DNA of 51,958 nucleotides, taken from an uncultured Candidatus Saccharibacteria bacterium (lineage in GTDB: Bacteria > Patescibacteriota > Saccharimonadia > Saccharimonadales > JAGQNJ01). Positions within the stretch are counted from its first letter, which is position 1; the number at the start of each line of letters is the position of its first letter. Of the stretch, positions 1 to 51,958 are shown piece by piece. The position numbers and the translations under genes were made by a program. The notes below the pieces were generated by a model. The model did no database searches, had not been told where the DNA came from, and saw only the letters and a program-made list of their open reading frames with translations. The stretch spans positions 1-51,958 of the forward strand of contig CAZPVO010000005.1 in NCBI GenBank assembly GCA_964590205.1. Direction: 5' to 3'.

Positions 1-675
1 TATCGCCAACGTGAAACGCTTGATTTGCAAGGAATTATGACTGTCTCAGGGGCTGGTAATATAGCTCGTGGCGATCAATTGGGAGATTTTGGGTTAGCAC
101 CACGTTTCAAAGATGCGGTTGGCCGTTTAGCAACAATGCAAAATACTCTTGTCATTGCAGATGCGCTTGATGCTCGAAAAGTTCCTTATGAAATTGTCGT
201 AGCACCAAATATGGCTTATAAAGATGAAGTTCTTGATTTGCCACCTTATGAACATGGTCGTGTACGTAAAGCGATTGAAGATGACAACATTATCCTGATT
301 GCAGGAGGAACTGGAACTGATGGAAATACTACAGATGGTGCGGTAATGTGGTATGCCCAGGATCACAGAAGACACGATGGCCAAATGCCAGTAACGGTCT
401 TAAAAGGGACTAATGTTGATGGTGTATACGAAGGTGACCCACGAAAAAATGCCAACGTAGCACGCTATTCACATATTGCTGCAGAAACCATGATTCGCAA
501 TTACGAAAAATTTAAAGTTGTTGACCTGAAAAGCTTAAAAATAGCTGTTGAGAGTGGATTAAATATGCATCTGTATCGTGATGCAGCGCATGATATCGGT
601 GAAGTTTTAGATCCTGAGTCTCAAGTCGGAACAATTATTCATGGCAAATTTGTCCCATCGCAGTTCGCAGCGTAA
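1..675 (+). CDS. UMP kinase-like (amino acid kinase family) paralog, 5'-partial
   Basis: Frame 1 is open from base 1. Motifs GAGNIARG, IAGGTG..TTD and LKGTNVDGVYEGDPRKN parallel PyrH, but the protein is divergent from the adjacent canonical copy. Confidence 0.75.
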   Translation, partial: YRQRETLDLQGIMTVSGAGNIARGDQLGDFGLAPRFKDAVGRLATMQNTLVIADALDARKVPYEIVVAPNMAYKDEVLDLPPYEHGRVRKAIEDDNIILIAGGTGTDGNTTDGAVMWYAQDHRRHDGQMPVTVLKGTNVDGVYEGDPRKNANVARYSHIAAETMIRNYEKFKVVDLKSLKIAVESGLNMHLYRDAAHDIGEVLDPESQVGTIIHGKFVPSQFAA

Positions 676-704
676 ATATGATAATTGTGGTACCATAACC
701 GATA

Positions 705-1409
705 ATGTATAAAAGAGTTCTTCTCAAACTCTCAGGTGAGCAGCTAGCTGGTAGCGAACAATTTGGTGTTGACCCTAGTGTTGCAAAATTCCTGGCTCAC
801 GAAATTAAAAAAGCTGTCGATGCAGGTTGCGAAATTGCCGTTGTAGCTGGTGGAGGCAATATGGTACGGGGTAAAGACGTTGCAGGCAATGGAATCAAAC
901 GAGTAACTGCCGACCAAATGGGAATGCTGAGCGGGCTGATTAACGCCATGGCCCTAACAGATATTTTTGAAAGTGAAGGAGTTTCAACTCGATGCTTGAG
1001 CAACGTTTTTGTAAATCAACTAGCAGAACCCTATTCAAGCCGTTTGGCGCACAAACATCTGGATCGTAAGCGAGTACTGATAATTGCTGGCGGCATAGGA
1101 CGACCTTACTTTACGCATGACACTGCGGCAATTTCATTAGCACTTGAGCTGGACTGTGAAGTAGTACTTAAGTCGACAAAAGTTGACGGTGTGTACGATA
1201 AAGATCCGGCCGAACATGCAGATGCTAAGCGACACGAGAAGATGGCTTTCCAGCATGCTGTAGAAAACCCTAACATAAAAGTTATGGATAAAGCGGCGTT
1301 GGGACTTGGTATGGAGCATGGCTTGCCAGTTATCATTTACGATGGTTTCAAAGAGGACAATCTACTCAAGATTATTAAGGGCGAAAACATCGGCACAATA
1401 ATATCTTAA
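705..1409 (+). CDS. pyrH: Uridylate kinase
   Basis: Motifs KRVLLKLSGE, GGGNMVRG, DQMGML, GRPYFTHDT, KSTKVDGVYDKDP and VMDKAA. Confidence 0.95.
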   Translation: MYKRVLLKLSGEQLAGSEQFGVDPSVAKFLAHEIKKAVDAGCEIAVVAGGGNMVRGKDVAGNGIKRVTADQMGMLSGLINAMALTDIFESEGVSTRCLSNVFVNQLAEPYSSRLAHKHLDRKRVLIIAGGIGRPYFTHDTAAISLALELDCEVVLKSTKVDGVYDKDPAEHADAKRHEKMAFQHAVENPNIKVMDKAALGLGMEHGLPVIIYDGFKEDNLLKIIKGENIGTIIS

Positions 1410-1413
1410 GAAT

Positions 1414-2193
1414 TTAGTTGTGAAGTCGCAAAAATAGCGCGGCAGCAACAGTTATACCGATGCCAATAATGATGCCGCGTATAAGTTTGGTCGGCAGACG
1501 TGTGCTATATGTTGCGCCCAACCAGCCGCCAATTGCATTTCCAATTGCCAAAGCAGGAACAACTTCCCAGGCAATGATTCCGGCATGAATAAAGTAAGCT
1601 GAGGCAACGATTGTCATAGCGATGCCGCCAAGGTTTTTAAGACCGTTCATTTGATGAATATCGCTAAGTTTGCTCAAGCCTAGCAATCCGAGCATCACGA
1701 TGCCGTAGCCGGCGCCAAAGTAGCCTCCGTAAACTGCGAGCAAAAAAATGCTGAGGGTAATAATGACGTTAAAAGCAGTTGAATGTTTGTGCTCAAACGA
1801 GCGCCCCTTTTTGCCGTACAACCACTTGTGCAATTGTGGTTGAAAAAGTATGAGTAATGTCGCAAACGCAATGAACCACGGCACAACGTACTCGAATTGG
1901 CGGTTACTTGTTTTGGCTAGCAAAACTGCGCCCACAAGCGCGCCAATAACAAACGGAAATAAAAGTAAATAATATCGCTTAGGTAGTTTGCGAACATACT
2001 TGTGATAGCCAAGTGCGGATGTAATTTGGCCAAAAAAAACAACTGGTGTGCATGTTGCATTCGCGATGACTGGCGGAATTCCAAAGCTTAGTAGCAGAGG
2101 ATAAATAATGAATGTGCCGCCACCTGCTATAGAATTTACGACACCACCAGCGAAACCAGCCACTAACAATAACCCAATTTGAAGATCGTTCAT
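1414..2193 (-). CDS. TauE/SafE (TSUP) family sulfite exporter-like membrane protein
   Basis: Motifs AGVVNSIAGGG and YGGYFGAGYG. Start re-assigned to ATG 2193 (AGAGGA SD) because the longer ORF overlaps the tRNA. Confidence 0.85.
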   Translation of the reverse strand: MNDLQIGLLLVAGFAGGVVNSIAGGGTFIIYPLLLSFGIPPVIANATCTPVVFFGQITSALGYHKYVRKLPKRYYLLLFPFVIGALVGAVLLAKTSNRQFEYVVPWFIAFATLLILFQPQLHKWLYGKKGRSFEHKHSTAFNVIITLSIFLLAVYGGYFGAGYGIVMLGLLGLSKLSDIHQMNGLKNLGGIAMTIVASAYFIHAGIIAWEVVPALAIGNAIGGWLGATYSTRLPTKLIRGIIIGIGITVAAALFLRLHN

Positions 2194-2212
2194 TCCTCTT
2201 ATGATAACAAAT

Positions 2213-2304
2213 TGGCGGAGAGAGAGGGATTCGAACCCTCGATACGCTTTGCAGCGCATACACGCTTTCCAAGCGTGCTCCTTCAACCACTCGGACACCT
2301 CTCC
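2213..2304 (-). tRNA. tRNA-Ser(GGA)
   Basis: Minus strand reads GGAGAGGTGTCCGAGTGGTTGAAGGAGCACGCTTGGAAAGCGTGT...GGTTCGAATCCCTCTCTCTCCGCCA: anticodon GGA, long variable arm, encoded CCA. Confidence 0.97.
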
Positions 2305-2385
2305 TCGTCAGCCTTAATATAGCATAAAAAGTATAGAAAAACACCTTGCACCACATCTGTAAAGTGGCTACACTATAAGATACGA

Positions 2386-3270
2386 ATGGCATTAATTGAA
2401 GTTAACGACGTCAGCAAGCTTTTCGGCTTCGGTGACGCTACTACGGTAGCCCTCGACGAAGTCAATTTTGTCGTGGAAAAAGGCGAATTCGTGGCCATCA
2501 TGGGTCCGAGCGGCTCTGGTAAATCCACGCTTATGAACATTATTGGTTTGCTGGATCACCCTACGCACGGTTCTTATAAGCTTAATGGCACATTTTCGAC
2601 TAAACTTGGTCGTACCAAGCGAGCGAAGTTGCGCCGTGACACGATCGGCTTTGTGTTTCAGTCTTACAATTTGCTACCTCGCCTCACCATCATCGACAAC
2701 GTTGCCCTGCCCTTATCGTATAAAGGCATTACACCTGTTCGCCGTCAAAAACGAGCGGCTGAAATTTTAGAACGTGTTGGGTTGGAAGACCGACAGTACT
2801 ATTACCCTCGCCAACTCAGTGGTGGTCAGGTTCAACGTGCCGCTATTGCTCGGGCACTTATTAACAATCCGAGTTTGATTATTGCTGATGAGCCAACGGG
2901 AAACCTGGATAGTTTATCGAGCCGTGTGGTGATGGAACTGCTGAGCGAGATTCATCAGTCTGGTAATACGATTTTAATGGTCACGCACAATCCCGAGCTC
3001 ACCCGCTACGCCAATCGCGTTGTGTACATGCATGACGGAGCGATTATCCATGACAAGCCAAGTCCAATTGGCGAAGTGCCGCGCGCAATTCGTAAGTCAA
3101 TGTACTTTGCACCAAAGACAACTGAAGAAGACAACCTCGCAGGCGTGTCAGCGCTCATGAAAGTATTACCTGGTGGTGACAGCCAAAAGGTTCACAAGTC
3201 TAAAGCCAAAAAAACAATTGTTAAAAAGCCTCGAACCCGCCGTACAACTAAAAAGGTGGCCAAAAAATGA
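2386..3270 (+). CDS. ABC transporter ATP-binding protein (MacB/LolD-like) with Lys-rich C-terminal tail
   Basis: Walker A GPSGSGKST, signature LSGGQ, Walker B IIADEPTGNLD and an H-loop. Confidence 0.93.
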   Translation: MALIEVNDVSKLFGFGDATTVALDEVNFVVEKGEFVAIMGPSGSGKSTLMNIIGLLDHPTHGSYKLNGTFSTKLGRTKRAKLRRDTIGFVFQSYNLLPRLTIIDNVALPLSYKGITPVRRQKRAAEILERVGLEDRQYYYPRQLSGGQVQRAAIARALINNPSLIIADEPTGNLDSLSSRVVMELLSEIHQSGNTILMVTHNPELTRYANRVVYMHDGAIIHDKPSPIGEVPRAIRKSMYFAPKTTEEDNLAGVSALMKVLPGGDSQKVHKSKAKKTIVKKPRTRRTTKKVAKK

Positions 3271-4493
3271 TGCAAGGCAATATCAAAATGGCCTGGCATG
3301 CTATTCGTACAGCCAGGTGGCGAAGTTTGCTAACGGTGTTCGGTATTATCATTGGCATTACATCAGTTGTTACAACAGTAAGTTTGGGGCAAGGCGTCAA
3401 AACCCAAGTTCGCAAGCAAGTTGCTTTTCTGGGTAACGATGTCGTCACAATTCGACCTGGCGAAGCAATTCAACACGACAGTAGCGGCCTCGTGAGCGGT
3501 ATTAACATGACTTCTAATTTGCAGTCGAATATCTTGACCGATAATGATCTTACCACCGTTCAAAACTCACCGGGCGTCAGCAAAGTTGTGCCGCTTAGCA
3601 TTATTAGCGGAACACCTTCTAAAGAAGGCGCAGCTTACAATCAAGCTATCGTTATTTCTACTAACGAAGGTTTGCCCGACGTGCTCAAGCACAAAGTCCA
3701 ATACGGAGAATTTTTTAGACAAGAAGACGAAGGCAAAAATGTAGCAGTTATTGGTAGTAAAGTTGCACACGAAGTCTTTAAAGAAAACGTGCCGATTGGC
3801 AAAAGTTTTACTTTTCGCGACCAAGACTTTATTGTTCGTGGTGTTCTGGATGATTTTGATAGCAACCCTATAGTCCCTGGGCTGGACTTAAATAATGTTG
3901 TTTTTATTCCGTATGTGACAGGTAAAACGCTCACTAATAACAGCTCGCAAATGTTCCAGATTTTCGTGCAGCCAAAAAATTCAAATAACCTTTCGTCAAC
4001 TATTAGCGCTGTAAAAGATAACTTACAAAAAGCACACGGTGGTCAGGAAGATTTTATGATTTTAACCCAGGCCGAATCACTCAATGCGAATAATAATATC
4101 CTTAATTTACTGACAAGTTTAGTAGCCGCTGTGGCAGCCATTTCCCTATTCGTTGGCGGTATCGGCATTATGAATATCATGCTTGTATCTGTAACTGAGC
4201 GAACGCACGAGATTGGTATTCGAAAAGCTATAGGCGCGACAAATCGCCAAATCTTAAACGAGTTTATGACTGAAGCGATGGTGCTCAGCTTGGTCGGTGG
4301 TGTTATCGGCAGCTTTGTTGCTATTTTGCTGAATTTGTTAATTAAGGTTTTCACCAATCTTCAGCCGGTTATAACTTGGCAAGTGCTGTTGATTGCTAAT
4401 GTTGTTGCACTATTTGTCGGCGTGATCTTTGGGGTTGCACCTGCTATGAAAGCGGCTCGCAAAGACCCAATAGAGGCTTTAAGGAACGAGTGA
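3267..4493 (+). CDS. ABC transporter permease, MacB/FtsX family
   Basis: Motifs RSLLTVFGIIIGI, GGIGIMNIMLVSVTERTHEIGIRKAIGA and C-terminal PAMKAARKDPIEALR. ATGA overlap with the ATPase gene. Confidence 0.93.
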   Translation: MMQGNIKMAWHAIRTARWRSLLTVFGIIIGITSVVTTVSLGQGVKTQVRKQVAFLGNDVVTIRPGEAIQHDSSGLVSGINMTSNLQSNILTDNDLTTVQNSPGVSKVVPLSIISGTPSKEGAAYNQAIVISTNEGLPDVLKHKVQYGEFFRQEDEGKNVAVIGSKVAHEVFKENVPIGKSFTFRDQDFIVRGVLDDFDSNPIVPGLDLNNVVFIPYVTGKTLTNNSSQMFQIFVQPKNSNNLSSTISAVKDNLQKAHGGQEDFMILTQAESLNANNNILNLLTSLVAAVAAISLFVGGIGIMNIMLVSVTERTHEIGIRKAIGATNRQILNEFMTEAMVLSLVGGVIGSFVAILLNLLIKVFTNLQPVITWQVLLIANVVALFVGVIFGVAPAMKAARKDPIEALRNE

Positions 4494-4498
4494 TAAAG

Positions 4499-4720
4499 TT
4501 ACTTTCTTGTAACGAAGTAGATGGCACCCACAACCATGCCAATAAGTGATAAACCAGCGATAACTACACCAATGGTAGCCATTAGCCCAGTTATGACGCT
4601 CAGGCCAAACACAGTATTATAGCTGCCACTTTTGGTAGCTTCTATAATTGCTTGGCCTGACAAAGCCATAAGTAACCCACACAATAAGCCAATTGTTGAT
4701 GCAATAACCAGTTTATTCAT
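4499..4720 (-). CDS. Small two-TM hypothetical membrane protein
   Basis: Two hydrophobic segments and an AGG SD upstream; co-oriented with the HdeD gene. Confidence 0.6.
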   Translation of the reverse strand: MNKLVIASTIGLLCGLLMALSGQAIIEATKSGSYNTVFGLSVITGLMATIGVVIAGLSLIGMVVGAIYFVTRK

Positions 4721-4739
4721 GGGTTACCTTTTTACTTAA

Positions 4740-5294
4740 CTATTTCTTTCCTTCAACGGTGTGCTTGACATCAAGTGACAATGCAACCCAGATTGGACCA
4801 GTAATCAAAGCGTACAGTCCAAGTACCCATACAAAGGCAACCCCGCCTGATACAGGTTCCATCAAAATGATGACACCAACAAGTACAGATAGAACTGCAC
4901 CTATAATCATGAGCATCTTATTTGTAGCACCGTTCTCATCGACAAGTGCCATAATACCTTCAAAGACACCACGGGCGATAAGTACTAACCCGGCAACGAG
5001 GATGAAGGTTGTGAACGTTACGCCTGGGTGACGTACCAAGTACACACCTACGGCAAGTTCGACGATTCCAAGAATCATCTTCCAGAACCAAGTTTGCTTA
5101 CGACTAAGCTGTACAACAGATTCCACCATGCCAACGATACCGCTGACAAGGATGTAAATACTGAAGATATACACCAAAGTTACTAATGTTAATCCTGGCC
5201 AAAATACCGCGGCAATACCGAAAAGAATTCCAGCAATACCACGAAACATCAAGGCCTCCCACATTGGCTTGAGCGCTTTAGCGTCCATAGACAC
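4740..5294 (-). CDS. HdeD/DUF308 family membrane protein
   Basis: RGIAGILFGIAAVFWPG..L start and repeated Gly-rich TM pairs; AAGGAGG SD before a GTG start. Confidence 0.85.
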   Translation of the reverse strand: MSMDAKALKPMWEALMFRGIAGILFGIAAVFWPGLTLVTLVYIFSIYILVSGIVGMVESVVQLSRKQTWFWKMILGIVELAVGVYLVRHPGVTFTTFILVAGLVLIARGVFEGIMALVDENGATNKMLMIIGAVLSVLVGVIILMEPVSGGVAFVWVLGLYALITGPIWVALSLDVKHTVEGKK

Positions 5295-5368
5295 CTCCTT
5301 AATTTATTCTGTCTATATTAAAGGCTGTTTTTGCGCGCAAGTCAATTGCTCGCTTCTCTATGTGAATT

Positions 5369-6091
5369 TCATGCAGAGACATCGAGCTGCCTCCTTCCGT
5401 TCATAACAAATCTTGCGACAACTAGCTTTTCAACTCGCTTGTCCTCTTCCTCAAGTAAAGTCGCAGTCTCATGTTCTTGCCATTCTAGACGCATTTCTTC
5501 TGTTACTGGAACTGGTTCATGATCGATCAGTAAGCGCTTAACGTCGGCATCAGTAAGAATATCGTATGGCGGTAAGCCATTTTTATCGAGCCTCTTATCC
5601 ATCCAGTGAAATGATGGACCAGAGAAATCTAACCCTTGTCGCATCACTTCCTCGTCAATGCCGGGCCCATGACAGTTTGAGGTAGCTGGGAGAGGCCCGT
5701 GGTGAATGTTAGCAATAGGAATTCCTTCAAGCACGTCGCCGACTAACTTGCGCATAAATCCAAGAGCAACATACATGTATATGCCACGCTCATCAGCTAG
5801 TTGTAGCATGCGCTCACTCGCCTCGTAGCTAATCGTTCCCTCAACTTCTTTGCCATCAATTTTTGGAAGTGTACAGGTTTTTTGCGTCTTATTTGAAATA
5901 TGGACTACTTCAATTCCAAGTTTTTCGGCGCGTTGCCACACCTCGGCATGTTCGGGACCGTTATTGCTCACGATGTATTCAATTTTTATTCCTGGTGCTT
6001 CCCCATTTTGAATAGCAAGTTCCAAGGCTTCTACCGTTGTACCACCGCCTCCGGCAAATACACCAATTCCGAACTCAGCTGATTCAGCCAT
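5369..6091 (-). CDS. PurN-like formyltransferase (GAR transformylase fold)
   Basis: Motifs GVFAGGGGT, IVSNN, LGFMRKL and ANIHHGPLP (NxH catalytic pair), with a divergent C-terminus. Confidence 0.7.
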   Translation of the reverse strand: MAESAEFGIGVFAGGGGTTVEALELAIQNGEAPGIKIEYIVSNNGPEHAEVWQRAEKLGIEVVHISNKTQKTCTLPKIDGKEVEGTISYEASERMLQLADERGIYMYVALGFMRKLVGDVLEGIPIANIHHGPLPATSNCHGPGIDEEVMRQGLDFSGPSFHWMDKRLDKNGLPPYDILTDADVKRLLIDHEPVPVTEEMRLEWQEHETATLLEEEDKRVEKLVVARFVMNGRRQLDVSA

Positions 6092-6148
6092 GCGCCTCCT
6101 TATTTATGACATTTTCGCAAGTAGCCCGCACAAACACAAGCATAGGCA

Positions 6149-7624
6149 CTATGCTTTTGCTTTAGATTTTTTGGTGGATTTACTCACAGCAGCCAATCCA
6201 AGGCCAAGCCCTGTATATAGCCAAATATACGTGGCATTGATGTAGGTGCCAAAGAAGCAGTATTGGATAGCGAAACTTATAAGAATTGCTGCCAGCACGA
6301 TGCCAAATGTAGTCGTTGCCTTACCTGCTAGTTTAATTGTTCGAACAATTGCTAAGATCCCTAATGCTACAAATGCTAGGATTCCAACAAGGCCGATTTC
6401 AACCAGCATGAAGATGTACTGCACATAAATCGTGAAACTCAGCGGTAATAGTGGGTTTTGATCATGTGCATATGAGCCAAGGTTGCCGACACCCAGCCCA
6501 AGAAGCATAGTTGTTTTGTCTTTGCGCCACCACTTTATGCCCAGCGATGCAGCGCTTTCGCGGTCAGCTTGAGATGACGTGAGAGCGCCAGGACTTTGGA
6601 AATTAGTTGGCGAATCTTGACTTGGTTGAGCTGGCACCACAGGCTGTTGGGCTGGAACTGCTTGCCCTGCAACTGGTTTCGGATCGTTATACGGTAAATT
6701 AATATGTCCGCCACTCAAATGCTCAACAATTGTTGCGAATGTCGCAGGAGCAATGTCAGCTGTCGCTTTGTGATAGCGAACCGTTGCAGCACCAATCATT
6801 GTGCCAAAACCTAACAAACACGCTAGGACTGCAACCGCCGAAACTTTAAGAAACTGTGCAACTCGAAGTTTTTTATAAGCCAGCAAAATAATAGTGAGTG
6901 CGATATAGCCGATGATTAATGCGATGTATGAACCACGCGATAATGTTAGTGTCATGGTAAATACCAAAAAGCCGAAAATAATATAGGAACGGATACCACT
7001 TTTTTGCCGCAGCAAATAACCGTATACCAGCAAAATCGGCGCCAGCAGACTATTGGCAAAAAACTGCGGCTCTGCCGCAAAGCCATTTACTCTCGGAAAA
7101 CCAAAAATTCCTGGCCGACAATTAATGCAAAGTCCTAACGTATTGGTTCGAAAAACATTAACCGCAAATTGCAATAAACTAAAACCGGCAACAGCGGCAG
7201 CCATGATAACAATTGCCCGAAACATAGTGTGTTGCAAATCTTTGGTTAACTGAGTTTTGGCAAATGCCCAGCCACTCAACAGCAGCATAACAAGAAGAAT
7301 AAATGAGCTGCTGAGTAATGCGCTTCGCGATATACTCAGCGAACGAAATGGCGACATCGCCGCCAAAATAATCAAAATCACACTACCAAGTAGGACTACT
7401 GGATCTTTTACGAGTTGTCGTCTGATTTGCCAAAGTACAGGCAACATTACAAGTACAAACAGCGCAGTCAGTAACTGATAAAGGCCAACCCTAAAGCTCA
7501 CAAATCCGTAAGCTGGCGTGGAAATCGATGGATTAAAACTAAACGGCGCACATGCGAGTAGAGCAATAAACAGCCATTCGCGGACAATATTAAGTTTAGT
7601 CTGTAGAATACTCGCACTTTTCAT
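6149..7624 (-). CDS. O-antigen ligase/polymerase (Wzy_C/WaaL) family membrane protein
   Basis: About 12 TM segments; motifs RVNGFAAEPQFFA, LTLSRG and LLGLGVGN. Confidence 0.8.
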   Translation of the reverse strand: MKSASILQTKLNIVREWLFIALLACAPFSFNPSISTPAYGFVSFRVGLYQLLTALFVLVMLPVLWQIRRQLVKDPVVLLGSVILIILAAMSPFRSLSISRSALLSSSFILLVMLLLSGWAFAKTQLTKDLQHTMFRAIVIMAAAVAGFSLLQFAVNVFRTNTLGLCINCRPGIFGFPRVNGFAAEPQFFANSLLAPILLVYGYLLRQKSGIRSYIIFGFLVFTMTLTLSRGSYIALIIGYIALTIILLAYKKLRVAQFLKVSAVAVLACLLGFGTMIGAATVRYHKATADIAPATFATIVEHLSGGHINLPYNDPKPVAGQAVPAQQPVVPAQPSQDSPTNFQSPGALTSSQADRESAASLGIKWWRKDKTTMLLGLGVGNLGSYAHDQNPLLPLSFTIYVQYIFMLVEIGLVGILAFVALGILAIVRTIKLAGKATTTFGIVLAAILISFAIQYCFFGTYINATYIWLYTGLGLGLAAVSKSTKKSKAKA

Positions 7625-7690
7625 GTAGTGTTCCTATTATAACTGAGACTTGCGCGTGCTAAGATAAAAATATAACGAAAAGGATGTGCT

Positions 7691-8413
7691 ATGAAAGAAT
7701 GGGATTTTAGTAACTTGAGAGCGGTCTTTATTAATTGCACGCTGTCACCTTCTCCAAAAGTGAGTCACACTGAAAAACTTGCCAACATCAGTATAAATAT
7801 TATGAAAAAACATGGCGTTAAAGTTGAGCTTATTCGTCTGGTTGATCATGATGTTGCACCGGGCGTGTATCCAGATATGACCAAACAAGGTTTCACGAGT
7901 GACGAATGGCCAAAAATTCAAGCTAAAGTTATGGACGCTGATATTTTGGTGCTCTGCGGTCCTATCTGGCTTGGCGACAATTCAAGTGAGATGAAAAAAG
8001 CCATCGAGCGATTATATGCAAACTCTGGCGATCTGAACAAAAAAGGTCAATACGCCTATTACGGCAAAGTCGGAGGCTGCTTAATTACTGGTAACGAAGA
8101 CGGTATTAAGCACTGTGCTATGAATGTCCTCTATAGCCTGCAGCATCTTGGATACACTATTCCGCCGCAAGCTGACGCTGGCTGGATTGGTGAAGCCGGT
8201 CCAGGCGCCAGTTATGGCGATAAAAATGAAGATGGCACGATCGTTGGCGTTAACAACGATTTTACCAATCGCAATACGACTTTTATGACTTGGAATCTTA
8301 TGCACGAAGCCAAGCTGCTTAAAGAAAACGGTGGCATTCCAGCCTACGGTAACCAACGATCAAAGTGGGACGCTGGCGCACGTTTTGATTTTGAGAATCC
8401 CGAATACCGCTAA
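7691..8413 (+). CDS. Flavodoxin-like NAD(P)H-dependent FMN reductase family protein
   Basis: Motifs FINCTL..SP..SHT, ADILVLCGPIWLG, GKVGGCLITGNEDG and NRNTTFMTWNL. Confidence 0.85.
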   Translation: MKEWDFSNLRAVFINCTLSPSPKVSHTEKLANISINIMKKHGVKVELIRLVDHDVAPGVYPDMTKQGFTSDEWPKIQAKVMDADILVLCGPIWLGDNSSEMKKAIERLYANSGDLNKKGQYAYYGKVGGCLITGNEDGIKHCAMNVLYSLQHLGYTIPPQADAGWIGEAGPGASYGDKNEDGTIVGVNNDFTNRNTTFMTWNLMHEAKLLKENGGIPAYGNQRSKWDAGARFDFENPEYR

Positions 8414-8432
8414 CAACTTTTGCTGGGCAATA

Positions 8433-9440
8433 TTACATCGGTAATCGTACGCTAAAAGTCGATCCTTCATCGGGTTTGCTGGAAACTTTTATTTCGCCGC
8501 CATGCAAATCCACAATGTCTTTGGCAATTGAAAGCCCCAAACCGTAGCCGTTATACTCATGCTTGGAGCGGGCACTATCGGCTCGGTAAAACCGTTCAAA
8601 AATTCGTGCAATATCATGTGCTTGTATACCGATACCTTTGTCAATTATGTTGATGACTGCGGTTTTGTTTTCTTTGATAAGCTCAACAATTACATCTGAC
8701 TTCTCTGGACTATATTTAACTGCATTGTCGAGGATAATGGTAAGTGCTTCGCTGAGGCCTTCGCTATCGACATTCGCTTTTATATCACTGGCAATTTTTG
8801 TATCAAGTGATATTTTTTTGGCTTTGGTAGTAGCTTCAACTTGCTGAACAGATTTATTGATGACGGATTTTAACGATGAAATCTTGGCGTCGATGGTATG
8901 ATTTTCGAGCCGAGCGAGTCGTAATAAGCCTTCGGACAATGATGTGAGTCGTGCGAGTTCTTCTAAATTACTTTGTAGCTGTTCTTTGGCTTCCTTCAAG
9001 GTAAGCTTTGGATTCATGAGGGACACCTCAATTTCTGATTGCATGGCGGCAATTGGTGTGCGCAGTTCATGGCTGGCATCGGCAGTAAAGCGTTCCAACG
9101 CTTCATGTGATTCCTCGATTGGCTTGAGGGTGCGGCGAGCCAAGTAATGGCTGAGCAATCCCCCGCCAACCAAGATAATGACGTTCGTCAGGATGAGTCG
9201 TCCCAACACATGACTCTTTGCTTCCTGCAGCGCAATCAGACGGTTGTTTGTAAATTCATCCCTAGAGTCAAACGGCAAAATACTATCGGGCAATCGATCG
9301 ATAACAACGCCTTGCCTTCGAAAATCACGGCTGAGCTCAGATACCAAAATGTTATAAAGATTGAGACTAAAGAAAATACTGATGGCCATGATAATGCCTA
9401 AATATAATGCAGTCAGTCTGGTCGTTGTCTTTTCAAACAC
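8433..9440 (-). CDS. Sensor histidine kinase
   Basis: H-box FTADASHELRTP, N-box ILDNAVKYS, G-boxes DKGIGI and GYGLGLSIA; two TM segments. Confidence 0.95.
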   Translation of the reverse strand: MFEKTTTRLTALYLGIIMAISIFFSLNLYNILVSELSRDFRRQGVVIDRLPDSILPFDSRDEFTNNRLIALQEAKSHVLGRLILTNVIILVGGGLLSHYLARRTLKPIEESHEALERFTADASHELRTPIAAMQSEIEVSLMNPKLTLKEAKEQLQSNLEELARLTSLSEGLLRLARLENHTIDAKISSLKSVINKSVQQVEATTKAKKISLDTKIASDIKANVDSEGLSEALTIILDNAVKYSPEKSDVIVELIKENKTAVINIIDKGIGIQAHDIARIFERFYRADSARSKHEYNGYGLGLSIAKDIVDLHGGEIKVSSKPDEGSTFSVRLPM

Positions 9441-10117
9441 TAGGCTTTTTCTCCAAAATAATAACCAAAGCCGCGACGCGTGTGAATGAGTGGCTTATCG
9501 AACGGCTTATCGACTTTATTTCGCAGGTAACCAATGTACACCTCGACTGTGTTGGGCAAAATGTCTGCATCATAATTCCAGACATGTTGAATCAATGAAT
9601 CTTTGGTGAGAACTTTTTCGGGATTAAGCATTAAATATTCCAGCAGAGCGAATTCTTTATGTGTCAGCTCAATTGATTTTTGATCACGTGTTACAACCAT
9701 GGCCTGTGGATCGAGACTTAAATCTTTATACGTTAAAACAGTTGTTCCTTTTGCATTCGAGCGCCTGAGCAGCGCGCGCACCCGAGCAATCAACTCCAAA
9801 AATGCGAATGGCTTTACTAAGTAATCGTCAGCACCGCTGTTTAACCCATGGGCGCGGTCGAGAACTTTGTCTTTTGCTGTAAGTAATAACATGGCGGTGT
9901 GAATATTCTGCTCACGGATAGACTTTAAAATCCCTATGCCATCAACACTACCCGGTAACATGCGATCGAGAATGATCAGATCGTAGGGTTCGCTGACGGC
10001 CATAGCCAGCCCATCATCACCGTTGTAGGCGACGTCTACGGCATAGGATTGCTGTTCTAGGCCGCGCTTAATTGCATTTGCAATTTTATGTTCATCTTCG
10101 ACTACCAGAATTCTCAT
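9440..10117 (-). CDS. OmpR-family response regulator
   Basis: MRILVVEDE start at ATG 10117, phospho-acceptor LIILDRMLP, GADDYLVKPF and a winged-helix C-terminus. Confidence 0.95.
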   Translation of the reverse strand: MRILVVEDEHKIANAIKRGLEQQSYAVDVAYNGDDGLAMAVSEPYDLIILDRMLPGSVDGIGILKSIREQNIHTAMLLLTAKDKVLDRAHGLNSGADDYLVKPFAFLELIARVRALLRRSNAKGTTVLTYKDLSLDPQAMVVTRDQKSIELTHKEFALLEYLMLNPEKVLTKDSLIQHVWNYDADILPNTVEVYIGYLRNKVDKPFDKPLIHTRRGFGYYFGEKA

Positions 10118-10154
10118 ATCTCTATTGTAGCGGGAAATATCTGAGAACAAACTG

Positions 10155-10186
10155 AAAAAAAGAGAGCCATCAAATTGATGACTCTC
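10155..10186 (-). terminator. Intrinsic terminator
   Basis: GAGAGTCATCA-ATT-TGATGGCTCTC followed by T7 on the minus strand. Confidence 0.75.
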
Positions 10187-10212
10187 CTCTTGTACTAGCC
10201 GGTCGTTCGTGC

Positions 10213-10674
10213 TTATAGTGGCTCTGGCCCTCCTCCTCGGTGGCCACCTGGTCTTACGACATATTGCTCGGGGATGTTATTGTCTTTAGCCCATTGAATC
10301 AGCTCATCGTGCTTGGTCTTCATCGCTGCATGACGTTCCTCGGGGGTTTTATCCTTTAAGGAATCCATGAAAGTCTTCATTTCTTGCAGCTTTGCGAGAA
10401 TCTGATCTTCTTGTGCCTGCGTTAACTTACCATCTTTGACGGCCTGGTCTAAACGCGCCTTCATATTTTGCTCACGCTTGGCTTCATGCTCGGCCCTGTT
10501 ATCGTCAAAAACTTTCTGGACATCATTCTTATTGAGATTAAATTTCTGGGCTATTTGATCTACTAAAGTTGATTGTCCTGAGCTTTGACTTTGAGCTGAA
10601 GCCAGCCCTACCCCTAATACAGCGCTGAGACCGATGGCAGTTGCAGCGGCTGCGACAACTAATTTTTTCTTGAT
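10213..10674 (-). CDS. Exported alpha-helical hypothetical protein
   Basis: Signal peptide (KKKLVVAAAATAIG..ASA) followed by charged helices. A strong AGGAGG SD lies 5 nt before an in-frame ATC, so the start is uncertain. Confidence 0.75.
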   Translation of the reverse strand: MKKKLVVAAAATAIGLSAVLGVGLASAQSQSSGQSTLVDQIAQKFNLNKNDVQKVFDDNRAEHEAKREQNMKARLDQAVKDGKLTQAQEDQILAKLQEMKTFMDSLKDKTPEERHAAMKTKHDELIQWAKDNNIPEQYVVRPGGHRGGGPEPL

Positions 10675-10762
10675 ACAATCCTCCTTTCGTTTGTGTGCTA
10701 CCCGTTTTTTGGTAGCTGAGCACATACTAGCCAATAAAGTTGAGAGCGAGCTGAAATAGATG

Positions 10763-11365
10763 TTAATGCAGTAGATTGTGAATAAACGTCACAATAATTG
10801 TACTGAGTCCAATCGTTACGGCAATACCAGTCACACCGATGACAATACCGACAATAACAATAATAATATCTTCTAAAATTAAGCCGAGTGACAACACAAC
10901 GACACCGAGTGCCGGTAATGTATCAAGGCCAGAAAATGGCGGCGCCAAAAAGGCTGCCAGCGAAAATACCAATACAATAAGTCCCATAACTGAGCGAAAC
11001 CATGTCTTTCCAATAATGCCACCTGCTCTACGACGCGAATACTTTTCGAACCAACGAATGCGGCGCATTAAAAATGGCAGAATTTTCTTGCGCGTTCGAT
11101 GACCAATCTCAGTTTTTTGCCAACGCTTGGGCAACCAAATGGTTGAACGACCGATGATTAGTTCGAGTGCGAGGAGCATCGCGATAACCTCAAAAACATG
11201 CGTGATACCACCGGTTGGCAACGGCAAGGCTGGAATGGCCAGTAGAAGCAAAAAAGCCAAAGCAAAACTTTTTTCAGCAAAAATCTCATCAAGACCGGCA
11301 ATTGTTTTGCTGCCCTTACTTTTGAGCCAAGTTTCTAGCTGTACGCTAAACGGAACTTTGTTCAT
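10763..11365 (-). CDS. exoD: ExoD family (exopolysaccharide synthesis) membrane protein
   Basis: Motifs LLLLAIPALPLP, WLPKR and LDTLPALGVVVLSLGL. Start set at ATG 11365. Confidence 0.8.
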   Translation of the reverse strand: MNKVPFSVQLETWLKSKGSKTIAGLDEIFAEKSFALAFLLLLAIPALPLPTGGITHVFEVIAMLLALELIIGRSTIWLPKRWQKTEIGHRTRKKILPFLMRRIRWFEKYSRRRAGGIIGKTWFRSVMGLIVLVFSLAAFLAPPFSGLDTLPALGVVVLSLGLILEDIIIVIVGIVIGVTGIAVTIGLSTIIVTFIHNLLH

Positions 11366-11392
11366 AACGAGTACTATAATACAATTTAGAGA

Positions 11393-11737
11393 ATGGAAAA
11401 TGACAAACAAGCTGAATTTGACCGCCTAAAGACCACGGCGTCGTATAGTAAAGTTGCTGCTGTCGCTATATTCTTTATAGTTTTTGGAGCATGGTTTTAT
11501 CACATTGTTGAGCATTTAAGTTGGCTCAACAGCTTTTATTTCACTGTCATTACACTGGCCACGGTTGGTTATGGTGACATTGTCCCTAAAACTGATGCTG
11601 GCAAGTTGTTCACGATATTTTACGTCTTTGTTGGGATTATTATCTTCTTAACTTTAGCCCGAATAGTTTTAGCCGGTGTTGCAGTAAAAATGCAACACCG
11701 GACTGAAGAGCGTCGTGAAAAAAAGCGGAAGCTTTAA
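11393..11737 (+). CDS. Two-TM potassium channel (KcsA-like) subunit
   Basis: Selectivity filter TVGYGD, pore helix SFYFTVITL and two TM segments. Confidence 0.92.
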
Positions 11738-11738
11738 C

Positions 11739-12134
11739 TTAAGCTTCGGCTTCGTTGCCGTGTACAACAAGCGCAAACAGAATCACAACATCGATAATTA
11801 AAGCTGCGATTGACCAGACTGGATATGCTGGTAAAAAGGCCAAGTTGGCGACTAGACCAAGTGCAGCAACAATTATCCCGACTACACGACCAAACATGCC
11901 GCCGTGAAACAGTGAAAATCCGGCAGTTAAAAAGATAACCGCGAGGATAAGGTGTACCCAGCCCCAAGCCGTGAAGTTAAATACTGACAGTGTCTGTGGT
12001 GTGACCACATAAAAACTTGGCTTCATCAGCGCGACGATGCCCATAAAAGCTTGGAAAAAAGCTCTTACTACTAATAAAATGCCGGCAAAATATACCCAGC
12101 CAACCCACCCGGTTGATTGATTTTGAGTTGCCAT
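11739..12134 (-). CDS. Four-TM membrane protein (DUF7144-like)
   Basis: GWVGWVYFAG, TAWGWVHL and AYPVWS patterns; AAGGAGG SD. Confidence 0.65.
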   Translation of the reverse strand: MATQNQSTGWVGWVYFAGILLVVRAFFQAFMGIVALMKPSFYVVTPQTLSVFNFTAWGWVHLILAVIFLTAGFSLFHGGMFGRVVGIIVAALGLVANLAFLPAYPVWSIAALIIDVVILFALVVHGNEAEA

Positions 12135-12230
12135 AGAGATAACCCTCCTTAGTTATACTATAATCATCGCTTATGCTAGCAAATATGTCAAATAACCGTG
12201 TTAATATTACAGCAACACCATATTTATAAA

Positions 12231-12923
12231 TTAAGTGAGTCGGGGCAGTTGTTCGAGTATAGGCTTGGATAGGTCGCCGCCTGTATGAATAATCTGATTG
12301 CCTGCAACTTGAGTCGCTCGTGTATTGTATGCCAGTACACGCTTGCCCTCAGTTGTTGCTAGCAGCCCATCGACAATTGCTACGTGCGATGCATAATAAA
12401 ATCCTGCGGCAGTCTGGAAGTCACTGATGACTATGCCTTCGTCGCCGTTTTTTTGAATTACAAGATCTTTTTCTTCGGATATTGGCGTAGCCATGTGTAC
12501 TGGTATGCCCATGCCGAGTCCATGCCGGTTTTCAAAAAAGTAATGTGGCTCCATCAGTGGCTGAACACCGCTAGCTTCATTAATTGGCCTCAGATCATGA
12601 TAAGCCATCCAGCGTTCCATAGGACCATTGAGATAGACATTTCGGTCGGCTCCATAATATTGCCCTTTTGCTAACATAACGCCGAACGCCACGCAATCAA
12701 CTCTGTTACCCTGTCTGAGGCGCTGCAGGCTCTTAACTATGGTTTTGGATATCTGTCTGGCGACTTCAGGTTTAACTGGCTGGGTCTGCCCATCAATAAC
12801 GACTTCTGACAACTGACCGGTAACAGATAGCGGATCACTAAGCACCGCGTACTGTACTTCCTGTGATTCAGGATTCTGTGGCGATGGTTCTGACTGGGTG
12901 TAAAACTCAAGTGCTTTCGACAT
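12231..12923 (-). CDS. Hypothetical protein
   Basis: 230-aa ORF with no recognised motif. Confidence 0.6.
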   Translation of the reverse strand: MSKALEFYTQSEPSPQNPESQEVQYAVLSDPLSVTGQLSEVVIDGQTQPVKPEVARQISKTIVKSLQRLRQGNRVDCVAFGVMLAKGQYYGADRNVYLNGPMERWMAYHDLRPINEASGVQPLMEPHYFFENRHGLGMGIPVHMATPISEEKDLVIQKNGDEGIVISDFQTAAGFYYASHVAIVDGLLATTEGKRVLAYNTRATQVAGNQIIHTGGDLSKPILEQLPRLT

Positions 12924-12952
12924 TATGTATATTATGTTATAAAACCTTAAAA

Positions 12953-12984
12953 AGTAAATAAGCCCTTTTGAGGGCTTATTTACT
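12953..12984. terminator. Perfect 14-bp inverted repeat, probable terminator
   Basis: AGTAAATAAGCCCT-TTTG-AGGGCTTATTTACT, located after the LPNTG gene. Confidence 0.75.
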
Positions 12985-13004
12985 AATCAAGCATTATCGC
13001 GAGA

Positions 13005-13625
13005 TTATTTGCGTCGAGAGATACGACGACGGATGTTGTGGACGATACCGGCAGCAGCACCGCTAGCAGCACTGATTCCAAGTACGTCACCAGCACCTGT
13101 ATTTGGTAGAGCCGTTGCTGTTACTTTAGCAGTAGGCTGAACCGGTGTTGGAGTAGGTGTTGGAGGAACAACAGGTTTACATTCTTCCCCACCATGAGCT
13201 GAGCTAACATATTGCCAGTCAGCGTAGTTTGGACCTGTACCATTACCACCAAGCATATTCGGTGACAAACCACGAAGTAAGTCAACTTGGTAAAAACACA
13301 GCGGTTTCTTAACAGTTAAACTGTGGAAACCAGGCGCAAATGTACCGCTTTTGCTGTCAACAAGTGTTTGCTTGTTGAATGGAACACCGTCTGTGCCGTT
13401 TGGAGCATTCCAAGAAGCAACGGTTACATCCTTTGTACAAGTAGTTGCATTTGCATCGATCTTTTTAACTTCAAAGTTAGCGGTTACAGTATCGGCACCA
13501 ACAGAGTAACTGCGGGCGTATACTTCACAAGCTAAATCATTTGTAGCTGCACTTGCTTTAACTGGGCTAACAACTGTTACACCAAGAACAAGCAAAGTGC
13601 TCATTAACATACTTAATTTCTTCAT
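13005..13625 (-). CDS. Secreted protein with LPXTG-type (LPNTG) sorting signal
   Basis: Signal peptide, Cys-containing domain, PT linker, then LPNTG, a hydrophobic stretch and RRRISRRK. Confidence 0.8.
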   Translation of the reverse strand: MKKLSMLMSTLLVLGVTVVSPVKASAATNDLACEVYARSYSVGADTVTANFEVKKIDANATTCTKDVTVASWNAPNGTDGVPFNKQTLVDSKSGTFAPGFHSLTVKKPLCFYQVDLLRGLSPNMLGGNGTGPNYADWQYVSSAHGGEECKPVVPPTPTPTPVQPTAKVTATALPNTGAGDVLGISAASGAAAGIVHNIRRRISRRK

Positions 13626-13729
13626 AAACTCCTATTCCTCCTTGGGTTTATGAATACATTAAACCACAGAAATACGGGAATGTCAATAAGCAAAAGCACT
13701 TTTTTTGTGTTTTGTAAAACCGCTTATGT

Positions 13730-14842
13730 TTACTTGATTTGGGCTTCTGATTCGCCTTCTGCCACTGTTGCCAGATAAACCTGGACCGTTGATAAGATGA
13801 GGATCATCAACACCGGTCCAATAACAATACCGATAAAGCCAAACATCGCGATACCGCTGAAGACAGCGAGCATCATCAGGGCCGGATTAATACGTGTCCC
13901 CTTCGGTACTAAGCGCGCTCGTAAGAAATTATCGACGTTCGTTACAACGACAACGTGAGTGAGGATCACAAAAGCACCTTGCCAGTAATCACCAAGTATC
14001 ATCATGATGATACCGATCGGAATGGTAATAATGCCGCTACCCAGTGGTACAACAGAGAATGCGCTTAAGATAAGCCACATAAAGAAGAAGATATTATGCC
14101 ACCCTACGATGTAGAGCGATGCTGCACCAATAAATCCTTGCACAAACGCAATAATAAACTGCCCTTTAATAACAGCCTTCGTCATATCTCCCATTTTTTG
14201 CATATATAGATCCGAAATTTTTGGCCCAAGTGGGTTTATTTTACGGAACATTTTTACCAGTTCCTCACCATGCGTTAAGAAACTGGCAAATACGAAGATA
14301 AATAAGATCAGATTGGTAAATATCTTTGGAATACTACCGATGGAGCTGATAATGAAATTTAGGAAGGCTTGTGCAGCTTTACTGGCAAAATCCTGAAGTG
14401 ATGAAACAACAGATGCGGTATCTATTTTGAGGGAACCTGGTAGCGACGCCAGCATATTATTGATGGTGTTATTAACACTTGTGCCAAGCGTGGTAATGTC
14501 GCTGGTGTGAATGGTTGGCAATGACTTCAGTAGGCTATTAATCTGAAGAACTGTTAGCAGCACAATAATAAGGATAGGAATAATGAGACACAGGAAAGCA
14601 ACTAACATCGTAAAGAGTGTGGCGACTCCCGGGCGATGCATTTTTTTATTAAACCGTTGGCGAAGTGGGTAAAACAGATAAGCAAGCATGCCCCCAACGA
14701 CAATAATCGAGATATAATGCCTCAGAAAATACGCACCAAACAATAGGCCAATTATTAAAGTAATGGTTAACGCGCGCTTTTCTTTGTCGTGCAGGGTTAT
14801 TTTCACTTGCTCGTCCTTATTTACAGATATTATACACGGCAT
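13730..14842 (-). CDS. AI-2E family transporter
   Basis: Motifs LAYLFYPL, DNFLRARLV, INPALMMLAVFSG and GFIGIVIGP. Exact start uncertain. Confidence 0.88.
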   Translation of the reverse strand: MPCIISVNKDEQVKITLHDKEKRALTITLIIGLLFGAYFLRHYISIIVVGGMLAYLFYPLRQRFNKKMHRPGVATLFTMLVAFLCLIIPILIIVLLTVLQINSLLKSLPTIHTSDITTLGTSVNNTINNMLASLPGSLKIDTASVVSSLQDFASKAAQAFLNFIISSIGSIPKIFTNLILFIFVFASFLTHGEELVKMFRKINPLGPKISDLYMQKMGDMTKAVIKGQFIIAFVQGFIGAASLYIVGWHNIFFFMWLILSAFSVVPLGSGIITIPIGIIMMILGDYWQGAFVILTHVVVVTNVDNFLRARLVPKGTRINPALMMLAVFSGIAMFGFIGIVIGPVLMILILSTVQVYLATVAEGESEAQIK

Positions 14843-14901
14843 ACACCCCGGTTAACTAAGTTATTAAGGTGAATGCGACTTTTTCGCGTATAATGCTGAT
14901 A

Positions 14902-17094
14902 ATGACCGGTTGGCTCTACAGACTTGGAAAACGTGTTGCTCATCTTGCTTGGCTTACTGTTGTAATATGGCTGATTGTTATCGGTGTTACAGTTTTTACG
15001 ACCATTAAATATGGTGGCAAGATATCAAACACCTTTAGTTTGCCTGGTTCGAATTCCCAGCGCGCAACGGATATTATTCAGAGTAAATTTCCTAACACTA
15101 ACAATGGGACAGCCCAAGTTGTTTTTCATGCTAGGGTTGGTTCGATTGCAAGCCCGGAAAACCAAGAAGCAATTAATCAATTGATGGGTAAAATTGGAGC
15201 ACTACCACATGTTGCCACTGCTCCATCACCATTTGCATTCGGCTCAAGTGGTGGTGTGGGAATCTCGCCTGACGGTACGATTGCCTACAGCACCGTTACC
15301 TATAACGCCCCAGTCGCCTCTCTAACTCATGAAGATATTCAGAATCTTACAAATGTTGTAAATCCGTACCGCACCGACCATCTACAGATAGAAATGGGCG
15401 GCACGCTGCTGACAACTTATAATGATCCAGATACCGGTACCTCTGAAAAAGTTGGTTTGATAGCTGCTGCAGTTATCCTACTTATTACGTTTGGTTCTTT
15501 TGTGGCAGCGGGCTTGCCGATTATCTCAGCGCTGACTGGCCTGGGCTTTAGCGCAATGCTGACGCTTATCTTGGCGCGCTTTATCAATATCCCAGCAAGT
15601 GGTCCGGCGGTTGCCACAATGATTGGAATTGGTGTTGGCATCGACTACGCTCTGTTTATTTTAAGTCGCCATCGAGAACACTTAGCCGTTGGAATGGAAA
15701 CAAAAGAATCAGTAGCACGAACTGTTGCCACTTCTGGCCAGGCCGTTATTGTGGCCGGCGGTACAGTGATCATTGCCAATATGGGGCTACTACTCGTAGG
15801 GATCCCTGTTATTTCGGCAATTGCATATGCCACGGCAATTGCTGTTGCCTGTGCAATCCTGGTATCAATTACGCTGTTCCCTGCAATCTTGAGCTTGCTT
15901 GGCAAACGAGTTAATGCCCTAGCGATTCCATTTTTGCATCGTAGTTCTGTCAAAACAGATACCCAGGCTGCTCACGAAAGTATTTGGGGCCGCTTGGCAC
16001 ATCACGTCACCAATCGCCCATGGCGCTATATCATCTGTTCATTAATTATCCTTGGACTTTTAATTGCACCAGTGTTTAAGTTACAGCTCGGTTCACCTAA
16101 TCCGGAAGCTGTCCCAGAAAAAGAAACTCAACGCCAAGCCTATGATCTGTTGAGCAAAGGGTTCGGTGTTGGTATTAACGATCCGTTGATTGTGGCTGTC
16201 GAGCTCCCGGCTAATAACCCGCAAGAAGGCTTTAACTCTTTGCAAGCGCTCAGTTATCAGATTGAACACAACGCAAACGTGGCAGTTGTATTGCCGCCTC
16301 AGGTTACCAGTGACAGATCAGCAGCAATTATTACAGTTATTCCTAAAACAGCACAGAATGATCCGGCAACATCTCAATTGGTACATCAGTTACAGGACAC
16401 CGCAATACCAAACGCCATTGGTAACACTAGTACAAAAGCCTACATTGGCGGTGTAACAGCAGCTTTCGTTGATATTACCAGCAAGATATCCGACCGGATG
16501 TTTATGTTTATTGGTGTCGTATTGCTTCTAACCTTCCTACTACTCATGATCGTCTTCCGCTCACTGTTTATCCCTCTTAAGGCTGTGGTTATGAATCTGT
16601 TGTCAGTGTTATCAGCCTTTGGTGTGATTGTGGTTCTTTTCCAATGGGGTTGGGGCAAAAATGTGATTGGACTTACTTCGGTCGGACCAATTGTCTCATA
16701 TGTACCGCTCATGATTTTTGCGATTCTATTTGGCCTGTCGATGGATTACGAGGTCTTTATTCTTTCTCGTGTGCGCGAAGAATATCACAAGACAAAAGAC
16801 AATAAAAAAGCGGTTGTCGAGGGTCTTACTCGTACCAGTCGCTTAATTACGGCCGCGGCATTAATTATGATCTCAGTATTTATGGCTTTTGTTATCTCTG
16901 ATGATCCAGTTGTAAAAATGTTTGGCGTGGGATTGGCCTTCGCTGTGTTGATCGATGCGACTATTATTCGACTTATTCTTGTGCCAGCTACCATGGATCT
17001 TGCCGGTAAAGCTAACTGGTGGTTCCCGAAGTGGCTCGATAAAATTATGCCAGACATTCATCTTGAGGATGAGTCACTATTTGACGACAAATAA
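14902..17094 (+). CDS. MMPL family (RND) transporter
   Basis: Motifs IGVGIDYALFILSRHRE, ILFGLSMDYEVFILSRVREE and DATIIRLILVPA. Start set at ATG 14902, 7 nt after TATAAT. Confidence 0.93.
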   Translation: MTGWLYRLGKRVAHLAWLTVVIWLIVIGVTVFTTIKYGGKISNTFSLPGSNSQRATDIIQSKFPNTNNGTAQVVFHARVGSIASPENQEAINQLMGKIGALPHVATAPSPFAFGSSGGVGISPDGTIAYSTVTYNAPVASLTHEDIQNLTNVVNPYRTDHLQIEMGGTLLTTYNDPDTGTSEKVGLIAAAVILLITFGSFVAAGLPIISALTGLGFSAMLTLILARFINIPASGPAVATMIGIGVGIDYALFILSRHREHLAVGMETKESVARTVATSGQAVIVAGGTVIIANMGLLLVGIPVISAIAYATAIAVACAILVSITLFPAILSLLGKRVNALAIPFLHRSSVKTDTQAAHESIWGRLAHHVTNRPWRYIICSLIILGLLIAPVFKLQLGSPNPEAVPEKETQRQAYDLLSKGFGVGINDPLIVAVELPANNPQEGFNSLQALSYQIEHNANVAVVLPPQVTSDRSAAIITVIPKTAQNDPATSQLVHQLQDTAIPNAIGNTSTKAYIGGVTAAFVDITSKISDRMFMFIGVVLLLTFLLLMIVFRSLFIPLKAVVMNLLSVLSAFGVIVVLFQWGWGKNVIGLTSVGPIVSYVPLMIFAILFGLSMDYEVFILSRVREEYHKTKDNKKAVVEGLTRTSRLITAAALIMISVFMAFVISDDPVVKMFGVGLAFAVLIDATIIRLILVPATMDLAGKANWWFPKWLDKIMPDIHLEDESLFDDK

Positions 17095-18240
17095 CTACTG
17101 TGTTGGCTTAGTTTGGTGTTGAGATTTTAAGGCCTCAGACAATTCGCGTTTGGCAAATGCCTGGCAAGCAGCTTTGGCATCGGCGTACATCATCTGATGT
17201 GGAGGTGTCTTTTGAGTCCAGGCGCTAGGCCCACGCAGTGCGCCGACAATACCCATTTCTTTTGCAACCTGCAGGTAGCGGATTGCGTCAATTACGACAC
17301 CTGCGCTGTTTTCGGAATCCTGCACTGATAATTTAAGATCAATGGTAACTGGCGCATCGCCAAAGCCGCGAAGGCGCAAATTGAAATAAGCAACTTTGTT
17401 ATCTTGAAGATATGGCAAATAAGTACTTGGTCCTGCGAACAAACTATTTTTTGGCACAGGAATTCCGCGAATATCGTTTTGAGCGCGAATAACATTTTCC
17501 TTGGATTTCTTTTTGCTCGCCAAACGACTTTGGACCATCATGTTGTTAAAGTCAGTATTGCCGCCGATGTTTAGCTGTTGATGAAAATCAACATGCATTC
17601 CTCTATCGAACGCTAACTCTTGCAAAACTTGACTGAGTACACTAGCTCCCAGTTGACTGCGCATATCATCCCCGACTATTGGTAACCCGGCATCGACAAA
17701 TTTCTTTTCCCATTTTGGATCGCTGGCAATGAACACGGGAATACAGTTTAAAAATGCTACACCAGCGTCAATCGCAGCTTGGGCGTAAAACTCAGTGGCC
17801 GTCTGCGAACCAACCGGCAAATAATTTACTAAAATATCTGCGCCACTGTCTTTGAGGGCTTGCACAACATCAATCGGTTTTTCATCTGATACCCGGAATG
17901 CCTCGTCTTCAGGTTGCTCGAGCATATAGTCTGATACACCGTCATGCACTTCACCCATTTGCACAACGGGACCGGCCGGCACATCAGGCATGAAAACGCG
18001 TGCACAGTTTGGTTTTGCAAAAATCGCTTGCCCAACTGGCATGCCAACTTTACGCTTATCGACGTCAAATGCAGCAACGACTTCGATATCGGTCGGTTTG
18101 TAGCCGCCAATATCTTGAAACATAATTCCTGGAACTTCTTTTTCACCATTTTTGGCGTAGAATGCAAAACCTTGATAGAGTGCTGAAAAACAATTACCGA
18201 CGCCAATAACGGCAATTTTAATTGTGTCTTTTTGCTTCAT
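17095..18240 (-). CDS. ino1: Myo-inositol-1-phosphate synthase
   Basis: Motifs IGVGNCFSALYQG, NYLPVGSQ, GDDMRSQLGA, QLNIGGNTDF and DSENSAGVVIDA. Confidence 0.93.
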   Translation of the reverse strand: MKQKDTIKIAVIGVGNCFSALYQGFAFYAKNGEKEVPGIMFQDIGGYKPTDIEVVAAFDVDKRKVGMPVGQAIFAKPNCARVFMPDVPAGPVVQMGEVHDGVSDYMLEQPEDEAFRVSDEKPIDVVQALKDSGADILVNYLPVGSQTATEFYAQAAIDAGVAFLNCIPVFIASDPKWEKKFVDAGLPIVGDDMRSQLGASVLSQVLQELAFDRGMHVDFHQQLNIGGNTDFNNMMVQSRLASKKKSKENVIRAQNDIRGIPVPKNSLFAGPSTYLPYLQDNKVAYFNLRLRGFGDAPVTIDLKLSVQDSENSAGVVIDAIRYLQVAKEMGIVGALRGPSAWTQKTPPHQMMYADAKAACQAFAKRELSEALKSQHQTKPTQ

Positions 18241-18311
18241 TTTCCCTCAGATTTGTAATCGAACAATGAACATAAGTGTAATGTTTTCGCCCACAATTTG
18301 CAAATTGACCC

Positions 18312-18572
18312 CTAGAAGATCTTGGTAGCAATAAAATCATTAATATGCACTGTTGCGTTGTGCGCTTTGTTTGGGTTATCGCCGGCTAGTTTGAGCCGAT
18401 CATCACTTACACCAAGTACACGCTTGATGATTTCTTTATCTCCTTGAGTGGCAATAATTACACGACCAAATTTGGGTTTGATATACGGTGAGGCTACTAC
18501 GATCTGCCCAGGTTTAAGCGTTGGCCACATACTGCTGCCAACTATTCTCCTGATGATCAAAAGCTTACGCAC
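18312..18572 (-). CDS. sodX: NiSOD maturation protease (S24/S26 family)
   Basis: Motifs GSSMWPTL, IIKRV and GDNP; overlaps the 3' end of sodN. Confidence 0.85.
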   Translation of the reverse strand: MRKLLIIRRIVGSSMWPTLKPGQIVVASPYIKPKFGRVIIATQGDKEIIKRVLGVSDDRLKLAGDNPNKAHNATVHINDFIATKIF

Positions 18573-18981
18573 TTAAGTTTTTAATGATCGTCTCGTAGTC
18601 GTAATTTTCTTTGGTCTTGGCAAACAATCGGCCAACTTCATCGACAAGATCGATCAGCTTCTGAGCATCCTCTTCCTTCATCGACTTTTTGGCGTCGCCG
18701 GCAGCTTTGGTGGCTCGCCAAAACAAATCATGAAGTTCAGGAAACTCCTTCACATGAGGCTCTTTAAAATAATCTGTCCAAAGTACCCATAAGTGTTCCT
18801 TAGTTAGTTGGGCACGTTGTTCTTTAATAATAATTGCCCGAGTCTTAAAAACTTCGTCGTCGGACTCATGGTACTTATGAACTGCGTTATAAACGGCTTG
18901 TGCTTCAATGCGGGCTTGAGCTGGGTCATACACTCCACAAAAAAGATCACAATGGGCATGCACGGGTTTTATGAATTTCAT
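18565..18981 (-). CDS. sodN: Nickel superoxide dismutase
   Basis: Short propeptide followed by the Ni-hook HCDLFCGVYDP; also KEHLWVLWTDYFK. Confidence 0.93.
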   Translation of the reverse strand: MKFIKPVHAHCDLFCGVYDPAQARIEAQAVYNAVHKYHESDDEVFKTRAIIIKEQRAQLTKEHLWVLWTDYFKEPHVKEFPELHDLFWRATKAAGDAKKSMKEEDAQKLIDLVDEVGRLFAKTKENYDYETIIKNLSA

Positions 18982-19072
18982 ATTTATCCTCCACTTTCTT
19001 AGCTGCTTTCATTATACCAGCAGTGTCTCGCTGCAACTTAAAAGTCAACTGAGGAAGGTGGAAGGCTCGAGC

Positions 19073-19225
19073 CTACTTCTTGGTTGGAACCTTACCACCT
19101 TTTTGACGAGCTTTACTAAGCCCGACCGCAATGGCCTGCTGACGGCTCTCATATTTGCCGCCATGTTTATGTTCGTGCATGGCCTTGCCTACCTCTTCCT
19201 GTGCCTTAGGCCCATACTTATTCAT
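19073..19225 (-). CDS. DUF6496-like small basic protein (50 aa, not in ORF track)
   Basis: Hand translation MNKYGPKAQEEVGKAMHEHKHGGKYESRQQAIAVGLSKARQKGGKVPTKK; GGAG SD upstream. Confidence 0.8.
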   Translation of the reverse strand: MNKYGPKAQEEVGKAMHEHKHGGKYESRQQAIAVGLSKARQKGGKVPTKK

Positions 19226-19255
19226 ACCTTCTTGTGCTCCCTATTTGCTCTTGAA

Positions 19256-19384
19256 CTAGCGACCCATGATGCTGTTAATCTCAGTCTCGGTTAACCACTT
19301 TTGGTAGTCTTCATATTTGCGTTGCCACTTAGCATTCATTTTTGCGATAAATTCTGAGCGTTGTTCTTCTGTTACAATGTTCAC
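19256..19384 (-). CDS. 42-aa small protein (not in ORF track)
   Basis: GTG start after a GGGAG SD; MNIVTEEQRSEFIAKMNAKWQRKYEDYQKWLTETEINSIMGR. Confidence 0.55.
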   Translation of the reverse strand: MNIVTEEQRSEFIAKMNAKWQRKYEDYQKWLTETEINSIMGR

Positions 19385-19503
19385 TTTTCTACTCCCTTAA
19401 AATTTACGGTTATCGTTGTTCTCTCAGGAGTGAGTGCTGGTGGCGAGCGACCCAAGCCGCTCACCCCCAATTGTCACCTCACATTGCGCGCCAAGTCATT
19501 TCT

Positions 19504-19674
19504 TTAATGTCTTGACGCGCCCCCCTTTTTTCCCGCTTCACTTGCCTTTTGGCGGTCATGTTTAAAGTTCCCGCTACTTGCCTTTCCACCTTTACTGGCG
19601 ATTGCACGTTGCTTGTCTTCGTCCATACTGGCGAATCCGCGCTTACTTGTGCCACTTCTTGTACTATCTGCCAT
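19504..19674 (-). CDS. KGG-repeat general stress protein (YciG/GsiB-like)
   Basis: RGFASMDEDKQRAIASKGGKAS.GNF..DRQKASEAGKKGG; GGAGG SD before ATG 19674. Confidence 0.9.
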   Translation of the reverse strand: MADSTRSGTSKRGFASMDEDKQRAIASKGGKASSGNFKHDRQKASEAGKKGGASRH

Positions 19675-19870
19675 AATGCCCCTCCTTTTCATTAACTGGC
19701 TCTTTGAGCATATCTCCCCTAGTACTAACCTGCAGTTAAGATTATTAGTTTTCATTTAAAAAAATATAACTTTTTTACATGTAAAAACTTCACAGTACAG
19801 TAGTTATTTGCACATAATGTTATTCAAAAAAAACTGTAGGAAAAAAACGACAGCGGGCTATAATGAGGTA

Positions 19871-20515
19871 ATGGATCACATGCCTGCTCCACTTCAAGAG
19901 CTCTTGGCGGATACAAGAGTTAAGGAATTTCCAATTGGTCAAATTCTGGTTTACGCAGGCGATGAAGTAAGTGATGTTTTTGTCCTGAAGTCTGGTTACG
20001 TAAAAATCTACGACATCGATGATGATGGCAATGAAAAAATTCTTCACATTGTTGATTCACCAAGCCTCGTGCCATTAGCCTTCTTTTCAGGAAGCCATCC
20101 TGTTACCAGATGGTTCTACTCGGCACTCACCGATTGTGAAGTGTATGTGCTGCCGGCGACAGTATTGTTTGAAGCTATGAGCAATAGCGGCCCTTTATCC
20201 GTTGCCCTCATGAATGAATTCTCAAACGATGTCCACGAACTGCTTACACGTTTGAGTAGTCTAGGTAAAACAAAGGCAGTTGATAAAGTTATCGCTACGT
20301 TAAAATTTTTGGTTACCTGTATGGCTATTGAGCAAAAACCAGGTTGGTGGCGAGTGCCATTTATTATCAACCATCAGTTGTTGGCTGACATTAATGGCAT
20401 TACTCGTGAGAGCACTGCCGGAGTTATGAAAGATTTGCAAAACAAGAAAATTATTCGTAATCCTAAGCTCAATGTTCTTGAAATTAACAAAGAACGTTTG
20501 CTGAAGTACAAATAA
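19871..20515 (+). CDS. Crp/Fnr family transcriptional regulator
   Basis: cNMP-binding barrel (LKSGYVKIYDIDDDGNEKIL) and HTH (HQLLADINGITRESTA). Start set at ATG 19871. Confidence 0.9.
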   Translation: MDHMPAPLQELLADTRVKEFPIGQILVYAGDEVSDVFVLKSGYVKIYDIDDDGNEKILHIVDSPSLVPLAFFSGSHPVTRWFYSALTDCEVYVLPATVLFEAMSNSGPLSVALMNEFSNDVHELLTRLSSLGKTKAVDKVIATLKFLVTCMAIEQKPGWWRVPFIINHQLLADINGITRESTAGVMKDLQNKKIIRNPKLNVLEINKERLLKYK

Positions 20516-21787
20516 TTAGTGAGCAGTTGTATCTTCGATATGGTAAATTGTTCCAGTTTTGAAATCGGCTAGATATAATTCGCCTTTATTGTCTTCACCA
20601 AAAGTGCTAATTTGCGATGGCGACTTGAGTGCAAGCTTGGAGCTCCAATTGCCAGTAGTCTTCTCAGACCAGAAAACATCACCAGTACAAAAATCACCGT
20701 AAAAATAACGCCCGCTCATATTTGGATATTTTTGTCCGCGATATACATAGCCACCAGTCAGAGAACATTTTTTGTCTGCATGATCATATGTAATTGATGG
20801 AAAAATATAATTTGTTTTTGGCCCACAAGTGGCTTGATTGTACTCGAGCTGACCCTCCCAGCAACGCCAACCGTAATTATTACCACCTTTGTTACCAGCT
20901 TTTTCAACATTGATTTCTTCCATTTTGTCTTGGCCGACATCGGCAATATAGAAGTCGTTAGTCCCAGAGTCAAAACTTATTCGCCATGGATTCCTGAGCC
21001 CATAATCCCAAATCTCACCTTTTTTGTTTGCTTGATTTGCGAATGGATTGCTCGGTGGAACTTTGTACGGCAATGTTCGCACATCAATACGTAGAATTTT
21101 GCCAAAAAAGACATCGAGGTTTTGAGCACGATTTTCCGGATCACCGGCGCTGCCACCATCACCAACGGCGATATACAAGTAACCATCAGCTCCAAATAAT
21201 AAATCACCGCCTTTGTGATTAACATAAGGCTGCTTAAAGCGTAGTACTTCGGTTTCGCTTGCTGGATCGGCTTTATTTGTATCAGATGAAACTTTAAAGC
21301 GCGCCACAACAGTCTCTTGAGATTTATTGACGTAGTTAACGAAAAAGTAACCGTCTTTTGCATAGTATGGTGAAAAAGCCAACCCAAGCAGACCCATTTC
21401 GCCTTGTGCTAAAACCTTGCCACTAATATCTAAAAACGGTTGAGACGACACTTGGCCTTTTTCGTCTATGATGCGAATCTGACCTGATCTATCGAGGACA
21501 AACAAACGTTTATCATCTGCTTGTTTTGTCGATACAATCCCTGTTGGGCTCGTGAGTCCTATGGCAAATTGAGTCAGTTTAATACTGGGATCAGGTTTTT
21601 GTTGGGTGGTTGATTGAGCGGTGTTCTTTGGAGCAGGCCGGTTATTTTTATCTCGACCCATCAGGCGAAACATTATTAGCGAAGCAACAACCAAAATAAA
21701 TAGAATAATAAAGAAAATTATCTTCTTTGATGATTTCTTTACTTCAGGTTCTGCCTGTTCTTCTACAGGTGGTTTCATTTCATCCAT
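20516..21787 (-). CDS. PQQ-dependent glucose/sorbosone dehydrogenase family beta-propeller, N-terminally anchored
   Basis: Motifs GEMGLLGLAF, NHKGGDLLFGADGYLYIAVGDGG, GLRNPWRISFD and GGNNYGW. Confidence 0.9.
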   Translation of the reverse strand: MDEMKPPVEEQAEPEVKKSSKKIIFFIILFILVVASLIMFRLMGRDKNNRPAPKNTAQSTTQQKPDPSIKLTQFAIGLTSPTGIVSTKQADDKRLFVLDRSGQIRIIDEKGQVSSQPFLDISGKVLAQGEMGLLGLAFSPYYAKDGYFFVNYVNKSQETVVARFKVSSDTNKADPASETEVLRFKQPYVNHKGGDLLFGADGYLYIAVGDGGSAGDPENRAQNLDVFFGKILRIDVRTLPYKVPPSNPFANQANKKGEIWDYGLRNPWRISFDSGTNDFYIADVGQDKMEEINVEKAGNKGGNNYGWRCWEGQLEYNQATCGPKTNYIFPSITYDHADKKCSLTGGYVYRGQKYPNMSGRYFYGDFCTGDVFWSEKTTGNWSSKLALKSPSQISTFGEDNKGELYLADFKTGTIYHIEDTTAH

Positions 21788-21791
21788 GATT

Positions 21792-22244
21792 TTAACTAAC
21801 TTCTTTTTCTAAGTGATCACTTGCGCTAACACCTTGTTTTTGGGTAATACGATTTAGGGCTGCCATTTGCTCGTCTTGCATGTTTGCAAGATACGTCAGG
21901 GTTTGATGATCTACTTCAGCTTTGGCGTCGTTCTGAGCTTGAGTTTTGTTTTGACTGCGCTGAATTGCTGGCAATGCCCACCATTGAATCCAGCTGCCCG
22001 AAATAACACCGAGCGTAACTTTAATATCTGTCGGTGCTTTTATGATAAGTAACGGTACGATGAGCGCAATATCAAACAACCAGATCGAAGCCAGTACATG
22101 GTTAGTAATCCATTCCAGGAAGGCGTCATTAGCATAAGCAAAAGCGTTTTGCTTCTTCTTTTGCTGTTTAGTGGCCTCGAGTATTTCTTTTGGATGCCGA
22201 ACCTGATGGTGTGCGGCAGCTTGGTGATTTTTTTCGAGCGACAT
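21792..22244 (-). CDS. DUF1003-like membrane protein
   Basis: Two TM segments followed by QRSQN...AKAEVDH, resembling DUF1003. Confidence 0.55.
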   Translation of the reverse strand: MSLEKNHQAAAHHQVRHPKEILEATKQQKKKQNAFAYANDAFLEWITNHVLASIWLFDIALIVPLLIIKAPTDIKVTLGVISGSWIQWWALPAIQRSQNKTQAQNDAKAEVDHQTLTYLANMQDEQMAALNRITQKQGVSASDHLEKEVS

Positions 22245-22277
22245 ACACTGCTCCTTGTTGCTTATGCTTCAAGTATA

Positions 22278-23312
22278 TCACCTGTGAGTGTCAAATAAAT
22301 GGCGCAGTGCTCTACTCACTCCTTCTGCCTTGGTGTAGTCAAGAAGATGTATGCCATGTGCTTCCCACTCACGTGCCTCACCGTGAAATGATCCAGGAAA
22401 TTTTGCTTTAGGACTTGTTCGATGCAGAATGCTGAAACCGATGTATCTAATAATCCGATCTTCTAAGCTACTTATCTCGCCCTCAGTGTGCCCATCGTCC
22501 AGATTCTCTACGTAAGATTTCATAAATAGATCAACAAATTCGAGTGCATGATCTCTTTGTGGGACGGGTGTTTCAATTAAATAATGGCACAGCAAATATG
22601 CTGGATCGTAGGCAGGATCACCAGTTGTTACTCGCTCTAAATCAAAAAACCGAGCTTTATCGCCCTCGACAAAAATATTCTTGGAAGCAAGGTCGCCCAA
22701 TAATAGAGTCCTTGATGCATTACCACGTTTTAGTAAGTAGTCAGTCATCGCTGGTGCGACCAGGTCAGCGGCCACTAAGCGATCTTTAAGATAATCAACC
22801 ATCGTATCGCCAAATAAATCGGGAGTTTTATCGCCGAGAATGTCTTTTAGTGTTTTGCCCTTTGTGACATTCTGAATAGTTGCCAATGTCTTTCCAAGCT
22901 GAACACCGACTTCTGGGTGAACTCGCCCGGCCTGTAACTCGTCAGTTAAAAGCTGACCACCACGACGAACATCACTGAGCACTAACACATGATTTTGTTC
23001 ATCATAATGTATAACTTCAGGGACGGTGCCAGGGACGATCTTGCCTAAGTACCTGAGTGCATCTGCTTCGATGCCTACTCGACGTAAATCTCTTACAATA
23101 CTCGAATCTTTTTTTGCGTGATCACGACCTTGTCTTACATAGAGTGTTTGCCCTAAATCGCCATTTGTAATGTCAACGGCAAACACCCAGTTAACCATAC
23201 TGTTTTCTGTGACCTCACGGCTATCAATAACTGTCGTTCCTACAGATAGGTTCGGCAGGATAACTTCTCGGGTGTATTCTTGGACATTGTCGCCAGCCAG
23301 CTGAATACTCAT
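22278..23312 (-). CDS. APH/methylthioribose-kinase-like phosphotransferase
   Basis: Motifs NWVFAV, VPEVIHYDEQNHVL, LLGDLASKNIF, FDLE and GDPAYD. Confidence 0.75.
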   Translation of the reverse strand: MSIQLAGDNVQEYTREVILPNLSVGTTVIDSREVTENSMVNWVFAVDITNGDLGQTLYVRQGRDHAKKDSSIVRDLRRVGIEADALRYLGKIVPGTVPEVIHYDEQNHVLVLSDVRRGGQLLTDELQAGRVHPEVGVQLGKTLATIQNVTKGKTLKDILGDKTPDLFGDTMVDYLKDRLVAADLVAPAMTDYLLKRGNASRTLLLGDLASKNIFVEGDKARFFDLERVTTGDPAYDPAYLLCHYLIETPVPQRDHALEFVDLFMKSYVENLDDGHTEGEISSLEDRIIRYIGFSILHRTSPKAKFPGSFHGEAREWEAHGIHLLDYTKAEGVSRALRHLFDTHR

Positions 23313-23522
23313 AAAACAATAATAACAAAAAATAGCAAAATTGTGGTGAAATATTCTAAATGATAATTGATCACCCCAGTGAAGCCTCTATAGCCGACTG
23401 TCTTGGTGCCCCAGGATATACTCCTTGTCGTCTCGCAGTAACACGTCATTGTGGCACATAAGTCATTGCAACCACTAAATAGCTAATGCTAAATTAACAA
23501 CATTTATGCACCACTGTTAAAC

Positions 23523-23550
23523 TTGACTAAAAATTTATGTTGTGTACGAT
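23523..23550 (+). promoter_or_regulatory. Sigma70-type promoter of the LysM-CHAP gene
   Basis: TTGACT-16 nt-TACGAT, followed by a ~110-nt leader. Confidence 0.5.
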
Positions 23551-23667
23551 TAAATTTCGTGCCTTTTTGCATGTGAGGTGGAAGAAGCACGGTTATACGG
23601 AGATAGCGTGGTGAGACGCTTATCTTCTCGTTGAATTAGAAATATATAACCTTCAAGGAGGGTACTA

Positions 23668-24408
23668 ATGCGTAAATCCGCATTTATTGCGGGGCTAGTT
23701 TTGTGCGTCCCAATTTTGGTGGCACGCCCCCATGCGCACGCCGAGGCGCCAAATATTTTGCTCGGTAATTCATCAACAATAACAGAGGGACAGAAAGCTT
23801 TACAGGTTGTCACGGCCAGTATCCATGCGCAGTCTGCTGAAGCTCCAAAACCTGTTGAGCACGTTGTGTCTGAAGGCGAAACTCTAACCAGTATCGCGCA
23901 GCAATATCAAACTTCATGGCAACGGCTATTTGCCAAAAATACACAGCTTGCTAATCCGAATGTTATTGATGTTGGCGTAAAAGTTACGATTCCCGCACCC
24001 GATGAACAGCTGGCTGATCGTGCTGTGCCGGAACCAACACCAGCATTGGAAGCAACTCCCAGATCAGTTACCAAGACTGCTGCAGTAAGCTCATACTCCT
24101 ACCGAGGAAGCTCCGGAGGCAATTCATATACGCCTGGTTACTGTACCTGGTATGCCAAAAGCCGCCGTCCAGATCTGCCAAATAATTTGGGCAATGCCAT
24201 TAGCTGGGTTTCCCAGGCTGCGGCTCAGGGTATTCCGACCGGTTCTACACCACAAGCCGGTGCTATTGGTCAGAGTGGTAACCATGTCGTGTACATTGAA
24301 AGTGTTAATGGTGATGGATCAGTAAATGTTAGCGAAATGAACCATGTTGGTGTGGGCATTGTCAGTACACGAACGGTAGCCGGCAATTACTTTAGTTACA
24401 TCTACTGA
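23668..24408 (+). CDS. Secreted LysM + CHAP domain peptidoglycan hydrolase
   Basis: Signal peptide, LysM (HVVSEGETLTSIA...NPNVIDVG) and CHAP (GYCTWYA, LGNAISW, NHVVYIESV, VSEMN). Confidence 0.92.
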   Translation: MRKSAFIAGLVLCVPILVARPHAHAEAPNILLGNSSTITEGQKALQVVTASIHAQSAEAPKPVEHVVSEGETLTSIAQQYQTSWQRLFAKNTQLANPNVIDVGVKVTIPAPDEQLADRAVPEPTPALEATPRSVTKTAAVSSYSYRGSSGGNSYTPGYCTWYAKSRRPDLPNNLGNAISWVSQAAAQGIPTGSTPQAGAIGQSGNHVVYIESVNGDGSVNVSEMNHVGVGIVSTRTVAGNYFSYIY

Positions 24409-25157
24409 GTTTTAGGAAGTTTGCCGGTAAGACAGTATTGAGCTATGCCGGCATAATGCCCAAGCGTTGTTCGCCTAACATGCATTTCGGCGCCATTTTC
24501 ATGTAAGACGTTGATAAGACCAATTTGATGCATCGGTGGAATAACTAAATCTCCTTCAGCAACAAGCAAACTCACTGGCTTCTCACGAAACACATTAGCA
24601 TAGGTTTCGGGCGCAAGTGGCTTCCAGGCAGTTATAAGCTGTTCTTTAGTGAATCCTTGTCGGCCTTCGAGGTCTTCACGGATGTTGCTGGTTCGCCCAC
24701 TATCCCATACTGTCTGGGCAAGGTTGCTACTGCCGGCTACAAATTGGGCTGTCGTAAAATAATCCAGTTCAGAGGCGACCATTGCAAGCGAAACACTCCC
24801 AAGACTTGCGCCAATTAAATGAACATCACGATAACCTTCGGTTGCGACTGCTTGGTTAACTTCATCACTCACCTGTTCCTGTATACGCCGAAACGAATCA
24901 AGAACCCTTATTACATTAGGCTCCAAAATTTCTCCACGAAAACGATAGCTTCTTACCGTGTGCCCACGATCAGCTAACCGTCCAGCCAGGCGATCATAAA
25001 AAAATCCACCATTGTGCCAGGGCGGAAATAGCACTACCAGACTTTCTTGTCCGGGTTTCAAGCTCTCGGTTCCTTCAATAGCGTCACGAGGATGGTAATC
25101 AGCGTTATGGAGAACATCGCTGGCTTTACCTCGGTGTATCATCAATCGATCAATCAT
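24402..25157 (-). CDS. Alpha/beta hydrolase fold protein
   Basis: Nucleophile elbow GASLG, acid in AEGDLVIP and C-terminal GH. Confidence 0.7.
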   Translation of the reverse strand: MIDRLMIHRGKASDVLHNADYHPRDAIEGTESLKPGQESLVVLFPPWHNGGFFYDRLAGRLADRGHTVRSYRFRGEILEPNVIRVLDSFRRIQEQVSDEVNQAVATEGYRDVHLIGASLGSVSLAMVASELDYFTTAQFVAGSSNLAQTVWDSGRTSNIREDLEGRQGFTKEQLITAWKPLAPETYANVFREKPVSLLVAEGDLVIPPMHQIGLINVLHENGAEMHVRRTTLGHYAGIAQYCLTGKLPKTQ

Positions 25158-25331
25158 GGGTACCTCTATAAACAATTATAAGTATAAAACAAAATGAACT
25201 ATTCGTCAAAATTGTGTAATCACACGAACATCTTATTGACATAATATAAAAAATGTATCAGTATATAAGTAAGTTAAGAGGAAGAGGGTCCTATTGGGCC
25301 CCTTTTTATTTATAGGAGTGTAGGAGTTTTT

Positions 25332-26123
25332 ATGTCAAAAAAAGTATTAATGTTTGTAACAATTGTTCTAGCAATGGTTGCAGTAAAAGGTGGCGTAGTG
25401 TCTGCAAAACCAGTAGACCAAGAAGATAATAAAGTAACAATTTGTCATCGTACAAACAGCGTGGTAAATCCGTACGTTCGTGAAACAGTTGACGCTGATT
25501 CAGCTGATGGCAATACCCAAAATGATAAAGGCCAAGGTGATCACTCGGAGCATACTGGTCCAATCGCAACTACTCCACAGGTTGCACAGGCTTTGAAAAA
25601 CAACAAGCAAGACTGGGGTGACATCATTCCAGCTCACGACAATTATGCAGGTCTTAACTGGACTGCTGAAGGTCAAGCTATGTACAGCAACAATTGTGAA
25701 TACGTTGAGCCAAACTTCGAAACAGCTCTCGTTGGCTACGATGTTGCTTGCCCACAGACTGCTGACGGGAAGGTAGTTGTAACACTTACCAACGACGGCG
25801 ACGTTGCCGGTTCAGCACTTGTAAACGGCAAAGGTTACGCTGTACCTGCTCACGGAACTGTTACCGTTGAGTTCGATCAAGGCGTAAAAATCGTAATCGT
25901 CATTAAAGACCAAACAGTTTACAATCAAACTCCTGTTTGTGAACAACCAGGTCGTGGTGGTGAGATGTCTAGCTCGGTAACTCCGACTTCAACTCCTCAA
26001 GTAGATGCTCCCAAAGCTGGTGTAAATGCTGGTGCAGGTCCACTTGCACTTGCTGCACTGCTTATGACTTCTGCTGCAAGCATTGGCCTTGGTGCTCTTC
26101 GCTTGCGAAAAGTTAACCGCTAA
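25332..26123 (+). CDS. Secreted protein with C-terminal sortase-type anchor; probable class F sortase substrate
   Basis: Signal peptide, KVTICHRT domain, then APKAGVNAG, a hydrophobic stretch and RLRKVNR; directly upstream of the sortase. Confidence 0.75.
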   Translation: MSKKVLMFVTIVLAMVAVKGGVVSAKPVDQEDNKVTICHRTNSVVNPYVRETVDADSADGNTQNDKGQGDHSEHTGPIATTPQVAQALKNNKQDWGDIIPAHDNYAGLNWTAEGQAMYSNNCEYVEPNFETALVGYDVACPQTADGKVVVTLTNDGDVAGSALVNGKGYAVPAHGTVTVEFDQGVKIVIVIKDQTVYNQTPVCEQPGRGGEMSSSVTPTSTPQVDAPKAGVNAGAGPLALAALLMTSAASIGLGALRLRKVNR

Positions 26124-26136
26124 TTTTAAACGGTAA

Positions 26137-26778
26137 TTGACTATGGCTAAGCGAGCCAAAACATTCAAGAATCGTCGCCGCACAACAATGTCGCAGTTGA
26201 TGATTCTGGTTGGCTTGCTTGGCCTTTTATATATTGCCTGGCAAGTTAACTATCAGCCAGTTACGCATGCCGAGCCAAGTGTTCAAGTTCCAGTAGTTGT
26301 AGCTAAACCATCTAATGTCACAACTTCCCTACAGCATTCCAATGCTACAGAGCTGCAAATCCCTGATATCGGAGTTAATGCACAAGTTATTAATGTTGGT
26401 AAGAAAGCAGATGGCACCATCCAGGTTCCATCTGACCCTAGCCAAGTTGGTCAATATCAAAACGCACCATCGCCTGGCGAAATTGGTCCGGCCATCATTG
26501 TTGGCCACGTTGATAGCATGAAAGGTCCAGCAGTTTTTTGGCGCTTACATCTGCTGCAACCTGGGGAAACGATAAAAATCGTTCGAGCTGACGGTACAAT
26601 AGCCACGTTTAAGATCAACAAAGTTGAAAATTTTTCGCAAGAAAATTTTCCCACCCAAGAGGTCTACGGCAATCTTGACTATCCCGGACTACGACTCATA
26701 ACCTGCGGTGGCTCATTCAATTATCTCACTCGTCACTACAGCGACAATACCGTCGTGTTCGCCACGTTAGTTCAGTAA
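26137..26778 (+). CDS. Class F sortase
   Basis: Motifs PGEIGPAIIVGHVDS, AVFWRL and LRLITCGG, with an N-terminal TM segment. Confidence 0.92.
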   Translation: MTMAKRAKTFKNRRRTTMSQLMILVGLLGLLYIAWQVNYQPVTHAEPSVQVPVVVAKPSNVTTSLQHSNATELQIPDIGVNAQVINVGKKADGTIQVPSDPSQVGQYQNAPSPGEIGPAIIVGHVDSMKGPAVFWRLHLLQPGETIKIVRADGTIATFKINKVENFSQENFPTQEVYGNLDYPGLRLITCGGSFNYLTRHYSDNTVVFATLVQ

Positions 26779-26920
26779 AACTTTTAAGCTCGACCAAGTT
26801 CGTTGAGCAACATCACAAGCTCTTGTTTACTTAGCATTGAGCAATCGACCTTTTTCTGCAGTTAAATATATCTCAGCATAAGGCAAGATATATACAACTT
26901 ATAAACCACGAACTACGGTT

Positions 26921-27481
26921 TTAATCATAAATTGATGGCGCGTTGCCCAGGGCCGTTCGAAGCTGCTGATAAACTTCTTCATCACCAGCTTGTTTTCGAA
27001 AGTAAGGTTGAGTGGACGGAACCATGAGTTGATCTTGTAGAATCGCTACTAAATCAGCTGCCACTGGATCAGAACCGTAGAATTCTTCGGCACTCTGGCC
27101 ACCAGGGTATCGTCTTTTACTGTCTCTAACGTGTTTAGTTCCTAAGACTTCTCTGACATTCTGATCGATTCGCTTGCGGGCATTTTCTACTTTAAATGCA
27201 CGTCTGCCCTGCACCTTATGGGTTAAATCTCCCTGTGCGAGGGAATCGAGTAAGCAACTCTCCATCACTTCACAGCCATCACATACTAAAATGTCATCCC
27301 GCTGAATCATTGGCCTTTTTGCATAAAAGATCTCAACAGGCGTTTCCGTTATACGGCAATTAGCTTTATCTTCCCATCCTCGCTCAATATTATTGCCTTC
27401 AACACCCTTATAGTCACTAAACATCGGATGTTGCCGAACAATTTCTTTTCCTTCTATAATTCTTTCTGCCGGGTCAGCCAT
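26921..27481 (-). CDS. WhiB-like Fe-S domain protein with C-terminal extension
   Basis: W..KANC...(F)...VCDGCEVMESCL gives the four-Cys C-Xn-C-X2-C-X5-C spacing. Confidence 0.65.
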   Translation of the reverse strand: MADPAERIIEGKEIVRQHPMFSDYKGVEGNNIERGWEDKANCRITETPVEIFYAKRPMIQRDDILVCDGCEVMESCLLDSLAQGDLTHKVQGRRAFKVENARKRIDQNVREVLGTKHVRDSKRRYPGGQSAEEFYGSDPVAADLVAILQDQLMVPSTQPYFRKQAGDEEVYQQLRTALGNAPSIYD

Positions 27482-27498
27482 GGTAATACCTCTAAAAA

Positions 27499-28083
27499 TT
27501 AGCGAGATTCGATCGAGACGGCGCTGATTTGCACGGCACCTTGCGTAACGACAACATCATTTACAATCGCTAAGCGCTGATTAGTAGCGGTTGGCGCATC
27601 TTTAATTGTTGTCCAGCTGGTGCAGACTTTATTGAATTGGTTATTCAAAGGAGTTGTTGGCACAAAATCATGAGGGTTGGTTTCGAGCCCGACAGGATAG
27701 CCAGGGACAATTGTGTACTCACCTGTCCAAAGCTGCAGTTTTGCTGTAACGCCAAATGGTGCTAAGTCGCGAGCCGTAACACAGTAGCGTTTTTCGAAGT
27801 TATCGCTAGAGAAATTCTTAGTTAGATTAAATTCAATATCTTTATCGTTACCATCATTGACGCTGTTGTTATAAATTGTCCAACCTTGGTTGTAAGACAT
27901 CCAGCCGGCTGGAGATTTGATATAGACGGGGCTTTTAATTAACTCATTGCTACCAGTTATCATCTGATAACTGTTCATATATTGGGTACGAGCTGATATT
28001 GGGCGATCAGTCGCCAAAACTGGTTGGGTCAGTACAACAACACTTAAAATTGATAAAACGACAGATGCAAAAAATCTTTTCAT
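27499..28083 (-). CDS. Secreted hypothetical protein
   Basis: Signal peptide MKRFFAS..PVLA. Start set at ATG 28083, 7 nt after TATAAT. Confidence 0.7.
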   Translation of the reverse strand: MKRFFASVVLSILSVVVLTQPVLATDRPISARTQYMNSYQMITGSNELIKSPVYIKSPAGWMSYNQGWTIYNNSVNDGNDKDIEFNLTKNFSSDNFEKRYCVTARDLAPFGVTAKLQLWTGEYTIVPGYPVGLETNPHDFVPTTPLNNQFNKVCTSWTTIKDAPTATNQRLAIVNDVVVTQGAVQISAVSIESR

Positions 28084-28123
28084 GAACTTAATTATAACAT
28101 AAGAATTAATGTAGGTCAATATC

Positions 28124-29638
28124 CTAGGTATAGCCGGTGAAGTAATCGGTTTTGATTTGTGCCTGATGAATACCCAGATCTTTTAGTATATCTCGCATTG
28201 CGACAACCATTTGGTGAGGTCCTGAGATGAAGTACAGGCAGTCTTCAAAGTCTGGTACTTCCTGTTTGATCATTTGAGTGGAGATTGAGCCTGTTTTGCC
28301 GTGCCAGTCCGCATCATGCTTATGACCGGTTACAGTGTATACAATTCTAGCATCAATCTTTTCCTGGGCTTGCTTAAAGACATCAGTGTACACAAATGCA
28401 TCAGGTGTTTTTTCGGAGTACAGCAGCGTAACATCGCGATTTTCATTAATATCAACTAAGTATTTCAGCATGCTGCGATATGGCGTTACACCGATACCCC
28501 CTGCGATAAATACCAAACGAGTTTGACTGTCTTTAGGTAATGTGAAATCGCCACCAACCTGGCCGGCGGCAATTGGCGTATCCTCATCCATATCGAGCAT
28601 GCGTTGTTTGTAGGTACTGCCATCCGGGTAAAACTTAACACCTACACGAACATTGTCTTCGGTTGGTGATGAAGCAAGTGTAAAATATCGGCGATTGCCG
28701 CGACTGTCGGCATGTTCATTTGGCAGCGTCCACTCCATGTACTGGCCAGGCTTGTAATTAAATTTTTGTCCGGGATCGAAAACAAAATCAATAACATCGG
28801 GTGACAGCATGATTTTCTCTTCAAGTTTTGGCATAATTTTAACTTTTGGACTAACAATATATGAAAAAATATTGCCAGCAACCAAAGCTAGCTCGGGGGT
28901 AGAATATAGACTCAAAATATGAACCTGCGGAGGAAACAAAACGCCAACCAGCCCTGAATACCACATTTGTTTGTCACGAGTCTCTGGTGAAGTAAGTGGT
29001 TCGGTCAGCATGACAAACGCTAAGAAAAAAAGAGATGAATGGAAAACTGCTTTCTGCAAATTATCGAGGACCGCGTGGTGATTTAATAGCGCGGCAAAAG
29101 CTGTCGAGGTTAGCGCGGTTGCAAAAAATGTCAGCACCATTGGTGTGCGCCGGATTTTTCGGACAATTAAAACCCCACCAATAATAACAAATGGTAACAT
29201 CGTGATGCTTCCAATCCACCAGCTAGCCGACTGGCCGGGGCCGAGCGCAGTCAGCGCCACTGCAATTGCCGCCGGGTTAAAAATATGTTTTTTGCGGATA
29301 GCTAAAATATACTTTGATGAAATCGCCAGTCCTGCCACAGCAGTTAAAAAGACAATGTCGTGTGGAACTTTCATTGGGTTAACGATCAAGGCCAAAATGA
29401 GCGCGGTAATGTAGGATGATTCAAAATTGACCGGCGTCTCAAAAACTCGCGCAAAGATATAATTTGTTGCCAAGCAAATCAGTGTCAAATAGCCGGCCGA
29501 AAATGACAAAGCCAAAAAGTTAAGCTGTAATTTTCCAGTAGCTGAAAAGGCTAACGCAATTCCGAGAAGCGCCAGCAAGTAATACAAAAGCAAACGATAC
29601 ATGGTGATTCTATCGAGCCAGGTATCAAGGAATTTCAC
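28124..29638 (-). CDS. RnfD/NqrB-like membrane domain fused to FNR-type FAD/NAD(P)-binding domain
   Basis: N-terminal multi-TM region with KHIFNPAA and MLTEPLTSP; C-terminal RYFTLASSP, FIAGGIGVTP and ISGP..MV. Confidence 0.85.
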   Translation of the reverse strand: MKFLDTWLDRITMYRLLLYYLLALLGIALAFSATGKLQLNFLALSFSAGYLTLICLATNYIFARVFETPVNFESSYITALILALIVNPMKVPHDIVFLTAVAGLAISSKYILAIRKKHIFNPAAIAVALTALGPGQSASWWIGSITMLPFVIIGGVLIVRKIRRTPMVLTFFATALTSTAFAALLNHHAVLDNLQKAVFHSSLFFLAFVMLTEPLTSPETRDKQMWYSGLVGVLFPPQVHILSLYSTPELALVAGNIFSYIVSPKVKIMPKLEEKIMLSPDVIDFVFDPGQKFNYKPGQYMEWTLPNEHADSRGNRRYFTLASSPTEDNVRVGVKFYPDGSTYKQRMLDMDEDTPIAAGQVGGDFTLPKDSQTRLVFIAGGIGVTPYRSMLKYLVDINENRDVTLLYSEKTPDAFVYTDVFKQAQEKIDARIVYTVTGHKHDADWHGKTGSISTQMIKQEVPDFEDCLYFISGPHQMVVAMRDILKDLGIHQAQIKTDYFTGYT

Positions 29639-30375
29639 GCAGCAACATACCTTTCAAAATTACTGGTTAAGGTTGCTACGGCGTTGTGATCAATCATATA
29701 ACCTTCGAAGCCTTTAAGTTTCTCGATAATATTTATGCCGTTTTTACCCATCGCAAAAGCCGCTGTCGCAAAGCGATCAGCGTTATAAATGTCGGGCCCA
29801 ATAACTGTTAAGGCCACAACTTCACTAGCTGGCTTATAGTTTTGATGCGGATTGTACACATGCGTCCCACGTATATATGTGCCTGACGTCGCCACACCCT
29901 TGTTTTTAACAGTCAGGGCTTTTATGGTTTGTGTTCTATCAAATGGATTGCGGATACCAATTCGCCAGTTTTTACCCTCAGTGCTGTGCCCACTTACTTG
30001 AATATCGCCACCACCGTCAATGTAAAAATTGTGAAAGCCTTTTAGCTTAAGAAGCTTAGCGGCATTCTGTATTGACCAACCTTTTACAAGTCCGGATGGA
30101 TCAGTGTATCCTTCGCGGGTTATATCAAAAAAACCATCAGTTTCTTGCCTAGTTTGCTCGCACAGCTGCAGAACTTTTTTCATTTCACTGCTCCACTTTG
30201 ACTTTGGTAAGCCATCATTAATGCGTGAAATTTCGCTGTCTTTTTTGTACGTGCTATAACGCGCATCAACCTTACGGAAATAATCAAAAACCTCGTTTAA
30301 ATCATCTGCAGTAGCCCCTTCATCAACAATTTCGATGGTAATTGGCATTCCCATAATTATTTCTGTTTGTTGCAT
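29635..30375 (-). CDS. apbE: FAD:protein FMN transferase
   Basis: Motifs MGMPITI, SEISRIN, DPSGLVKGW, GGDI, GVATSG and ADRFATA. Confidence 0.9.
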   Translation of the reverse strand: MQQTEIIMGMPITIEIVDEGATADDLNEVFDYFRKVDARYSTYKKDSEISRINDGLPKSKWSSEMKKVLQLCEQTRQETDGFFDITREGYTDPSGLVKGWSIQNAAKLLKLKGFHNFYIDGGGDIQVSGHSTEGKNWRIGIRNPFDRTQTIKALTVKNKGVATSGTYIRGTHVYNPHQNYKPASEVVALTVIGPDIYNADRFATAAFAMGKNGINIIEKLKGFEGYMIDHNAVATLTSNFERYVAA

Positions 30376-30378
30376 AAG

Positions 30379-30855
30379 CTAAGCTTGTGCCTGATTGAGC
30401 GCGCTGTTGAGGGATTCTATGAATGCATTACTGGTATCAGTCGCGCCCGTTACGATGTTGACGTGTGCACTTTGAGCACGGATCGCTTCTTGTTTTAATA
30501 TTGGCATCGCAACTGTGTTAATCCGAACAGAATTATCACGATCTTGAGGGTAATCAATAAACACAATATCTGTTATTTGGCCGTTTGAGATTGTTACCTT
30601 GACTTGAATATTGCCATAAAGCGCATCGGCAGAATCACCGGTATACGTGCCACTTTTATATTTTCCGGCCGTTTGAGTAGATGTACTGGAGTTGGAATTG
30701 CTAGACGGCTGACTTTGAGTAGTATCAGTTTGAGCCGTAGGTTGTGTTGCAGCTGGTGCTGGTGTAATACTGCCCGATGCTTCATGCCGCTGCTGAAACG
30801 TATAAGCGATGAAGGCTACGATAACAAAAGCTGAGAGTCCAATTTTTTTTAGCAT
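30379..30855 (-). CDS. Membrane-anchored FMN-binding (flavinylated) domain protein
   Basis: N-terminal anchor, Ser/Thr linker, YKSGTYTG, YGNIQVKVTI and flavinylation motif TGAT. Confidence 0.88.
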   Translation of the reverse strand: MLKKIGLSAFVIVAFIAYTFQQRHEASGSITPAPAATQPTAQTDTTQSQPSSNSNSSTSTQTAGKYKSGTYTGDSADALYGNIQVKVTISNGQITDIVFIDYPQDRDNSVRINTVAMPILKQEAIRAQSAHVNIVTGATDTSNAFIESLNSALNQAQA

Positions 30856-30986
30856 AATTCCTCATCTAATAGTAACGGTGTAATCATAAGCATACAACCT
30901 GAGAATAAGTTGAAAAAATTACATGATCACGCTGTACATAATTGCCTTTGTTGCTGAGTGCATAACTCTTGCGGTAAAATATAAAT

Positions 30987-31313
30987 ATGGCTGTAAAAAC
31001 AACCACCACTAAACAACAACTTTCAGAAGGCACAGTGCACAAGTTGCCGCCTGATCTTAAAAAGGCTTTGCTAGCTTCAAAGGAAGCTAATAAACTTTGG
31101 GAAGATATTACACCACTGGCTCGAAATGAATGGATCTGTTGGACGATTACAGTTAAGCAACAAAAAACACGCGACGAACATGTAGCGCGTGTGGTTGAAG
31201 AACTCAAAGACGGTATGCGACGTCCTTGTTGCTGGACCGGTTGTCTGCACCGAAAAGACATACCGCTCAGCCCCACCAAAAAGTGGTTAATCAGTAAGCA
31301 GGCCAAAAAATAG
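30987..31313 (+). CDS. YdeI/OmpD-associated family protein
   Basis: Motifs LPPDLKKAL, WEDITPLARNEWICW and KTRDEHV. Confidence 0.8.
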   Translation: MAVKTTTTKQQLSEGTVHKLPPDLKKALLASKEANKLWEDITPLARNEWICWTITVKQQKTRDEHVARVVEELKDGMRRPCCWTGCLHRKDIPLSPTKKWLISKQAKK

Positions 31314-31708
31314 TGGCTGAAAAACCTGCATCGGAGCAAATCGACGACATTATTAAAATGCACAGTAGCTGGAAAGCGAAACTGCTCACTCAAATACGTG
31401 CAGCTATAAAGGAAGCGGATCCAGAAGTTGTCGAAGAGATAAAGTGGCGCATGGCTACGCGCCCTGAAGGTCTAGCTGTTTGGTCTCATAATGGTATTGT
31501 GTGCCGAACGGAAATCTTCAATAACGACTTTAAACTCGTGTTCTCTAAAGGTGCTGTCATGAAAGACGCAAACAAGCTTTTTAATGCTCGCATGAAGAGC
31601 AAAACTGAACGTGCCATTGAGTATCGCGATGGCAGCACAGTTGATACAGCCAAGCTCAAAGAACTCGTAGTCGAAGCCGTCGAGCTCAACGTATCCAGCA
31701 AGAAGTAA
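31313..31708 (+). CDS. DUF1801 (YdhG-like) protein
   Basis: Motifs IRAAIKEADPEVVEEIKW, WSHNGIVC and KLVFSKGA. Confidence 0.82.
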   Translation: MAEKPASEQIDDIIKMHSSWKAKLLTQIRAAIKEADPEVVEEIKWRMATRPEGLAVWSHNGIVCRTEIFNNDFKLVFSKGAVMKDANKLFNARMKSKTERAIEYRDGSTVDTAKLKELVVEAVELNVSSKK

Positions 31709-31711
31709 AAC

Positions 31712-31742
31712 AAAAACCCGCCAGTTGGCGGGCTATGTTTTT
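31712..31742. terminator. Intrinsic terminator between convergent genes
   Basis: AAAAA-CCCGCC-AGTT-GGCGGG followed by a T-rich tail. Confidence 0.75.
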
Positions 31743-31751
31743 GCACGTGGC

Positions 31752-31910
31752 TTAGATTTTAGAAATAATCCAAGCGCACACTGCAAGACTGAGGAAGAAA
31801 AGCCCCAGCCCAACGGGTGAACCCCAGCTGAACCATGAACCCCACGAGCGCCAGTGTTTGTGTGACTTCTCGTACCAGTCCATTTGCTCCTCTTTTGACA
31901 TCTTTGTCAT
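31752..31910 (-). CDS. 52-aa Trp-rich single-TM small protein (not in ORF track)
   Basis: AAGGAG SD plus ATG; MTKMSKEEQMDWYEKSHKHWRSWGSWFSWGSPVGLGLFFLSLAVCAWIISKI. Confidence 0.75.
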   Translation of the reverse strand: MTKMSKEEQMDWYEKSHKHWRSWGSWFSWGSPVGLGLFFLSLAVCAWIISKI

Positions 31911-32025
31911 GAGACGACTCCTTATTAACTAATAATGAGTCTCGGATAATGTTTGCCAGTAAGCGGTTGTTCCTTCGAGACATTGGCCCGCCCAGTACCC
32001 TGGACTTATTAACCTATTTATTATA
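31911..32025 (-). promoter_or_regulatory. Extended -10 promoter plus ~100-nt structured leader occluding the SD
   Basis: TGaTATAAT with the hexamer at 32025-32020. Hairpin GACTC-ATTATTA-GT-TAATAAG-GAGTC covers the SD, and an upstream GTCTCG competes for it. Confidence 0.5.
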
Positions 32026-32072
32026 TCAACTAGGCTGCTGCAAGAATAGTTTGAAAAATGCTGACGGTTTGC

Positions 32073-32948
32073 TTAGATATGTATAAGTGGGCTGAGAGCG
32101 AGCGATACTGACAGAACTATCGTAATAACAAGAGAGAAAAAGAATATTTGTTTTGCCCATTTTTCGTATTCCTTTTGACGAAGACCTTTAACGGCCAGAA
32201 TGAACCACCAGCCTCCAACGAGCATCATGACGATAAAGTAAATAAGGCCCGTATCAGCTACAATCGATAATGATAATGAAGCCACTAAAAAGGCCGCAGT
32301 GAAAAATATAATCTGTTTTTTGGTTGATGCAACGCCACGCTTGACTGACATCACGGGGAGCTCCGCTGATTTATAATCTTTGCGTCGGTACAACGAAATT
32401 GCATAAAAATGTGGCATTTGCCAGCAGACCAAAATAATAAATAGCAACAGAGCCGTCGCATCAAACTGTCCAGTGACTGCTGTATATCCTGCGACCAAGG
32501 GCATGGCACCAGACACGCCTCCAATTAGCGTACTGTATTCGCTGTTACGTTTCGACCAACCATAAAAAACAATGTAATCAACAAAGCCAATCGCACCAAT
32601 CAAAACTGTTAACCAGTTTGTAGTAAGTGCGAGAATCGTAAATCCCAAAACACCTAATACAGCACCGTATGTGAGCGCTGAGATGACTGATATTTTACCA
32701 GTTACTAGCGCACGTTTTTCAGTACGGGCCATTTTTGCGTCAATACCACGATCTATGTAATTATTGAACACACAAGCCGAACCGATAATTAAACCAATAC
32801 CAAGCATTGTGCCAAGTAATAATTCAGCACTGACTTTCCAATGCGACGCAAACAATAAGCCAGCTAGTGCATACATCAGGTTACCATAAATAATACCTGG
32901 CTTAGCTAAGCGATAATAATCGCGCAGTTTACTTGTAGATGCTTTCAT
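32073..32948 (-). CDS. cyoE: Protoheme IX farnesyltransferase (heme O synthase)
   Basis: Motifs YYRLAKPGI, NNYIDRGIDAKMARTEKR and WQMPHFYAI. Confidence 0.95.
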   Translation of the reverse strand: MKASTSKLRDYYRLAKPGIIYGNLMYALAGLLFASHWKVSAELLLGTMLGIGLIIGSACVFNNYIDRGIDAKMARTEKRALVTGKISVISALTYGAVLGVLGFTILALTTNWLTVLIGAIGFVDYIVFYGWSKRNSEYSTLIGGVSGAMPLVAGYTAVTGQFDATALLLFIILVCWQMPHFYAISLYRRKDYKSAELPVMSVKRGVASTKKQIIFFTAAFLVASLSLSIVADTGLIYFIVMMLVGGWWFILAVKGLRQKEYEKWAKQIFFFSLVITIVLSVSLALSPLIHI

Positions 32949-33321
32949 CTTTTTGGATGTATTGGTTGGTTTGATCTGGTGATAGTTCTTGCCCGTGATG
33001 ATGCAAATAGTTTAGATTAATCATGATCCAGAGTGAGCCGACAATAACGGTTATTATAACCAGTGCTGTAAATAGCATCACAAATAGATTCAAACGAGGC
33101 TTTTTTTCGTGGTTAATGTGCAAGAAGAAAATCAACTGGACTACCATTTGAATGCCCGCAAGTCCCATGATCACAGCAATAAAAAGCGGTAGACTGGCGA
33201 CAACATTGTTAACTGAAATGGCATAGGCCGCAATTGTTAAAACTAACGATAAAATATAGCCAGCTATATACAGGTGTCTTTTATCACGAACTTCTTTACT
33301 GGTGTAATGCTCTCGGCTCAT
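32929..33321 (-). CDS. cyoD: Cytochrome o ubiquinol oxidase subunit IV
   Basis: Motifs YIAGYILSLVLT, QMVVQLIFFLH and GSLWIM. Confidence 0.92.
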   Translation of the reverse strand: MSREHYTSKEVRDKRHLYIAGYILSLVLTIAAYAISVNNVVASLPLFIAVIMGLAGIQMVVQLIFFLHINHEKKPRLNLFVMLFTALVIITVIVGSLWIMINLNYLHHHGQELSPDQTNQYIQKDESIYK

Positions 33322-33905
33322 AGCCTACCTGCCAATAAATAAACCATACTAAAAATGAAAATCCAGACAATATCGAGAAAGTGCCAGTACAACCCAAGGT
33401 ATGTGATTTTGCGTTGCATCGGCGTAGTAAAGCCTCGCTTTAGGGTGTAAATCATCAGCGTTGCCATCCAAAAGAGCCCGATAAAAATGTGCAAACCATG
33501 TGTTCCAACTAACACAAAGAATGCTGATAAGTATGCACTGCTGCCTATGGTGTGTCCTGCCTGAATTAAATGGCTAAACTCTTTCATCTCCAGTGCAAAG
33601 AATGATACGCCGAGCAAAAAGGTAATGCTAAACCAGGCCAGCATCTGGCCTTTACGCTTCTGCAGCGCACCAAGTGTTGCGAGTCCACAAGTAAAACTAC
33701 TTGTGAGCAATAGAATTGTTTCAGTCAGTGCGAGCGGTAAATTAAATAACTCGCCGCCAGATGGGCCACCTGCTGTGCTTTCATGAAGTACGGCAAATAC
33801 AGCAAAAAGGATGGCAAACATTAGCATGTCGGTCATTAAATAGACCCAGAAGCCAAAAAAGCCTCGGTCGCGCGCCTGCTCTTCGTGGTCAATCGTCTCA
33901 TTCAT
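33318..33905 (-). CDS. cyoC: Cytochrome o ubiquinol oxidase subunit III
   Basis: Motifs FGFWVYLMTD, LLLTSSFTCG, GTHGLH and YWHFLDIVW. Start set at ATG 33905 (ATGA overlap with cyoB). Confidence 0.94.
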   Translation of the reverse strand: MNETIDHEEQARDRGFFGFWVYLMTDMLMFAILFAVFAVLHESTAGGPSGGELFNLPLALTETILLLTSSFTCGLATLGALQKRKGQMLAWFSITFLLGVSFFALEMKEFSHLIQAGHTIGSSAYLSAFFVLVGTHGLHIFIGLFWMATLMIYTLKRGFTTPMQRKITYLGLYWHFLDIVWIFIFSMVYLLAGRL

Positions 33906-36001
33906 GTGTCTAGTCGCCACTTTCGCCACCCTCTAGTCTTTATAAAGTCCAACGCCCATCTTAGAGTCACTTTTACAAAATCGCGCAGGCCAATATCTTC
34001 ATTATTGTCTGGATTGGCATGCTTCTGAACATGCGCAAACTTCTCTGCTCGCTCATGCTCAAGTTGTTTAACTTTCTCGGCGCTAAGTGTATATTCGGTA
34101 TTTTCCTTGAAAGTTTGAGCAATCGTGCAGGCAACAATACCGATTAGTCCGACAATGACTAACCATATAATGTGCCAAACAAATCCAAACCCGAACAAAA
34201 ATGCAAAACCGGCGATGTAGATTCCGGCTGATATATTCTTGGGCATACGAATATCTTCGTACACGGGCTTTGGCTGTTTGTGTTGCTTCATTTCCCAAAA
34301 AGCATCTCGGGTGGTAACTTCTGGAATTCTTGTGAAGTTATAAAACGGAGCAGGAGACGGTACTGACCATTCTAGTGTTCGTCCATCCCAAGGATCACCG
34401 GTCGTGTCGAGCAACTGTCTCTTTTGAACAAAACTGGCAATGATTTGAATAATCTGAAAAATGACACCAGCCATTATAAGTACTCCACCAAGTGTTGCAA
34501 CGATAAAGAATGGTCGCCAGCTGGTGTTTGTGTAATGATCAAGCCGCCTGGTTGCACCCATGAATCCTAAAATGTAGAGCGGTCCAAAGGCCATCCAAAA
34601 ACCAATTAACCAGCACCAAAACGCGTAGCGGCCGAGGCGTTCGTTAAGCCTAAAACCCGTCATCTTTGGGAACCAGTATGAAATTCCAGCAAAGACACCC
34701 CACAGTACGCCGCCAATAACCATGGTGTGAAAATGTGCAACTAAAAATAGACTGTTATGCAACTGAAAATCTGATGCCGGTTCAGCCAGCATAACACCAG
34801 TCATACCACCAATTGCAAAAGTGCCGGCAAACCCCAAAAACCAAAGCAGCGGAGTTTTAAATCGAATGCGACCTTTGTACATCGTCGCAACCCAGTTGAG
34901 CACGAGCACAGTTGTCGGAATAGCAATAATCATAGTCATAAGCCCAAAGAATGCGTTCACATCAGCGCCAGCGCCCATGGTAAAGAAGTGATGCAGCCAT
35001 ACCGAAAGTGCAAATGTCGAAACACCAATCATACCAATAACGGCTGACCAATAGCTGGCGATTGGTTTACGGCTAAACGCTGAGACAACTTCTGAATAAG
35101 CACCGAAAGCCGGCAAAATCAAAATATACACTTCTGGGTGTCCCCACATCCAAATCAAGTTGGTATACATCATCGCATTACCACCAGCAGTAGTAGTAAA
35201 GAAATGTGCACCTAAATAACGATCAAAAAATAACAGAAACAAGGTTGCTGTTAAGAGTGGAAAAACAGTCACAGCCATGACCATGCTGCATAATGAGCCC
35301 CAGGTGAACAGCGGCATTTTTCGCAGCGTCATGCCGGGTGCACGCATTTTAAGAATAGTGACAATAAAGTTAATAGCGCCAAGTGTCGTGCCAATACCAG
35401 AAATCTGCAGCGACCATATTAAATAGTCTACCCCCACACCAGGACTAAATTGTGTACTTGCTAGTGGTGCAATCGCCAGCCAGCCAGTCGCAGCGTACTT
35501 GCCGCCAACAATGAAAAACGTGTTGACCATGACGACGCCAGCAACATACAGCCAAAAGCCGAGTGTATTTAAAAACGGCGAAGCAAGATCACGAGCACCA
35601 ATTTGCAGCGGAACAATGTAGTTGATAAGTCCAAACACAAACCCCATCGCCACGAAGAAAACCATAATGTTACCGTGCGCAGTAAAGAGTTGTTGAAAGT
35701 GATCAGCTGAGAGATAACCGTGTGAAGCACCGACTGACAGTGATTGTTGCAGCCAAATCATAATTGCCTCCAGCACCCCACGCAGCAGCATAAAGCCGGC
35801 TACCAAAAAGTACATGATGCCAATTCGCTTTGGATCAACTGAGGTTAGCCACTCTTTCCATAGCCATTTCCAGCGCTTGGTGTAAGTAAGGAGTATCGCT
35901 ACACCAATAAACAAACCAATATAGAACGCCGCGCCACCAAGTGTAAACCACTCGTGCGGCAAAGCTTCCCAATTTAATCTACCGATCAGAAATTCTCTCA
36001 T
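33902..36001 (-). CDS. cyoB: Cytochrome o ubiquinol oxidase subunit I
   Basis: Metal ligands FTAHG, WGHPEVY, WLHHF and AHFH; D-channel ARDL and N residues present; quinol site R/E/H/Q. Confidence 0.96.
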   Translation of the reverse strand: MREFLIGRLNWEALPHEWFTLGGAAFYIGLFIGVAILLTYTKRWKWLWKEWLTSVDPKRIGIMYFLVAGFMLLRGVLEAIMIWLQQSLSVGASHGYLSADHFQQLFTAHGNIMVFFVAMGFVFGLINYIVPLQIGARDLASPFLNTLGFWLYVAGVVMVNTFFIVGGKYAATGWLAIAPLASTQFSPGVGVDYLIWSLQISGIGTTLGAINFIVTILKMRAPGMTLRKMPLFTWGSLCSMVMAVTVFPLLTATLFLLFFDRYLGAHFFTTTAGGNAMMYTNLIWMWGHPEVYILILPAFGAYSEVVSAFSRKPIASYWSAVIGMIGVSTFALSVWLHHFFTMGAGADVNAFFGLMTMIIAIPTTVLVLNWVATMYKGRIRFKTPLLWFLGFAGTFAIGGMTGVMLAEPASDFQLHNSLFLVAHFHTMVIGGVLWGVFAGISYWFPKMTGFRLNERLGRYAFWCWLIGFWMAFGPLYILGFMGATRRLDHYTNTSWRPFFIVATLGGVLIMAGVIFQIIQIIASFVQKRQLLDTTGDPWDGRTLEWSVPSPAPFYNFTRIPEVTTRDAFWEMKQHKQPKPVYEDIRMPKNISAGIYIAGFAFLFGFGFVWHIIWLVIVGLIGIVACTIAQTFKENTEYTLSAEKVKQLEHERAEKFAHVQKHANPDNNEDIGLRDFVKVTLRWALDFIKTRGWRKWRLDT

Positions 36002-36906
36002 TGTTCTCCCCTCACATTTGCGTCAGGCGGCGGATTATACTTGGTCAAAATGGTCTTATATAAGTTTGTGTCAGTTTTAGAATAAAGTATAACGGGATTA
36101 TTTTCACTTGGAACAAGAAGTTTTTGGTACTGCTCGGCAGTTAGTTGATTTTGTGATGCGCGAGCTGTCTTAACCCATTCGTCAAAGTCGGCTGCTGACG
36201 CGGCGTGAGCTGTAAATTTCATGCCGGCAAAACCAGGCCCATTAATCTCAGCTGCTTGGCCCTGGTAGTCGCCCGGAGCATCGGCCATTAAGTTTAGTTC
36301 AGTTTGGTGACCGGTCATGGCATACAATTGACCACCAAGATGTGGAATCCAAAACGAGTTCATTGGCGCCTCATCGGCTGTTAATTCAAATTGCACAGGT
36401 ACATTAACCGGCAGCTGAACGTAATTCACTGTTGCAATATTCTGCTCAGGATATATAAACAACCACTTCCACCTAAGTGCAACTACTCGAATGGTAAGTG
36501 GCTTGCTTTGGGCTTCAATTTTTTTTCGAGGATCTAGATTAAATGTAGCCGGCAGAACCACAGAGGCCAGGATTATCACAATAATTGTCGGCGCGACCCA
36601 CAAACTCATCCCGAACAACTTGCCGTGTGGTTTTGTTGAGCGATTACGGACCTTTGAGTTTGATTCGCGGTATTTCCAGGCAAAAAAGTAAAGCATACCC
36701 AAAACCGGAATAGCAAAGGCCAGCATTACGGCTACTGAAAACTCCATCAAATGAGCTTGGTTTTGAGCAATCTGCCCTTTCGGATTAAACAAAACGATGT
36801 CATTGCCATACATTAATCCGGCAAACAAAAAAGCTAATCCTGAAAGTCCCAATAAAACAAGTTTAGGCAGTGATGTCTGCTTTGACTTGTTTTTTTGTTT
36901 TGCCAT
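35998..36906 (-). CDS. cyoA: Cytochrome o ubiquinol oxidase subunit II
   Basis: Motifs FNPKGQIA, WKWLFIYPEQ, MNSFWIPHLGGQLYAM and NGPGFAGMKF; no CuA ligands. Confidence 0.94.
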   Translation of the reverse strand: MAKQKNKSKQTSLPKLVLLGLSGLAFLFAGLMYGNDIVLFNPKGQIAQNQAHLMEFSVAVMLAFAIPVLGMLYFFAWKYRESNSKVRNRSTKPHGKLFGMSLWVAPTIIVIILASVVLPATFNLDPRKKIEAQSKPLTIRVVALRWKWLFIYPEQNIATVNYVQLPVNVPVQFELTADEAPMNSFWIPHLGGQLYAMTGHQTELNLMADAPGDYQGQAAEINGPGFAGMKFTAHAASAADFDEWVKTARASQNQLTAEQYQKLLVPSENNPVILYSKTDTNLYKTILTKYNPPPDANVRGEQ

Positions 36907-37005
36907 TAACTAGACCCTACCAAAGTTAAAAATACTCATAAGCGCTATAACTACTATACCACGCTGATGGTGGTGTGTCTCCTGTGCGGGGGCCGCTATG
37001 AATAA

Positions 37006-37308
37006 CTACTTTTCTAAGCTGTCAGTCGATAATGCTCTTCGATACACGCTTCTTTGATAGTAGTGTGCAGCTAGTATGATTGTTATCAGTGATAGTGAGC
37101 TAAGACAGGCTTGGCCGATTGGAGAGTGAGACATAAACGAAAGAATAAAACCACTCAATGTTGCGGCCACTGTTCCCTGCCACATTCTTTTTACTCGATT
37201 CGAGACTGCTGTAAAGTCGTGTTTTCGAGTTCCCCAAATTACTCCCATTGCAAAAGCTAATGACATGACTGCCAGCAATACATGGGTAACAAGAATAAGC
37301 GTGATCAT
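37006..37308 (-). CDS. Small three-TM membrane protein upstream of cyoA
   Basis: Three hydrophobic segments; co-oriented with the cyo operon. Confidence 0.65.
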   Translation of the reverse strand: MITLILVTHVLLAVMSLAFAMGVIWGTRKHDFTAVSNRVKRMWQGTVAATLSGFILSFMSHSPIGQACLSSLSLITIILAAHYYQRSVYRRALSTDSLEK

Positions 37309-37391
37309 TATTTATATTTTAGCAAACTAGCACTTCATTCAAAAAACTCATACTTGGCATGTGCGACTTTGCGCCTAGAATCAACATTGTA

Positions 37392-37637
37392 TTAGCTTCT
37401 TGATGGTGATTTTCTAAGCTTAAGGCGTAAATTAGAAATATAGTCACTCACCTTAACTTGCGGGTAGGCCTTTAGGTATGAAAGATGCGCGTCAACAAAC
37501 GAAATTTTGTTGCCCGGCCACATCTCACTGTTTGCTCTATAAGCGGTTAAGGTCGTCAGTGATGAATCTTTCTGCATCTGCAGCAAAATACTTCGAGCTT
37601 CATCAAGCTCAGAGTCTTTTCTGATAACTTTCATCAT
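37392..37637 (-). CDS. Conserved-looking hypothetical protein
   Basis: Starts 2 nt after the RRM gene stop, suggesting an operon. Confidence 0.65.
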   Translation of the reverse strand: MMKVIRKDSELDEARSILLQMQKDSSLTTLTAYRANSEMWPGNKISFVDAHLSYLKAYPQVKVSDYISNLRLKLRKSPSRS

Positions 37638-37639
37638 AA

Positions 37640-37927
37640 CTACCTTCTGTAACCGCCAAAGCTACCTTGTTTACGGTCGTTTTGAGGACGGGCCTGGTTA
37701 ACAACAATAGAACGACCATCGATTTCCTTGTTATTCAACTCTTTAATAGCATTTTGGCCATCTTTTAACTCTTCCATTTCTACAAATCCAAAACCTTTGG
37801 ATTGAGAAGTGTCTCTATCTTTTATGATGACAGCACTTAAAACTTTACCGTGTTCTTCAAACAGAGTTTTTAGCTGGTCATCTGTAGTGTTGTATGACAG
37901 ACCACCAACATATAATTTAATTGGCAT
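37640..37927 (-). CDS. RRM-domain RNA-binding protein
   Basis: RNP2 LYVGGL, RNP1 KGFGFVEM and a Gly/Arg tail. Confidence 0.95.
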   Translation of the reverse strand: MPIKLYVGGLSYNTTDDQLKTLFEEHGKVLSAVIIKDRDTSQSKGFGFVEMEELKDGQNAIKELNNKEIDGRSIVVNQARPQNDRKQGSFGGYRR

Positions 37928-38059
37928 AAAAAATCCTTTCTTAACTTGATATCATAGGCATTTAGTATGACTAGCCGCTAGGATATCGAGCCCAAGAAAG
38001 GCAAAGTATTGCAAAGGTAAGCTAGAGTAACCACTCGCTTAAATATATTTTACCACAAG

Positions 38060-38100
38060 ATGCGCTGAAGTGCTAACGCTCATGCTTGGTTCTCTGGATG
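38060..38100 (-). repeat. Junction repeat copy 7 (distal, degenerate)
   Basis: Minus strand: GAGAACCA-AGCAT-GAGCGT-TAGCACTTCAGCGCA. Confidence 0.55.
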
Positions 38101-38116
38101 GAGTGGATGCCGGTAC

Positions 38117-38713
38117 TCAAGTGCCAGCAGTCACAGCAACAATAACAACCACTAGTACACAAAGAAGAATGATACCTGCAATTGTGCCAACAATAATTAA
38201 ACCGAAATGATAGTTTACTATTTTAGGGGCAGTTGTATTAACTCGAAAGCCATTTTGCTGCAGGGTTGTCAGCCACTGAGTCATAACTGCCAGGCTGACA
38301 ACTGGATCTGCCTTAGGGATCTTCATATCTTCTACTGTGTAACCAGTAATACCCGCGGCTGTTGATGCTAGATCAAAACTTTGAGCTATATCGACGGCAG
38401 TGCCAACAGCTTGTTCGGCAGAAATATCAGCCTCCACGGGCTTAGCATCACTATCAATTAATGTAAATGTAGCCTGTTCATTTTGGCTCGTGAACTGAAG
38501 TGTTCCCGGCGTGTGAGAATCATATTCAACATTCAAAACTTCGTCGTGTTTCTTGCGCCACTTTTCAGTGCCATTGGGTGTGCGATATGCAAGTGAGCCA
38601 TCTTTAAAAAGTACCAGGTTGCCATGTGCACTTTGTTTTGGTGATAACATATTCGCTTGAGCAGTGAGAAGTATAGACCCGGTATCTGCTACATTTGAAG
38701 GACGGCTATCCAT
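38117..38713 (-). CDS. Cassette gene: hypothetical protein with C-terminal TM
   Basis: Start set at ATG 38713 (38719 possible); TATAAT lies 6 nt upstream. Confidence 0.65.
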   Translation of the reverse strand: MDSRPSNVADTGSILLTAQANMLSPKQSAHGNLVLFKDGSLAYRTPNGTEKWRKKHDEVLNVEYDSHTPGTLQFTSQNEQATFTLIDSDAKPVEADISAEQAVGTAVDIAQSFDLASTAAGITGYTVEDMKIPKADPVVSLAVMTQWLTTLQQNGFRVNTTAPKIVNYHFGLIIVGTIAGIILLCVLVVVIVAVTAGT

Positions 38714-38731
38714 ACGCATATTATAACAAGC

Positions 38732-38768
38732 AAAAAAAGCACCTCTTCCAACGTGCTTACCTTCTTGC
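38732..38768 (-). repeat. Junction repeat copy 6
   Basis: AAGCAC-GTTGGAAGAG-GTGCTT-TTTTT; the stop codon of the upstream hydrolase lies inside it. Confidence 0.75.
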
Positions 38769-39434
38769 CATGCGGACAAGTTTGCGTACTCTTACTAAGT
38801 TTCTAATAACTGTTTGACTGTGGTTAAGTTTATGATGAGAAATGAGTTTTACTTGTGCACCAGCAGCCTTAAGTGTCTCGATACATTCCAATGCGGCCTT
38901 AAAACCAGCGGTTTTATCATTTTTGCTTGCAACTGCAATATAGTTTTTCCCACTCAGATTCTTGAGTTTCGGATGTTGCAGCTCGTGCCAAGCTTCTGCT
39001 AATGACTCTTTGGTAAAGCCATTGACTTCAAACTTGTGTCTTTCAGACTCAAAACTCCAGATTGCTCTAGTTATGTCACCACCAGCAATCACAACACCCC
39101 AAGAAAGCTCAGGAATATCATCAAGCGAGCCATATAAAACGAAACCACCTAAGCTTGCACCGACAAAACCAAATTCTTTGTATCCCTTTTTTTGTAACGT
39201 GCGGATAGTATCTTGAATATACTTCTCAGATTGCTCAATGGCCTTAAAGAGTAGTTTCGGATCACCTGTGTCAAAGATTGCCAATGTGTAACCGAGAGCA
39301 ATTACTGAGTAATTGTCACGCAGCAATGCACGAATAGGTAGACGCAACTTGCTGACTGAGATGCCATATGGCCCAAGCAAAAAGATGGCTCTTGTAGCTT
39401 TCGGCTTTAAGTATTCTCTAGTTTCAACTAGCAT
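38757..39434 (-). CDS. Cassette gene: alpha/beta hydrolase fold protein
   Basis: GASLG elbow, ASKNDK acid and C-terminal His. Start set at ATG 39434, 7 nt after TACACT. Confidence 0.72.
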   Translation of the reverse strand: MLVETREYLKPKATRAIFLLGPYGISVSKLRLPIRALLRDNYSVIALGYTLAIFDTGDPKLLFKAIEQSEKYIQDTIRTLQKKGYKEFGFVGASLGGFVLYGSLDDIPELSWGVVIAGGDITRAIWSFESERHKFEVNGFTKESLAEAWHELQHPKLKNLSGKNYIAVASKNDKTAGFKAALECIETLKAAGAQVKLISHHKLNHSQTVIRNLVRVRKLVRMARR

Positions 39435-39449
39435 ATGGCCTAGTGTAAC

Positions 39450-39509
39450 AAAAAACACTTCGTGATGAAGTGTTTATGCTTGCTTCTACTAAGGTGGTAG
39501 ATGTTAAAA
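39450..39509 (-). repeat. Junction repeat copy 5
   Basis: TTTTAACATCTACCACCT..GAAGCA-AGCAT-AAACACTTC-ATCAC-GAAGTGTTT-TTT. Confidence 0.75.
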
Positions 39510-40376
39510 CTATGATTCAATGGGTGGTTGTGTAGGCTGGTTTGGTTGTGGTGAACTAATGTCTTTGTTTTTGCCTTTTATGCGCATCAAAGTATTAAAG
39601 TACAGGCCAGTGAATCCGATAGTTGTGTGGTGCTCGCCAAAAACCACTAGCCATAAATTACTTGGTCGCCGGCTAAAGAGCTTTATGCGCAGCGGATAAG
39701 CTGTCGCAGGGCCAGTGCTGGTAGACTGTGTCAACAGCCAGATTCTTGAAGGCTCGTGTCCATTTGTTGGAGTACCAACTATCTGATAATAGGAATCTTT
39801 GCGCCCTTTCGGACTGTTCGGATGTTTTGAGTTTAAATATCCTTTGTACTTAAGTTGGTACGGCATGTCTTTAGGACTTAGACCTGTCACGATAAAGAAA
39901 ATTGTTAGTAATAGCCGTAAACAAAAGAATATTCCATAGACAAATATTATGGTTAGGACAATTGTCAGTATCGAAAATACCACATTACTATTTGTATATG
40001 CTTCCGCTGGCAAACGGGCTGTATCACCGAAAGGTGCAATAATAACCTGTACATTATCACCAACATTAGGTTGATGAGGCTGATCGACACACATTTCCAG
40101 TGTTACCTGTCTATCATTAGCTGTTCCTTTATATCTGATCCGATTGCAGGTGTTAGGTGAATTATTGGTATAACCGTGACCACCAGCTAGGAAATGACTT
40201 TCGGTGATATGCATGCTTGCCGTTTGGGCCAGACCAAAAGTACGAGCGTAGTCTGGCTCGGTCAGTGGACTGGCAGCAAACAAAATGACAAAACAGACAA
40301 ATAAGACAGCTATCGGAATTATGAAAAAAGTAACAATAAAACCCTCAGACTTAAATATTTGACTTTTGTTGAACAT
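39510..40376 (-). CDS. Cassette gene: membrane protein with an extracytoplasmic beta-domain between two TM segments
   Basis: TM-domain-TM layout; TATACT lies 7 nt before ATG. Confidence 0.65.
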   Translation of the reverse strand: MFNKSQIFKSEGFIVTFFIIPIAVLFVCFVILFAASPLTEPDYARTFGLAQTASMHITESHFLAGGHGYTNNSPNTCNRIRYKGTANDRQVTLEMCVDQPHQPNVGDNVQVIIAPFGDTARLPAEAYTNSNVVFSILTIVLTIIFVYGIFFCLRLLLTIFFIVTGLSPKDMPYQLKYKGYLNSKHPNSPKGRKDSYYQIVGTPTNGHEPSRIWLLTQSTSTGPATAYPLRIKLFSRRPSNLWLVVFGEHHTTIGFTGLYFNTLMRIKGKNKDISSPQPNQPTQPPIES

Positions 40377-40402
40377 TAATCCTAGTATAATTTACGCACA
40401 AT

Positions 40403-40461
40403 AAAAAAGCACTTCTTTCACAGTGCTTGTGCTTGGGTCTGAGTGACGGTGGAAGTTAGAA
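40403..40461 (-). repeat. Junction repeat copy 4
   Basis: TTCTAACTTCCACCGT-CACTCAGACCCA-AGCAC-AAGCACT-GTGAAAGA-AGTGCTT-TTTT. Confidence 0.85.
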
Positions 40462-40989
40462 CTACTTTAGATCTTTTAGCACAGAACCTAATGTCTGATT
40501 ATTAATATAGGTCGTTTCTAAAAATTGAGCGTAAAACTTTTTCCCATACTCGGCTGCTCCTTCAAGACAAACTTGCAGGTATCGTCCTTGGGCGATGGAA
40601 CCAAAATCGTAATTACCGTTGTTCTTATTTGCTGAAAAGACTTTGCATTCTCCTAGAGGCTTGCCACTTTCGAAGTTATATGCGGTTGTGGATACTAAAG
40701 CGTACTCTTGTTCACGTCGTCTGAGTGCTTTGAAATACGTCTCATCAACACTAAAGACAATGCCATTAACATGAGATTTACCCTCAGCCTGCTTAACATC
40801 AACTGCACAAAACGGTATGCCACGAATATCACGATTCGTTTCTGTAAAGCCTTCGGGATCCCATAAACTAAAGTCTCGGACAAAACCTTCAATGTAGGCG
40901 GGTCGTATATCGCTCACATCGGGCACAGTTGCCCGCAATGATTCCTTAGACATTAGTGAGCCGTAACCGAAAACAAGTAGCTTGCTCAT
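40462..40989 (-). CDS. Cassette gene: gamma-glutamylcyclotransferase (GGCT/ChaC-like) family
   Basis: Motifs LVFGYGSLM, NGIVF and LRRREQEY. Start set at ATG 40989. Confidence 0.8.
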   Translation of the reverse strand: MSKLLVFGYGSLMSKESLRATVPDVSDIRPAYIEGFVRDFSLWDPEGFTETNRDIRGIPFCAVDVKQAEGKSHVNGIVFSVDETYFKALRRREQEYALVSTTAYNFESGKPLGECKVFSANKNNGNYDFGSIAQGRYLQVCLEGAAEYGKKFYAQFLETTYINNQTLGSVLKDLK

Positions 40990-41009
40990 TGACATATGAT
41001 AGCAAAAAT

Positions 41010-41066
41010 AAAAGCACCTCATTCAAAGTGCTTATGCATGGCTCTTTGTAACGGTGGAAGTTAGAA
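41010..41066 (-). repeat. Junction repeat copy 3
   Basis: TTCTAACTTCCACCGT-TACAAAGAGCCA-TGCAT-AAGCAC-TTTGAATGAG-GTGCTT-TT; two mismatches to copy 1 over ~35 nt. Confidence 0.9.
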
Positions 41067-41453
41067 TCACTCTAGTTGGGTTTGGATATTGGCGAGGCGA
41101 TCAAACAGGGATTGTTTTTCACTCTCATCCAACCAATGGGTAGACGTTACAGGACGCGACGGGATACTCCCTTCTGTTTTGGCAAACTCCCAAACACGTT
41201 CGTCCTCGTGAAGTTCGTATATATGCCAGTCATTACCTTCGCCTATGTGGATTCTTCCGATAATGTCTCCAGAACCCCCAATAGTTCCTCCTTCACTTGC
41301 CAGTGACATGTGAACTACGGTTCCATCAGGCAAACGTCGGTTAAAGACGCCTCGTTCGTTGGATGTACGGCTAAATCGACTCTCAGGATTTGTGAGTGAG
41401 ATTTCACCCAATAATTCCCTTGTCTGCTCAAAAGGCGTATCTGTTCGGCTCAT
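41067..41453 (-). CDS. Cassette gene: hypothetical protein
   Basis: 128-aa ORF bounded by junction repeats. Confidence 0.65.
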   Translation of the reverse strand: MSRTDTPFEQTRELLGEISLTNPESRFSRTSNERGVFNRRLPDGTVVHMSLASEGGTIGGSGDIIGRIHIGEGNDWHIYELHEDERVWEFAKTEGSIPSRPVTSTHWLDESEKQSLFDRLANIQTQLE

Positions 41454-41457
41454 AAAA

Positions 41458-41520
41458 ACAAAAATACCACTTTTTTGGCATTTTGCATATTGCTTATGCT
41501 TGGCTCTCTGTGGCCATCGA
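41458..41520 (-). repeat. Junction repeat copy 2
   Basis: 16 nt (GAGCCAAGCATAAGCA, 41506-41491) are identical to copy 1, followed by an alternative hairpin ATGCCA-AAAAAG-TGGTAT and a T-tract. Confidence 0.8.
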
Positions 41521-41522
41521 AT

Positions 41523-41870
41523 TTAGCTAGCCTCGTCAGAAAAAGGTACATACTCTGTAATTATTGCAGGTGTTTCTTGATAGGCTTGAGTAAGGCCCGT
41601 GTTGTCCAGGGTGGCAAAAGGCTGCTCCCCTACGAAAAAACTGTATGTACTTGGTGTGCTTTCATTACGAACCACACACTTTTGAGCAACTGATAAGTCG
41701 CCATCTGCTAGTCGGGCTTCATCTTCAGTAGAGAAGTCCCATAGAAGTATAAGCCTACCAACAGCCAGGCCAGGGACGTCTGGGTGAGTAACTGTAAATA
41801 TACCTTCTGACGCGGTTGGGCTTATCTCTACCTCTTGCCCGTGCTTACCTTCATAGTGTCTCCACAACAT
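41523..41870 (-). CDS. Cassette gene: hypothetical protein
   Basis: 115-aa ORF with its own promoter TTGCAC-16-TATAAT, 8 nt before ATG. Confidence 0.65.
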   Translation of the reverse strand: MLWRHYEGKHGQEVEISPTASEGIFTVTHPDVPGLAVGRLILLWDFSTEDEARLADGDLSVAQKCVVRNESTPSTYSFFVGEQPFATLDNTGLTQAYQETPAIITEYVPFSDEAS

Positions 41871-41917
41871 GGTGGCTAATTATAAAACTTTTCAGCGATT
41901 GTGCAAGAACCTAAAAC

Positions 41918-41966
41918 AAAAAGCACCTCTTTCAAAGTGCTTATGCTTGGCTCCGGGGAGAGGATA
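41918..41966 (-). repeat. Junction repeat copy 1 = tRNA-Asn-like 3' end (att site) plus terminator
   Basis: ATCCTCT-CCCCGGA-G-CCA reads as T-stem, acceptor strand, discriminator G and CCA (implied 5' TCCGGGG, Asn-type). It is followed by AGCAT-AAGCAC-TTTGAAAGAG-GTGCTT-TT. Confidence 0.85.
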
Positions 41967-42187
41967 ATGCCGTCCCTCTGGGACGAACGCACCTCCGACT
42001 ATTGCCTGCTTCGCAGTCAAGTCGGAGAATCGAAGCCTTGCACGAAAAATGAGCCTGCCCAGAACCTCTTTGGGTTCTGATCAGACTCATGGCTCACACT
42101 AGCTGACGCATTGCGAACTGCCAGTGCGGAATATGACGAGCATCAAGTGCAAAATATTCAGTCTATACTGCAGTACAATGCGTTAGC

Positions 42188-42583
42188 TTAGGCACTATCT
42201 ACTTCTGAATAATCAAATCCGATTGAATAATGAGGTATTTCCGCATTACCAGTGGGTGTTTCCTTTGCTGGTTCCCAAGCCCAACAAGCCAACTCAGTGT
42301 AATGATAAGTGTCCAAGGCACTGAGGCTTACTGTTTCCTTGGCTGCATTACCTAGAACTCCGTACATATCATAACCACCTCTAGCGTAGATAACGGGACA
42401 AGTCCAGATTGCCTTGAACTTTTCTATGTAGCCATCTATATGGACTGCGTAACAAGTGAATTTGTTTAGTCCGGGCTTCATCTTGTACTTTTTATCAAAT
42501 GCCGTTCCATACTCATCCCCTATAAACAATCGAGCTATAGTATTTCGACTATGTTCAAACTGTCTAACGGGTTGATTGTCCAT
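42188..42583 (-). CDS. Hypothetical protein (island cargo)
   Basis: 131-aa ORF; TAAAAT lies 6 nt before ATG. Confidence 0.6.
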   Translation of the reverse strand: MDNQPVRQFEHSRNTIARLFIGDEYGTAFDKKYKMKPGLNKFTCYAVHIDGYIEKFKAIWTCPVIYARGGYDMYGVLGNAAKETVSLSALDTYHYTELACWAWEPAKETPTGNAEIPHYSIGFDYSEVDSA

Positions 42584-42619
42584 AGGTGTATTTTAGCTTC
42601 AATGTAATACTATATCTAC

Positions 42620-43762
42620 ATGATTAGGGACTTTAAGCCAGACCACACATCCGACCATGCTAGTGGTCCTTTGTATTTTGTGCGTTCTGAAGATAAGTAC
42701 AGGAGCTTGTGGCAGTACATTAAACGTTACCAAAATCCAACATTTAACGACAAAATACTCAAGAAACGTCACCCCGCTATGGCCAGCGGTATAAGAAAAG
42801 TCAAAGCACAACACGTTGCCGATGCTCTAAAGCAAGCTGAGGCTTATTTCAATACAGCAAGGTCCAGTGAGCTTGCGATTAAGCCACTCATTTTATACTA
42901 CGGGGCACTAAATATGGTTAAGGCTCTCATGATTTTCGCCGATAATGACCTTACGCTTGAAAATACGGTTCAAAGGGATAAAGGGTTGAACACTCATGGG
43001 CTTACAAATGGTGCTTCTAGCCCAGCCGATGAAGCGATCCGGAATGATAGCACTAACCTTCTTGAGGAATTTGGACTCGTAAATGCAGTAGACAAAACCG
43101 TTTTCTCCCTGTTGCATAGCTGCTGGTCTGACACTCCATTGCCGCAAGGTACTCGACTTGAACTCGGCGATTTAGCGTCAATGCATCCAAATAGCTGGAG
43201 GAGTTACAAGGCACACACCGATAAGCCACCGAAGTATTTCAAAATCGAAGGTGCCAGCTTTCGTACAACGGCAAGGGGTCCAGAGCATATGGTTGTGTTC
43301 GGCGGATTATTCAATTCGATGCTTTACCAACCAACAATGCCAACTGGTCAAGATAACATCTTTGCATTCTTTGAGGGTCAGCTGTCTCAACTTGCGACCT
43401 ATTACAGTCGAGAAACTCAGCCGCAATCCAGCTTTTATACGAATACTATGCCTAATAATATCGATGAATATTTGCCTGGCTATCGTGAGCCTAGTGGCAC
43501 AAGGTTCGTTATGAAAAATATTAACGCAGGGCAAGCATTACATCTTATAGAGGTTGAATTCGCAATGTTATTTATTCTCGGAAATCTTACCAGATACGTA
43601 CCTCAGAAGTGGCTAGACAACGTGAACTATGGGAACAAAGGTGAAATGTTTGTGGTTGAGGGCTTTATTAACTCAGTTGCTTTCTCTTTTCCCAAGCTTA
43701 TTTTTGAAGAGCTCGAAGAGAAGGACTACACCTTCACAGGTGATGTTGCTTACTGGAACTGA
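42620..43762 (+). CDS. YaaC-like family protein
   Basis: Motifs QAEAYFNTA, IKPLILYYGALN, THGL and LFILGNLTRY.P..W. Confidence 0.7.
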   Translation: MIRDFKPDHTSDHASGPLYFVRSEDKYRSLWQYIKRYQNPTFNDKILKKRHPAMASGIRKVKAQHVADALKQAEAYFNTARSSELAIKPLILYYGALNMVKALMIFADNDLTLENTVQRDKGLNTHGLTNGASSPADEAIRNDSTNLLEEFGLVNAVDKTVFSLLHSCWSDTPLPQGTRLELGDLASMHPNSWRSYKAHTDKPPKYFKIEGASFRTTARGPEHMVVFGGLFNSMLYQPTMPTGQDNIFAFFEGQLSQLATYYSRETQPQSSFYTNTMPNNIDEYLPGYREPSGTRFVMKNINAGQALHLIEVEFAMLFILGNLTRYVPQKWLDNVNYGNKGEMFVVEGFINSVAFSFPKLIFEELEEKDYTFTGDVAYWN

Positions 43763-43975
43763 TCCATATATTTAACGACTTATAAATTTAGTGACAACAG
43801 ATTAAAATTTGTGAATTTTGCCATTCTGTGCCCCTAGGAGCTCATAGCTTTATGTAGTGCATTAGATAAGTGCCCATCGAGTCCGTTCATCTTTTTCCAT
43901 ATGGACAGACCGAGTTACCCTACGAAAATTTTTTAGCCAGCTTTTTACGTCTTAAACGCTGTTTGTCCGGTATAT

Positions 43976-44629
43976 CTATCTTTGGCGAATTGAGGTAGCA
44001 ATAAGCTCGGCAAGTGGCTTATTTGAATCTTCACTGAAGTGAATACCGTCCTCGCCAGAATGTGCCACATCGGCAGCGTTAAGAAATAGACAATCATTAC
44101 CTTCGGCAACTTTCTTTATTGCTTCTGCAAGTCGTAATGATTCCTGCATAGAACGACTATCGTAGTAACCGGTATAAAACTCAGTGAACCGAGGGGCTTT
44201 GTCATCTACTAGGATGGGACTGATAAGTATAATCTTGGGTGCTTTCCCATTTTTGTCTGAACCATATGTCCGCACATCTTCAACTAATCCTTTGATTGCA
44301 GTAGCGATTTCCTCGGCAGTACGTGAGTACTCCATTTTTAAGTCGTTCGTGCCAAGCATAATGGTAACAATATCAACTGGTATATGACTTGCTACACAAG
44401 GCACGAGATACGTCTTCCCGTTGCGTCCTAACTTACGGTTATATTCCAGGTCGGTTGTTCGACTGCCCAAGCCTTCTTCTACTATGTAGTAATTGGCACC
44501 GAGCAAATCTTGTAGCAAGCCCGTCCAGCGTATATTGACTTCATAACGACCTGTCTTATCTGGTTTCTGCCCCCAGGTGTTACTGTCGCCGTAACATAGT
44601 ACTTTTATTGCTGAAGGGTTCGTGTTCAT
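43976..44629 (-). CDS. SGNH/GDSL hydrolase
   Basis: Motifs CYGDSNTWG, EEGLGSRTT, MLGTNDLK and DGIH; ATGA overlap with the upstream gene. Confidence 0.92.
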   Translation of the reverse strand: MNTNPSAIKVLCYGDSNTWGQKPDKTGRYEVNIRWTGLLQDLLGANYYIVEEGLGSRTTDLEYNRKLGRNGKTYLVPCVASHIPVDIVTIMLGTNDLKMEYSRTAEEIATAIKGLVEDVRTYGSDKNGKAPKIILISPILVDDKAPRFTEFYTGYYDSRSMQESLRLAEAIKKVAEGNDCLFLNAADVAHSGEDGIHFSEDSNKPLAELIATSIRQR

Positions 44630-45207
44630 TGTAAACACTCCTTAACCAACTCTGGGAACTCAACGGTATTCATGTCTTCAAAACAGAAATGTCCGTAATT
44701 ATGGAATTCTCTGTATTCAATGCCATTAACCTTATCTCGAATTATTTGCACTGACTTGTGAATGGTTTCTTGGTCGTCATCAGAATTAAATACGGTAACG
44801 CCAGCCGTTCGACTTACTAAATCAGGGTCAATCTCAAAATCAAAAAAATCTGCTGTGTCAGATACTGGATTATTTTCAGGATTAAGCCAAGGTGCTACCA
44901 ACACAACCTTACCGACTCTTTTATCCTTATTTTCACTTAGCCAGCGAACTAGAAAACCTCCACCACAGCTATGTCCAACTAACACTGTTTCGGGGGTAAT
45001 ATCAAATTTTTCAAATTCTCTTTTCCATACTTCATAGCGTGGTGAATAAGGTTTTGGAGGTTCAATCGCTATGGCAAATACGTCATTTATTTGCAATTGC
45101 TTTGATAGCCAAGGAAACCAATGTCCGTTACTGTTGGTTGGATACTGAGGGTCGTAATACTCTTCTTTGTCGGGTCTTCCTGGTACTAATATTGCATTTT
45201 TTGTCAT
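44626..45207 (-). CDS. RBBP9/YdeN family alpha/beta hydrolase
   Basis: Motifs HWFPWL, VGHSCGG, LVAPW, NSDDD and GHF. Confidence 0.88.
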   Translation of the reverse strand: MTKNAILVPGRPDKEEYYDPQYPTNSNGHWFPWLSKQLQINDVFAIAIEPPKPYSPRYEVWKREFEKFDITPETVLVGHSCGGGFLVRWLSENKDKRVGKVVLVAPWLNPENNPVSDTADFFDFEIDPDLVSRTAGVTVFNSDDDQETIHKSVQIIRDKVNGIEYREFHNYGHFCFEDMNTVEFPELVKECLQ

Positions 45208-45746
45208 GCTTCATACTCCCATCCTGGTTGCCAAGCCTTTTGTTTTCGCCAGTCACTTGCAAAAGCCTCTTCCCATGTCATACCCTTCAGTATCACGTCC
45301 ATAGCAAGCTGTGGGGCTTTGTGGGCGACAATAGCTATATGCTTGCCATCGTATTCATTCTTGATTGAATCTAGGAAGTTCATGATTCTGGTCTTAACGT
45401 CTTCATAACTTTCGCCATTAGGCATAGGGGCTGAGATGGACTTTTCCTGCATCGGTTCAACGATGTCTGAATTTTTGCCATTCAAATCGCCATAGTTGCA
45501 TTCTCGTAATCTTTTATCAGCGAAGGTGGGGTACTTATCGCCCCATGTTAATTTTGCCGAGTCTATTGCACGGCTTAGATCAGAAGTAAACACGGCATCA
45601 AATGATTTATCTGCCGTCAATTTAGTCAAGTCTTTAGATTGCTGAATTCCTAATTCAGAAAGCTTAACATCATTCCAACCTGAAGATTTGTTTTCTTCGT
45701 TATCTGTCGTTGTTCCGTGAACAAAGTAAGTGATTTTAACTGACAT
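45204..45746 (-). CDS. Histidine phosphatase family protein
   Basis: VHGTT (an RHG variant), FTSDLSRA, RLRECNYG, GES and IVAH. Start set at ATG 45746. Confidence 0.88.
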   Translation of the reverse strand: MSVKITYFVHGTTTDNEENKSSGWNDVKLSELGIQQSKDLTKLTADKSFDAVFTSDLSRAIDSAKLTWGDKYPTFADKRLRECNYGDLNGKNSDIVEPMQEKSISAPMPNGESYEDVKTRIMNFLDSIKNEYDGKHIAIVAHKAPQLAMDVILKGMTWEEAFASDWRKQKAWQPGWEYEA

Positions 45747-45747
45747 A

Positions 45748-46839
45748 TTAAATATTGCTCTTTCGGCGATTATCGTCTTTACATAACATCTGGCAATTTT
45801 CGGCTGTAGTATGCCCGCCTTCAACCCAAGGTTTAATGTGGTCAGCTTCCATCTCGCTTATATCAAAATGCTTGCCGCATTTAGGGCATACACCATTTTG
45901 CCGCTCATATGCTTCACGTTTCATTTTGTCTGTGAATGCTCGAATGGACAGATACTTTTCATTACCATTAAGTACGTATTGGTAGATACCAGATTTTTTT
46001 GTAACATCTTCATCTTGCATGAGTACTTTAATTTTAACTTCTAACTTTTCCGAATCTAACTCTGCATCTTTGAATTCGTTATACAAAGTCCCCCATGCAA
46101 CACTCTTCATTTCGTGTCTGTAGTTAGTAAATGTCCGCCTAGCCCATGCAATGACTTCCTGGAAGTAATGCCATAATTCATCAGCATTCTGGTCGTGCTG
46201 GTGCTTAGCCATATAATCAGCAATTTCACCATTGTTGATCCATGACAATGCTGTTTCTAGTACTTCTTGTCTAATCGGAGATCCACTTACTAATGCTCCA
46301 CCGTCAGTAGCAAGTAGATAGGCAACACAATTCGATTTACTGAATTTATACTTGGCATCACTAAGCCATGGACCAGTGTAAACTGCATTGCGTAGCTCTT
46401 GTTCGGTTAGCTTTTCACCTGCAATGTTAATAATTTTGAACCAGTCCAGTCGCTCTTTATCGGTTCCTTCACAGTGATAAATCATTAGCTCATAATCAAG
46501 TATCTGATTCTGTTCTTCTGTTGTTAGGTTATGAAAGAATCGGTCATCAAGTGAGAAATCGTTGTTAACATATTGGGCGATACTTATGGTTCTTTGTTGT
46601 CCGTCCAAGACTTCAAAATTGCCTTGGTCTGTTTTAACCCAATACATTACGTTCAATGGGAAGTTATTTTTAATTGTCCGTATTACCTCGTCACGTTGTG
46701 TGCCGGTGTAAACAAATTCTCGTTGATACTTAGGTCTAATATCAAGCTTTCCGCCATATGCGGACACACCTAGCTCATCGCTATCTTTGTAGTCTTTCGT
46801 AACCTCACGAATTTTTATACGATGTAAGTCAATTTTCAT
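45748..46839 (-). CDS. DUF262 (GmrSD-like) + HNH endonuclease
   Basis: Motifs PKYQREFVY and LDGQQRT; C-terminal CPKC..EADHIKPW..GG.T..ENCQMLC..DNRRK. Confidence 0.9.
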   Translation of the reverse strand: MKIDLHRIKIREVTKDYKDSDELGVSAYGGKLDIRPKYQREFVYTGTQRDEVIRTIKNNFPLNVMYWVKTDQGNFEVLDGQQRTISIAQYVNNDFSLDDRFFHNLTTEEQNQILDYELMIYHCEGTDKERLDWFKIINIAGEKLTEQELRNAVYTGPWLSDAKYKFSKSNCVAYLLATDGGALVSGSPIRQEVLETALSWINNGEIADYMAKHQHDQNADELWHYFQEVIAWARRTFTNYRHEMKSVAWGTLYNEFKDAELDSEKLEVKIKVLMQDEDVTKKSGIYQYVLNGNEKYLSIRAFTDKMKREAYERQNGVCPKCGKHFDISEMEADHIKPWVEGGHTTAENCQMLCKDDNRRKSNI

Positions 46840-47921
46840 TTTGTCGCCTTTCGTTTAATCAGGATTCTTGTGTAAAGTGCTTTTCCGTTCAAGACGGGTC
46901 CTACATATTTGCGGTGCTGTTCATCTACATATGTTGGTGTACCCTGAATAAAAGCCTCTGACTTCTCTCGTTTGTCATCAAATATACCAATAAGCTCAAA
47001 CTGGTCTGGGTTATATTTGTCGAGAAATGTAATCGGTACACCCATCTTACCCTCAAAATCCATTGGTATATCAGCAACTTTTGGAACTTCTATAGCGTCA
47101 TAATTGTCATACTTGGGATACTGCTCATTAGAGTACTTTTTGTACATTTCAAACTTTTCATGATGCTTCGTGTTCTCAAGGTTTGTTAGCCAACACGCCA
47201 TAATGTGTTTCAGCTTCACGCCATCAATAATCTTTTCATACTTTTCGCCATCAGGCACTCTGAGCCACATATCACTGTTGATATTTCGGTAGCCCAACCA
47301 GAGTTCGTCATTTTGAATTAGCTTGAAAACAAAGTTATATTTCACCGAATTCTTATTTGCAATAATCAAATACTTCTTTTTGTTGCTTACTATTTGCTCT
47401 ATAAACTCACGAAACAATGAAAAGGGTGGGTTGGTAACTACAATATCCGATTGCTTAAGTAGCTCTACGCATTCTTCACTTCTAAAATCACCATCGCCTT
47501 CTAGCGGTGCCCATTCATTATGCTTATTGGCTTTTAGCATTTCGGCGATGTCATTTAGATTAAAGGCTCCATCACCATTTATGTCGCCGACTTCGTTGAT
47601 AACAAACTTATTGGCTGTAACTTTAGGACGTCCTTTTGCGGGGATAATTGTTTTATCATCACCAAATAAGCCAAGCTGTGTGTTGGCAATTGGCGATGGT
47701 TTGTAGCTTGTAGTGATTAGGCTTTTAAGCCCTAGCAACTTGAAATTCAGTACAAAGTATCGGAAGAAGTTACTTTCAAATGGATCATCACAGTTACAGT
47801 AAACAACCTTCCCCCGAAATTGGTCCCTATAGTGCTTTAGCTCATCCTCAATGTCTTTAATTTGAGTGTAAAATTCATCTTTCTTTTGTGTTTTAGCACT
47901 ATGCAGCGTTTTATTAGCCAT
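46836..47921 (-). CDS. Adenine-specific DNA methyltransferase, EcoRI-methylase family
   Basis: Motifs KKDEFYT, VYCNCDDP, GDGDFRS, VVTNPPFS and MGVPITFLDKYNPDQF. Confidence 0.9.
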   Translation of the reverse strand: MANKTLHSAKTQKKDEFYTQIKDIEDELKHYRDQFRGKVVYCNCDDPFESNFFRYFVLNFKLLGLKSLITTSYKPSPIANTQLGLFGDDKTIIPAKGRPKVTANKFVINEVGDINGDGAFNLNDIAEMLKANKHNEWAPLEGDGDFRSEECVELLKQSDIVVTNPPFSLFREFIEQIVSNKKKYLIIANKNSVKYNFVFKLIQNDELWLGYRNINSDMWLRVPDGEKYEKIIDGVKLKHIMACWLTNLENTKHHEKFEMYKKYSNEQYPKYDNYDAIEVPKVADIPMDFEGKMGVPITFLDKYNPDQFELIGIFDDKREKSEAFIQGTPTYVDEQHRKYVGPVLNGKALYTRILIKRKATK

Positions 47922-47923
47922 TT

Positions 47924-48115
47924 TTATTTACTACTCTCTTCCAGGAATTTTAGAACATCATCCTTTTTCCAACGTCTAATATTGCGACCGCCAATGCGGA
48001 TTGCTTTGAGCCTTCCTTCACGATCCCAATTTCTGAACGTATTTTCATGAACTTTTAATAAACTGGTAACTTCTTTTAACGTCAAATATTCAGGTAGTTC
48101 GTTCTTTTCGCTCAT
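47924..48115 (-). CDS. Excisionase-like (MerR-type) HTH protein
   Basis: YLTLKEVTSLLKVHENTFRNWDREGRLKAIRIGG...RW. Confidence 0.85.
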   Translation of the reverse strand: MSEKNELPEYLTLKEVTSLLKVHENTFRNWDREGRLKAIRIGGRNIRRWKKDDVLKFLEESSK

Positions 48116-48146
48116 CTACCAATATCTTATAATATCTAACAACACT

Positions 48147-48980
48147 ATGGAAGCTACAAACAAACCATCGAAAGCCAATGACTACGCAGTTGCTCATGCA
48201 ATGAACAGAGAAATATTCTCAACATTCGTGATGGTATATGCCGGGTACACTATGGACATATCCGAATACTATGAAATACCAAACCTTAATCGTGCTTATA
48301 TATTATTGGTTGATGAACTACAAAAGATATACGCTCGAAACCCAGAACTACAGTCGATAAAGCCCGACCCACTCTGGAAGCGTTTTGAGGTGCTTAAAAA
48401 CCACACGGAAGAGATATTTGATTACGTAAGTGACACTGAAAATTGGGGTCACGAACACATCGCTAAAGTCGAGAAACTATGTATCATTGCTGGTGTTGAA
48501 GACCCTATTTATACCCCAGAGCAGCAAAAGCTTATTGATAACCTGGATGCTAATAGAAAAGAGTACGCTAGTAAAATCAAAGAACTAATGGAGAAATCAG
48601 AGAAGGACATTCAGATTCCTTCTTACAATCTTACGTTCAAGCTTGACGGCTCGATACTTATAAATGATGTATTTAGGCTAAAGAGGGTTCATGTTGCTTC
48701 AAGCACTGAAAGACTGCTTGAACAGGCTCTAAAGAGCCCAAACACTCTATTTAAGCCTGATATTGGTCAAACCTCACGTAACCTTAGCACCGTTCTTAGT
48801 AGTGCAGGTTTTACGAGAGAATTAAGACAGTTATTCTTCCCTACGGTTAGTAATAACAAAGGCATTGTTTTTCGGCCTACCATATCTCGTCAGCAAGCAG
48901 ATGAAGAGAATATAGATACTACAGAACTAGATGCAAAGCTCTATGCATTAGGTGCAAAGACTGAACCGAAAAGCACCTAA
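48147..48980 (+). CDS. Hypothetical protein (element backbone)
   Basis: 277-aa ORF divergent from the HTH gene. Confidence 0.65.
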   Translation: MEATNKPSKANDYAVAHAMNREIFSTFVMVYAGYTMDISEYYEIPNLNRAYILLVDELQKIYARNPELQSIKPDPLWKRFEVLKNHTEEIFDYVSDTENWGHEHIAKVEKLCIIAGVEDPIYTPEQQKLIDNLDANRKEYASKIKELMEKSEKDIQIPSYNLTFKLDGSILINDVFRLKRVHVASSTERLLEQALKSPNTLFKPDIGQTSRNLSTVLSSAGFTRELRQLFFPTVSNNKGIVFRPTISRQQADEENIDTTELDAKLYALGAKTEPKST

Positions 48981-48994
48981 AACAAACCGATTCA

Positions 48995-49041
48995 GAACCA
49001 AAAACAGTACTACCCGAACCATTTAGTTACAACACAGAACC
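48995..49041 (+). repeat. Phased GAACC pentamers (21-bp spacing) upstream of rep
   Basis: GAACC at 48995, 49016 and 49037; also 48963, with AAACC at 48984. Confidence 0.45.
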
Positions 49042-49085
49042 CATACAACGACTAGGGTTTGTTTTGTTGCGATACTCGGCTTGTT

Positions 49086-49247
49086 ATGAACAGCAAGCCA
49101 CTAGAAACCAGCCGAAGCCAAGCCCCCAATAATGGGTCTGAATTGGTATTAAGCAATGACGAGATTGAACAGCTCGCCAAGTTTCTAGATGCTTTGCTGG
49201 AGTCTGACTTGGCGAACAAGAGTGACGGGGGCAACGGCAATGATTGA
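49086..49247 (+). CDS. Small hypothetical protein overlapping the rep start
   Basis: 53 aa; overlaps the rep ATG by 8 nt. Confidence 0.5.
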   Translation: MNSKPLETSRSQAPNNGSELVLSNDEIEQLAKFLDALLESDLANKSDGGNGND

Positions 49248-50373
49248 TACCGTTAAACTCGCTATACCTTACTCAGAACGGCCTAAGTGGCTCACTCCCT
49301 TAAACAAGAAGTCTAGTCTTGATGCAGGTAAAGGCACTTTTACAACTAACATCTTCCCTAGTACTTCTTACAAGAAAACAGAGATATACTTACCAAAATT
49401 GCAATTTGTTGAATCACCTTCTTACGCTGAGGGCGTGGGAAGGGTCTTCACTTTGTATGTAGAGGTATCACTCCCAAAACTGTTTTTCGGCAATAACTTT
49501 GATGAGCTAACCGATGAGTTGTTCATGGGAGTAGTAAACAAACTCTCTGCGTTAATCTGGACAATTTATGACATTAAACTGTCACCTACAGACATTGCTC
49601 AAGCATCTGTCGCTAGAATTGATTACTCGAAAAATATAGTGTTCACGAACAGAACGCCAGTGTCCTCAGTCATCAGCGTGGTTGCTAAGGGCAATATACC
49701 TAAAACCTATGACGTACAGAAAACCGATTTCAGAAATGGCGGGATGATTTACCACATACATGCAAACATCATCGACATCGTTTTCTATGACAAAGTTGCC
49801 GACTTAGCTCAAGCAAAAACATCTGAAAGACGATCCCATGAAAAATACAATTACACTCAGCTCAAACTGGTTGAAGAATTTGAAAAGAACCCCAACATCT
49901 CAGTATTCCGGTATGAGATTCGTCTCAACGGCATGGAGAAGATTCGCAAAGAACTTGTGTCCATTGGCGAAAGCGGTGAGTTGCAATTTAGCCACGTATT
50001 CAGCGGTGACATTTCTCGGCGAATATTGCTAAGTCATTGGGAGAAGATAATCAGTGAAATTCCCAAAATCGAACCTCTTGCACAAACATCTTCACAGATA
50101 CTGATTTCCTACGCTAACACTAAGCCAGGAATGAAATTCGCTGAGGCTAGTGCCTACACTTTAATGCGAATCTTACGTAACGAGCTTCAAGAAGAACGTG
50201 GAGTACGCAACATTATCGAAGGTCTTTTCGGTACCCATCAGTACAGGCGATTAGTAAAGAAAACTGGTCTTAACCCCCTCTCGGACACACAGCTTTCGCA
50301 CTTACAACATATCACTCAAACCATTACAGAAATGAAGCCTATAAGCATAGCAGAATTCATTCAGGATTTGTAA
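49240..50373 (+). CDS. Phage/plasmid replication initiation protein (gene II/X-like, rolling-circle type)
   Basis: Motifs MIDTVKL, VEVSLPKLFFGNN, VARIDYSKN, FYDK and RYEIRL. Start set at ATG 49240. Confidence 0.75.
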   Translation: MIDTVKLAIPYSERPKWLTPLNKKSSLDAGKGTFTTNIFPSTSYKKTEIYLPKLQFVESPSYAEGVGRVFTLYVEVSLPKLFFGNNFDELTDELFMGVVNKLSALIWTIYDIKLSPTDIAQASVARIDYSKNIVFTNRTPVSSVISVVAKGNIPKTYDVQKTDFRNGGMIYHIHANIIDIVFYDKVADLAQAKTSERRSHEKYNYTQLKLVEEFEKNPNISVFRYEIRLNGMEKIRKELVSIGESGELQFSHVFSGDISRRILLSHWEKIISEIPKIEPLAQTSSQILISYANTKPGMKFAEASAYTLMRILRNELQEERGVRNIIEGLFGTHQYRRLVKKTGLNPLSDTQLSHLQHITQTITEMKPISIAEFIQDL

Positions 50374-50440
50374 GCTATTGTTAGCAAATAGCGGATAATC
50401 CCAGTATAATTAAGACATAATATAGGAAGGAAGTCCAATC

Positions 50441-51958
50441 ATGAAAACACTTGAAAATAAAGACTACGAAGGAGTGAAAGCATTCTTAATCGCACGTGTA
50501 TCTGACACACGACAGACAGAGGCATTGCCAGCACAAAACCTACGACTAGAGGAGTATGCCAACAGGCTAAAACTTAATTATGAATACTTCTCTTTTGATG
50601 AAACAGCATACAAGGAAGACCGTCAGAGATTCAGAGAAATCGTCAATCAAATCTACGAACAGTCTAACTTTTGTATAGTCGTATTTGATAAGATTGACCG
50701 TTTTGCCAGGGACGCTTCTACCGAAGTAGTGATGATATTAAAGCGACTAGTACGTGAAGGTAAGATTGAGCTGCATTTCCCGTCAGACAATCTTTTGTTT
50801 CATAAAAACTCGCCAGCCGCTGATAAAACCCGTCTCGGCATGGGTATGGTTTTCGGCGAATACTACTCTGCTGCTATTAGCGATAACGTAAAAAGAAAAA
50901 TAGAACAGAAGCTACATGAGGGTGAATTCCCAGGTAAAGCACCTATAGGTTATAAGAATGTGGCAACTACCGATGACATGGGCAAGATATTGTCTAAAAA
51001 CATTGTGCCTGATCCAGCCCGTAGGCAGTACATAGAAAGGGCATTCCAGCTAAGACTTGAGGGTAAGTCATTTCGTTTAATCGCAAAGGTTCTTAAAGAT
51101 GAGGGTCTTAGGGCAAACACTAAGCAGCAAGGTGTAGTATCTCAGAGTCAAATGGAAACTATGCTTAAGAACTCCTTCTATTACGGCGTTATGAAATATG
51201 ACGGCGGTACATACCCTCATAAATACGAACCAATAATTACTAGAAAAATATTCGATCAGGTACAAGCTATCAATGAAACACGAAATGCAGAACGTGATAA
51301 AACACTCACTAAGCAGACTTATACCTTTCAGGGCATATTAAAATGTGCCACCTGTGGCTGCTCCTACTCTTCATACGTAAAGAAAGGTCGTGTCTATATG
51401 CGTTGCACTAAGTCTAAGGAAGGCGTTGCTTGCGACCAGCCACCTACATCAGAAGAGCATCTAATCCCACAAGTACACGAGCTGCTTGAGCAACTAGCGA
51501 TTAGCGAACAGCGGGTATTGCAAGTACTAGATATTCTGAAAAAGGGACATGATGATATTCAACTCTACTATCAGACTGCCATTTCTGAAACCCGTGCCAA
51601 AATCAATAGACTGAACAAAAAAATAGATATGCTCTATGATGACCGTCTTGAGGGTCGTATTACTACGAACGACTATGACAAATATGTAACTAAGTATAAG
51701 AATGATAAAGAAGAGCTAGAGAATAAGCTGGTTGAATACACTAATAACGACAAATCCTTTGTTGTAACAGCTGAACATCTGTTAAAACTGGCTCAAAATG
51801 CTAAGAGTGTCTTTGAAAGTTCGCAACCAGCTCAAAAGAACAAGATTCTACGAACCTTACTTGCGAACTGCAAAATCAATCAAAAAAGGCTGCAACTCAA
51901 TCTGTTACAGCCCTTCTTGGCACTTAGTGCTGACTCTAAAAGTCAAAATTGGCTCCGG
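50441..51958 (+). CDS. Large serine recombinase (3'-partial; absent from ORF track)
   Basis: Catalytic ARVSDTRQ and DKIDRFAR, recombinase domain GKAPIGY, Zn ribbon KCATCG..RC..C and a coiled coil. The ORF is open to the window end and reads into the att repeat (QNWLR). Confidence 0.93.
   Translation, partial: MKTLENKDYEGVKAFLIARVSDTRQTEALPAQNLRLEEYANRLKLNYEYFSFDETAYKEDRQRFREIVNQIYEQSNFCIVVFDKIDRFARDASTEVVMILKRLVREGKIELHFPSDNLLFHKNSPAADKTRLGMGMVFGEYYSAAISDNVKRKIEQKLHEGEFPGKAPIGYKNVATTDDMGKILSKNIVPDPARRQYIERAFQLRLEGKSFRLIAKVLKDEGLRANTKQQGVVSQSQMETMLKNSFYYGVMKYDGGTYPHKYEPIITRKIFDQVQAINETRNAERDKTLTKQTYTFQGILKCATCGCSYSSYVKKGRVYMRCTKSKEGVACDQPPTSEEHLIPQVHELLEQLAISEQRVLQVLDILKKGHDDIQLYYQTAISETRAKINRLNKKIDMLYDDRLEGRITTNDYDKYVTKYKNDKEELENKLVEYTNNDKSFVVTAEHLLKLAQNAKSVFESSQPAQKNKILRTLLANCKINQKRLQLNLLQPFLALSADSKSQNWLR

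What the first reader, a model, noticed from the sequence alone, without database searches (positions are those of the whole stretch)
34892..36630. Quinol oxidase lacking both K-channel signature residues
Seen: CyoB helix VIII reads IAIPTTVLVLNW where E. coli bo3 has IAIPTGVKIFNW, so the K362-equivalent codon (34904-34906) is Leu and G360 is Thr. CyoA reads KLFGMSLWVAP where E. coli has KVEAVVWTVP, so the K-channel entry Glu (E89) is also missing. Heme and CuB ligands, the His-Tyr pair, E286 and D-channel residues are intact, and the quinol-site Asp75 is Glu. Established: K362 substitutions abolish O2 turnover in A-family heme-copper oxidases, while H2O2-driven turnover can persist. Inference: the paired loss suggests a rewired proton path or a changed role (O2, peroxide or NO scavenging) rather than random decay.
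Basis: partly seen in the sequence, partly recalled or inferred. Interest (0 to 1): 0.72.

Follow-up and report, generated by a model that had tools for sequence, protein, structure and literature searches.

The report
Quinol oxidase without its K-channel lysine
This tiny symbiotic bacterium carries a complete, well-conserved oxygen-reducing quinol oxidase that lacks the lysine and glutamate long regarded as essential for one of its two proton channels. The same loss defines a whole enzyme lineage spread across the ultrasmall (CPR) bacteria, so their widely assumed "aerobic respiration" may run on an enzyme that works differently from the textbook one.

Summary
In an ungapped HMMER alignment to E. 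coli CyoB (E 1e-238), K362 is Leu (codon CTC, 34904-34906) and G360 is Thr. In CyoA, E89 is Gly (36610-36612). All six His ligands, Y288, E286, D135, N124, N142 and the quinol-site residues are kept (D75 is Glu).

It is not an error or decay. All 126 closest CyoB have Leu, Val or Ile at this position, encoded by five different Leu codons. dN is 0.14-0.20 while dS is saturated.

The loss is not general to Saccharimonadia. In 401 genomes of the order, 73 carry this L-type enzyme and about 118 carry a canonical K362/E89 enzyme.

All K-less enzymes (Gln, Leu or Ile at 362) form one clade with 100% support inside the CPR bo3 clade. All seven cyoB found in other CPR classes belong to it. K362 was lost once. 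E89 then decayed repeatedly.

R80W accompanies every loss. The helix VII wall facing K362 (F311A, M316N/Q/A, A319G, x322G) and the D-channel (S145G, T204G) were remodelled.

My best reading is a still-functional O2-reducing quinol oxidase with a Lys-free proton supply. A quinol peroxidase is not excluded.

This scan noted the missing lysine before on other CPR DNA.

The parts
35998..36906 (-). cyoA, quinol oxidase subunit II (302 aa), no Cys and therefore no CuA site
   Evidence: phmmer to 1fft_B E 1.8e-64. NCBIfam TIGR01433 CyoA scores 249.2 bits, below the 266.2 cut-off. Zero Cys in the sequence.
36610..36612 (-). CyoA codon GGG = Gly99, the equivalent of the E. coli K-channel entry residue E89
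   Evidence: E in 65/65 K-type CyoA and in none of 120 L-type CyoA.
33902..36001 (-). cyoB, subunit I (699 aa), with heme b, heme o3 and CuB ligands intact
   Evidence: phmmer to 1fft_A E 1.1e-238. TIGR02843 CyoB scores 941.9 bits, below the 1020.35 cut-off. Ligand table.
34904..34906 (-). CyoB codon CTC = Leu366, the equivalent of K362 (K-channel lysine)
   Evidence: K in 76/76 K-type, L124/V1/I1 in 126 L-type.
34895..34912 (-). Helix VIII neighbours of the lost lysine: Thr364 (G360 equivalent) and Asn369 (N365 equivalent). Both positions are relaxed in the L-type clade.
   Evidence: Entropy at G360 rises from 0 to 1.43 bits and at N365 from 0.40 to 1.55 bits, although the L-type set is less diverse overall (0.47 against 0.89 bits).
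35009..35059 (-). Helix VII stretch facing helix VIII across the K-channel. It carries the clade-specific changes F311A, G312S, M316A (N/Q in 72% of the clade), A319G, x322G, I323V and S327A.
   Evidence: [quoted passage not shown]
35753..35755 (-). CyoB codon TGG = Trp83, the equivalent of R80. This change accompanies every K362 loss.
   Evidence: R in 76/76 K-type. W in 125/126 L-type and in all Gln-type enzymes. W or L in all 21 K-less rows.
35378..35581 (-). D-channel region with clade-fixed changes F138S, S145G and T204G. D135, N124, N142, T201, T211 and E286 are kept.
   Evidence: T204 is named as a D-channel polar residue in PMC13022660.
33318..33929 (-). cyoC, subunit III
   Evidence: TIGR02842 scores 228.3 bits, above its cut-off.
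32929..33321 (-). cyoD, subunit IV (130 aa). It lacks the ~103-aa C-terminal extracytoplasmic domain that other L-type loci carry.
   Evidence: TIGR02847 scores 84.7 bits, above its cut-off. Tail lengths.
32073..32948 (-). cyoE, heme O synthase. It is the only UbiA-family gene found in the genome.
   Evidence: NF003348 scores 334.7 bits. PF01040 has a single hit in G000.
28124..30375 (-). Context: ApbE plus a fusion of an RnfD/NqrB-like membrane domain with an NAD-binding reductase. It is a candidate NAD(P)H-side electron input for the oxidase.
Evidence: Pfam PF02424, PF03116 and PF00175.

Best explanation
The locus is an intact cyoABCDE operon. It encodes a member of a distinct, ancient 'K-less' subfamily of bo3-type (A-family) quinol oxidases found across CPR/Patescibacteria. 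In this subfamily the canonical K-pathway has been given up at its defining residues. K362 was replaced once (Gln in early branches, Leu or Ile later). After that the entry glutamate of subunit II was no longer held and decayed several times. The enzyme most likely still oxidises scavenged quinol and reduces O2 at an ordinary heme o3/CuB/His-Tyr centre, using heme made into heme O by CyoE. It probably still pumps protons through its intact D-channel. The protons that the K-pathway normally delivers in the reductive half of the cycle must come by a Lys-free route. One candidate is a water-filled groove along the remodelled helix VII wall (A311, S312, N/Q/A316, G319, G322) up to the retained T359 and Y288, in the manner of the Lys-free K-analogue channels of B-family oxidases. 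The other candidate is the D-channel alone. Shown here: the residue losses, their single origin, their order, the purifying selection and the co-occurring substitutions. Inferred: that O2 is still the substrate, and which proton route is used.
For: The operon is complete, and every metal ligand, Y288, E286, D135, N124, N142 and the quinol-site residues are conserved in 120-126 clade members. Selection is purifying: dN is 0.14-0.20 with dS saturated, giving omega of about 0.05 or less where defined. Leu362 is encoded by TTG, CTC, CTG, TTA and CTA. A careful PMSF tree places the Gln-type plus Leu-type enzymes in one clade at 100/100. A wider quick tree places all 21 K-less rows in one clade at aLRT 100, nested in the CPR bo3 clade next to K-type Saccharimonadales enzymes. 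K362 and E89 co-occur in 73/73 K-type loci. Among the K-less enzymes examined outside the Saccharimonadales L-type group (5 Gln-type, 3 Leu-type, 1 Ile-type), E89 is E, E, E, Q, Q, S, S, A and A. It is never Glu in the L-type, where it is G, V, A, D, S and others. The enzyme is common: 73 of 401 genomes of the order. It is the only terminal oxidase found in this 95%-complete genome, which has no cytochrome bd. Fixed changes lie on the helix VII face opposite K362 and in the D-channel, with spatial support from PMC10341450. Positions 316 and 365 covary (N/T, Q/G, A/N), and 107 of 126 sequences keep an amide at one of them. Retention of the active-site Tyr is the mark of O2 reductases within the superfamily (PMC11214002).
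Against: Site-directed K362 replacements abolish O2 turnover in A-family oxidases (PMC7601700), and Leu cannot carry a proton. No new Lys, Glu, Asp or His appears anywhere in the clade as a substitute. The lower K-path positions (E89, G360, N365, 316) are evolutionarily labile in the clade. That pattern looks more like abandonment than a precisely rebuilt channel. The 316/365 covariation is only suggestive (sign test median p 0.06). The window's own protein has Ala at 316, not Asn or Gln. The G319/G322 pair could equally seal the helix VII-VIII interface rather than hydrate it. No coordinates, activity data or expression data were obtainable here.
Confidence: 0.6

Rival explanations
1. The enzyme is a slow, uncompensated O2 scavenger. 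The K-pathway was simply lost and nothing replaces it. The enzyme turns over at the low rate of a K-channel mutant, and that suffices for an epibiont that only needs to keep O2 low or to dispose of a trickle of reducing equivalents.
For: The lower K-path positions are relaxed and change often: at least 18-21 changes at 316 and at 365, and variable hydrophobic residues at E89. No substitute charged residue is present. The genome lacks quinone and heme synthesis, so flux through the enzyme depends on scavenged cofactors. The literature already proposed O2 scavenging for Saccharibacteria cyo (PMC6031116).
Against: A nearly dead enzyme of five genes would be hard to hold at omega of about 0.05 or less in 0.7-1.0 Mb genomes for the time needed to spread through many families and several CPR classes. 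New residues are fixed at 98-100% (A311, G319, G322, G145, W80), which points to new constraints rather than only lost ones. The proton-pumping elements (D135, E286, R481, R482) remain invariant.
Confidence: 0.2
2. The enzyme is a quinol peroxidase or uses another oxidant. It runs only the 'peroxidase half' of the oxidase cycle, reducing H2O2 with quinol and pumping protons through the D-channel. That half of the cycle does not need the K-pathway.
For: In R. sphaeroides oxidase, K362M abolishes oxidase activity but leaves peroxidase activity untouched, and protons of that phase come only through the D-channel (PMC7601700). The D-channel and E286 are intact here. In this 95%-complete genome, searches found no catalase, AhpC/TSA, Redoxin-family peroxiredoxin, rubrerythrin or Fe/Mn SOD.
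Against: Peroxiredoxin genes are equally frequent in genomes with the L-type enzyme (56%), with the K-type or untyped enzyme (58%) and with none (60%). The L-type enzyme therefore does not stand in for them. K-type and L-type operons occupy the same genomic role, usually as the sole HCO with the same cyoABCDE order. No natural heme-copper peroxidase is known (my own knowledge). The active site is unchanged from that of O2 reductases.
Confidence: 0.12
3. The finding is an assembly error, a pseudogene or a misalignment.
For: None was found.
Against: The alignment is ungapped at E 1e-238. The five genes are open and overlapping. The same residues occur in more than 120 independent assemblies from NCBI, JGI, ENA and Logan. 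Selection is purifying.
Confidence: 0.01

Closest known systems
[quoted passage not shown]
   Same: Same operon order and same five proteins. CyoB is about 58% identical over 650 residues. All heme and CuB ligands, the His-Tyr pair, the E286/D135/N124/N142 D-channel, R481/R482 and the quinol-site residues R71, D75(E), H98 and Q101 are present. Subunit II has no CuA. The enzyme nests phylogenetically inside proteobacterial bo3.
   Different: K362 is Leu, E89(II) is Gly, G360 is Thr and R80 is Trp. The FGY motif at 311-313 reads ASY. M/L316 is Ala, A319 is Gly, S145 is Gly, T204 is Gly and F368 is Ala. CyoA and CyoB score below the NCBIfam equivalog cut-offs.
K-channel point mutants of aa3/bo3 oxidases (R. 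sphaeroides K362M, P. denitrificans K354M, E. coli K362 variants)
   Same: The same position carries a non-protonatable residue, while the D-channel is intact.
   Different: The mutants are single changes in an otherwise wild-type frame and are inactive with O2 (PMC7601700). Here the change is ancient and fixed. It is accompanied by about 20 clade-specific substitutions and is maintained by selection.
B-family oxidases (e.g. Thermus thermophilus ba3), with a single Lys-free K-analogue channel
   Same: In concept, a heme-copper O2 reductase can deliver protons through a Ser/Thr/Tyr-and-water pathway without a lysine (my own knowledge; PMC11214002 states that B-family oxidases have one channel similar to the K-channel).
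   Different: B-family enzymes lack the D-channel and keep a polar residue at the lysine's place. The enzyme here keeps the D-channel, has Leu at that place, and is phylogenetically an A-family bo3 enzyme. It is not a member of the B family.
CPR cyo operons described in genome papers (Ca. Teamsevenus rhizospherense, Starr 2018; freshwater CPR, Chiriac 2022)
   Same: These are cyoABCDE operons in Saccharibacteria with no heme or quinone synthesis, acquired from Proteobacteria and nearest to Legionellales-type enzymes (PMC6031116, PMC9166423). My tree agrees.
   Different: Those papers treat the enzyme as a normal proton-pumping oxidase. Starr et al. mention only a 'discrepancy in the functional residues', which they attribute to evolutionary distance. 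Neither paper separates the K-type and K-less lineages. I did not verify which type T. rhizospherense has.
Other natural A-family oxidases without the helix VIII lysine (archaeal family A lineages; subunit I+III fusion of Ectopseudomonas mendocina)
   Same: The canonical K-channel lysine is naturally absent. Degli Esposti 2021 infers seven independent losses in archaeal family A (PMC8239418). Of 146 diverse cluster representatives that cover this column, 50 have no Lys, and one Gln-type cluster is from cultured Pseudomonas.
   Different: Those are cytochrome c oxidase-type enzymes of unrelated lineages. As far as I could find, none has been characterised. The case here is a quinol oxidase close enough to E. 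coli bo3 for direct residue-by-residue comparison.

Membership tests
A-family heme-copper oxygen reductase | Six His ligands of the low-spin heme, high-spin heme and CuB (H106, H421, H419, H284, H333, H334) | tested here: met
   All are present in the window and invariant in 120-126 clade members.
A-family heme-copper oxygen reductase | Active-site Tyr on helix VI, four residues after the CuB His (H284-Y288 pair) | tested here: met
   H288 and Y292 of the query. Y is present in 126/126. The cross-link itself cannot be tested by sequence.
A-family heme-copper oxygen reductase | D-channel (D135, N124, N142, E286) | tested here: met
   These are invariant in the clade. Two accessory hydroxyls are replaced by Gly (S145G, T204G).
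A-family heme-copper oxygen reductase | K-channel with the helix VIII lysine (K362) and the subunit II entry glutamate (E89 in E. coli, E101 in R. sphaeroides) | tested here: not met
   Leu366 and Gly99 in the window. No Lys or Glu at these columns in the L-type clade. T359, T352, S299 and Y288 are kept.
bo3-type quinol oxidase (CyoABCD) | Subunit II without CuA ligands, and subunit I with the quinol-site residues R71, D75, H98 and Q101 | tested here: met
   CyoA has no Cys. R74, E78, H101 and Q104 of the query correspond to these residues. D75 is Asp in 113 and Glu in 13 of 126.
bo3-type quinol oxidase (CyoABCD) | cyoABCDE gene order with a heme O synthase | tested here: met
   The same order occurs in relatives.
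bo3-type quinol oxidase (CyoABCD) | Score above the curated NCBIfam equivalog cut-offs | tested here: not met
   CyoB scores 941.9 against 1020.35 and CyoA scores 249.2 against 266.2. CyoC, CyoD and CyoE pass.
bo3-type quinol oxidase (CyoABCD) | Phylogenetic placement within the bo3 clade | tested here: met
   The enzyme is nested in proteobacterial bo3, inside a CPR clade at 100/99.
bo3-type quinol oxidase (CyoABCD) | Quinol:O2 oxidoreductase activity with proton pumping | not testable with these tools
   No biochemical data exist.
Heme-copper nitric oxide reductases | Loss of the active-site Tyr and altered CuB/FeB ligands | tested here: not met
   The Tyr and three CuB His are kept, and no extra Glu ligand is present. 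Criterion taken from PMC11214002.

The most novel reading that the evidence does not exclude
The K-less CPR enzymes are natural proton-pumping quinol:H2O2 oxidoreductases. They run only the K-independent 'peroxidase half' of the oxidase cycle, so these ultrasmall epibionts both detoxify and conserve energy from peroxide (for example peroxide released by their hosts) rather than respiring O2.
Probability: 0.1. Interest if true: 0.9.

Novelty: new variant of a known kind. Interest (0 to 1): 0.62.

Why it matters
K362 and the K-pathway are textbook requirements for A-family heme-copper oxidases. Here a large, selectively maintained natural lineage does without both K362 and its entry glutamate. 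It stays 58% identical to E. coli bo3, the best-studied quinol oxidase, so every difference can be transplanted and tested in a laboratory E. coli strain.

This makes an old question directly testable: what is the K-pathway lysine actually needed for, and what can replace it?

It also bears on CPR ecology. Claims that Saccharibacteria and other Patescibacteria 'respire oxygen' rest on annotation of this operon (PMC6031116, PMC9166423, PMC12577380). The annotation hides two enzyme types. About 38% of the Saccharimonadales cyoB genes sampled, and all seven cyoB genes sampled in other CPR classes, are the K-less type.

Tried and rejected
1. The search of protein representatives: clustering at 50% collapses the whole bo3 family, so it could not locate the K/L boundary. 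It did show that Lys-less A-family sequences are common among diverse representatives.
2. Pairwise dN/dS by NG86: dS is saturated for most pairs, so only an upper bound on omega is available.
3. Search for a relocated Lys, Glu, Asp or His conserved in the clade: none found.
4. Search for a conserved accessory gene next to cyoA: the 100-aa membrane ORF at 37006-37308 has no family hit and no homologue in other L-type loci.
5. Peroxidase idea tested through peroxiredoxin gene content across 401 genomes: no association.
6. Covariation of positions 316 and 365, tested with phylogenetically independent pairs: suggestive only.
8. Structure modelling was not run. Structure prediction returns no coordinates, so neither channel hydration nor helix VII-VIII packing could be measured.
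9. Literature search for a role of R80: nothing found.
10. DNA-level synteny with the same-genus genome was too diverged to read. Protein-level synteny worked.
Full report
**Observation.** The minus strand of 32073-36906 carries five overlapping genes. NCBIfam names them CyoA, CyoB, CyoC, CyoD and heme O synthase.

phmmer against all PDB chains aligns CyoB to E. coli CyoB (1fft_A) at E 1.1e-238. There is no gap from query 317 to 420. Helix VIII reads IAIPTTVLVLNW over IAIPTGVKIFNW. G360 is Thr.

CyoA aligns to 1fft_B at E 1.8e-64, with HGKLFGMSLWVAP over HSNKVEAVVWTVP. E89 is therefore Gly99, codon GGG at 36610-36612.

All six His ligands are present, as are Y288, E286, D135, N124, N142, T359, T352, S299, R481, R482 and the quinol-site residues R71, H98 and Q101. 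D75 is Glu. CyoA has no cysteine, so it has no CuA site.

**Not an error and not decay.** The 120 nearest CyoB in the 5.8-billion-protein collection are 71-80% identical and come from NCBI, JGI, ENA and Logan assemblies. At the K362 column they read L118, V1, I1, and every ligand and D-channel residue is invariant. The 120 nearest CyoA have no Glu at the E89 column (V67, A24, T7, I4, D4, N4 and others).

Between five L-type genes, dN is 0.14-0.20 while dS is saturated. Omega is 0.035-0.05 for the two pairs where it is defined. Leu362 is encoded by TTG, CTC, CTG, TTA and CTA in different genomes, so the amino acid itself is being held.

**Distribution.** The genome is 0.9 Mb and 95% complete, and belongs to the Saccharimonadia.

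- In 401 genomes sampled from its order, 191 have cyoB. Identity to the query is bimodal.
- I read 20 of these loci. All 13 with at least 66% identity are L-type with no Glu at E89. All 7 with at most 63% identity have IPTGVK, and have Glu in CyoA wherever CyoA was recovered.
- By that split, 73 genomes carry the L-type and about 118 carry the canonical K-type.
- The loss is therefore a property of an enzyme lineage, not of Saccharimonadia as organisms.
- In the window's own family, none of 23 other genomes has cyoB. The same-genus complete genome lacks it as well.
- Protein synteny shows the window's 24.4-30.9 kb and 31.3 kb onward missing at the corresponding site of that genome. The operon therefore sits in a variable region of this lineage.

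**Phylogeny and order of events.** From 80 named loci in GTDB species genomes, K362 and E89 co-occur in 73 of 73 K-type loci.

A careful IQ-TREE (LG+C20 PMSF, 51 rows) gives the following:

- A CPR bo3 clade (100/99) sits inside proteobacterial bo3, next to Legionella-type enzymes. This agrees with Chiriac et al. 2022 (PMC9166423).
- Inside it are K-type Parcubacteria and Kaiserbacteria, a K-type Saccharimonadales clade (100/94), and a K-less clade (100/100).
- In the K-less clade, two Gln362 enzymes (a Paceibacterota MAG and a Parachlamydiales MAG) branch before the Leu362 Saccharimonadales group (100/96).

A phylum-wide sample found seven further cyoB genes in other CPR classes. All are K-less: three Gln, three Leu and one Ile. 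With these added, all 21 K-less rows form one clade at aLRT 100.

The lysine was therefore lost once. AAR to CAR to CTR is one base change per step.

Among the nine K-less enzymes examined outside the Saccharimonadales L-type group, E89 is E in three, Q in two, S in two and A in two. It varies among hydrophobic residues in the L-type. The glutamate was therefore released from constraint after the lysine went, and it decayed repeatedly. This is the behaviour expected if the two residues serve one pathway and that pathway stopped being used in its canonical form.

**What else changed.** I compared 126 L-type with 76 K-type CyoB.

1. R80W accompanies every K loss. R is present in 76/76 K-type, and W or L in all 21 K-less rows. 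D100Q and V108N lie beside the quinol-site residues and the heme b ligand. I have no explanation for R80W.
2. On helix VII and the loop before it, the near-universal FGY motif becomes ASY (F311A 98%, G312S 94%). M316 becomes N (62%), Q (10%) or A (23%, including the window). A319G is 100%, position 322 becomes Gly in 99%, and I323V and S327A also occur. [quoted passage not shown] These residues are therefore the wall facing the lost lysine. The Gln-type enzymes still have F311, M/L316 and A319, so this remodelling came with the Gln-to-Leu step.
3. Positions 360 and 365 on helix VIII are nearly fixed in K-type (G 76/76, N 71/76). In L-type they vary (1.43 and 1.55 bits), although the L-type set is less diverse overall (0.47 against 0.89 bits). 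Positions 316 and 365 covary (N/T, Q/G, A/N), and 107 of 126 sequences keep an amide at one of them. Phylogenetically independent pairs give only a suggestive result (opposite direction 4.7, same 0.1, of 12 pairs; sign test median p 0.06).
4. In the D-channel, two hydroxyls become Gly (S145G 100%, S/T204G 91%), and F138S appears at the mouth. T204 is a recognised D-channel residue (PMC13022660).
5. No new conserved Lys, Glu, Asp or His appears anywhere.

**Genome context.** Searches of the whole genome found no cytochrome bd, ferrochelatase, NDH-2 C-terminal domain, catalase, AhpC/TSA, Redoxin, rubrerythrin or Fe/Mn SOD. The only UbiA-family gene is cyoE.

The enzyme is thus the only recognised O2- or ROS-handling enzyme among those I searched for. 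It must work with scavenged heme and quinone, as proposed for other Saccharibacteria (PMC6031116). An ApbE gene and an RnfD-like/NAD-binding reductase fusion lie 1.7 kb downstream of cyoE on the same strand.

**How it most likely works.** Established knowledge: K362 replacements stop O2 turnover because the reductive phase loses its proton supply, while the peroxidase phase, fed by the D-channel, persists (PMC7601700, citing Vygodina 1998). B-family oxidases use a Lys-free K-analogue channel (my own knowledge; PMC11214002).

The five genes are under strong selection. The active site is that of an unchanged O2 reductase. The enzyme serves as sole oxidase in about a fifth of the order. On these grounds I consider a working quinol:O2 oxidoreductase with a Lys-free proton supply the most likely reading (0.6).

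Sequence alone cannot say which route supplies the protons. One option is a hydrated groove along the remodelled helix VII. The other is the D-channel alone. The G319/G322 pair could either make room for water or pack the helices shut.

The rivals are:

- An uncompensated slow scavenger (0.2).
- A quinol peroxidase (0.12).
- An artefact (0.01).

The peroxidase idea predicts that L-type genomes dispense with peroxiredoxins. They do not: peroxiredoxins occur in 56% of L-type genomes, 58% of K-type or untyped genomes and 60% of genomes with no cyoB. That weakens the idea but does not exclude it.

**Comparison with what is known, and novelty.** The enzyme meets every defining feature of a bo3-type A-family oxidase except two. 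It lacks the K-channel residues, and CyoA and CyoB fall below the NCBIfam equivalog cut-offs. I file it as a new variant of a known kind.

Natural Lys-less A-family oxidases are not unheard of. Archaeal losses are discussed in PMC8239418. Of 146 diverse representatives that cover this column, 50 lack the Lys, including a subunit I+III fusion of cultured Ectopseudomonas mendocina with Gln. I found no characterised example.

For CPR, the searchable literature holds only the remark by Starr et al. about a 'discrepancy in the functional residues'. This scan has noted the missing lysine before on other CPR DNA (e1-1075521, e1-1279315). The present work adds the K/L split within the order, the single origin, the order of losses and the co-changing residues.

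**Limits.** I obtained no activity, expression or structural data. Spatial statements rest on numbering shared with R. sphaeroides and on the distances chosen in one MD paper. Typing of the 73 and 118 genomes rests on an identity threshold checked in 20 loci. Two fragmentary bins hold both enzyme types and may be mixed bins.

Noticed in passing
window 32929-33321 (cyoD); L002-L005, L012: In other L-type loci, CyoD carries a ~103-aa C-terminal extracytoplasmic domain with Cys and His motifs. Earlier scan notes call it cupredoxin-like. K-type CyoD lacks it. The window's CyoD (130 aa) stops exactly at the linker, so this genome appears to have lost the domain.
   Followed up: partly
window 35753-35755 (CyoB Trp83 = R80): R80 is invariant in 76 K-type bo3 and is Trp (once Leu) in every K-less enzyme, including the early Gln-type branches. 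The change is as tightly linked to the lysine loss as any residue, yet it lies at the periplasmic end of helix I near the quinol site, far from the K-channel. Unexplained.
   Followed up: partly
window 31798-32033: A 236-nt non-coding stretch between the flavinylation operon and cyoE is 80% identical to G001:C1:209128-209367. G001 is the same-genus genome and has no cyo operon. The rest of the 20-kb query barely matches at the DNA level.
   Followed up: no
window 24400-42000 vs G001:C1:178-180 kb: In the same-genus complete genome, the homologues of window genes 23650-24405 and 30978-31310 are adjacent. The WhiB-like gene, the flavinylation module and the cyo operon are absent there. None of 23 other genomes of the family has cyoB. 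The block looks like a variable or acquired island next to the tRNA-Asn cassette array.
   Followed up: partly
window 28124-30375: An ApbE flavin transferase gene lies next to a 504-aa fusion of an RnfD/NqrB-like membrane domain with an NAD-binding reductase domain, on the same strand as cyo. A homologous pair lies beside the K-type cyo operon of Saccharibacteria bacterium 47-87 (L061). It is a candidate electron-input module.
   Followed up: partly
P0280 and cluster (Ectopseudomonas mendocina and relatives); P0258, P0262 and others: Among the 146 of the 150 best 50%-cluster representatives of A-family subunit I that cover this column, 50 have no Lys at the K362 column (Q19, L10, I5, V4 and others). 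The set includes an 843-aa subunit I+III fusion with Gln in cultured Pseudomonas/Ectopseudomonas species. Lys-less A-family oxidases therefore seem widespread and unstudied.
   Followed up: partly
window 35998-36906 (CyoA periplasmic domain): L-type CyoA has clade-specific M189H (117/120), T191N (114/120) and S211N (117/120) in the former cupredoxin domain, and has lost the conserved W82 before TM2.
   Followed up: no
G277 (C1 and C60), G101 (C37 and C62): Two fragmentary genome bins of the order hold both an L-type and a K-type cyoB on different contigs. This is either real co-occurrence of the two enzymes or mixed bins.
   Followed up: no
L032 (Parachlamydiales MAG CAVPVT010000024.1): A Gln362 enzyme of the K-less CPR clade, here with subunits I and III fused (856 aa), sits in a Chlamydiota MAG. 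This suggests transfer of the K-less oxidase between unrelated symbiont lineages.
   Followed up: no

What the first reader, a model, noticed from the sequence alone, without database searches (positions are those of the whole stretch)
38060..41966. Integron-like array of single-gene cassettes separated by tRNA-3'-end + terminator repeats
Seen: six unrelated, co-oriented genes (TM hypothetical, a/b hydrolase, membrane protein, GGCT and two hypotheticals) are separated by seven degenerate copies of one unit, (GA)GCCA-AGCAT-AAGCAC-N8-10-GTGCTT-Tn. Copy 1 is the 3' end of a tRNA-Asn-like gene. The hairpin keeps pairing through sequence change (AAGCAC/GTGCTT versus AAACAC/GTGTTT). Most genes have their own -10 box between the T-tract and ATG, so each unit is terminator + promoter + ORF + arm + att core. 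Copies nearest the island resemble the tRNA end best. Inference: these are minimal, integrase-free cassettes stacked by repeated site-specific insertion at one tRNA. That would be a gene-capture platform that is not a CRISPR array, a classical attC integron or an ordinary island. The cognate recombinase is unknown; it could be the adjacent serine recombinase or an enzyme encoded elsewhere.
Basis: partly seen in the sequence, partly recalled or inferred. Interest (0 to 1): 0.9.

Follow-up and report, generated by a model that had tools for sequence, protein, structure and literature searches.

The report
Serine-recombinase gene-cassette array at tRNA-Asn
Behind the tRNA-Asn gene of this tiny Saccharibacteria genome lies a stack of one-gene units, each ending in the same recombination scar (a leftover piece of a serine-recombinase gene plus the last bases of the tRNA). 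Relatives show that such units move singly between distantly related genomes, so the stack works like an integron built from different parts.

Summary
The repeats are real: seven junctions lie inside 38060-41966 and an eighth at 42045-42193. All are on the minus strand, between co-oriented genes. Copy 1 is not a tRNA gene. The real tRNA-Asn lies on the next contig, which overlaps the window's end by 55 nt. A 10-kb element with a large serine recombinase (LSR) gene separates it from the array.

Each junction has three parts: an arm, the core GAGCCA, and a trailer.
- The arm is the antisense of the LSR gene's C-terminal tail, because the element's attachment site lies inside that gene.
- The core is the discriminator base plus CCA end of tRNA-Asn.
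- The trailer is AGCATAAGCAC followed by a terminator hairpin.

The hairpin occurs nowhere else in the 901-kb genome. The 11-mer AAGCATAAGCA, in contrast, is a general promoter-proximal motif.

The same-genus relative has none of the six cassettes at its tRNA-Asn. Arrays with other cargo occur in other genera. In relatives, one 709-bp cassette is 99.7-100% identical in three families and sits in five different neighbourhoods, and its identity starts and stops at GAGCCA.

It is a variant of tRNA-anchored accretion arrays, most likely driven by LSRs. This scan has reported the same architecture in at least 12 other genomes, and I found no paper describing it.

The parts
50441..51958 (+). Large serine recombinase (LSR) gene, open at the contig end. 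It continues on contig C8 into the antisense of tRNA-Asn (...SQNWLRGEDSNLRPGG*).
   Evidence: Pfam Resolvase + Recombinase + Zn_ribbon_recom. 55-nt overlap of C5 with C8 and read-through translation. 865 homologs at E<=1e-30; most of the 120 examined end in antisense-tRNA peptides.
42090..51958 (.). Integrated LSR element of about 10 kb. attL is at the tRNA-Asn CCA on C8 and attR is at 42090-42095. Cargo: rolling-circle Rep-like gene, EcoRI-type methylase, GmrSD/HNH nuclease, histidine phosphatase, two hydrolases, YaaC-like gene and a 131-aa ORF.
   Evidence: Pfam. Boundaries come from tail0 plus GAGCCA and the C5-C8 join. The boundary assignment is inferred; excision was not observed.
42090..42193 (-). 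Junction J0 arm. On the + strand it is the orphaned C-terminal tail of the LSR gene (WLTLADALRTASAEYDEHQVQNIQSILQYNALA*, type B), ending in the core GAGCCA (42090-42095). This is the attR of the 10-kb element.
   Evidence: Translation. Homologs P0024, P0032, P0048 and P0049 end WLSLADTLRTASTDYDEHKVNAIKELLVTV.
42045..42089 (-). Hairpin plus T-run directly after the J0 core. It is probably the terminator that followed tRNA-Asn before the element inserted.
   Evidence: Sequence. Other tRNAs have the parallel layout tRNA - terminator - scar module.
41948..42037 (-). tRNA-Asn 3'-half 'mimic'. It consists of a 5' hairpin, then the T-stem, acceptor 3' strand and GCCA of tRNA-Asn, with a 24-nt hairpin (GTCCCAGAGGGAC) inserted in the T-loop. 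It is probably the scar of a second LSR lineage. It is not a tRNA gene.
   Evidence: ARAGORN and Rfam are negative. Comparison with the real tRNA-Asn and with the paralog beside tRNA-Arg. Further copies lie beside tRNA-Asp, tRNA-Met(i), tRNA-Arg(CCT) and tRNA-Lys. The 5' hairpin covaries.
41917..41954 (-). Junction J1: core GGAGCCA plus trailer AGCATAAGCAC, hairpin and T-run. It matches the native tRNA-Asn end and trailer of relatives.
   Evidence: Real tRNA-Asn genes in G009, G035 and G018 carry the same trailer.
41523..41870 (-). Cassette ORF, 115 aa, no family match.
41454..41522 (-). Junction J2: short type A-like arm (reverse complement reads WLSVAIEF), core GAGCCA, trailer AGCATAAGCAA and hairpin.
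41067..41453 (-). Cassette ORF, 128 aa, no family match.
41004..41066 (-). Junction J3: type A arm TTCTAACTTCCACCGTTACAAA starting right after the stop codon, core GAGCCA, trailer and hairpin.
40462..40998 (-). Cassette ORF, gamma-glutamyl cyclotransferase (ChaC/GGACT-like).
   Evidence: Pfam. Homologs in only 5 of 301 genomes of the order.
40403..40461 (-). Junction J4: type A arm, core GACCCA, trailer AGCACAAGCAC and hairpin.
39510..40376 (-). Cassette ORF, 288-aa membrane protein, no family match.
39449..39509 (-). Junction J5: decayed type A arm, core GAAGCA, trailer AGCATAAACAC and the compensated hairpin AAACAC/GTGTTT.
38757..39437 (-). Cassette ORF, alpha/beta-hydrolase-like (weak match). 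It reads through the decayed arm and stops at the TAA of the trailer motif.
   Evidence: sequence.
38731..38783 (-). Junction J6: strongly decayed arm and core, intact AAGCAC/GTGCTT hairpin.
38117..38779 (-). Cassette ORF, C-terminal transmembrane protein, 208-220 aa depending on the start codon. No family match.
38077..38116 (-). Junction J7: decayed arm resembling the second junction of the G018 array, core GAACCA, trailer AGCATGAGCG. This is the distal end of the array.
37640..37927 (-). RRM RNA-binding protein gene, the first gene beyond the array.
   Evidence: Pfam RRM_1.

Best explanation
The interval is the distal part of a recombination hotspot at the 3' end of tRNA-Asn.

How the parts fit:
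- Elements of one large-serine-recombinase (LSR) family insert at the tRNA's ...GAGCCA end.
- Their attachment site lies inside the recombinase gene itself. Integration therefore cuts off the gene's C-terminal tail and leaves it, in antisense, at the far junction, next to a copy of the core.
- Each repeat in the array is such a junction: arm (a P-type half-site derived from a recombinase tail), core GAGCCA (the crossover region, which is the tRNA discriminator base plus CCA), and a trailer that terminates the upstream transcript.

Each unit of trailer, ORF and arm behaves as a recombinase-free cassette. It can be cut and joined at the cores by an LSR supplied in trans. New units enter next to the tRNA and push older ones outward, where their junctions decay.

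In this genome the newest insertion is a complete 10-kb LSR element (42090 to the contig end).

Shown: the anatomy, the arm-tail homology, cassette turnover, and core-to-core exchange of one cassette in relatives.
Inferred: that the LSR catalyses it, the exact crossover position, the order of insertion, and that the window's own six cassettes arrived this way.
For: 1. Contig C5 joins C8. The LSR ORF runs into the antisense of tRNA-Asn.
2. Of the 120 best LSR homologs, most end WL(R/P)xxDSN..., which is antisense tRNA and marks the integrated state. Thirteen carry real tails of types B, C or D. Homologs at 84-85% identity carry type C (WLTTIEEVIT...), and those at 66-68% carry type B, like the window's tail0.
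3. The arms are the reverse complement of those tails. Type A arms (J3, J4; WLFVTVEVR...) share TAACTTCC at a fixed 13-nt distance from GCCA with full type C arms. One fixed-spacing pattern retrieved both types in 15 Saccharibacteria MAGs among 19 hits across 185,579 species genomes.
4. The array hairpin is found only in the array within the 901-kb genome.
5. Turnover: same-genus genome G001 has an identical tRNA-Asn and a syntenic upstream flank, but none of the six cassettes. G018 (nine junctions) and G019 carry arrays with other cargo, such as APH, GNAT, SDR, kinases and pyrophosphatases.
6. Mobility: a 709-bp HAM1/RdgB-like cassette is 99.7-100% identical in genomes of three families. The exact protein sits in five different co-oriented neighbourhoods. 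Identity begins at GAGCCA|AGCATAAGCAC and ends after the arm's GAGCCA(A). Left arms (B, C, D and another type) and right trailers (three types) assort freely.
7. The only site-specific recombinases in the genome are two LSRs and one Xer-like tyrosine recombinase located elsewhere.
8. Junction mismatches rise with distance from the tRNA side: 0, 1, 1, 2, 3, then more.
Against: - No recombination was observed.
- None of the window's six cassette genes was found elsewhere with junctions. GGCT homologs in four other genomes lack them. No cassette DNA matched in 400 genomes of the order.
- Canonical LSRs recombine only attP with attB. Internal junctions are all of the attR type (P arm plus B'-like trailer), so moving a single cassette needs an activity not documented for LSRs.
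- The resident LSR has a type B tail, while most window arms are type A.
- The AAGCATAAGCA part of the 'core' is a general intergenic motif. Its conservation may reflect gene expression rather than recombination.
- G011 shows an LSR element decaying in place. Some units may therefore be remnants of full elements rather than cassettes that moved on their own.
Confidence: 0.65

Rival explanations
1. Pure decay. Each junction is the scar of one complete LSR element that inserted at tRNA-Asn and was then whittled down by deletion to its last cargo gene. On this view single-gene units never move on their own.
For: - In the intact 10-kb element the last cargo gene (42188-42583) already abuts the recombinase tail, in the same way a cassette abuts its arm.
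- G011 has a tRNA-Asn followed by an LSR gene truncated to its last 105 codons, with a type B junction 6.8 kb away.
- Truncated LSR gene ends also occur in G021 and G010.
Against: - No recombinase remnants lie between any two junctions in the G000, G018 or G019 arrays.
- After each core comes a trailer and terminator, not antisense recombinase sequence as serial whole-element insertion would leave.
- The 28-nt type A arm has the same boundary (stop codon, then TTCNAAC...) in several genera and families.
- The HAM1-like unit is exchanged precisely core-to-core in five contexts.
Confidence: 0.2
2. An expression module, not a recombination site. The repeat would be a shared terminator plus promoter-proximal signal, spread by duplication or selection between small genes. 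The resemblance to a tRNA end would be incidental.
For: - AAGCATAAGCA with up to 1 mismatch gives 80 hits, 48 of them in the 9% of the genome that is non-coding. The reversed control gives 19 hits, 1 of them intergenic.
- 34 of 46 intergenic copies point at a downstream gene, 3-80 nt before its start.
- Four junction hairpins score as intrinsic terminators.
Against: - The full unit (arm + GAGCCA + trailer + this hairpin) occurs only in the array and once behind tRNA-Asp.
- The arms are homologous to recombinase gene tails.
- Arrays start at tRNA genes in several genera.
- Cassette identity breaks at GAGCCA, upstream of the 11-mer.
Confidence: 0.06
3. A tyrosine-recombinase system (integron integrase, Xer or a tRNA-targeting phage-type integrase) builds the array, and the LSR is a bystander.
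For: Most known tRNA-targeted islands, and all integrons, use tyrosine recombinases (established knowledge; PMC4383910 abstract). GCATAA in the trailer faintly recalls a Xer-binding arm; this is my own recollection and was not tested.
Against: - The genome has one Phage_integrase-family gene, on another contig (C4:7951-8478), and none in the window.
- There is no attC-like R''/L''-L'/R' structure.
- Arm-tail homology ties the junctions to the LSR gene.
Confidence: 0.03
4. An RNA-level function. The arm plus GAGCCA would form a tRNA-like 3' tag on each cassette mRNA, for processing, stability or CCA-end mimicry, and would be conserved for that reason.
For: - Every cassette transcript would end in ...GAGCCA followed by a terminator.
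- The related 'mimic' modules have a 5' hairpin with six compensated pairs across five copies.
Against: - Type A arms show no conserved pairing.
- Rfam finds nothing.
- This idea does not explain core-to-core exchange or the homology to recombinase tails.
Confidence: 0.04

Closest known systems
Dehalococcoides ssrA genomic islands (ssrA-GIs) with the serine recombinase DsiB (PMC3146451)
   Same: - A large serine recombinase targets the 3' end (T-loop region) of a tRNA-like gene.
- Several tandem islands lie downstream, each bounded by a direct repeat of the gene's 3' end.
- A conserved extra motif sits upstream of each repeat.
- Recombinase-free units are interpreted there as cis-mobilizable elements gained by accretion.
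   Different: - Those islands are multi-gene, and 16 of them carry a six-gene integration module adjacent to attL (PMC3146451).
- The recombinase is CcrB-like and paired with a small second recombinase.
- That paper does not describe an attachment site inside the recombinase gene.
- Here most units are single genes of 0.45-0.9 kb, and the conserved motif upstream of the repeat is the recombinase's own tail.
Prochlorococcus tycheposon islands (10.1101/2020.12.28.424599)
   Same: tRNA-anchored hotspots in a streamlined genome. Successive integrations push older elements outward. Partial tRNAs and degraded elements are scattered through the island. Cargo consists of accessory genes.
   Different: Tycheposons use tyrosine recombinases. 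Their units are multi-gene elements with replication modules. The repeats are partial tRNAs, not recombinase-gene tails.
Integrons (IntI, attI, attC cassettes)
   Same: It works alike: an array of mostly single, co-oriented, unrelated accessory genes. Each gene carries its own recombination site at its 3' end. Newest units lie nearest the anchor. Cassettes are shared between unrelated hosts. Cargo in relatives is integron-like (APH, GNAT, small hydrolases).
   Different: There is no IntI, no attI next to an integrase, and no attC hairpin sites. The anchor is a tRNA 3' end. The candidate enzyme is a serine recombinase, not a tyrosine recombinase. Each cassette is followed by a terminator trailer (hairpins of the AAGCAC/AAACAC type at five of the seven array junctions), and -10-like boxes precede four of the genes by eye. 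There is no shared Pc promoter.
Large serine integrases of phages and conjugative elements (phiC31, Bxb1, A118) and SCC/Ccr composite islands
   Same: The domain set is Resolvase + Recombinase + zinc ribbon. The core shared by attL and attR is short (6 bp). Integration is at one specific chromosomal site. SCC elements likewise accrete in tandem at one site, including recombinase-free units.
   Different: - The attachment site lies inside the recombinase's own coding region, so integration exchanges the enzyme's C-terminus.
- The target is a tRNA end that the element must rebuild.
- Arrays consist of attR-type junctions around single genes.
- The comparison with SCC and phage integrases rests on established knowledge. 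It was not tested here.

Membership tests
Integron | IntI-type tyrosine recombinase gene next to the array | tested here: not met
   The genome has one PF00589 match, on contig C4. No ORF tested in or beside the array (37640-51958) has a tyrosine-recombinase match.
Integron | attC sites: imperfect inverted repeats (R''-L''...L'-R') with a GTTRRRY core at each cassette's 3' end | tested here: not met
   The junction alignment shows an arm, GAGCCA and a terminator hairpin. The only inverted repeat is the G+C-poor terminator stem, and there is no GTTRRRY core.
Integron | Co-oriented, mostly single-gene cassettes that occur in different orders and hosts | tested here: met
   Window ORF map. Arrays in G018 and G019. 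HAM1-like cassette in five contexts.
Large-serine-recombinase integrative element | Recombinase with Resolvase catalytic domain, Recombinase domain and zinc ribbon | tested here: met
   Pfam PF00239, PF07508 and PF13408 on 50441-51958.
Large-serine-recombinase integrative element | Element bounded by attL and attR that share only a short core | tested here: met
   attL is ...CCCCGGAGCCA|ATTTTGAC on C8. attR is ...TAGTGTGAGCCA|TGAGTCTG at 42090-42095. They share GAGCCA. The attR assignment rests on tail homology.
Large-serine-recombinase integrative element | Demonstrated integration and excision (circular form, empty site) | not testable with these tools
Indirect evidence only: homologs exist both with antisense-tRNA ends and with real tails.
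tRNA/tmRNA-anchored accretion array with cis-mobilizable units (CIME-type) | Tandem units downstream of a tRNA-like gene, each bounded by a repeat of its 3' end | tested here: met
   Eight junctions carry (G)AGCCA-type cores downstream of tRNA-Asn. The same holds in G018, G019, G035 and G012.
tRNA/tmRNA-anchored accretion array with cis-mobilizable units (CIME-type) | Units that lack a recombinase but keep the att sequences | tested here: met
   No recombinase domain in the six cassette ORFs. Arms and cores are retained.
tRNA/tmRNA-anchored accretion array with cis-mobilizable units (CIME-type) | Mobilisation of those units by a recombinase in trans | tested here: inconclusive
   Comparative evidence shows core-to-core exchange for one cassette in relatives. 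There is none for the window's own cassettes, and no enzyme assay.
tRNA gene (claim for copy 1) | Cloverleaf with an anticodon arm, detectable by ARAGORN or the Rfam tRNA model | tested here: not met
   No call at 41948-42037. Only the 3' half matches tRNA-Asn, and the T-loop is interrupted.

The most novel reading that the evidence does not exclude
Saccharibacteria run an integron-like gene-capture system on large serine recombinases. The attachment site lies inside the recombinase gene, so every captured unit keeps a spare recombinase tail as its recombination arm. Single-gene cassettes are excised, exchanged between families and re-inserted at tRNA 3' ends (Asn, Asp, Met, Glu and others). 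Each excision through a different junction gives the enzyme a new C-terminus, which might act as a built-in directionality or state switch. This would be a main route of gene gain in genomes below 1 Mb that lack other known mobile-DNA machinery.
Probability: 0.4. Interest if true: 0.85.

Novelty: new variant of a known kind. Interest (0 to 1): 0.68.

Why it matters
Saccharibacteria and other ultrasmall, host-dependent bacteria have genomes under 1 Mb, and how they gain accessory genes is poorly understood. These arrays would be a compact, self-expressing gene-capture platform anchored at tRNA ends.

Cargo in relatives includes phosphotransferases, acetyltransferases, nucleotide-cleansing enzymes and small hydrolases. 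One cassette is found at 99.7-100% nucleotide identity in three families, which means recent transfer of single genes.

Mechanistically it would extend what large serine recombinases are known to do. These enzymes are widely used as genome-engineering tools. Here the attachment site is inside the enzyme's own gene, the C-terminus is swapped on integration, and cassette-sized substrates may be recombined.

Practically, the junction (arm, GAGCCA, trailer) is a searchable marker for accessory-gene hotspots in Saccharibacteria metagenome assemblies.

Tried and rejected
- tmRNA, RNase P or another known RNA at 41950-42190: rejected. Rfam finds nothing at E<=10 and ARAGORN finds no tmRNA in the genome.
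- The 'mimic' as the orphan tail of the adjacent LSR: I held this view for a while and then rejected it. None of the 120 homologs ends with DNAVPLGRTHLRL. That peptide lies in no long ORF in 301 genomes, although I tested only one reading frame. The real tail of the adjacent LSR is at 42090-42190.
- The trailer as a general tRNA trailer in this genome: rejected. None of the other 36 tRNAs has it.
- Travel of the GGCT cassette with its junctions: homologs in G005, G255, G163 and G118 show no junctions, so this is uninformative.
- Near-identical copies of the window's cassettes in 400 genomes of the order: none found.
- Exact-protein look-ups for the RRM gene and the 128-aa cassette: these returned only contigs identical to the window, from SRR9179559 and SRR9179560. 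One such contig starts exactly after the CCA at 41947. That could reflect a branch in the assembly graph, but it proves nothing.
- A sigma-70 promoter in each unit: not supported statistically.
- G+C content: the array (0.40-0.46) does not differ from the genome average of 0.43.
- A 5-bp outward shift of the TTCNAA motif in type A arms relative to the tRNA end, as expected for LSR attP versus attB half-sites. Depending on the anchor, the shift is 3-5 bp. I leave this as an untested hint.

Full report
OBSERVATION

The window is the whole of contig C5 of a 901-kb, 15-contig Saccharibacteria assembly. Between 38117 and 41870 there are six co-oriented ORFs on the minus strand.

Pfam supports only the ChaC/GGACT call for 40462-40998 and gives a weak hydrolase hint for 38757-39437. 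The other four ORFs have no family in Pfam or NCBIfam.

The intergenic repeats are real. The repeat finder groups them. The 15-mer GCCAAGCATAAGCAC with up to 3 mismatches gives 8 hits against 1.94 expected, and no shuffle reaches 8. The 15-mer has 0, 1, 1, 2 and 3 mismatches at J1 to J5 as distance from the tRNA side grows. J6 and J7 fall outside the 3-mismatch limit and are still more diverged.

The stem AAGCAC/GTGCTT occurs four times in the whole genome, all in the array. J5 carries AAACAC/GTGTTT, one compensated pair. Four hairpins pass a terminator scan, 7 sites against 3.4 expected. Sigma-70-like promoters are not enriched, 7 against 9.4. The 'own -10 box' claim therefore rests on inspection only.

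COPY 1 IS NOT A tRNA GENE

ARAGORN and Rfam find nothing at 41948-42037, even at E<=10. The only tRNA-Asn(GTT) is at C8:47-121, 46 nt from a contig end.

C5's last 55 nt are identical to C8's first 55 nt, so C8 continues the window. The serine-recombinase ORF that starts at 50441 then reads ...SQNWLRGEDSNLRPGG*. It runs into the antisense of tRNA-Asn and stops at the complement of the anticodon loop.

The protein has the Resolvase, Recombinase and zinc-ribbon domains of a large serine recombinase, LSR. Two notes from earlier in this scan, on another contig of this genome, suggested that such repeats are cut-off ends of an LSR gene whose attachment site lies inside the gene. I tested that idea here.

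THE ARMS ARE RECOMBINASE TAILS

Among the 120 best homologs of the LSR, most end WL(R/P)xxDSNxxP.... That is the antisense of a tRNA T-arm and marks the integrated state. Thirteen carry genuine tails of three types:
- type C: WLTTIEEVITxIKxD
- type B: WLSLADTLRTASTDYDEHKVNAIKELLVTV
- type D: WLPIQVTE...

Homologs at 84-85% identity (P0003, P0005) carry type C. Homologs at 66-68% identity carry type B.

On the window's plus strand, 42090-42190 reads WLTLADALRTASAEYDEHQVQNIQSILQYNALA*, a type B tail. It starts with TGGCTC, the complement of GAGCCA. It is followed, in the tRNA's orientation, by a hairpin terminator at 42045-42089.

I therefore place the right end (attR) of a roughly 10-kb integrated element at 42090-42095. 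The left end (attL) is the tRNA's GAGCCA on C8. The two share only those 6 bp.

The element carries a rolling-circle Rep-like gene, an EcoRI-type methylase, a GmrSD/HNH nuclease and several hydrolases.

The arms of J3 and J4 are TTCTAACTTCCACCGTYAC... and start directly after the stop codon. They read WLFVTVEVR... in reverse complement. They share TAACTTCC at a fixed 13-nt distance from GCCA with full type C arms (...GGTTATAACTTCCTCTATTGTTGTGAGCCA). One fixed-spacing pattern retrieved both forms. It gave 19 hits across 185,579 species genomes, and 15 of them are in Saccharibacteria. By my own estimate, about 4 hits would be expected by chance. J2, J5 and J7 are shorter or decayed versions, and J6 has been absorbed into the upstream ORF.

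THE TRAILER

Real tRNA-Asn genes in G009, G035 and G018 are followed directly by AG(C/T)ATAAGCA(C/T), and in G009 and G035 by a hairpin as well. The part of the repeat after CCA is therefore the native downstream flank of the target, not tRNA sequence. In this genome no other tRNA has it.

The 11-mer AAGCATAAGCA is nevertheless a general signal. With up to 1 mismatch there are 80 hits, 48 of them in the 9% of the genome that is non-coding. The reversed control gives 19 hits, 1 of them intergenic. Thirty-four of 46 intergenic copies point at a gene that starts 3-80 nt downstream.

The full junction, in contrast, is confined to the array plus one copy behind tRNA-Asp.

Turnover. The same-genus complete genome G001 has an identical tRNA-Asn and a syntenic upstream flank. 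None of the six cassettes is present there.

Other genera have arrays at the same place with other cargo:
- G018 has nine junctions that start at the real tRNA-Asn. Its cargo includes APH, an epimerase, an AAA kinase with a GNAT, an SDR and PNPOx.
- G019 has six junctions. Its cargo includes an Exo_endo_phos protein, an amidohydrolase with DHODH, an AAA kinase, a pyrophosphatase and a MazG-like protein.

Only one cassette gene is shared between arrays, at 56% identity.

Generic terminator. This is rejected for the hairpin.

DIRECT COMPARATIVE EVIDENCE THAT SUCH UNITS MOVE

Two unrelated MAG loci, L060 and L075, share one 750-bp block at 98.5% identity and nothing else. The two sequences become identical at GAGCCA|AGCATAAGCAC. 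They stay near-identical (two differences inside the arm) up to the GAGCCAA at the end of the unit's own type B arm, and diverge completely after it.

Across 401 genomes of the order, the core-to-core unit (709 bp, a HAM1/RdgB-like NTP pyrophosphatase) is 99.7-100% identical in genomes of three families and 84% identical in a fourth genome.

The exact protein is indexed in 47 blocks of public assemblies. The ten places shown fall into five different co-oriented neighbourhoods. In all of them the identity boundaries fall at the cores. Left neighbours carry arms of type B, C, D or another kind, and right neighbours carry three different trailers.

Free assortment of arms and trailers around an invariant unit is what recombination within GAGCCA predicts.

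WHICH ENZYME?

The genome has two LSR genes, this one and one at the initiator tRNA on C2. It has one tyrosine recombinase, Xer-like, on another contig. Arm-tail homology ties the junctions to the LSR family.

That the LSR catalyses cassette exchange is inferred, not shown. Canonical LSRs recombine attP only with attB. Internal junctions look like attR sites, so single-cassette movement needs either excision from the tRNA-side site out to a distal junction (carrying several units) or an undocumented activity.

A decay route also exists. G011 has an LSR gene cut down to its last 105 codons beside tRNA-Asn, with a type B junction 6.8 kb away. I give the mixed model 0.65: an LSR-built array whose units are cis-mobilizable cassettes. 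I give pure decay 0.2.

For the window's own six cassettes there is no direct evidence of movement.

THE 'MIMIC' (41948-42037)

It copies the variable-loop/T-stem, acceptor 3' strand and GCCA of tRNA-Asn, with GCGTTCGTCCCAGAGGGACGGCAT in place of the T-loop centre. It is preceded by a hairpin whose 5' strand is complementary to the tRNA-derived 3' strand.

Similar modules, each copying its local tRNA, follow the tRNA's terminator at these places:
- tRNA-Arg(GCG) on C4
- tRNA-Asp at the C4/C12 boundary
- tRNA-Asp in G001, tRNA-Arg(CCT) in G018 and tRNA-Lys(CTT) in G032

A further copy, for the initiator tRNA, lies at C2:38400-38520. That position coincides with the far end of the 8.7-kb LSR element reported earlier by this scan.

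The 5' hairpin has 18 pairs, and six of them are compensated across five copies.

My reading is that these are junction scars of the second LSR lineage, but I found no intact gene carrying this sequence as a tail. I tested only one reading frame, so the point stays open.

COMPARISON WITH KNOWN SYSTEMS

The closest described systems are:
- The Dehalococcoides ssrA islands. They use a serine recombinase, form tandem islands bounded by repeats of the target's 3' end, have a conserved motif upstream of each repeat, and include recombinase-free units explained by accretion (PMC3146451).
- The Prochlorococcus tycheposon islands. These show successive tRNA-targeted insertions that leave partial tRNAs and remnants, but they use tyrosine recombinases (10.1101/2020.12.28.424599).

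The array works like an integron but fails the integron's defining tests: no IntI and no attC.

What is different here is the single-gene unit size, a recombination arm that is the recombinase's own spare tail, and the tRNA CCA end as the crossover core.

Three literature searches found no description of this in Saccharibacteria. This scan has reported the same architecture in at least 12 other genomes. My results agree with those notes. They add the core-to-core cassette shared across families, the array-only hairpin, the genome-wide 11-mer and the exact anatomy of this locus.

VERDICT

The array is a new variant of a known kind. Interest 0.68.

Noticed in passing
whole genome G000; in the window for example 22259 (-), 6138 (+), 13688 (+): The 11-mer AAGCATAAGCA (up to 1 mismatch) is strongly enriched between genes: 48 of 80 hits lie in the 9% of the genome that is non-coding, against 1 of 19 for a reversed control. 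It mostly points at a gene start 3-80 nt downstream, often right after a -10-like box. It may be a promoter, leader or regulator-binding motif of this lineage.
   Followed up: partly
window 41948-42037; G000 C4:108150-108245; C12:96-225; C2:38400-38520; L033 (G001), L032 (G018), L011 (G032): A family of 'tRNA 3'-half mimic' modules lies downstream of at least six different tRNA genes. Each copies its local tRNA from the variable loop to CCA. Each has a hairpin of variable length inserted in the T-loop and a 5' hairpin that covaries with the tRNA sequence (six compensated pairs). I found no gene that carries it as a tail.
   Followed up: partly
G000 C4 start / C12:1-600: tRNA-Asp is split across two contigs with a 29-nt overlap, so ARAGORN misses it. 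Behind it lie a terminator, a mimic, a WhiB-like 85-aa gene (C12:234-491) and a type A junction with the tRNA-Asp-like end GCCGCCA plus AGCATAAGCAA. This is a second, small cassette locus in the same genome.
   Followed up: partly
L025/L027 (G002:C1:123286-123617): The tRNA-Asn of G002 is interrupted by 257 nt between positions 34 and 35, in the anticodon loop. This may be a group I intron. An LSR homolog (53% identity) ends 9 nt inside the same tRNA's 3' end.
   Followed up: no
L060:4211-4290 and about 40 of 401 genomes of the order: A 78-nt trailer, AGCCGNAATAGACRAAGTCAGAAC...GTTCTGACTTTTTG...CCCAGARTAGAAYTGAAACC, is 84-91% conserved across many families. It follows a type-II tRNA ending GTCCCCGGAGCCA in G278, and it follows arms of types B, C and D elsewhere. 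It may be a terminator plus a conserved promoter or leader, or a small RNA.
   Followed up: no
window 45748-47921: The LSR element carries an EcoRI-family adenine methylase next to a GmrSD_N + HNH nuclease gene. This may be a restriction or defence pair travelling as cargo. A Phage_CRI-like rolling-circle replication gene lies at 49189-50373.
   Followed up: no
window 35998-36906 and upstream: A COX2/COX_ARM (cytochrome oxidase subunit II-like) gene lies about 0.7 kb beyond the RRM gene (37640-37927) at the distal end of the array. In G001 and G018 the conserved downstream flank instead corresponds to window ~31000-31300. The variable region may therefore extend further than the array.
   Followed up: no
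L048/L041 (G011:C2:175670-182540): A decaying LSR element lies at tRNA-Asn. The recombinase gene is reduced to its last 105 codons, with one stop codon, while the far type B junction is intact.
   Followed up: partly

What the first reader, a model, noticed from the sequence alone, without database searches (positions are those of the whole stretch)
39492..41066. Identical 16-nt arm glued to the stop codons of unrelated cassette genes
Seen: TTCTAACTTCCACCGT follows the stop codon immediately in two non-homologous genes (41066-41051 and 40461-40446). A variant, TTTTAACATCTACCACCT, follows a third (39509-39492). Shared sequence on the cargo side of the att core cannot be explained by duplication of the chromosomal target alone. 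Inference: it is a recombinase-binding arm carried by each cassette. The post-stop YYYAAC echoes the integron R'' box, but no partner R' palindrome is visible.
Basis: partly seen in the sequence, partly recalled or inferred. Interest (0 to 1): 0.65.

Follow-up and report, generated by a model that had tools for sequence, protein, structure and literature searches.

The report
Cassette-borne attachment-site arm mimicking tRNA-Asn
The repeated 16 bases are the outer part of a conserved 25-base "arm" that many unrelated one-gene cassettes stacked behind the tRNA-Asn gene of Saccharibacteria carry at their 3' end. The arm copies the tRNA's T-loop box 5 bases further from the shared crossover site, the spacing rule of serine-integrase attachment sites, so it is most likely the recombinase-binding half of each cassette's insertion site.

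Summary
TTCTAACTTCCACCGT occurs exactly twice in the 0.9-Mb genome, each time directly after the stop codon of an unrelated gene. A looser copy follows a third gene.

The arm is not a local duplication. It belongs to a family with consensus TAG-TTCTAAC-TTCCAYCAYTAC-NNN-GAGCCAAG. This family occurs in 19 of 151 sampled genomes of the order (reversed control 0), always inside cassette arrays downstream of tRNA-Asn and behind different genes.

GAGCCA is the last six bases of tRNA-Asn and the point where cassette homology starts and stops. Anchored there, the tRNA T-loop box TTCGAAT lies at -17..-11 and the arm box TTCTAAC at -22..-16. Arm conservation ends at -25. This matches the attB/attP half-site geometry of large serine recombinases.

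The arm begins with TAG. That, plus tight trimming, explains why it looks glued to stop codons. There is no attC-like fold and no integron integrase.

The enzyme is not identified. Both serine-recombinase elements of this genome end in a different arm type.

The scan has reported these tRNA-Asn arrays, and the 5-bp offset, before on other DNA. I found no paper describing them.

The parts
41045..41069 (-). Type-A arm of cassette 2: TGA + TTCTAAC + TTCCACCGTTACAAA. It holds the 16-mer at 41051-41066, and the stop codon is its first three bases.
41039..41044 (-). GAGCCA core after cassette 2. It equals the last 6 nt of tRNA-Asn and is the inferred crossover region.
41005..41038 (-). Right-hand module after cassette 2: TGCATAAGCAC, terminator-like hairpin (41033-41012) and T run.
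41067..41453 (-). Cassette 2 gene, 128 aa, no Pfam family. Its only relative found (63% identity) lies in another Saccharibacteria-like contig without this arm.
40440..40464 (-). Type-A arm of cassette 3: TAG + TTCTAAC + TTCCACCGTCACTCA. It holds the 16-mer at 40446-40461.
40434..40439 (-). Core after cassette 3, GACCCA (one change from GAGCCA).
40462..40989 (-). Cassette 3 gene, 175 aa, ChaC/GGACT-like gamma-glutamylcyclotransferase. Homologues elsewhere lack the arm.
39487..39512 (-). Degenerate type-A arm of cassette 4: TAG + TTTTAAC + 16 nt (one base longer), followed by core GAAGCA at 39481-39486.
39510..40376 (-). Cassette 4 gene, 288 aa, membrane protein, no Pfam family.
41507..41522 (-). 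Arm of cassette 1 (ATTCGATGGCCACAGA). This is a different arm, with a TTCGAT box near the tRNA-type distance. Core GAGCCA follows at 41501-41506.
41948..41953 (-). GAGCCA of the first junction. It is the displaced tRNA-Asn 3' end at the inner border of the serine-recombinase element.
41954..42037 (-). 'Dead tRNA' arm of the serine-recombinase element. It keeps the tRNA-Asn 3' part, but hairpins are inserted where the T-loop would be. A paralogue lies behind tRNA-Arg on contig 4.
50441..51958 (+). Large serine recombinase gene of the element at the head of the array. Its reading frame runs antisense into tRNA-Asn on the next contig.
51950..51958 (-). Last 9 nt (CCGGAGCCA) of the functional tRNA-Asn gene. 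The rest lies on contig 8, which overlaps the window end by 55 nt.
37329..41953 (-). Whole cassette array: about 8 units. The cores become more degenerate with distance from the tRNA.

Best explanation
The 16-mer is the conserved outer part of a 25-bp cassette-borne attachment-site half, here called the type-A arm. Its consensus is TAG TTCTAAC TTCCAYCAYTAC NNN, immediately followed by GAGCCAAG.

Shown here:
- The window ends at tRNA-Asn.
- Behind the tRNA lie a roughly 10-kb serine-recombinase element and then a row of one-gene units.
- Each unit ends in an arm plus GAGCCA, which is the last 6 nt of the tRNA.
- GAGCCA(AG) is where homology between genomes begins and ends, so it holds the crossover.
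- The arm lies on the gene's side of that point and moves with the gene.
- The arm imitates the tRNA half of the target. The tRNA T-loop box TTCGAAT is at -17..-11 from GAGCCA, the arm box TTCTAAC is at -22..-16, and arm conservation stops at -25.

Inferred:
- This 5-bp outward shift and the 20 versus 25 bp half-site lengths match the attB versus attP rule of large serine recombinases, in which the zinc-ribbon domain motif sits 5 bp further out in attP.
- The arm is therefore the P-type half-site through which a serine recombinase, supplied in trans by an element such as the one at the head of the array, inserts (and perhaps excises) recombinase-less cassettes at the tRNA-Asn 3' end.
- Newest cassettes would lie next to the tRNA.
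- The stop codon touches the arm because the arm itself starts with TAG, and because non-functional spacer has been trimmed back to the functional edge of the site.
For: The 16-mer is unique to this array in the genome.

The arm family is specific and widespread:
- 27 hits in 19 of 151 genomes of the order and 16 of 120 genera, against 0 hits for the reversed control.
- 32 instances in the fetched loci, always with a 3-nt variable gap before GAGCCA. TAG precedes in 15 and TGA in 1, and the upstream genes differ.
- Wherever the contig allows, the arm lies downstream of tRNA-Asn in the same orientation.

Evidence on the crossover and on what moves:
- Sequences diverge right after the tRNA's CCA and fall into several right-hand module types.
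- A DUF1697 cassette follows the tRNA in one genome and a type-A arm in another. Homology starts exactly at GAGCCAAG and ends at the next GAGCCA.

Evidence on geometry:
- The anchored alignment shows the +5 shift for types A and A' and for a type-B copy.
- The published rule places the zinc-ribbon (ZD) motif at 16-24 in attP and 11-19 in attB (PMC3783163).
- In relatives an inverted partner box GTTAGAAC follows the core. In G160 it mirrors the T-loop box at +11..+17.
- The resident element's tRNA-side half has TTTAGAG at +16..+22, a 5/7 mirror of the arm box.

Evidence against other site types:
- There is no conserved fold, so recognition is by sequence.
- The only site-specific recombinases in the genome are two large serine recombinases and one Xer-type enzyme.

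Homologues of cassette genes 2 and 3 elsewhere lack the arm.
Against: No recombinase has been tied to this arm.
- Both serine-recombinase elements of this genome end in a different, 'dead-tRNA' arm with no box at -22..-16.
- No serine recombinase lies in or beside the type-A arrays fetched from other genomes.
- No type-A arm was found in viral contigs.

The geometry fits only partly.
- The usual right-hand module (AAGCATAAGCAC...) does not mirror the arm box.
- Where the partner box exists (G162, G284, L095) it lies 2 bp closer than the attB position.
- By the standard serine-integrase model, repeated insertion into a site that already holds a P'-type right half should be blocked.

Several other arm types (A', B, C, dead-tRNA) share the same core. 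Recognition of the core alone cannot be excluded.

All of this is comparative.
Confidence: 0.58

Rival explanations
1. A tyrosine recombinase acts instead: the universally present Xer-type enzyme, as with IMEX elements or Acinetobacter pdif modules, or an unrecognised integrase. The arm would be an accessory or core binding site.
For: One Xer-type recombinase is present in this genome and in all five arm-bearing genomes tested, and it is far better conserved than the serine recombinases. A conserved arm across families would fit a conserved resident enzyme. AAGCATAA resembles the inner part of a XerC arm (my comparison with the E. coli dif sequence from memory).
Against: The junction has no dif-like 11-6-11 dyad. 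The best dif candidate of the genome (window 12915-12942) resembles neither arm nor core. Boxes spaced 23 bp apart do not fit a Xer site. Several unrelated arm types would need one enzyme.
Confidence: 0.12
2. The arms are fossil scars only. Each unit is the decayed remnant of a full integrative element whose recombinase was deleted. The arm is no longer used, and the identity of the two copies reflects common descent or local gene conversion.
For: The cores become more degenerate with distance from the tRNA. The two exact copies share changes (CCACCGT instead of CCATCAC) not seen in other genomes. This genome holds no matching recombinase.
Against: The arm is 16/16 identical while the rest of the junction is about 78% identical. 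The same arm stays within 0-3 changes across at least 13 families behind different genes. The units are compact, with ORFs ending 0-5 nt before the arm, rather than ragged remnants.
Confidence: 0.13
3. The conserved junctions act as homology anchors. Cassettes are swapped by RecA-dependent recombination after DNA uptake, and junction sequences are homogenised by conversion without any dedicated recombinase.
For: The junction modules are about 45 nt or longer and highly similar between genomes. The 5' module of the DUF1697 cassette is about 90% identical while the gene is about 60%. No recombinase lies in most arrays.
Against: This does not explain the following:
- why the arm imitates the T-loop with an exact 5-bp shift;
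- why arm, 3-nt gap and core keep a fixed register in all 32 copies;
- why all left and right module types join at the same 6-8 bases;
- why arrays are anchored on one tRNA.
Confidence: 0.08
4. The array is an integron-type system. The arm is the R'' box of an attC site that folds as single-stranded DNA and is cut by an integron integrase.
For: The units are one-gene, same-strand cassettes. TTCTAAC fits RYYYAAC in 6 of 7 positions. In some relatives a complementary GTTAGAA follows the core.
Against: There is no conserved hairpin: the consensus fold is -1.9 kcal/mol with no covariation. The boxes are 23 nt apart with nothing paired between them, and this window has no partner box. The only tyrosine recombinase scores 139 bits against a cut-off of 265 for the integron-integrase model. 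The array is anchored on a tRNA, not on attI beside intI.
Confidence: 0.03
5. The arm works at the RNA level as a 3'-UTR element. It could be a tRNA-like processing or stability signal, or part of the terminator.
For: It directly follows stop codons, precedes terminator-like hairpins and resembles a T-loop.
Against: There is no conserved secondary structure or covariation. It is absent from all other genes of the genome. It is always coupled in fixed register to GAGCCA, where genomic rearrangement occurs.
Confidence: 0.05

Closest known systems
Large serine recombinase attP/attB half-sites (Listeria A118/LI integrase model, Rutherford et al. 2013, PMC3783163)
   Same: The same recognition box occurs in the host half-site (tRNA T-loop, -17..-11) and 5 bp further out in the mobile half-site (-22..-16). 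Half-site lengths are about 20 and 25 bp. The short common core holds the crossover. A serine recombinase element occupies the same tRNA end.
   Different: The target is a tRNA 3' end. The cassettes carry no recombinase. Many arms of different types stack in tandem, which the standard attP x attB model does not predict. The right halves mostly lack a mirrored box. The resident recombinases use another arm type.
CIMEs and tandem accretion of integrative elements at tRNA genes (streptococcal ICE/IME/CIME model)
   Same: These are recombinase-less DNA segments bounded by att-type sites. They lie in tandem with an integrase-bearing element at one tRNA gene and are presumably mobilised in trans.
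   Different: Here the units are single genes with a dedicated, conserved 25-bp arm. There are up to eight or more in a row. They are probably handled by serine rather than tyrosine recombinases and are spread through a whole order of CPR bacteria.
Integron cassette arrays (IntI, attI, attC; CALINs)
   Same: Both are one-directional rows of one-gene cassettes with a recombination site at each 3' end that often overlaps the stop codon. The newest cassette lies next to the anchor. The box resembles R'' (YYYTAAC).
   Different: There is no IntI, no folded attC and no attI. The anchor is the tRNA-Asn 3' end. The sites are recognised as sequence. Terminator-like hairpins follow several cassettes.
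SCC / SCCmec composite islands moved by Ccr large serine recombinases at rlmH
   Same: Both are serine-recombinase-driven tandem stacking of elements and recombinase-less remnants at the 3' end of one conserved gene, separated by short direct repeats.
   Different: SCC units are many kilobases long and insert in a protein gene. They have no tRNA-mimicking arm with a 5-bp shift and no single-gene cassettes.
Tycheposon islands of Prochlorococcus
   Same: Both are tRNA-anchored hypervariable islands in which cargo modules are separated by partial tRNA repeats.
   Different: In tycheposons the repeats are true partial tRNA copies left by complete elements. Here the separator is a dedicated arm that only imitates the tRNA and is fused to single genes.

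Membership tests
Integron (attC cassette array) | Integron integrase (IntI) encoded beside the array | tested here: not met
   The array's neighbours are a YaaC-like gene and a serine-recombinase element. The only tyrosine recombinase of the genome is Xer-type. It scores 139 bits on the integron-integrase model TIGR02249, below the 265 cut-off.
Integron (attC cassette array) | attC: imperfect palindrome (R''-L''...L'-R') that folds as a hairpin | tested here: not met
   RNAalifold on 12 junctions gives -1.9 kcal/mol with no covarying helix. This window has no R' partner. In relatives the partner box is 23 nt away with no pairing between.
Integron (attC cassette array) | Single-ORF cassettes, one orientation, site at the 3' end | tested here: met
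Large serine recombinase att sites | Large serine recombinase (resolvase + recombinase + zinc-ribbon domains) associated with the site | tested here: inconclusive
   One is present at the head of this array and reads into tRNA-Asn. All five other arm-bearing genomes tested encode at least one. None is linked to a type-A arm.
Large serine recombinase att sites | Same distal motif in attB and attP half-sites, 5 bp further from the crossover in attP; half-sites of about 20 and 25 bp | tested here: met
   TTCGAAT lies at -17..-11 in tRNA-Asn and TTCTAAC at -22..-16 in the arms. Conservation ends at -25. The rule was read in PMC3783163.
Large serine recombinase att sites | Imperfect dyad: mirrored motif in the other half-site | tested here: inconclusive
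   Mirrored GTTAGAA lies at +11..+17 in G160, at +9..+15 in G162, G284 and L095, and as a 5/7 match at +16..+22 in the resident element's P'. It is absent from the common AAGCATAAGCAC module.
Large serine recombinase att sites | Crossover at a central dinucleotide; recombination attP x attB only | not testable with these tools
   This needs in vitro or in vivo recombination. Homology breakpoints place the crossover within GAGCCA(AG).
CIME / tandem accretion | Recombinase-less segment bounded by att sites, next to an integrative element at the same target | tested here: met
CIME / tandem accretion | Mobilisation in trans by the neighbouring element's recombinase | not testable with these tools
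   The resident element's own arm is of another type.
Xer-dependent modules (IMEX, pdif modules) | dif-like 28-31 bp site with two inverted 11-bp arms | tested here: not met
   The junctions contain no such dyad. The genome's best dif-like site (window 12915-12942) is unrelated to arm or core.

The most novel reading that the evidence does not exclude
Saccharibacteria run a serine-recombinase counterpart of the integron. Recombinase-less one-gene cassettes carry only a 25-bp tRNA-mimicking P-type arm and use the 3' end of tRNA-Asn as a common docking site. Discrete arm types (A, A', B, C, dead-tRNA) would be matched to different recombinase lineages that act in trans, so arm type defines which cassettes a cell can capture or release.
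Probability: 0.3. Interest if true: 0.8.

Novelty: new variant of a known kind. Interest (0 to 1): 0.6.

Why it matters
Saccharibacteria and other CPR bacteria have tiny genomes and live on host bacteria. How they gain and shuffle accessory genes is poorly understood.

A conserved, portable 25-bp arm would define a simple gene-capture system built on a different enzyme family from integrons. The arm turns any gene into a cassette that docks at the tRNA-Asn end.

It would also give:
- a sequence tag for finding mobile accessory genes in metagenomes;
- a natural test of the attB/attP spacing rule of serine integrases;
- possibly new short attachment sites for genome engineering.

The scan has seen these arrays in dozens of genomes. 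I found no paper describing them.

Tried and rejected
Non-coding RNA next to the array:
- The 240-nt non-coding stretch beside the array is not a known RNA gene. Rfam at gathering and at E<=10 gave nothing, and ARAGORN gave no tmRNA.
- It is the 'dead-tRNA' arm of the serine-recombinase element.

Arm search without the core:
- A 19-mer arm pattern with 3 mismatches across 401 genomes gave as many hits as the reversed control, so it was useless.
- It was replaced by arm + core patterns.

Moving copies of cassette genes 2 and 3:
- Cassette 3 has one distant homologue in 120 genomes. Its database relatives (62% identity or less) sit in ordinary contexts without arms.
- The single relative of cassette 2 lies between a different repeat type.

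Viral contigs:
- There was no true arm among 0 + 76 pattern hits.

Same-genus genome G001:
- It is not syntenic here, so no strain-level gain/loss comparison was possible.

Serine recombinase inside arm-bearing arrays:
- None was found in the arrays of other genomes.

Xer/dif link:
- A dif-like hit beside the xer gene overlaps a start codon and ribosome-binding region and is probably chance.
- The better dif candidate is unrelated to the arm.

Cassette promoters:
- The promoter scan was not enriched over shuffles (8 found against 9.9 expected). The cassette promoters I see by eye are unproven.

Earlier scan notes:
- A look-up of earlier scan notes by sequence found nothing.
Full report
**1. 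Observation**

TTCTAACTTCCACCGT is present exactly at 41051-41066 and 40446-40461 on the minus strand. The window has no other copy within three mismatches, against 0.26 expected by chance.

In the whole 0.9-Mb genome only these two are exact. The hits with 2-3 mismatches are fewer than those of the reversed control.

Each copy begins at the base after a stop codon:
- TGA of ORF 41067-41453
- TAG of ORF 40462-40989

The proteins are unrelated. One has no Pfam family and the other is ChaC/GGACT-like.

The variant TTTTAACATCTACCACCT follows TAG of ORF 39510-40376.

After the 16-mer the two junctions differ at 9 of 40 positions. The arm is therefore better kept than its surroundings (0.775^16, about 0.02, my arithmetic). 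This speaks against a simple recent duplication with gene replacement.

**2. Setting**

The organism is a Candidatus Saccharibacteria genome, judging by the record titles of matching contigs.

On the minus strand each unit of the array (about 41953 down to about 37329) ends in three parts:
- an arm;
- a core, GAGCCAAGCATAAGCAC;
- a hairpin and T run, scored as terminator-like at four junctions.

The core occurs only at this locus in the genome, with a reversed-control count of 0.

GAGCCA is the 3' end of tRNA-Asn. The genome's tRNA-Asn lies at the edge of contig 8 and ends ...GGTTCGAATCCTCTCCCCGGAGCCA. Contig 8 overlaps the window's end by 55 nt, so the tRNA abuts the window.

Between the tRNA and the first core lies a roughly 10-kb element. 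Its large serine recombinase (50441-51958+, XisF-like) reads antisense into the tRNA.

The element's inner end (42037-41954) is a 'dead tRNA'. It keeps the tRNA's 3' part, but hairpins replace the T-loop. A second serine-recombinase element at tRNA-Met and a remnant behind tRNA-Arg have the same design.

**3. The arm is a family**

In relatives, tRNA-Asn is followed by similar arrays of mostly single genes.

Arm-plus-core patterns recovered the arm from Saccharibacteria genomes and metagenome contigs. The spacing was always the same. Hits in other phyla lacked the flanking conservation and are chance.

Thirty-two instances give the consensus aG/TAG-TTCTAAC-TTCCAtCAcTAC-nnn-GAGCCAAG:
- The variable gap is always 3 nt.
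- TAG precedes the arm in 15 copies and TGA in 1.
- Conservation stops at that triplet.

A census found 27 copies in 19 of 151 genomes (16 of 120 genera, at least 13 families). The reversed control gave none. Several genomes hold 2-4 copies within a few kilobases.

Wherever context exists, the arm lies downstream of tRNA-Asn on the same strand.

Upstream genes differ. Homologues of cassette genes 2 and 3 elsewhere lack the arm.

A sister type A' (TTATAACTTCCTCTATTGT) and further types B and C share the same core.

**4. Where recombination happens and what moves**

Sequence after the tRNA's CCA differs from genome to genome.

After GAGCCAAG the arms are joined to several right-hand module types:
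- AAGCATAAGCAC...
- GTTAGAACC...
- others

A DUF1697 cassette follows the tRNA in one contig and a type-A arm in another. The alignment begins exactly at GAGCCAAG. It runs through a 90%-identical terminator/promoter module, the gene and its arm. It stops at the next GAGCCA.

A cassette therefore consists of a right-hand module, a gene and an arm, and the crossover lies in GAGCCA(AG).

**5. Geometry**

Positions below are measured from GAGCCA.

| Sequence | Box | Position |
|---|---|---|
| tRNA-Asn T-loop | TTCGAAT | -17..-11 |
| Arm types A, A' and a B copy | TTCTAAC (or equivalent) | -22..-16 |
| Outer edge of arm conservation | TAG | -25 |

For serine integrases the 9-bp zinc-ribbon-domain motif lies at positions 16-24 of attP half-sites and 11-19 of attB half-sites. 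attB is about 10 bp shorter overall (PMC3783163).

The arm thus looks like a P-type copy of the tRNA's B-type half-site.

Partial support comes from the other side of the core:
- A mirrored GTTAGAA lies at +11..+17 behind tRNA-Asn in G160.
- It lies directly after the core in G162, G284, L095 and L113.
- The resident element's tRNA-side half has a 5/7 mirror at +16..+22.

I derived this before reading earlier scan notes. Those notes report the same 5-bp offset and serine-recombinase reading on other genomes.

**6. Why the stop codon touches the arm**

TAG is the commonest state of positions -25..-23. In several copies it is not the stop of the upstream ORF, which instead ends 2-30 nt earlier.

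In 11 of the 20 copies for which an upstream ORF could be called, the ORF uses that triplet as its stop. This includes both exact copies here (TGA in one).

My inference is that the arm's outer edge is a functional boundary. In these reduced genomes the spacer has been trimmed back to that boundary, often recruiting the arm's own TAG.

**7. Rivals**

Integron:
- The only tyrosine recombinase is Xer-type, below the integron-integrase cut-off.
- The junctions have no conserved fold.

Xer/dif modules:
- The junction has no dif-like dyad.
- The genome's dif-like site (12915-12942) is unrelated.

RNA element:
- There is no structure.
- The arm is absent from other genes.
- The arm is locked in register to the rearrangement point.

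Fossil scars or homology anchors remain possible in part. The decisive weakness of the main reading is that no recombinase is linked to type-A arms:
- Both local elements use dead-tRNA arms.
- No serine recombinase sits in the other arrays.
- Viral contigs hold no arm.
- The canonical serine-integrase model does not predict repeated insertion.

**8. Novelty**

Literature searches found nothing on tRNA-Asn cassette arrays or their arms in Saccharibacteria or Patescibacteria.

The scan itself has noted such arrays in at least 45 genomes and the 5-bp offset once before. This window therefore adds to that picture:
- a clean pair of arms;
- a census of one arm type;
- the TAG explanation;
- the partner box in relatives.

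Noticed in passing
window 12915-12942 (+): TTTCGACATTATGTATATTATGTTATAA is a dif-like site, 20 of 28 positions matching E. coli dif, and the central six bases read TGTATA. It is mostly intergenic and is probably the chromosome dimer resolution site for the single Xer-type recombinase.
   Followed up: partly
window 41954-42037 (-); G000:C4:108159-108233; G000:C2 about 38440-38528: The serine-recombinase elements end in 'dead tRNA' arms. The tRNA's 3' part is kept, but the T-loop is replaced by hairpins. An upstream 8-nt inverted repeat changes with the tRNA copied (CTCCGACT/AGTCGGAG for Asn, CTACGACT/AGTCGTAG for Arg). GGCATTATCC recurs behind tRNA-Ser and on contig 12.
   Followed up: partly
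window 51904-51958 and contig 8:1-121: The window end overlaps contig 8 by 55 nt. The serine recombinase ORF continues antisense through the tRNA-Asn 3' half and stops inside the tRNA, so its C-terminus would change on excision.
   Followed up: partly
L095 (reverse) 3949-4012 and L129 (reverse) 11314-11384: The 5' module of a DUF1697 cassette (AAGGTTAGAACC, hairpin, promoter-like stretch) is about 90% identical between two genomes, while the gene it precedes is only about 60% identical.
   Followed up: no
L124 10-60 and 1320-1370: The only relative of cassette gene 2 lies in a higher-GC contig. There the units are separated by a different repeat (TTTAATGACGAGGGCGAGGTG...), and an alpha/beta hydrolase like the window's cassette 5 is its neighbour.
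   Followed up: no
L039 (G002) about 9175; L044 (G015) about 9839; G000:C14 about 1560: A CCA + A(A/C)(G/C)CATAAGCAC-hairpin trailer also follows tRNAs other than Asn. On contig 14 a tRNA-Met is followed by the inverse GCTTATGC. Similar docking sites may therefore exist at other tRNAs.
   Followed up: no
L038 (G018) 9127-12590: Five consecutive cassettes end in a different, internally palindromic arm: CTGACC.TAGTACTTGGTACGAAGTACGTCAGCTAGAGG + GAGCCA. A TACGAAG box sits at the same -22..-16 position.
   Followed up: partly
window 42620-43762 (+): A YaaC-like protein (Pfam PF14175, E 1e-26) is encoded at the cargo end of the serine-recombinase element.
   Followed up: no
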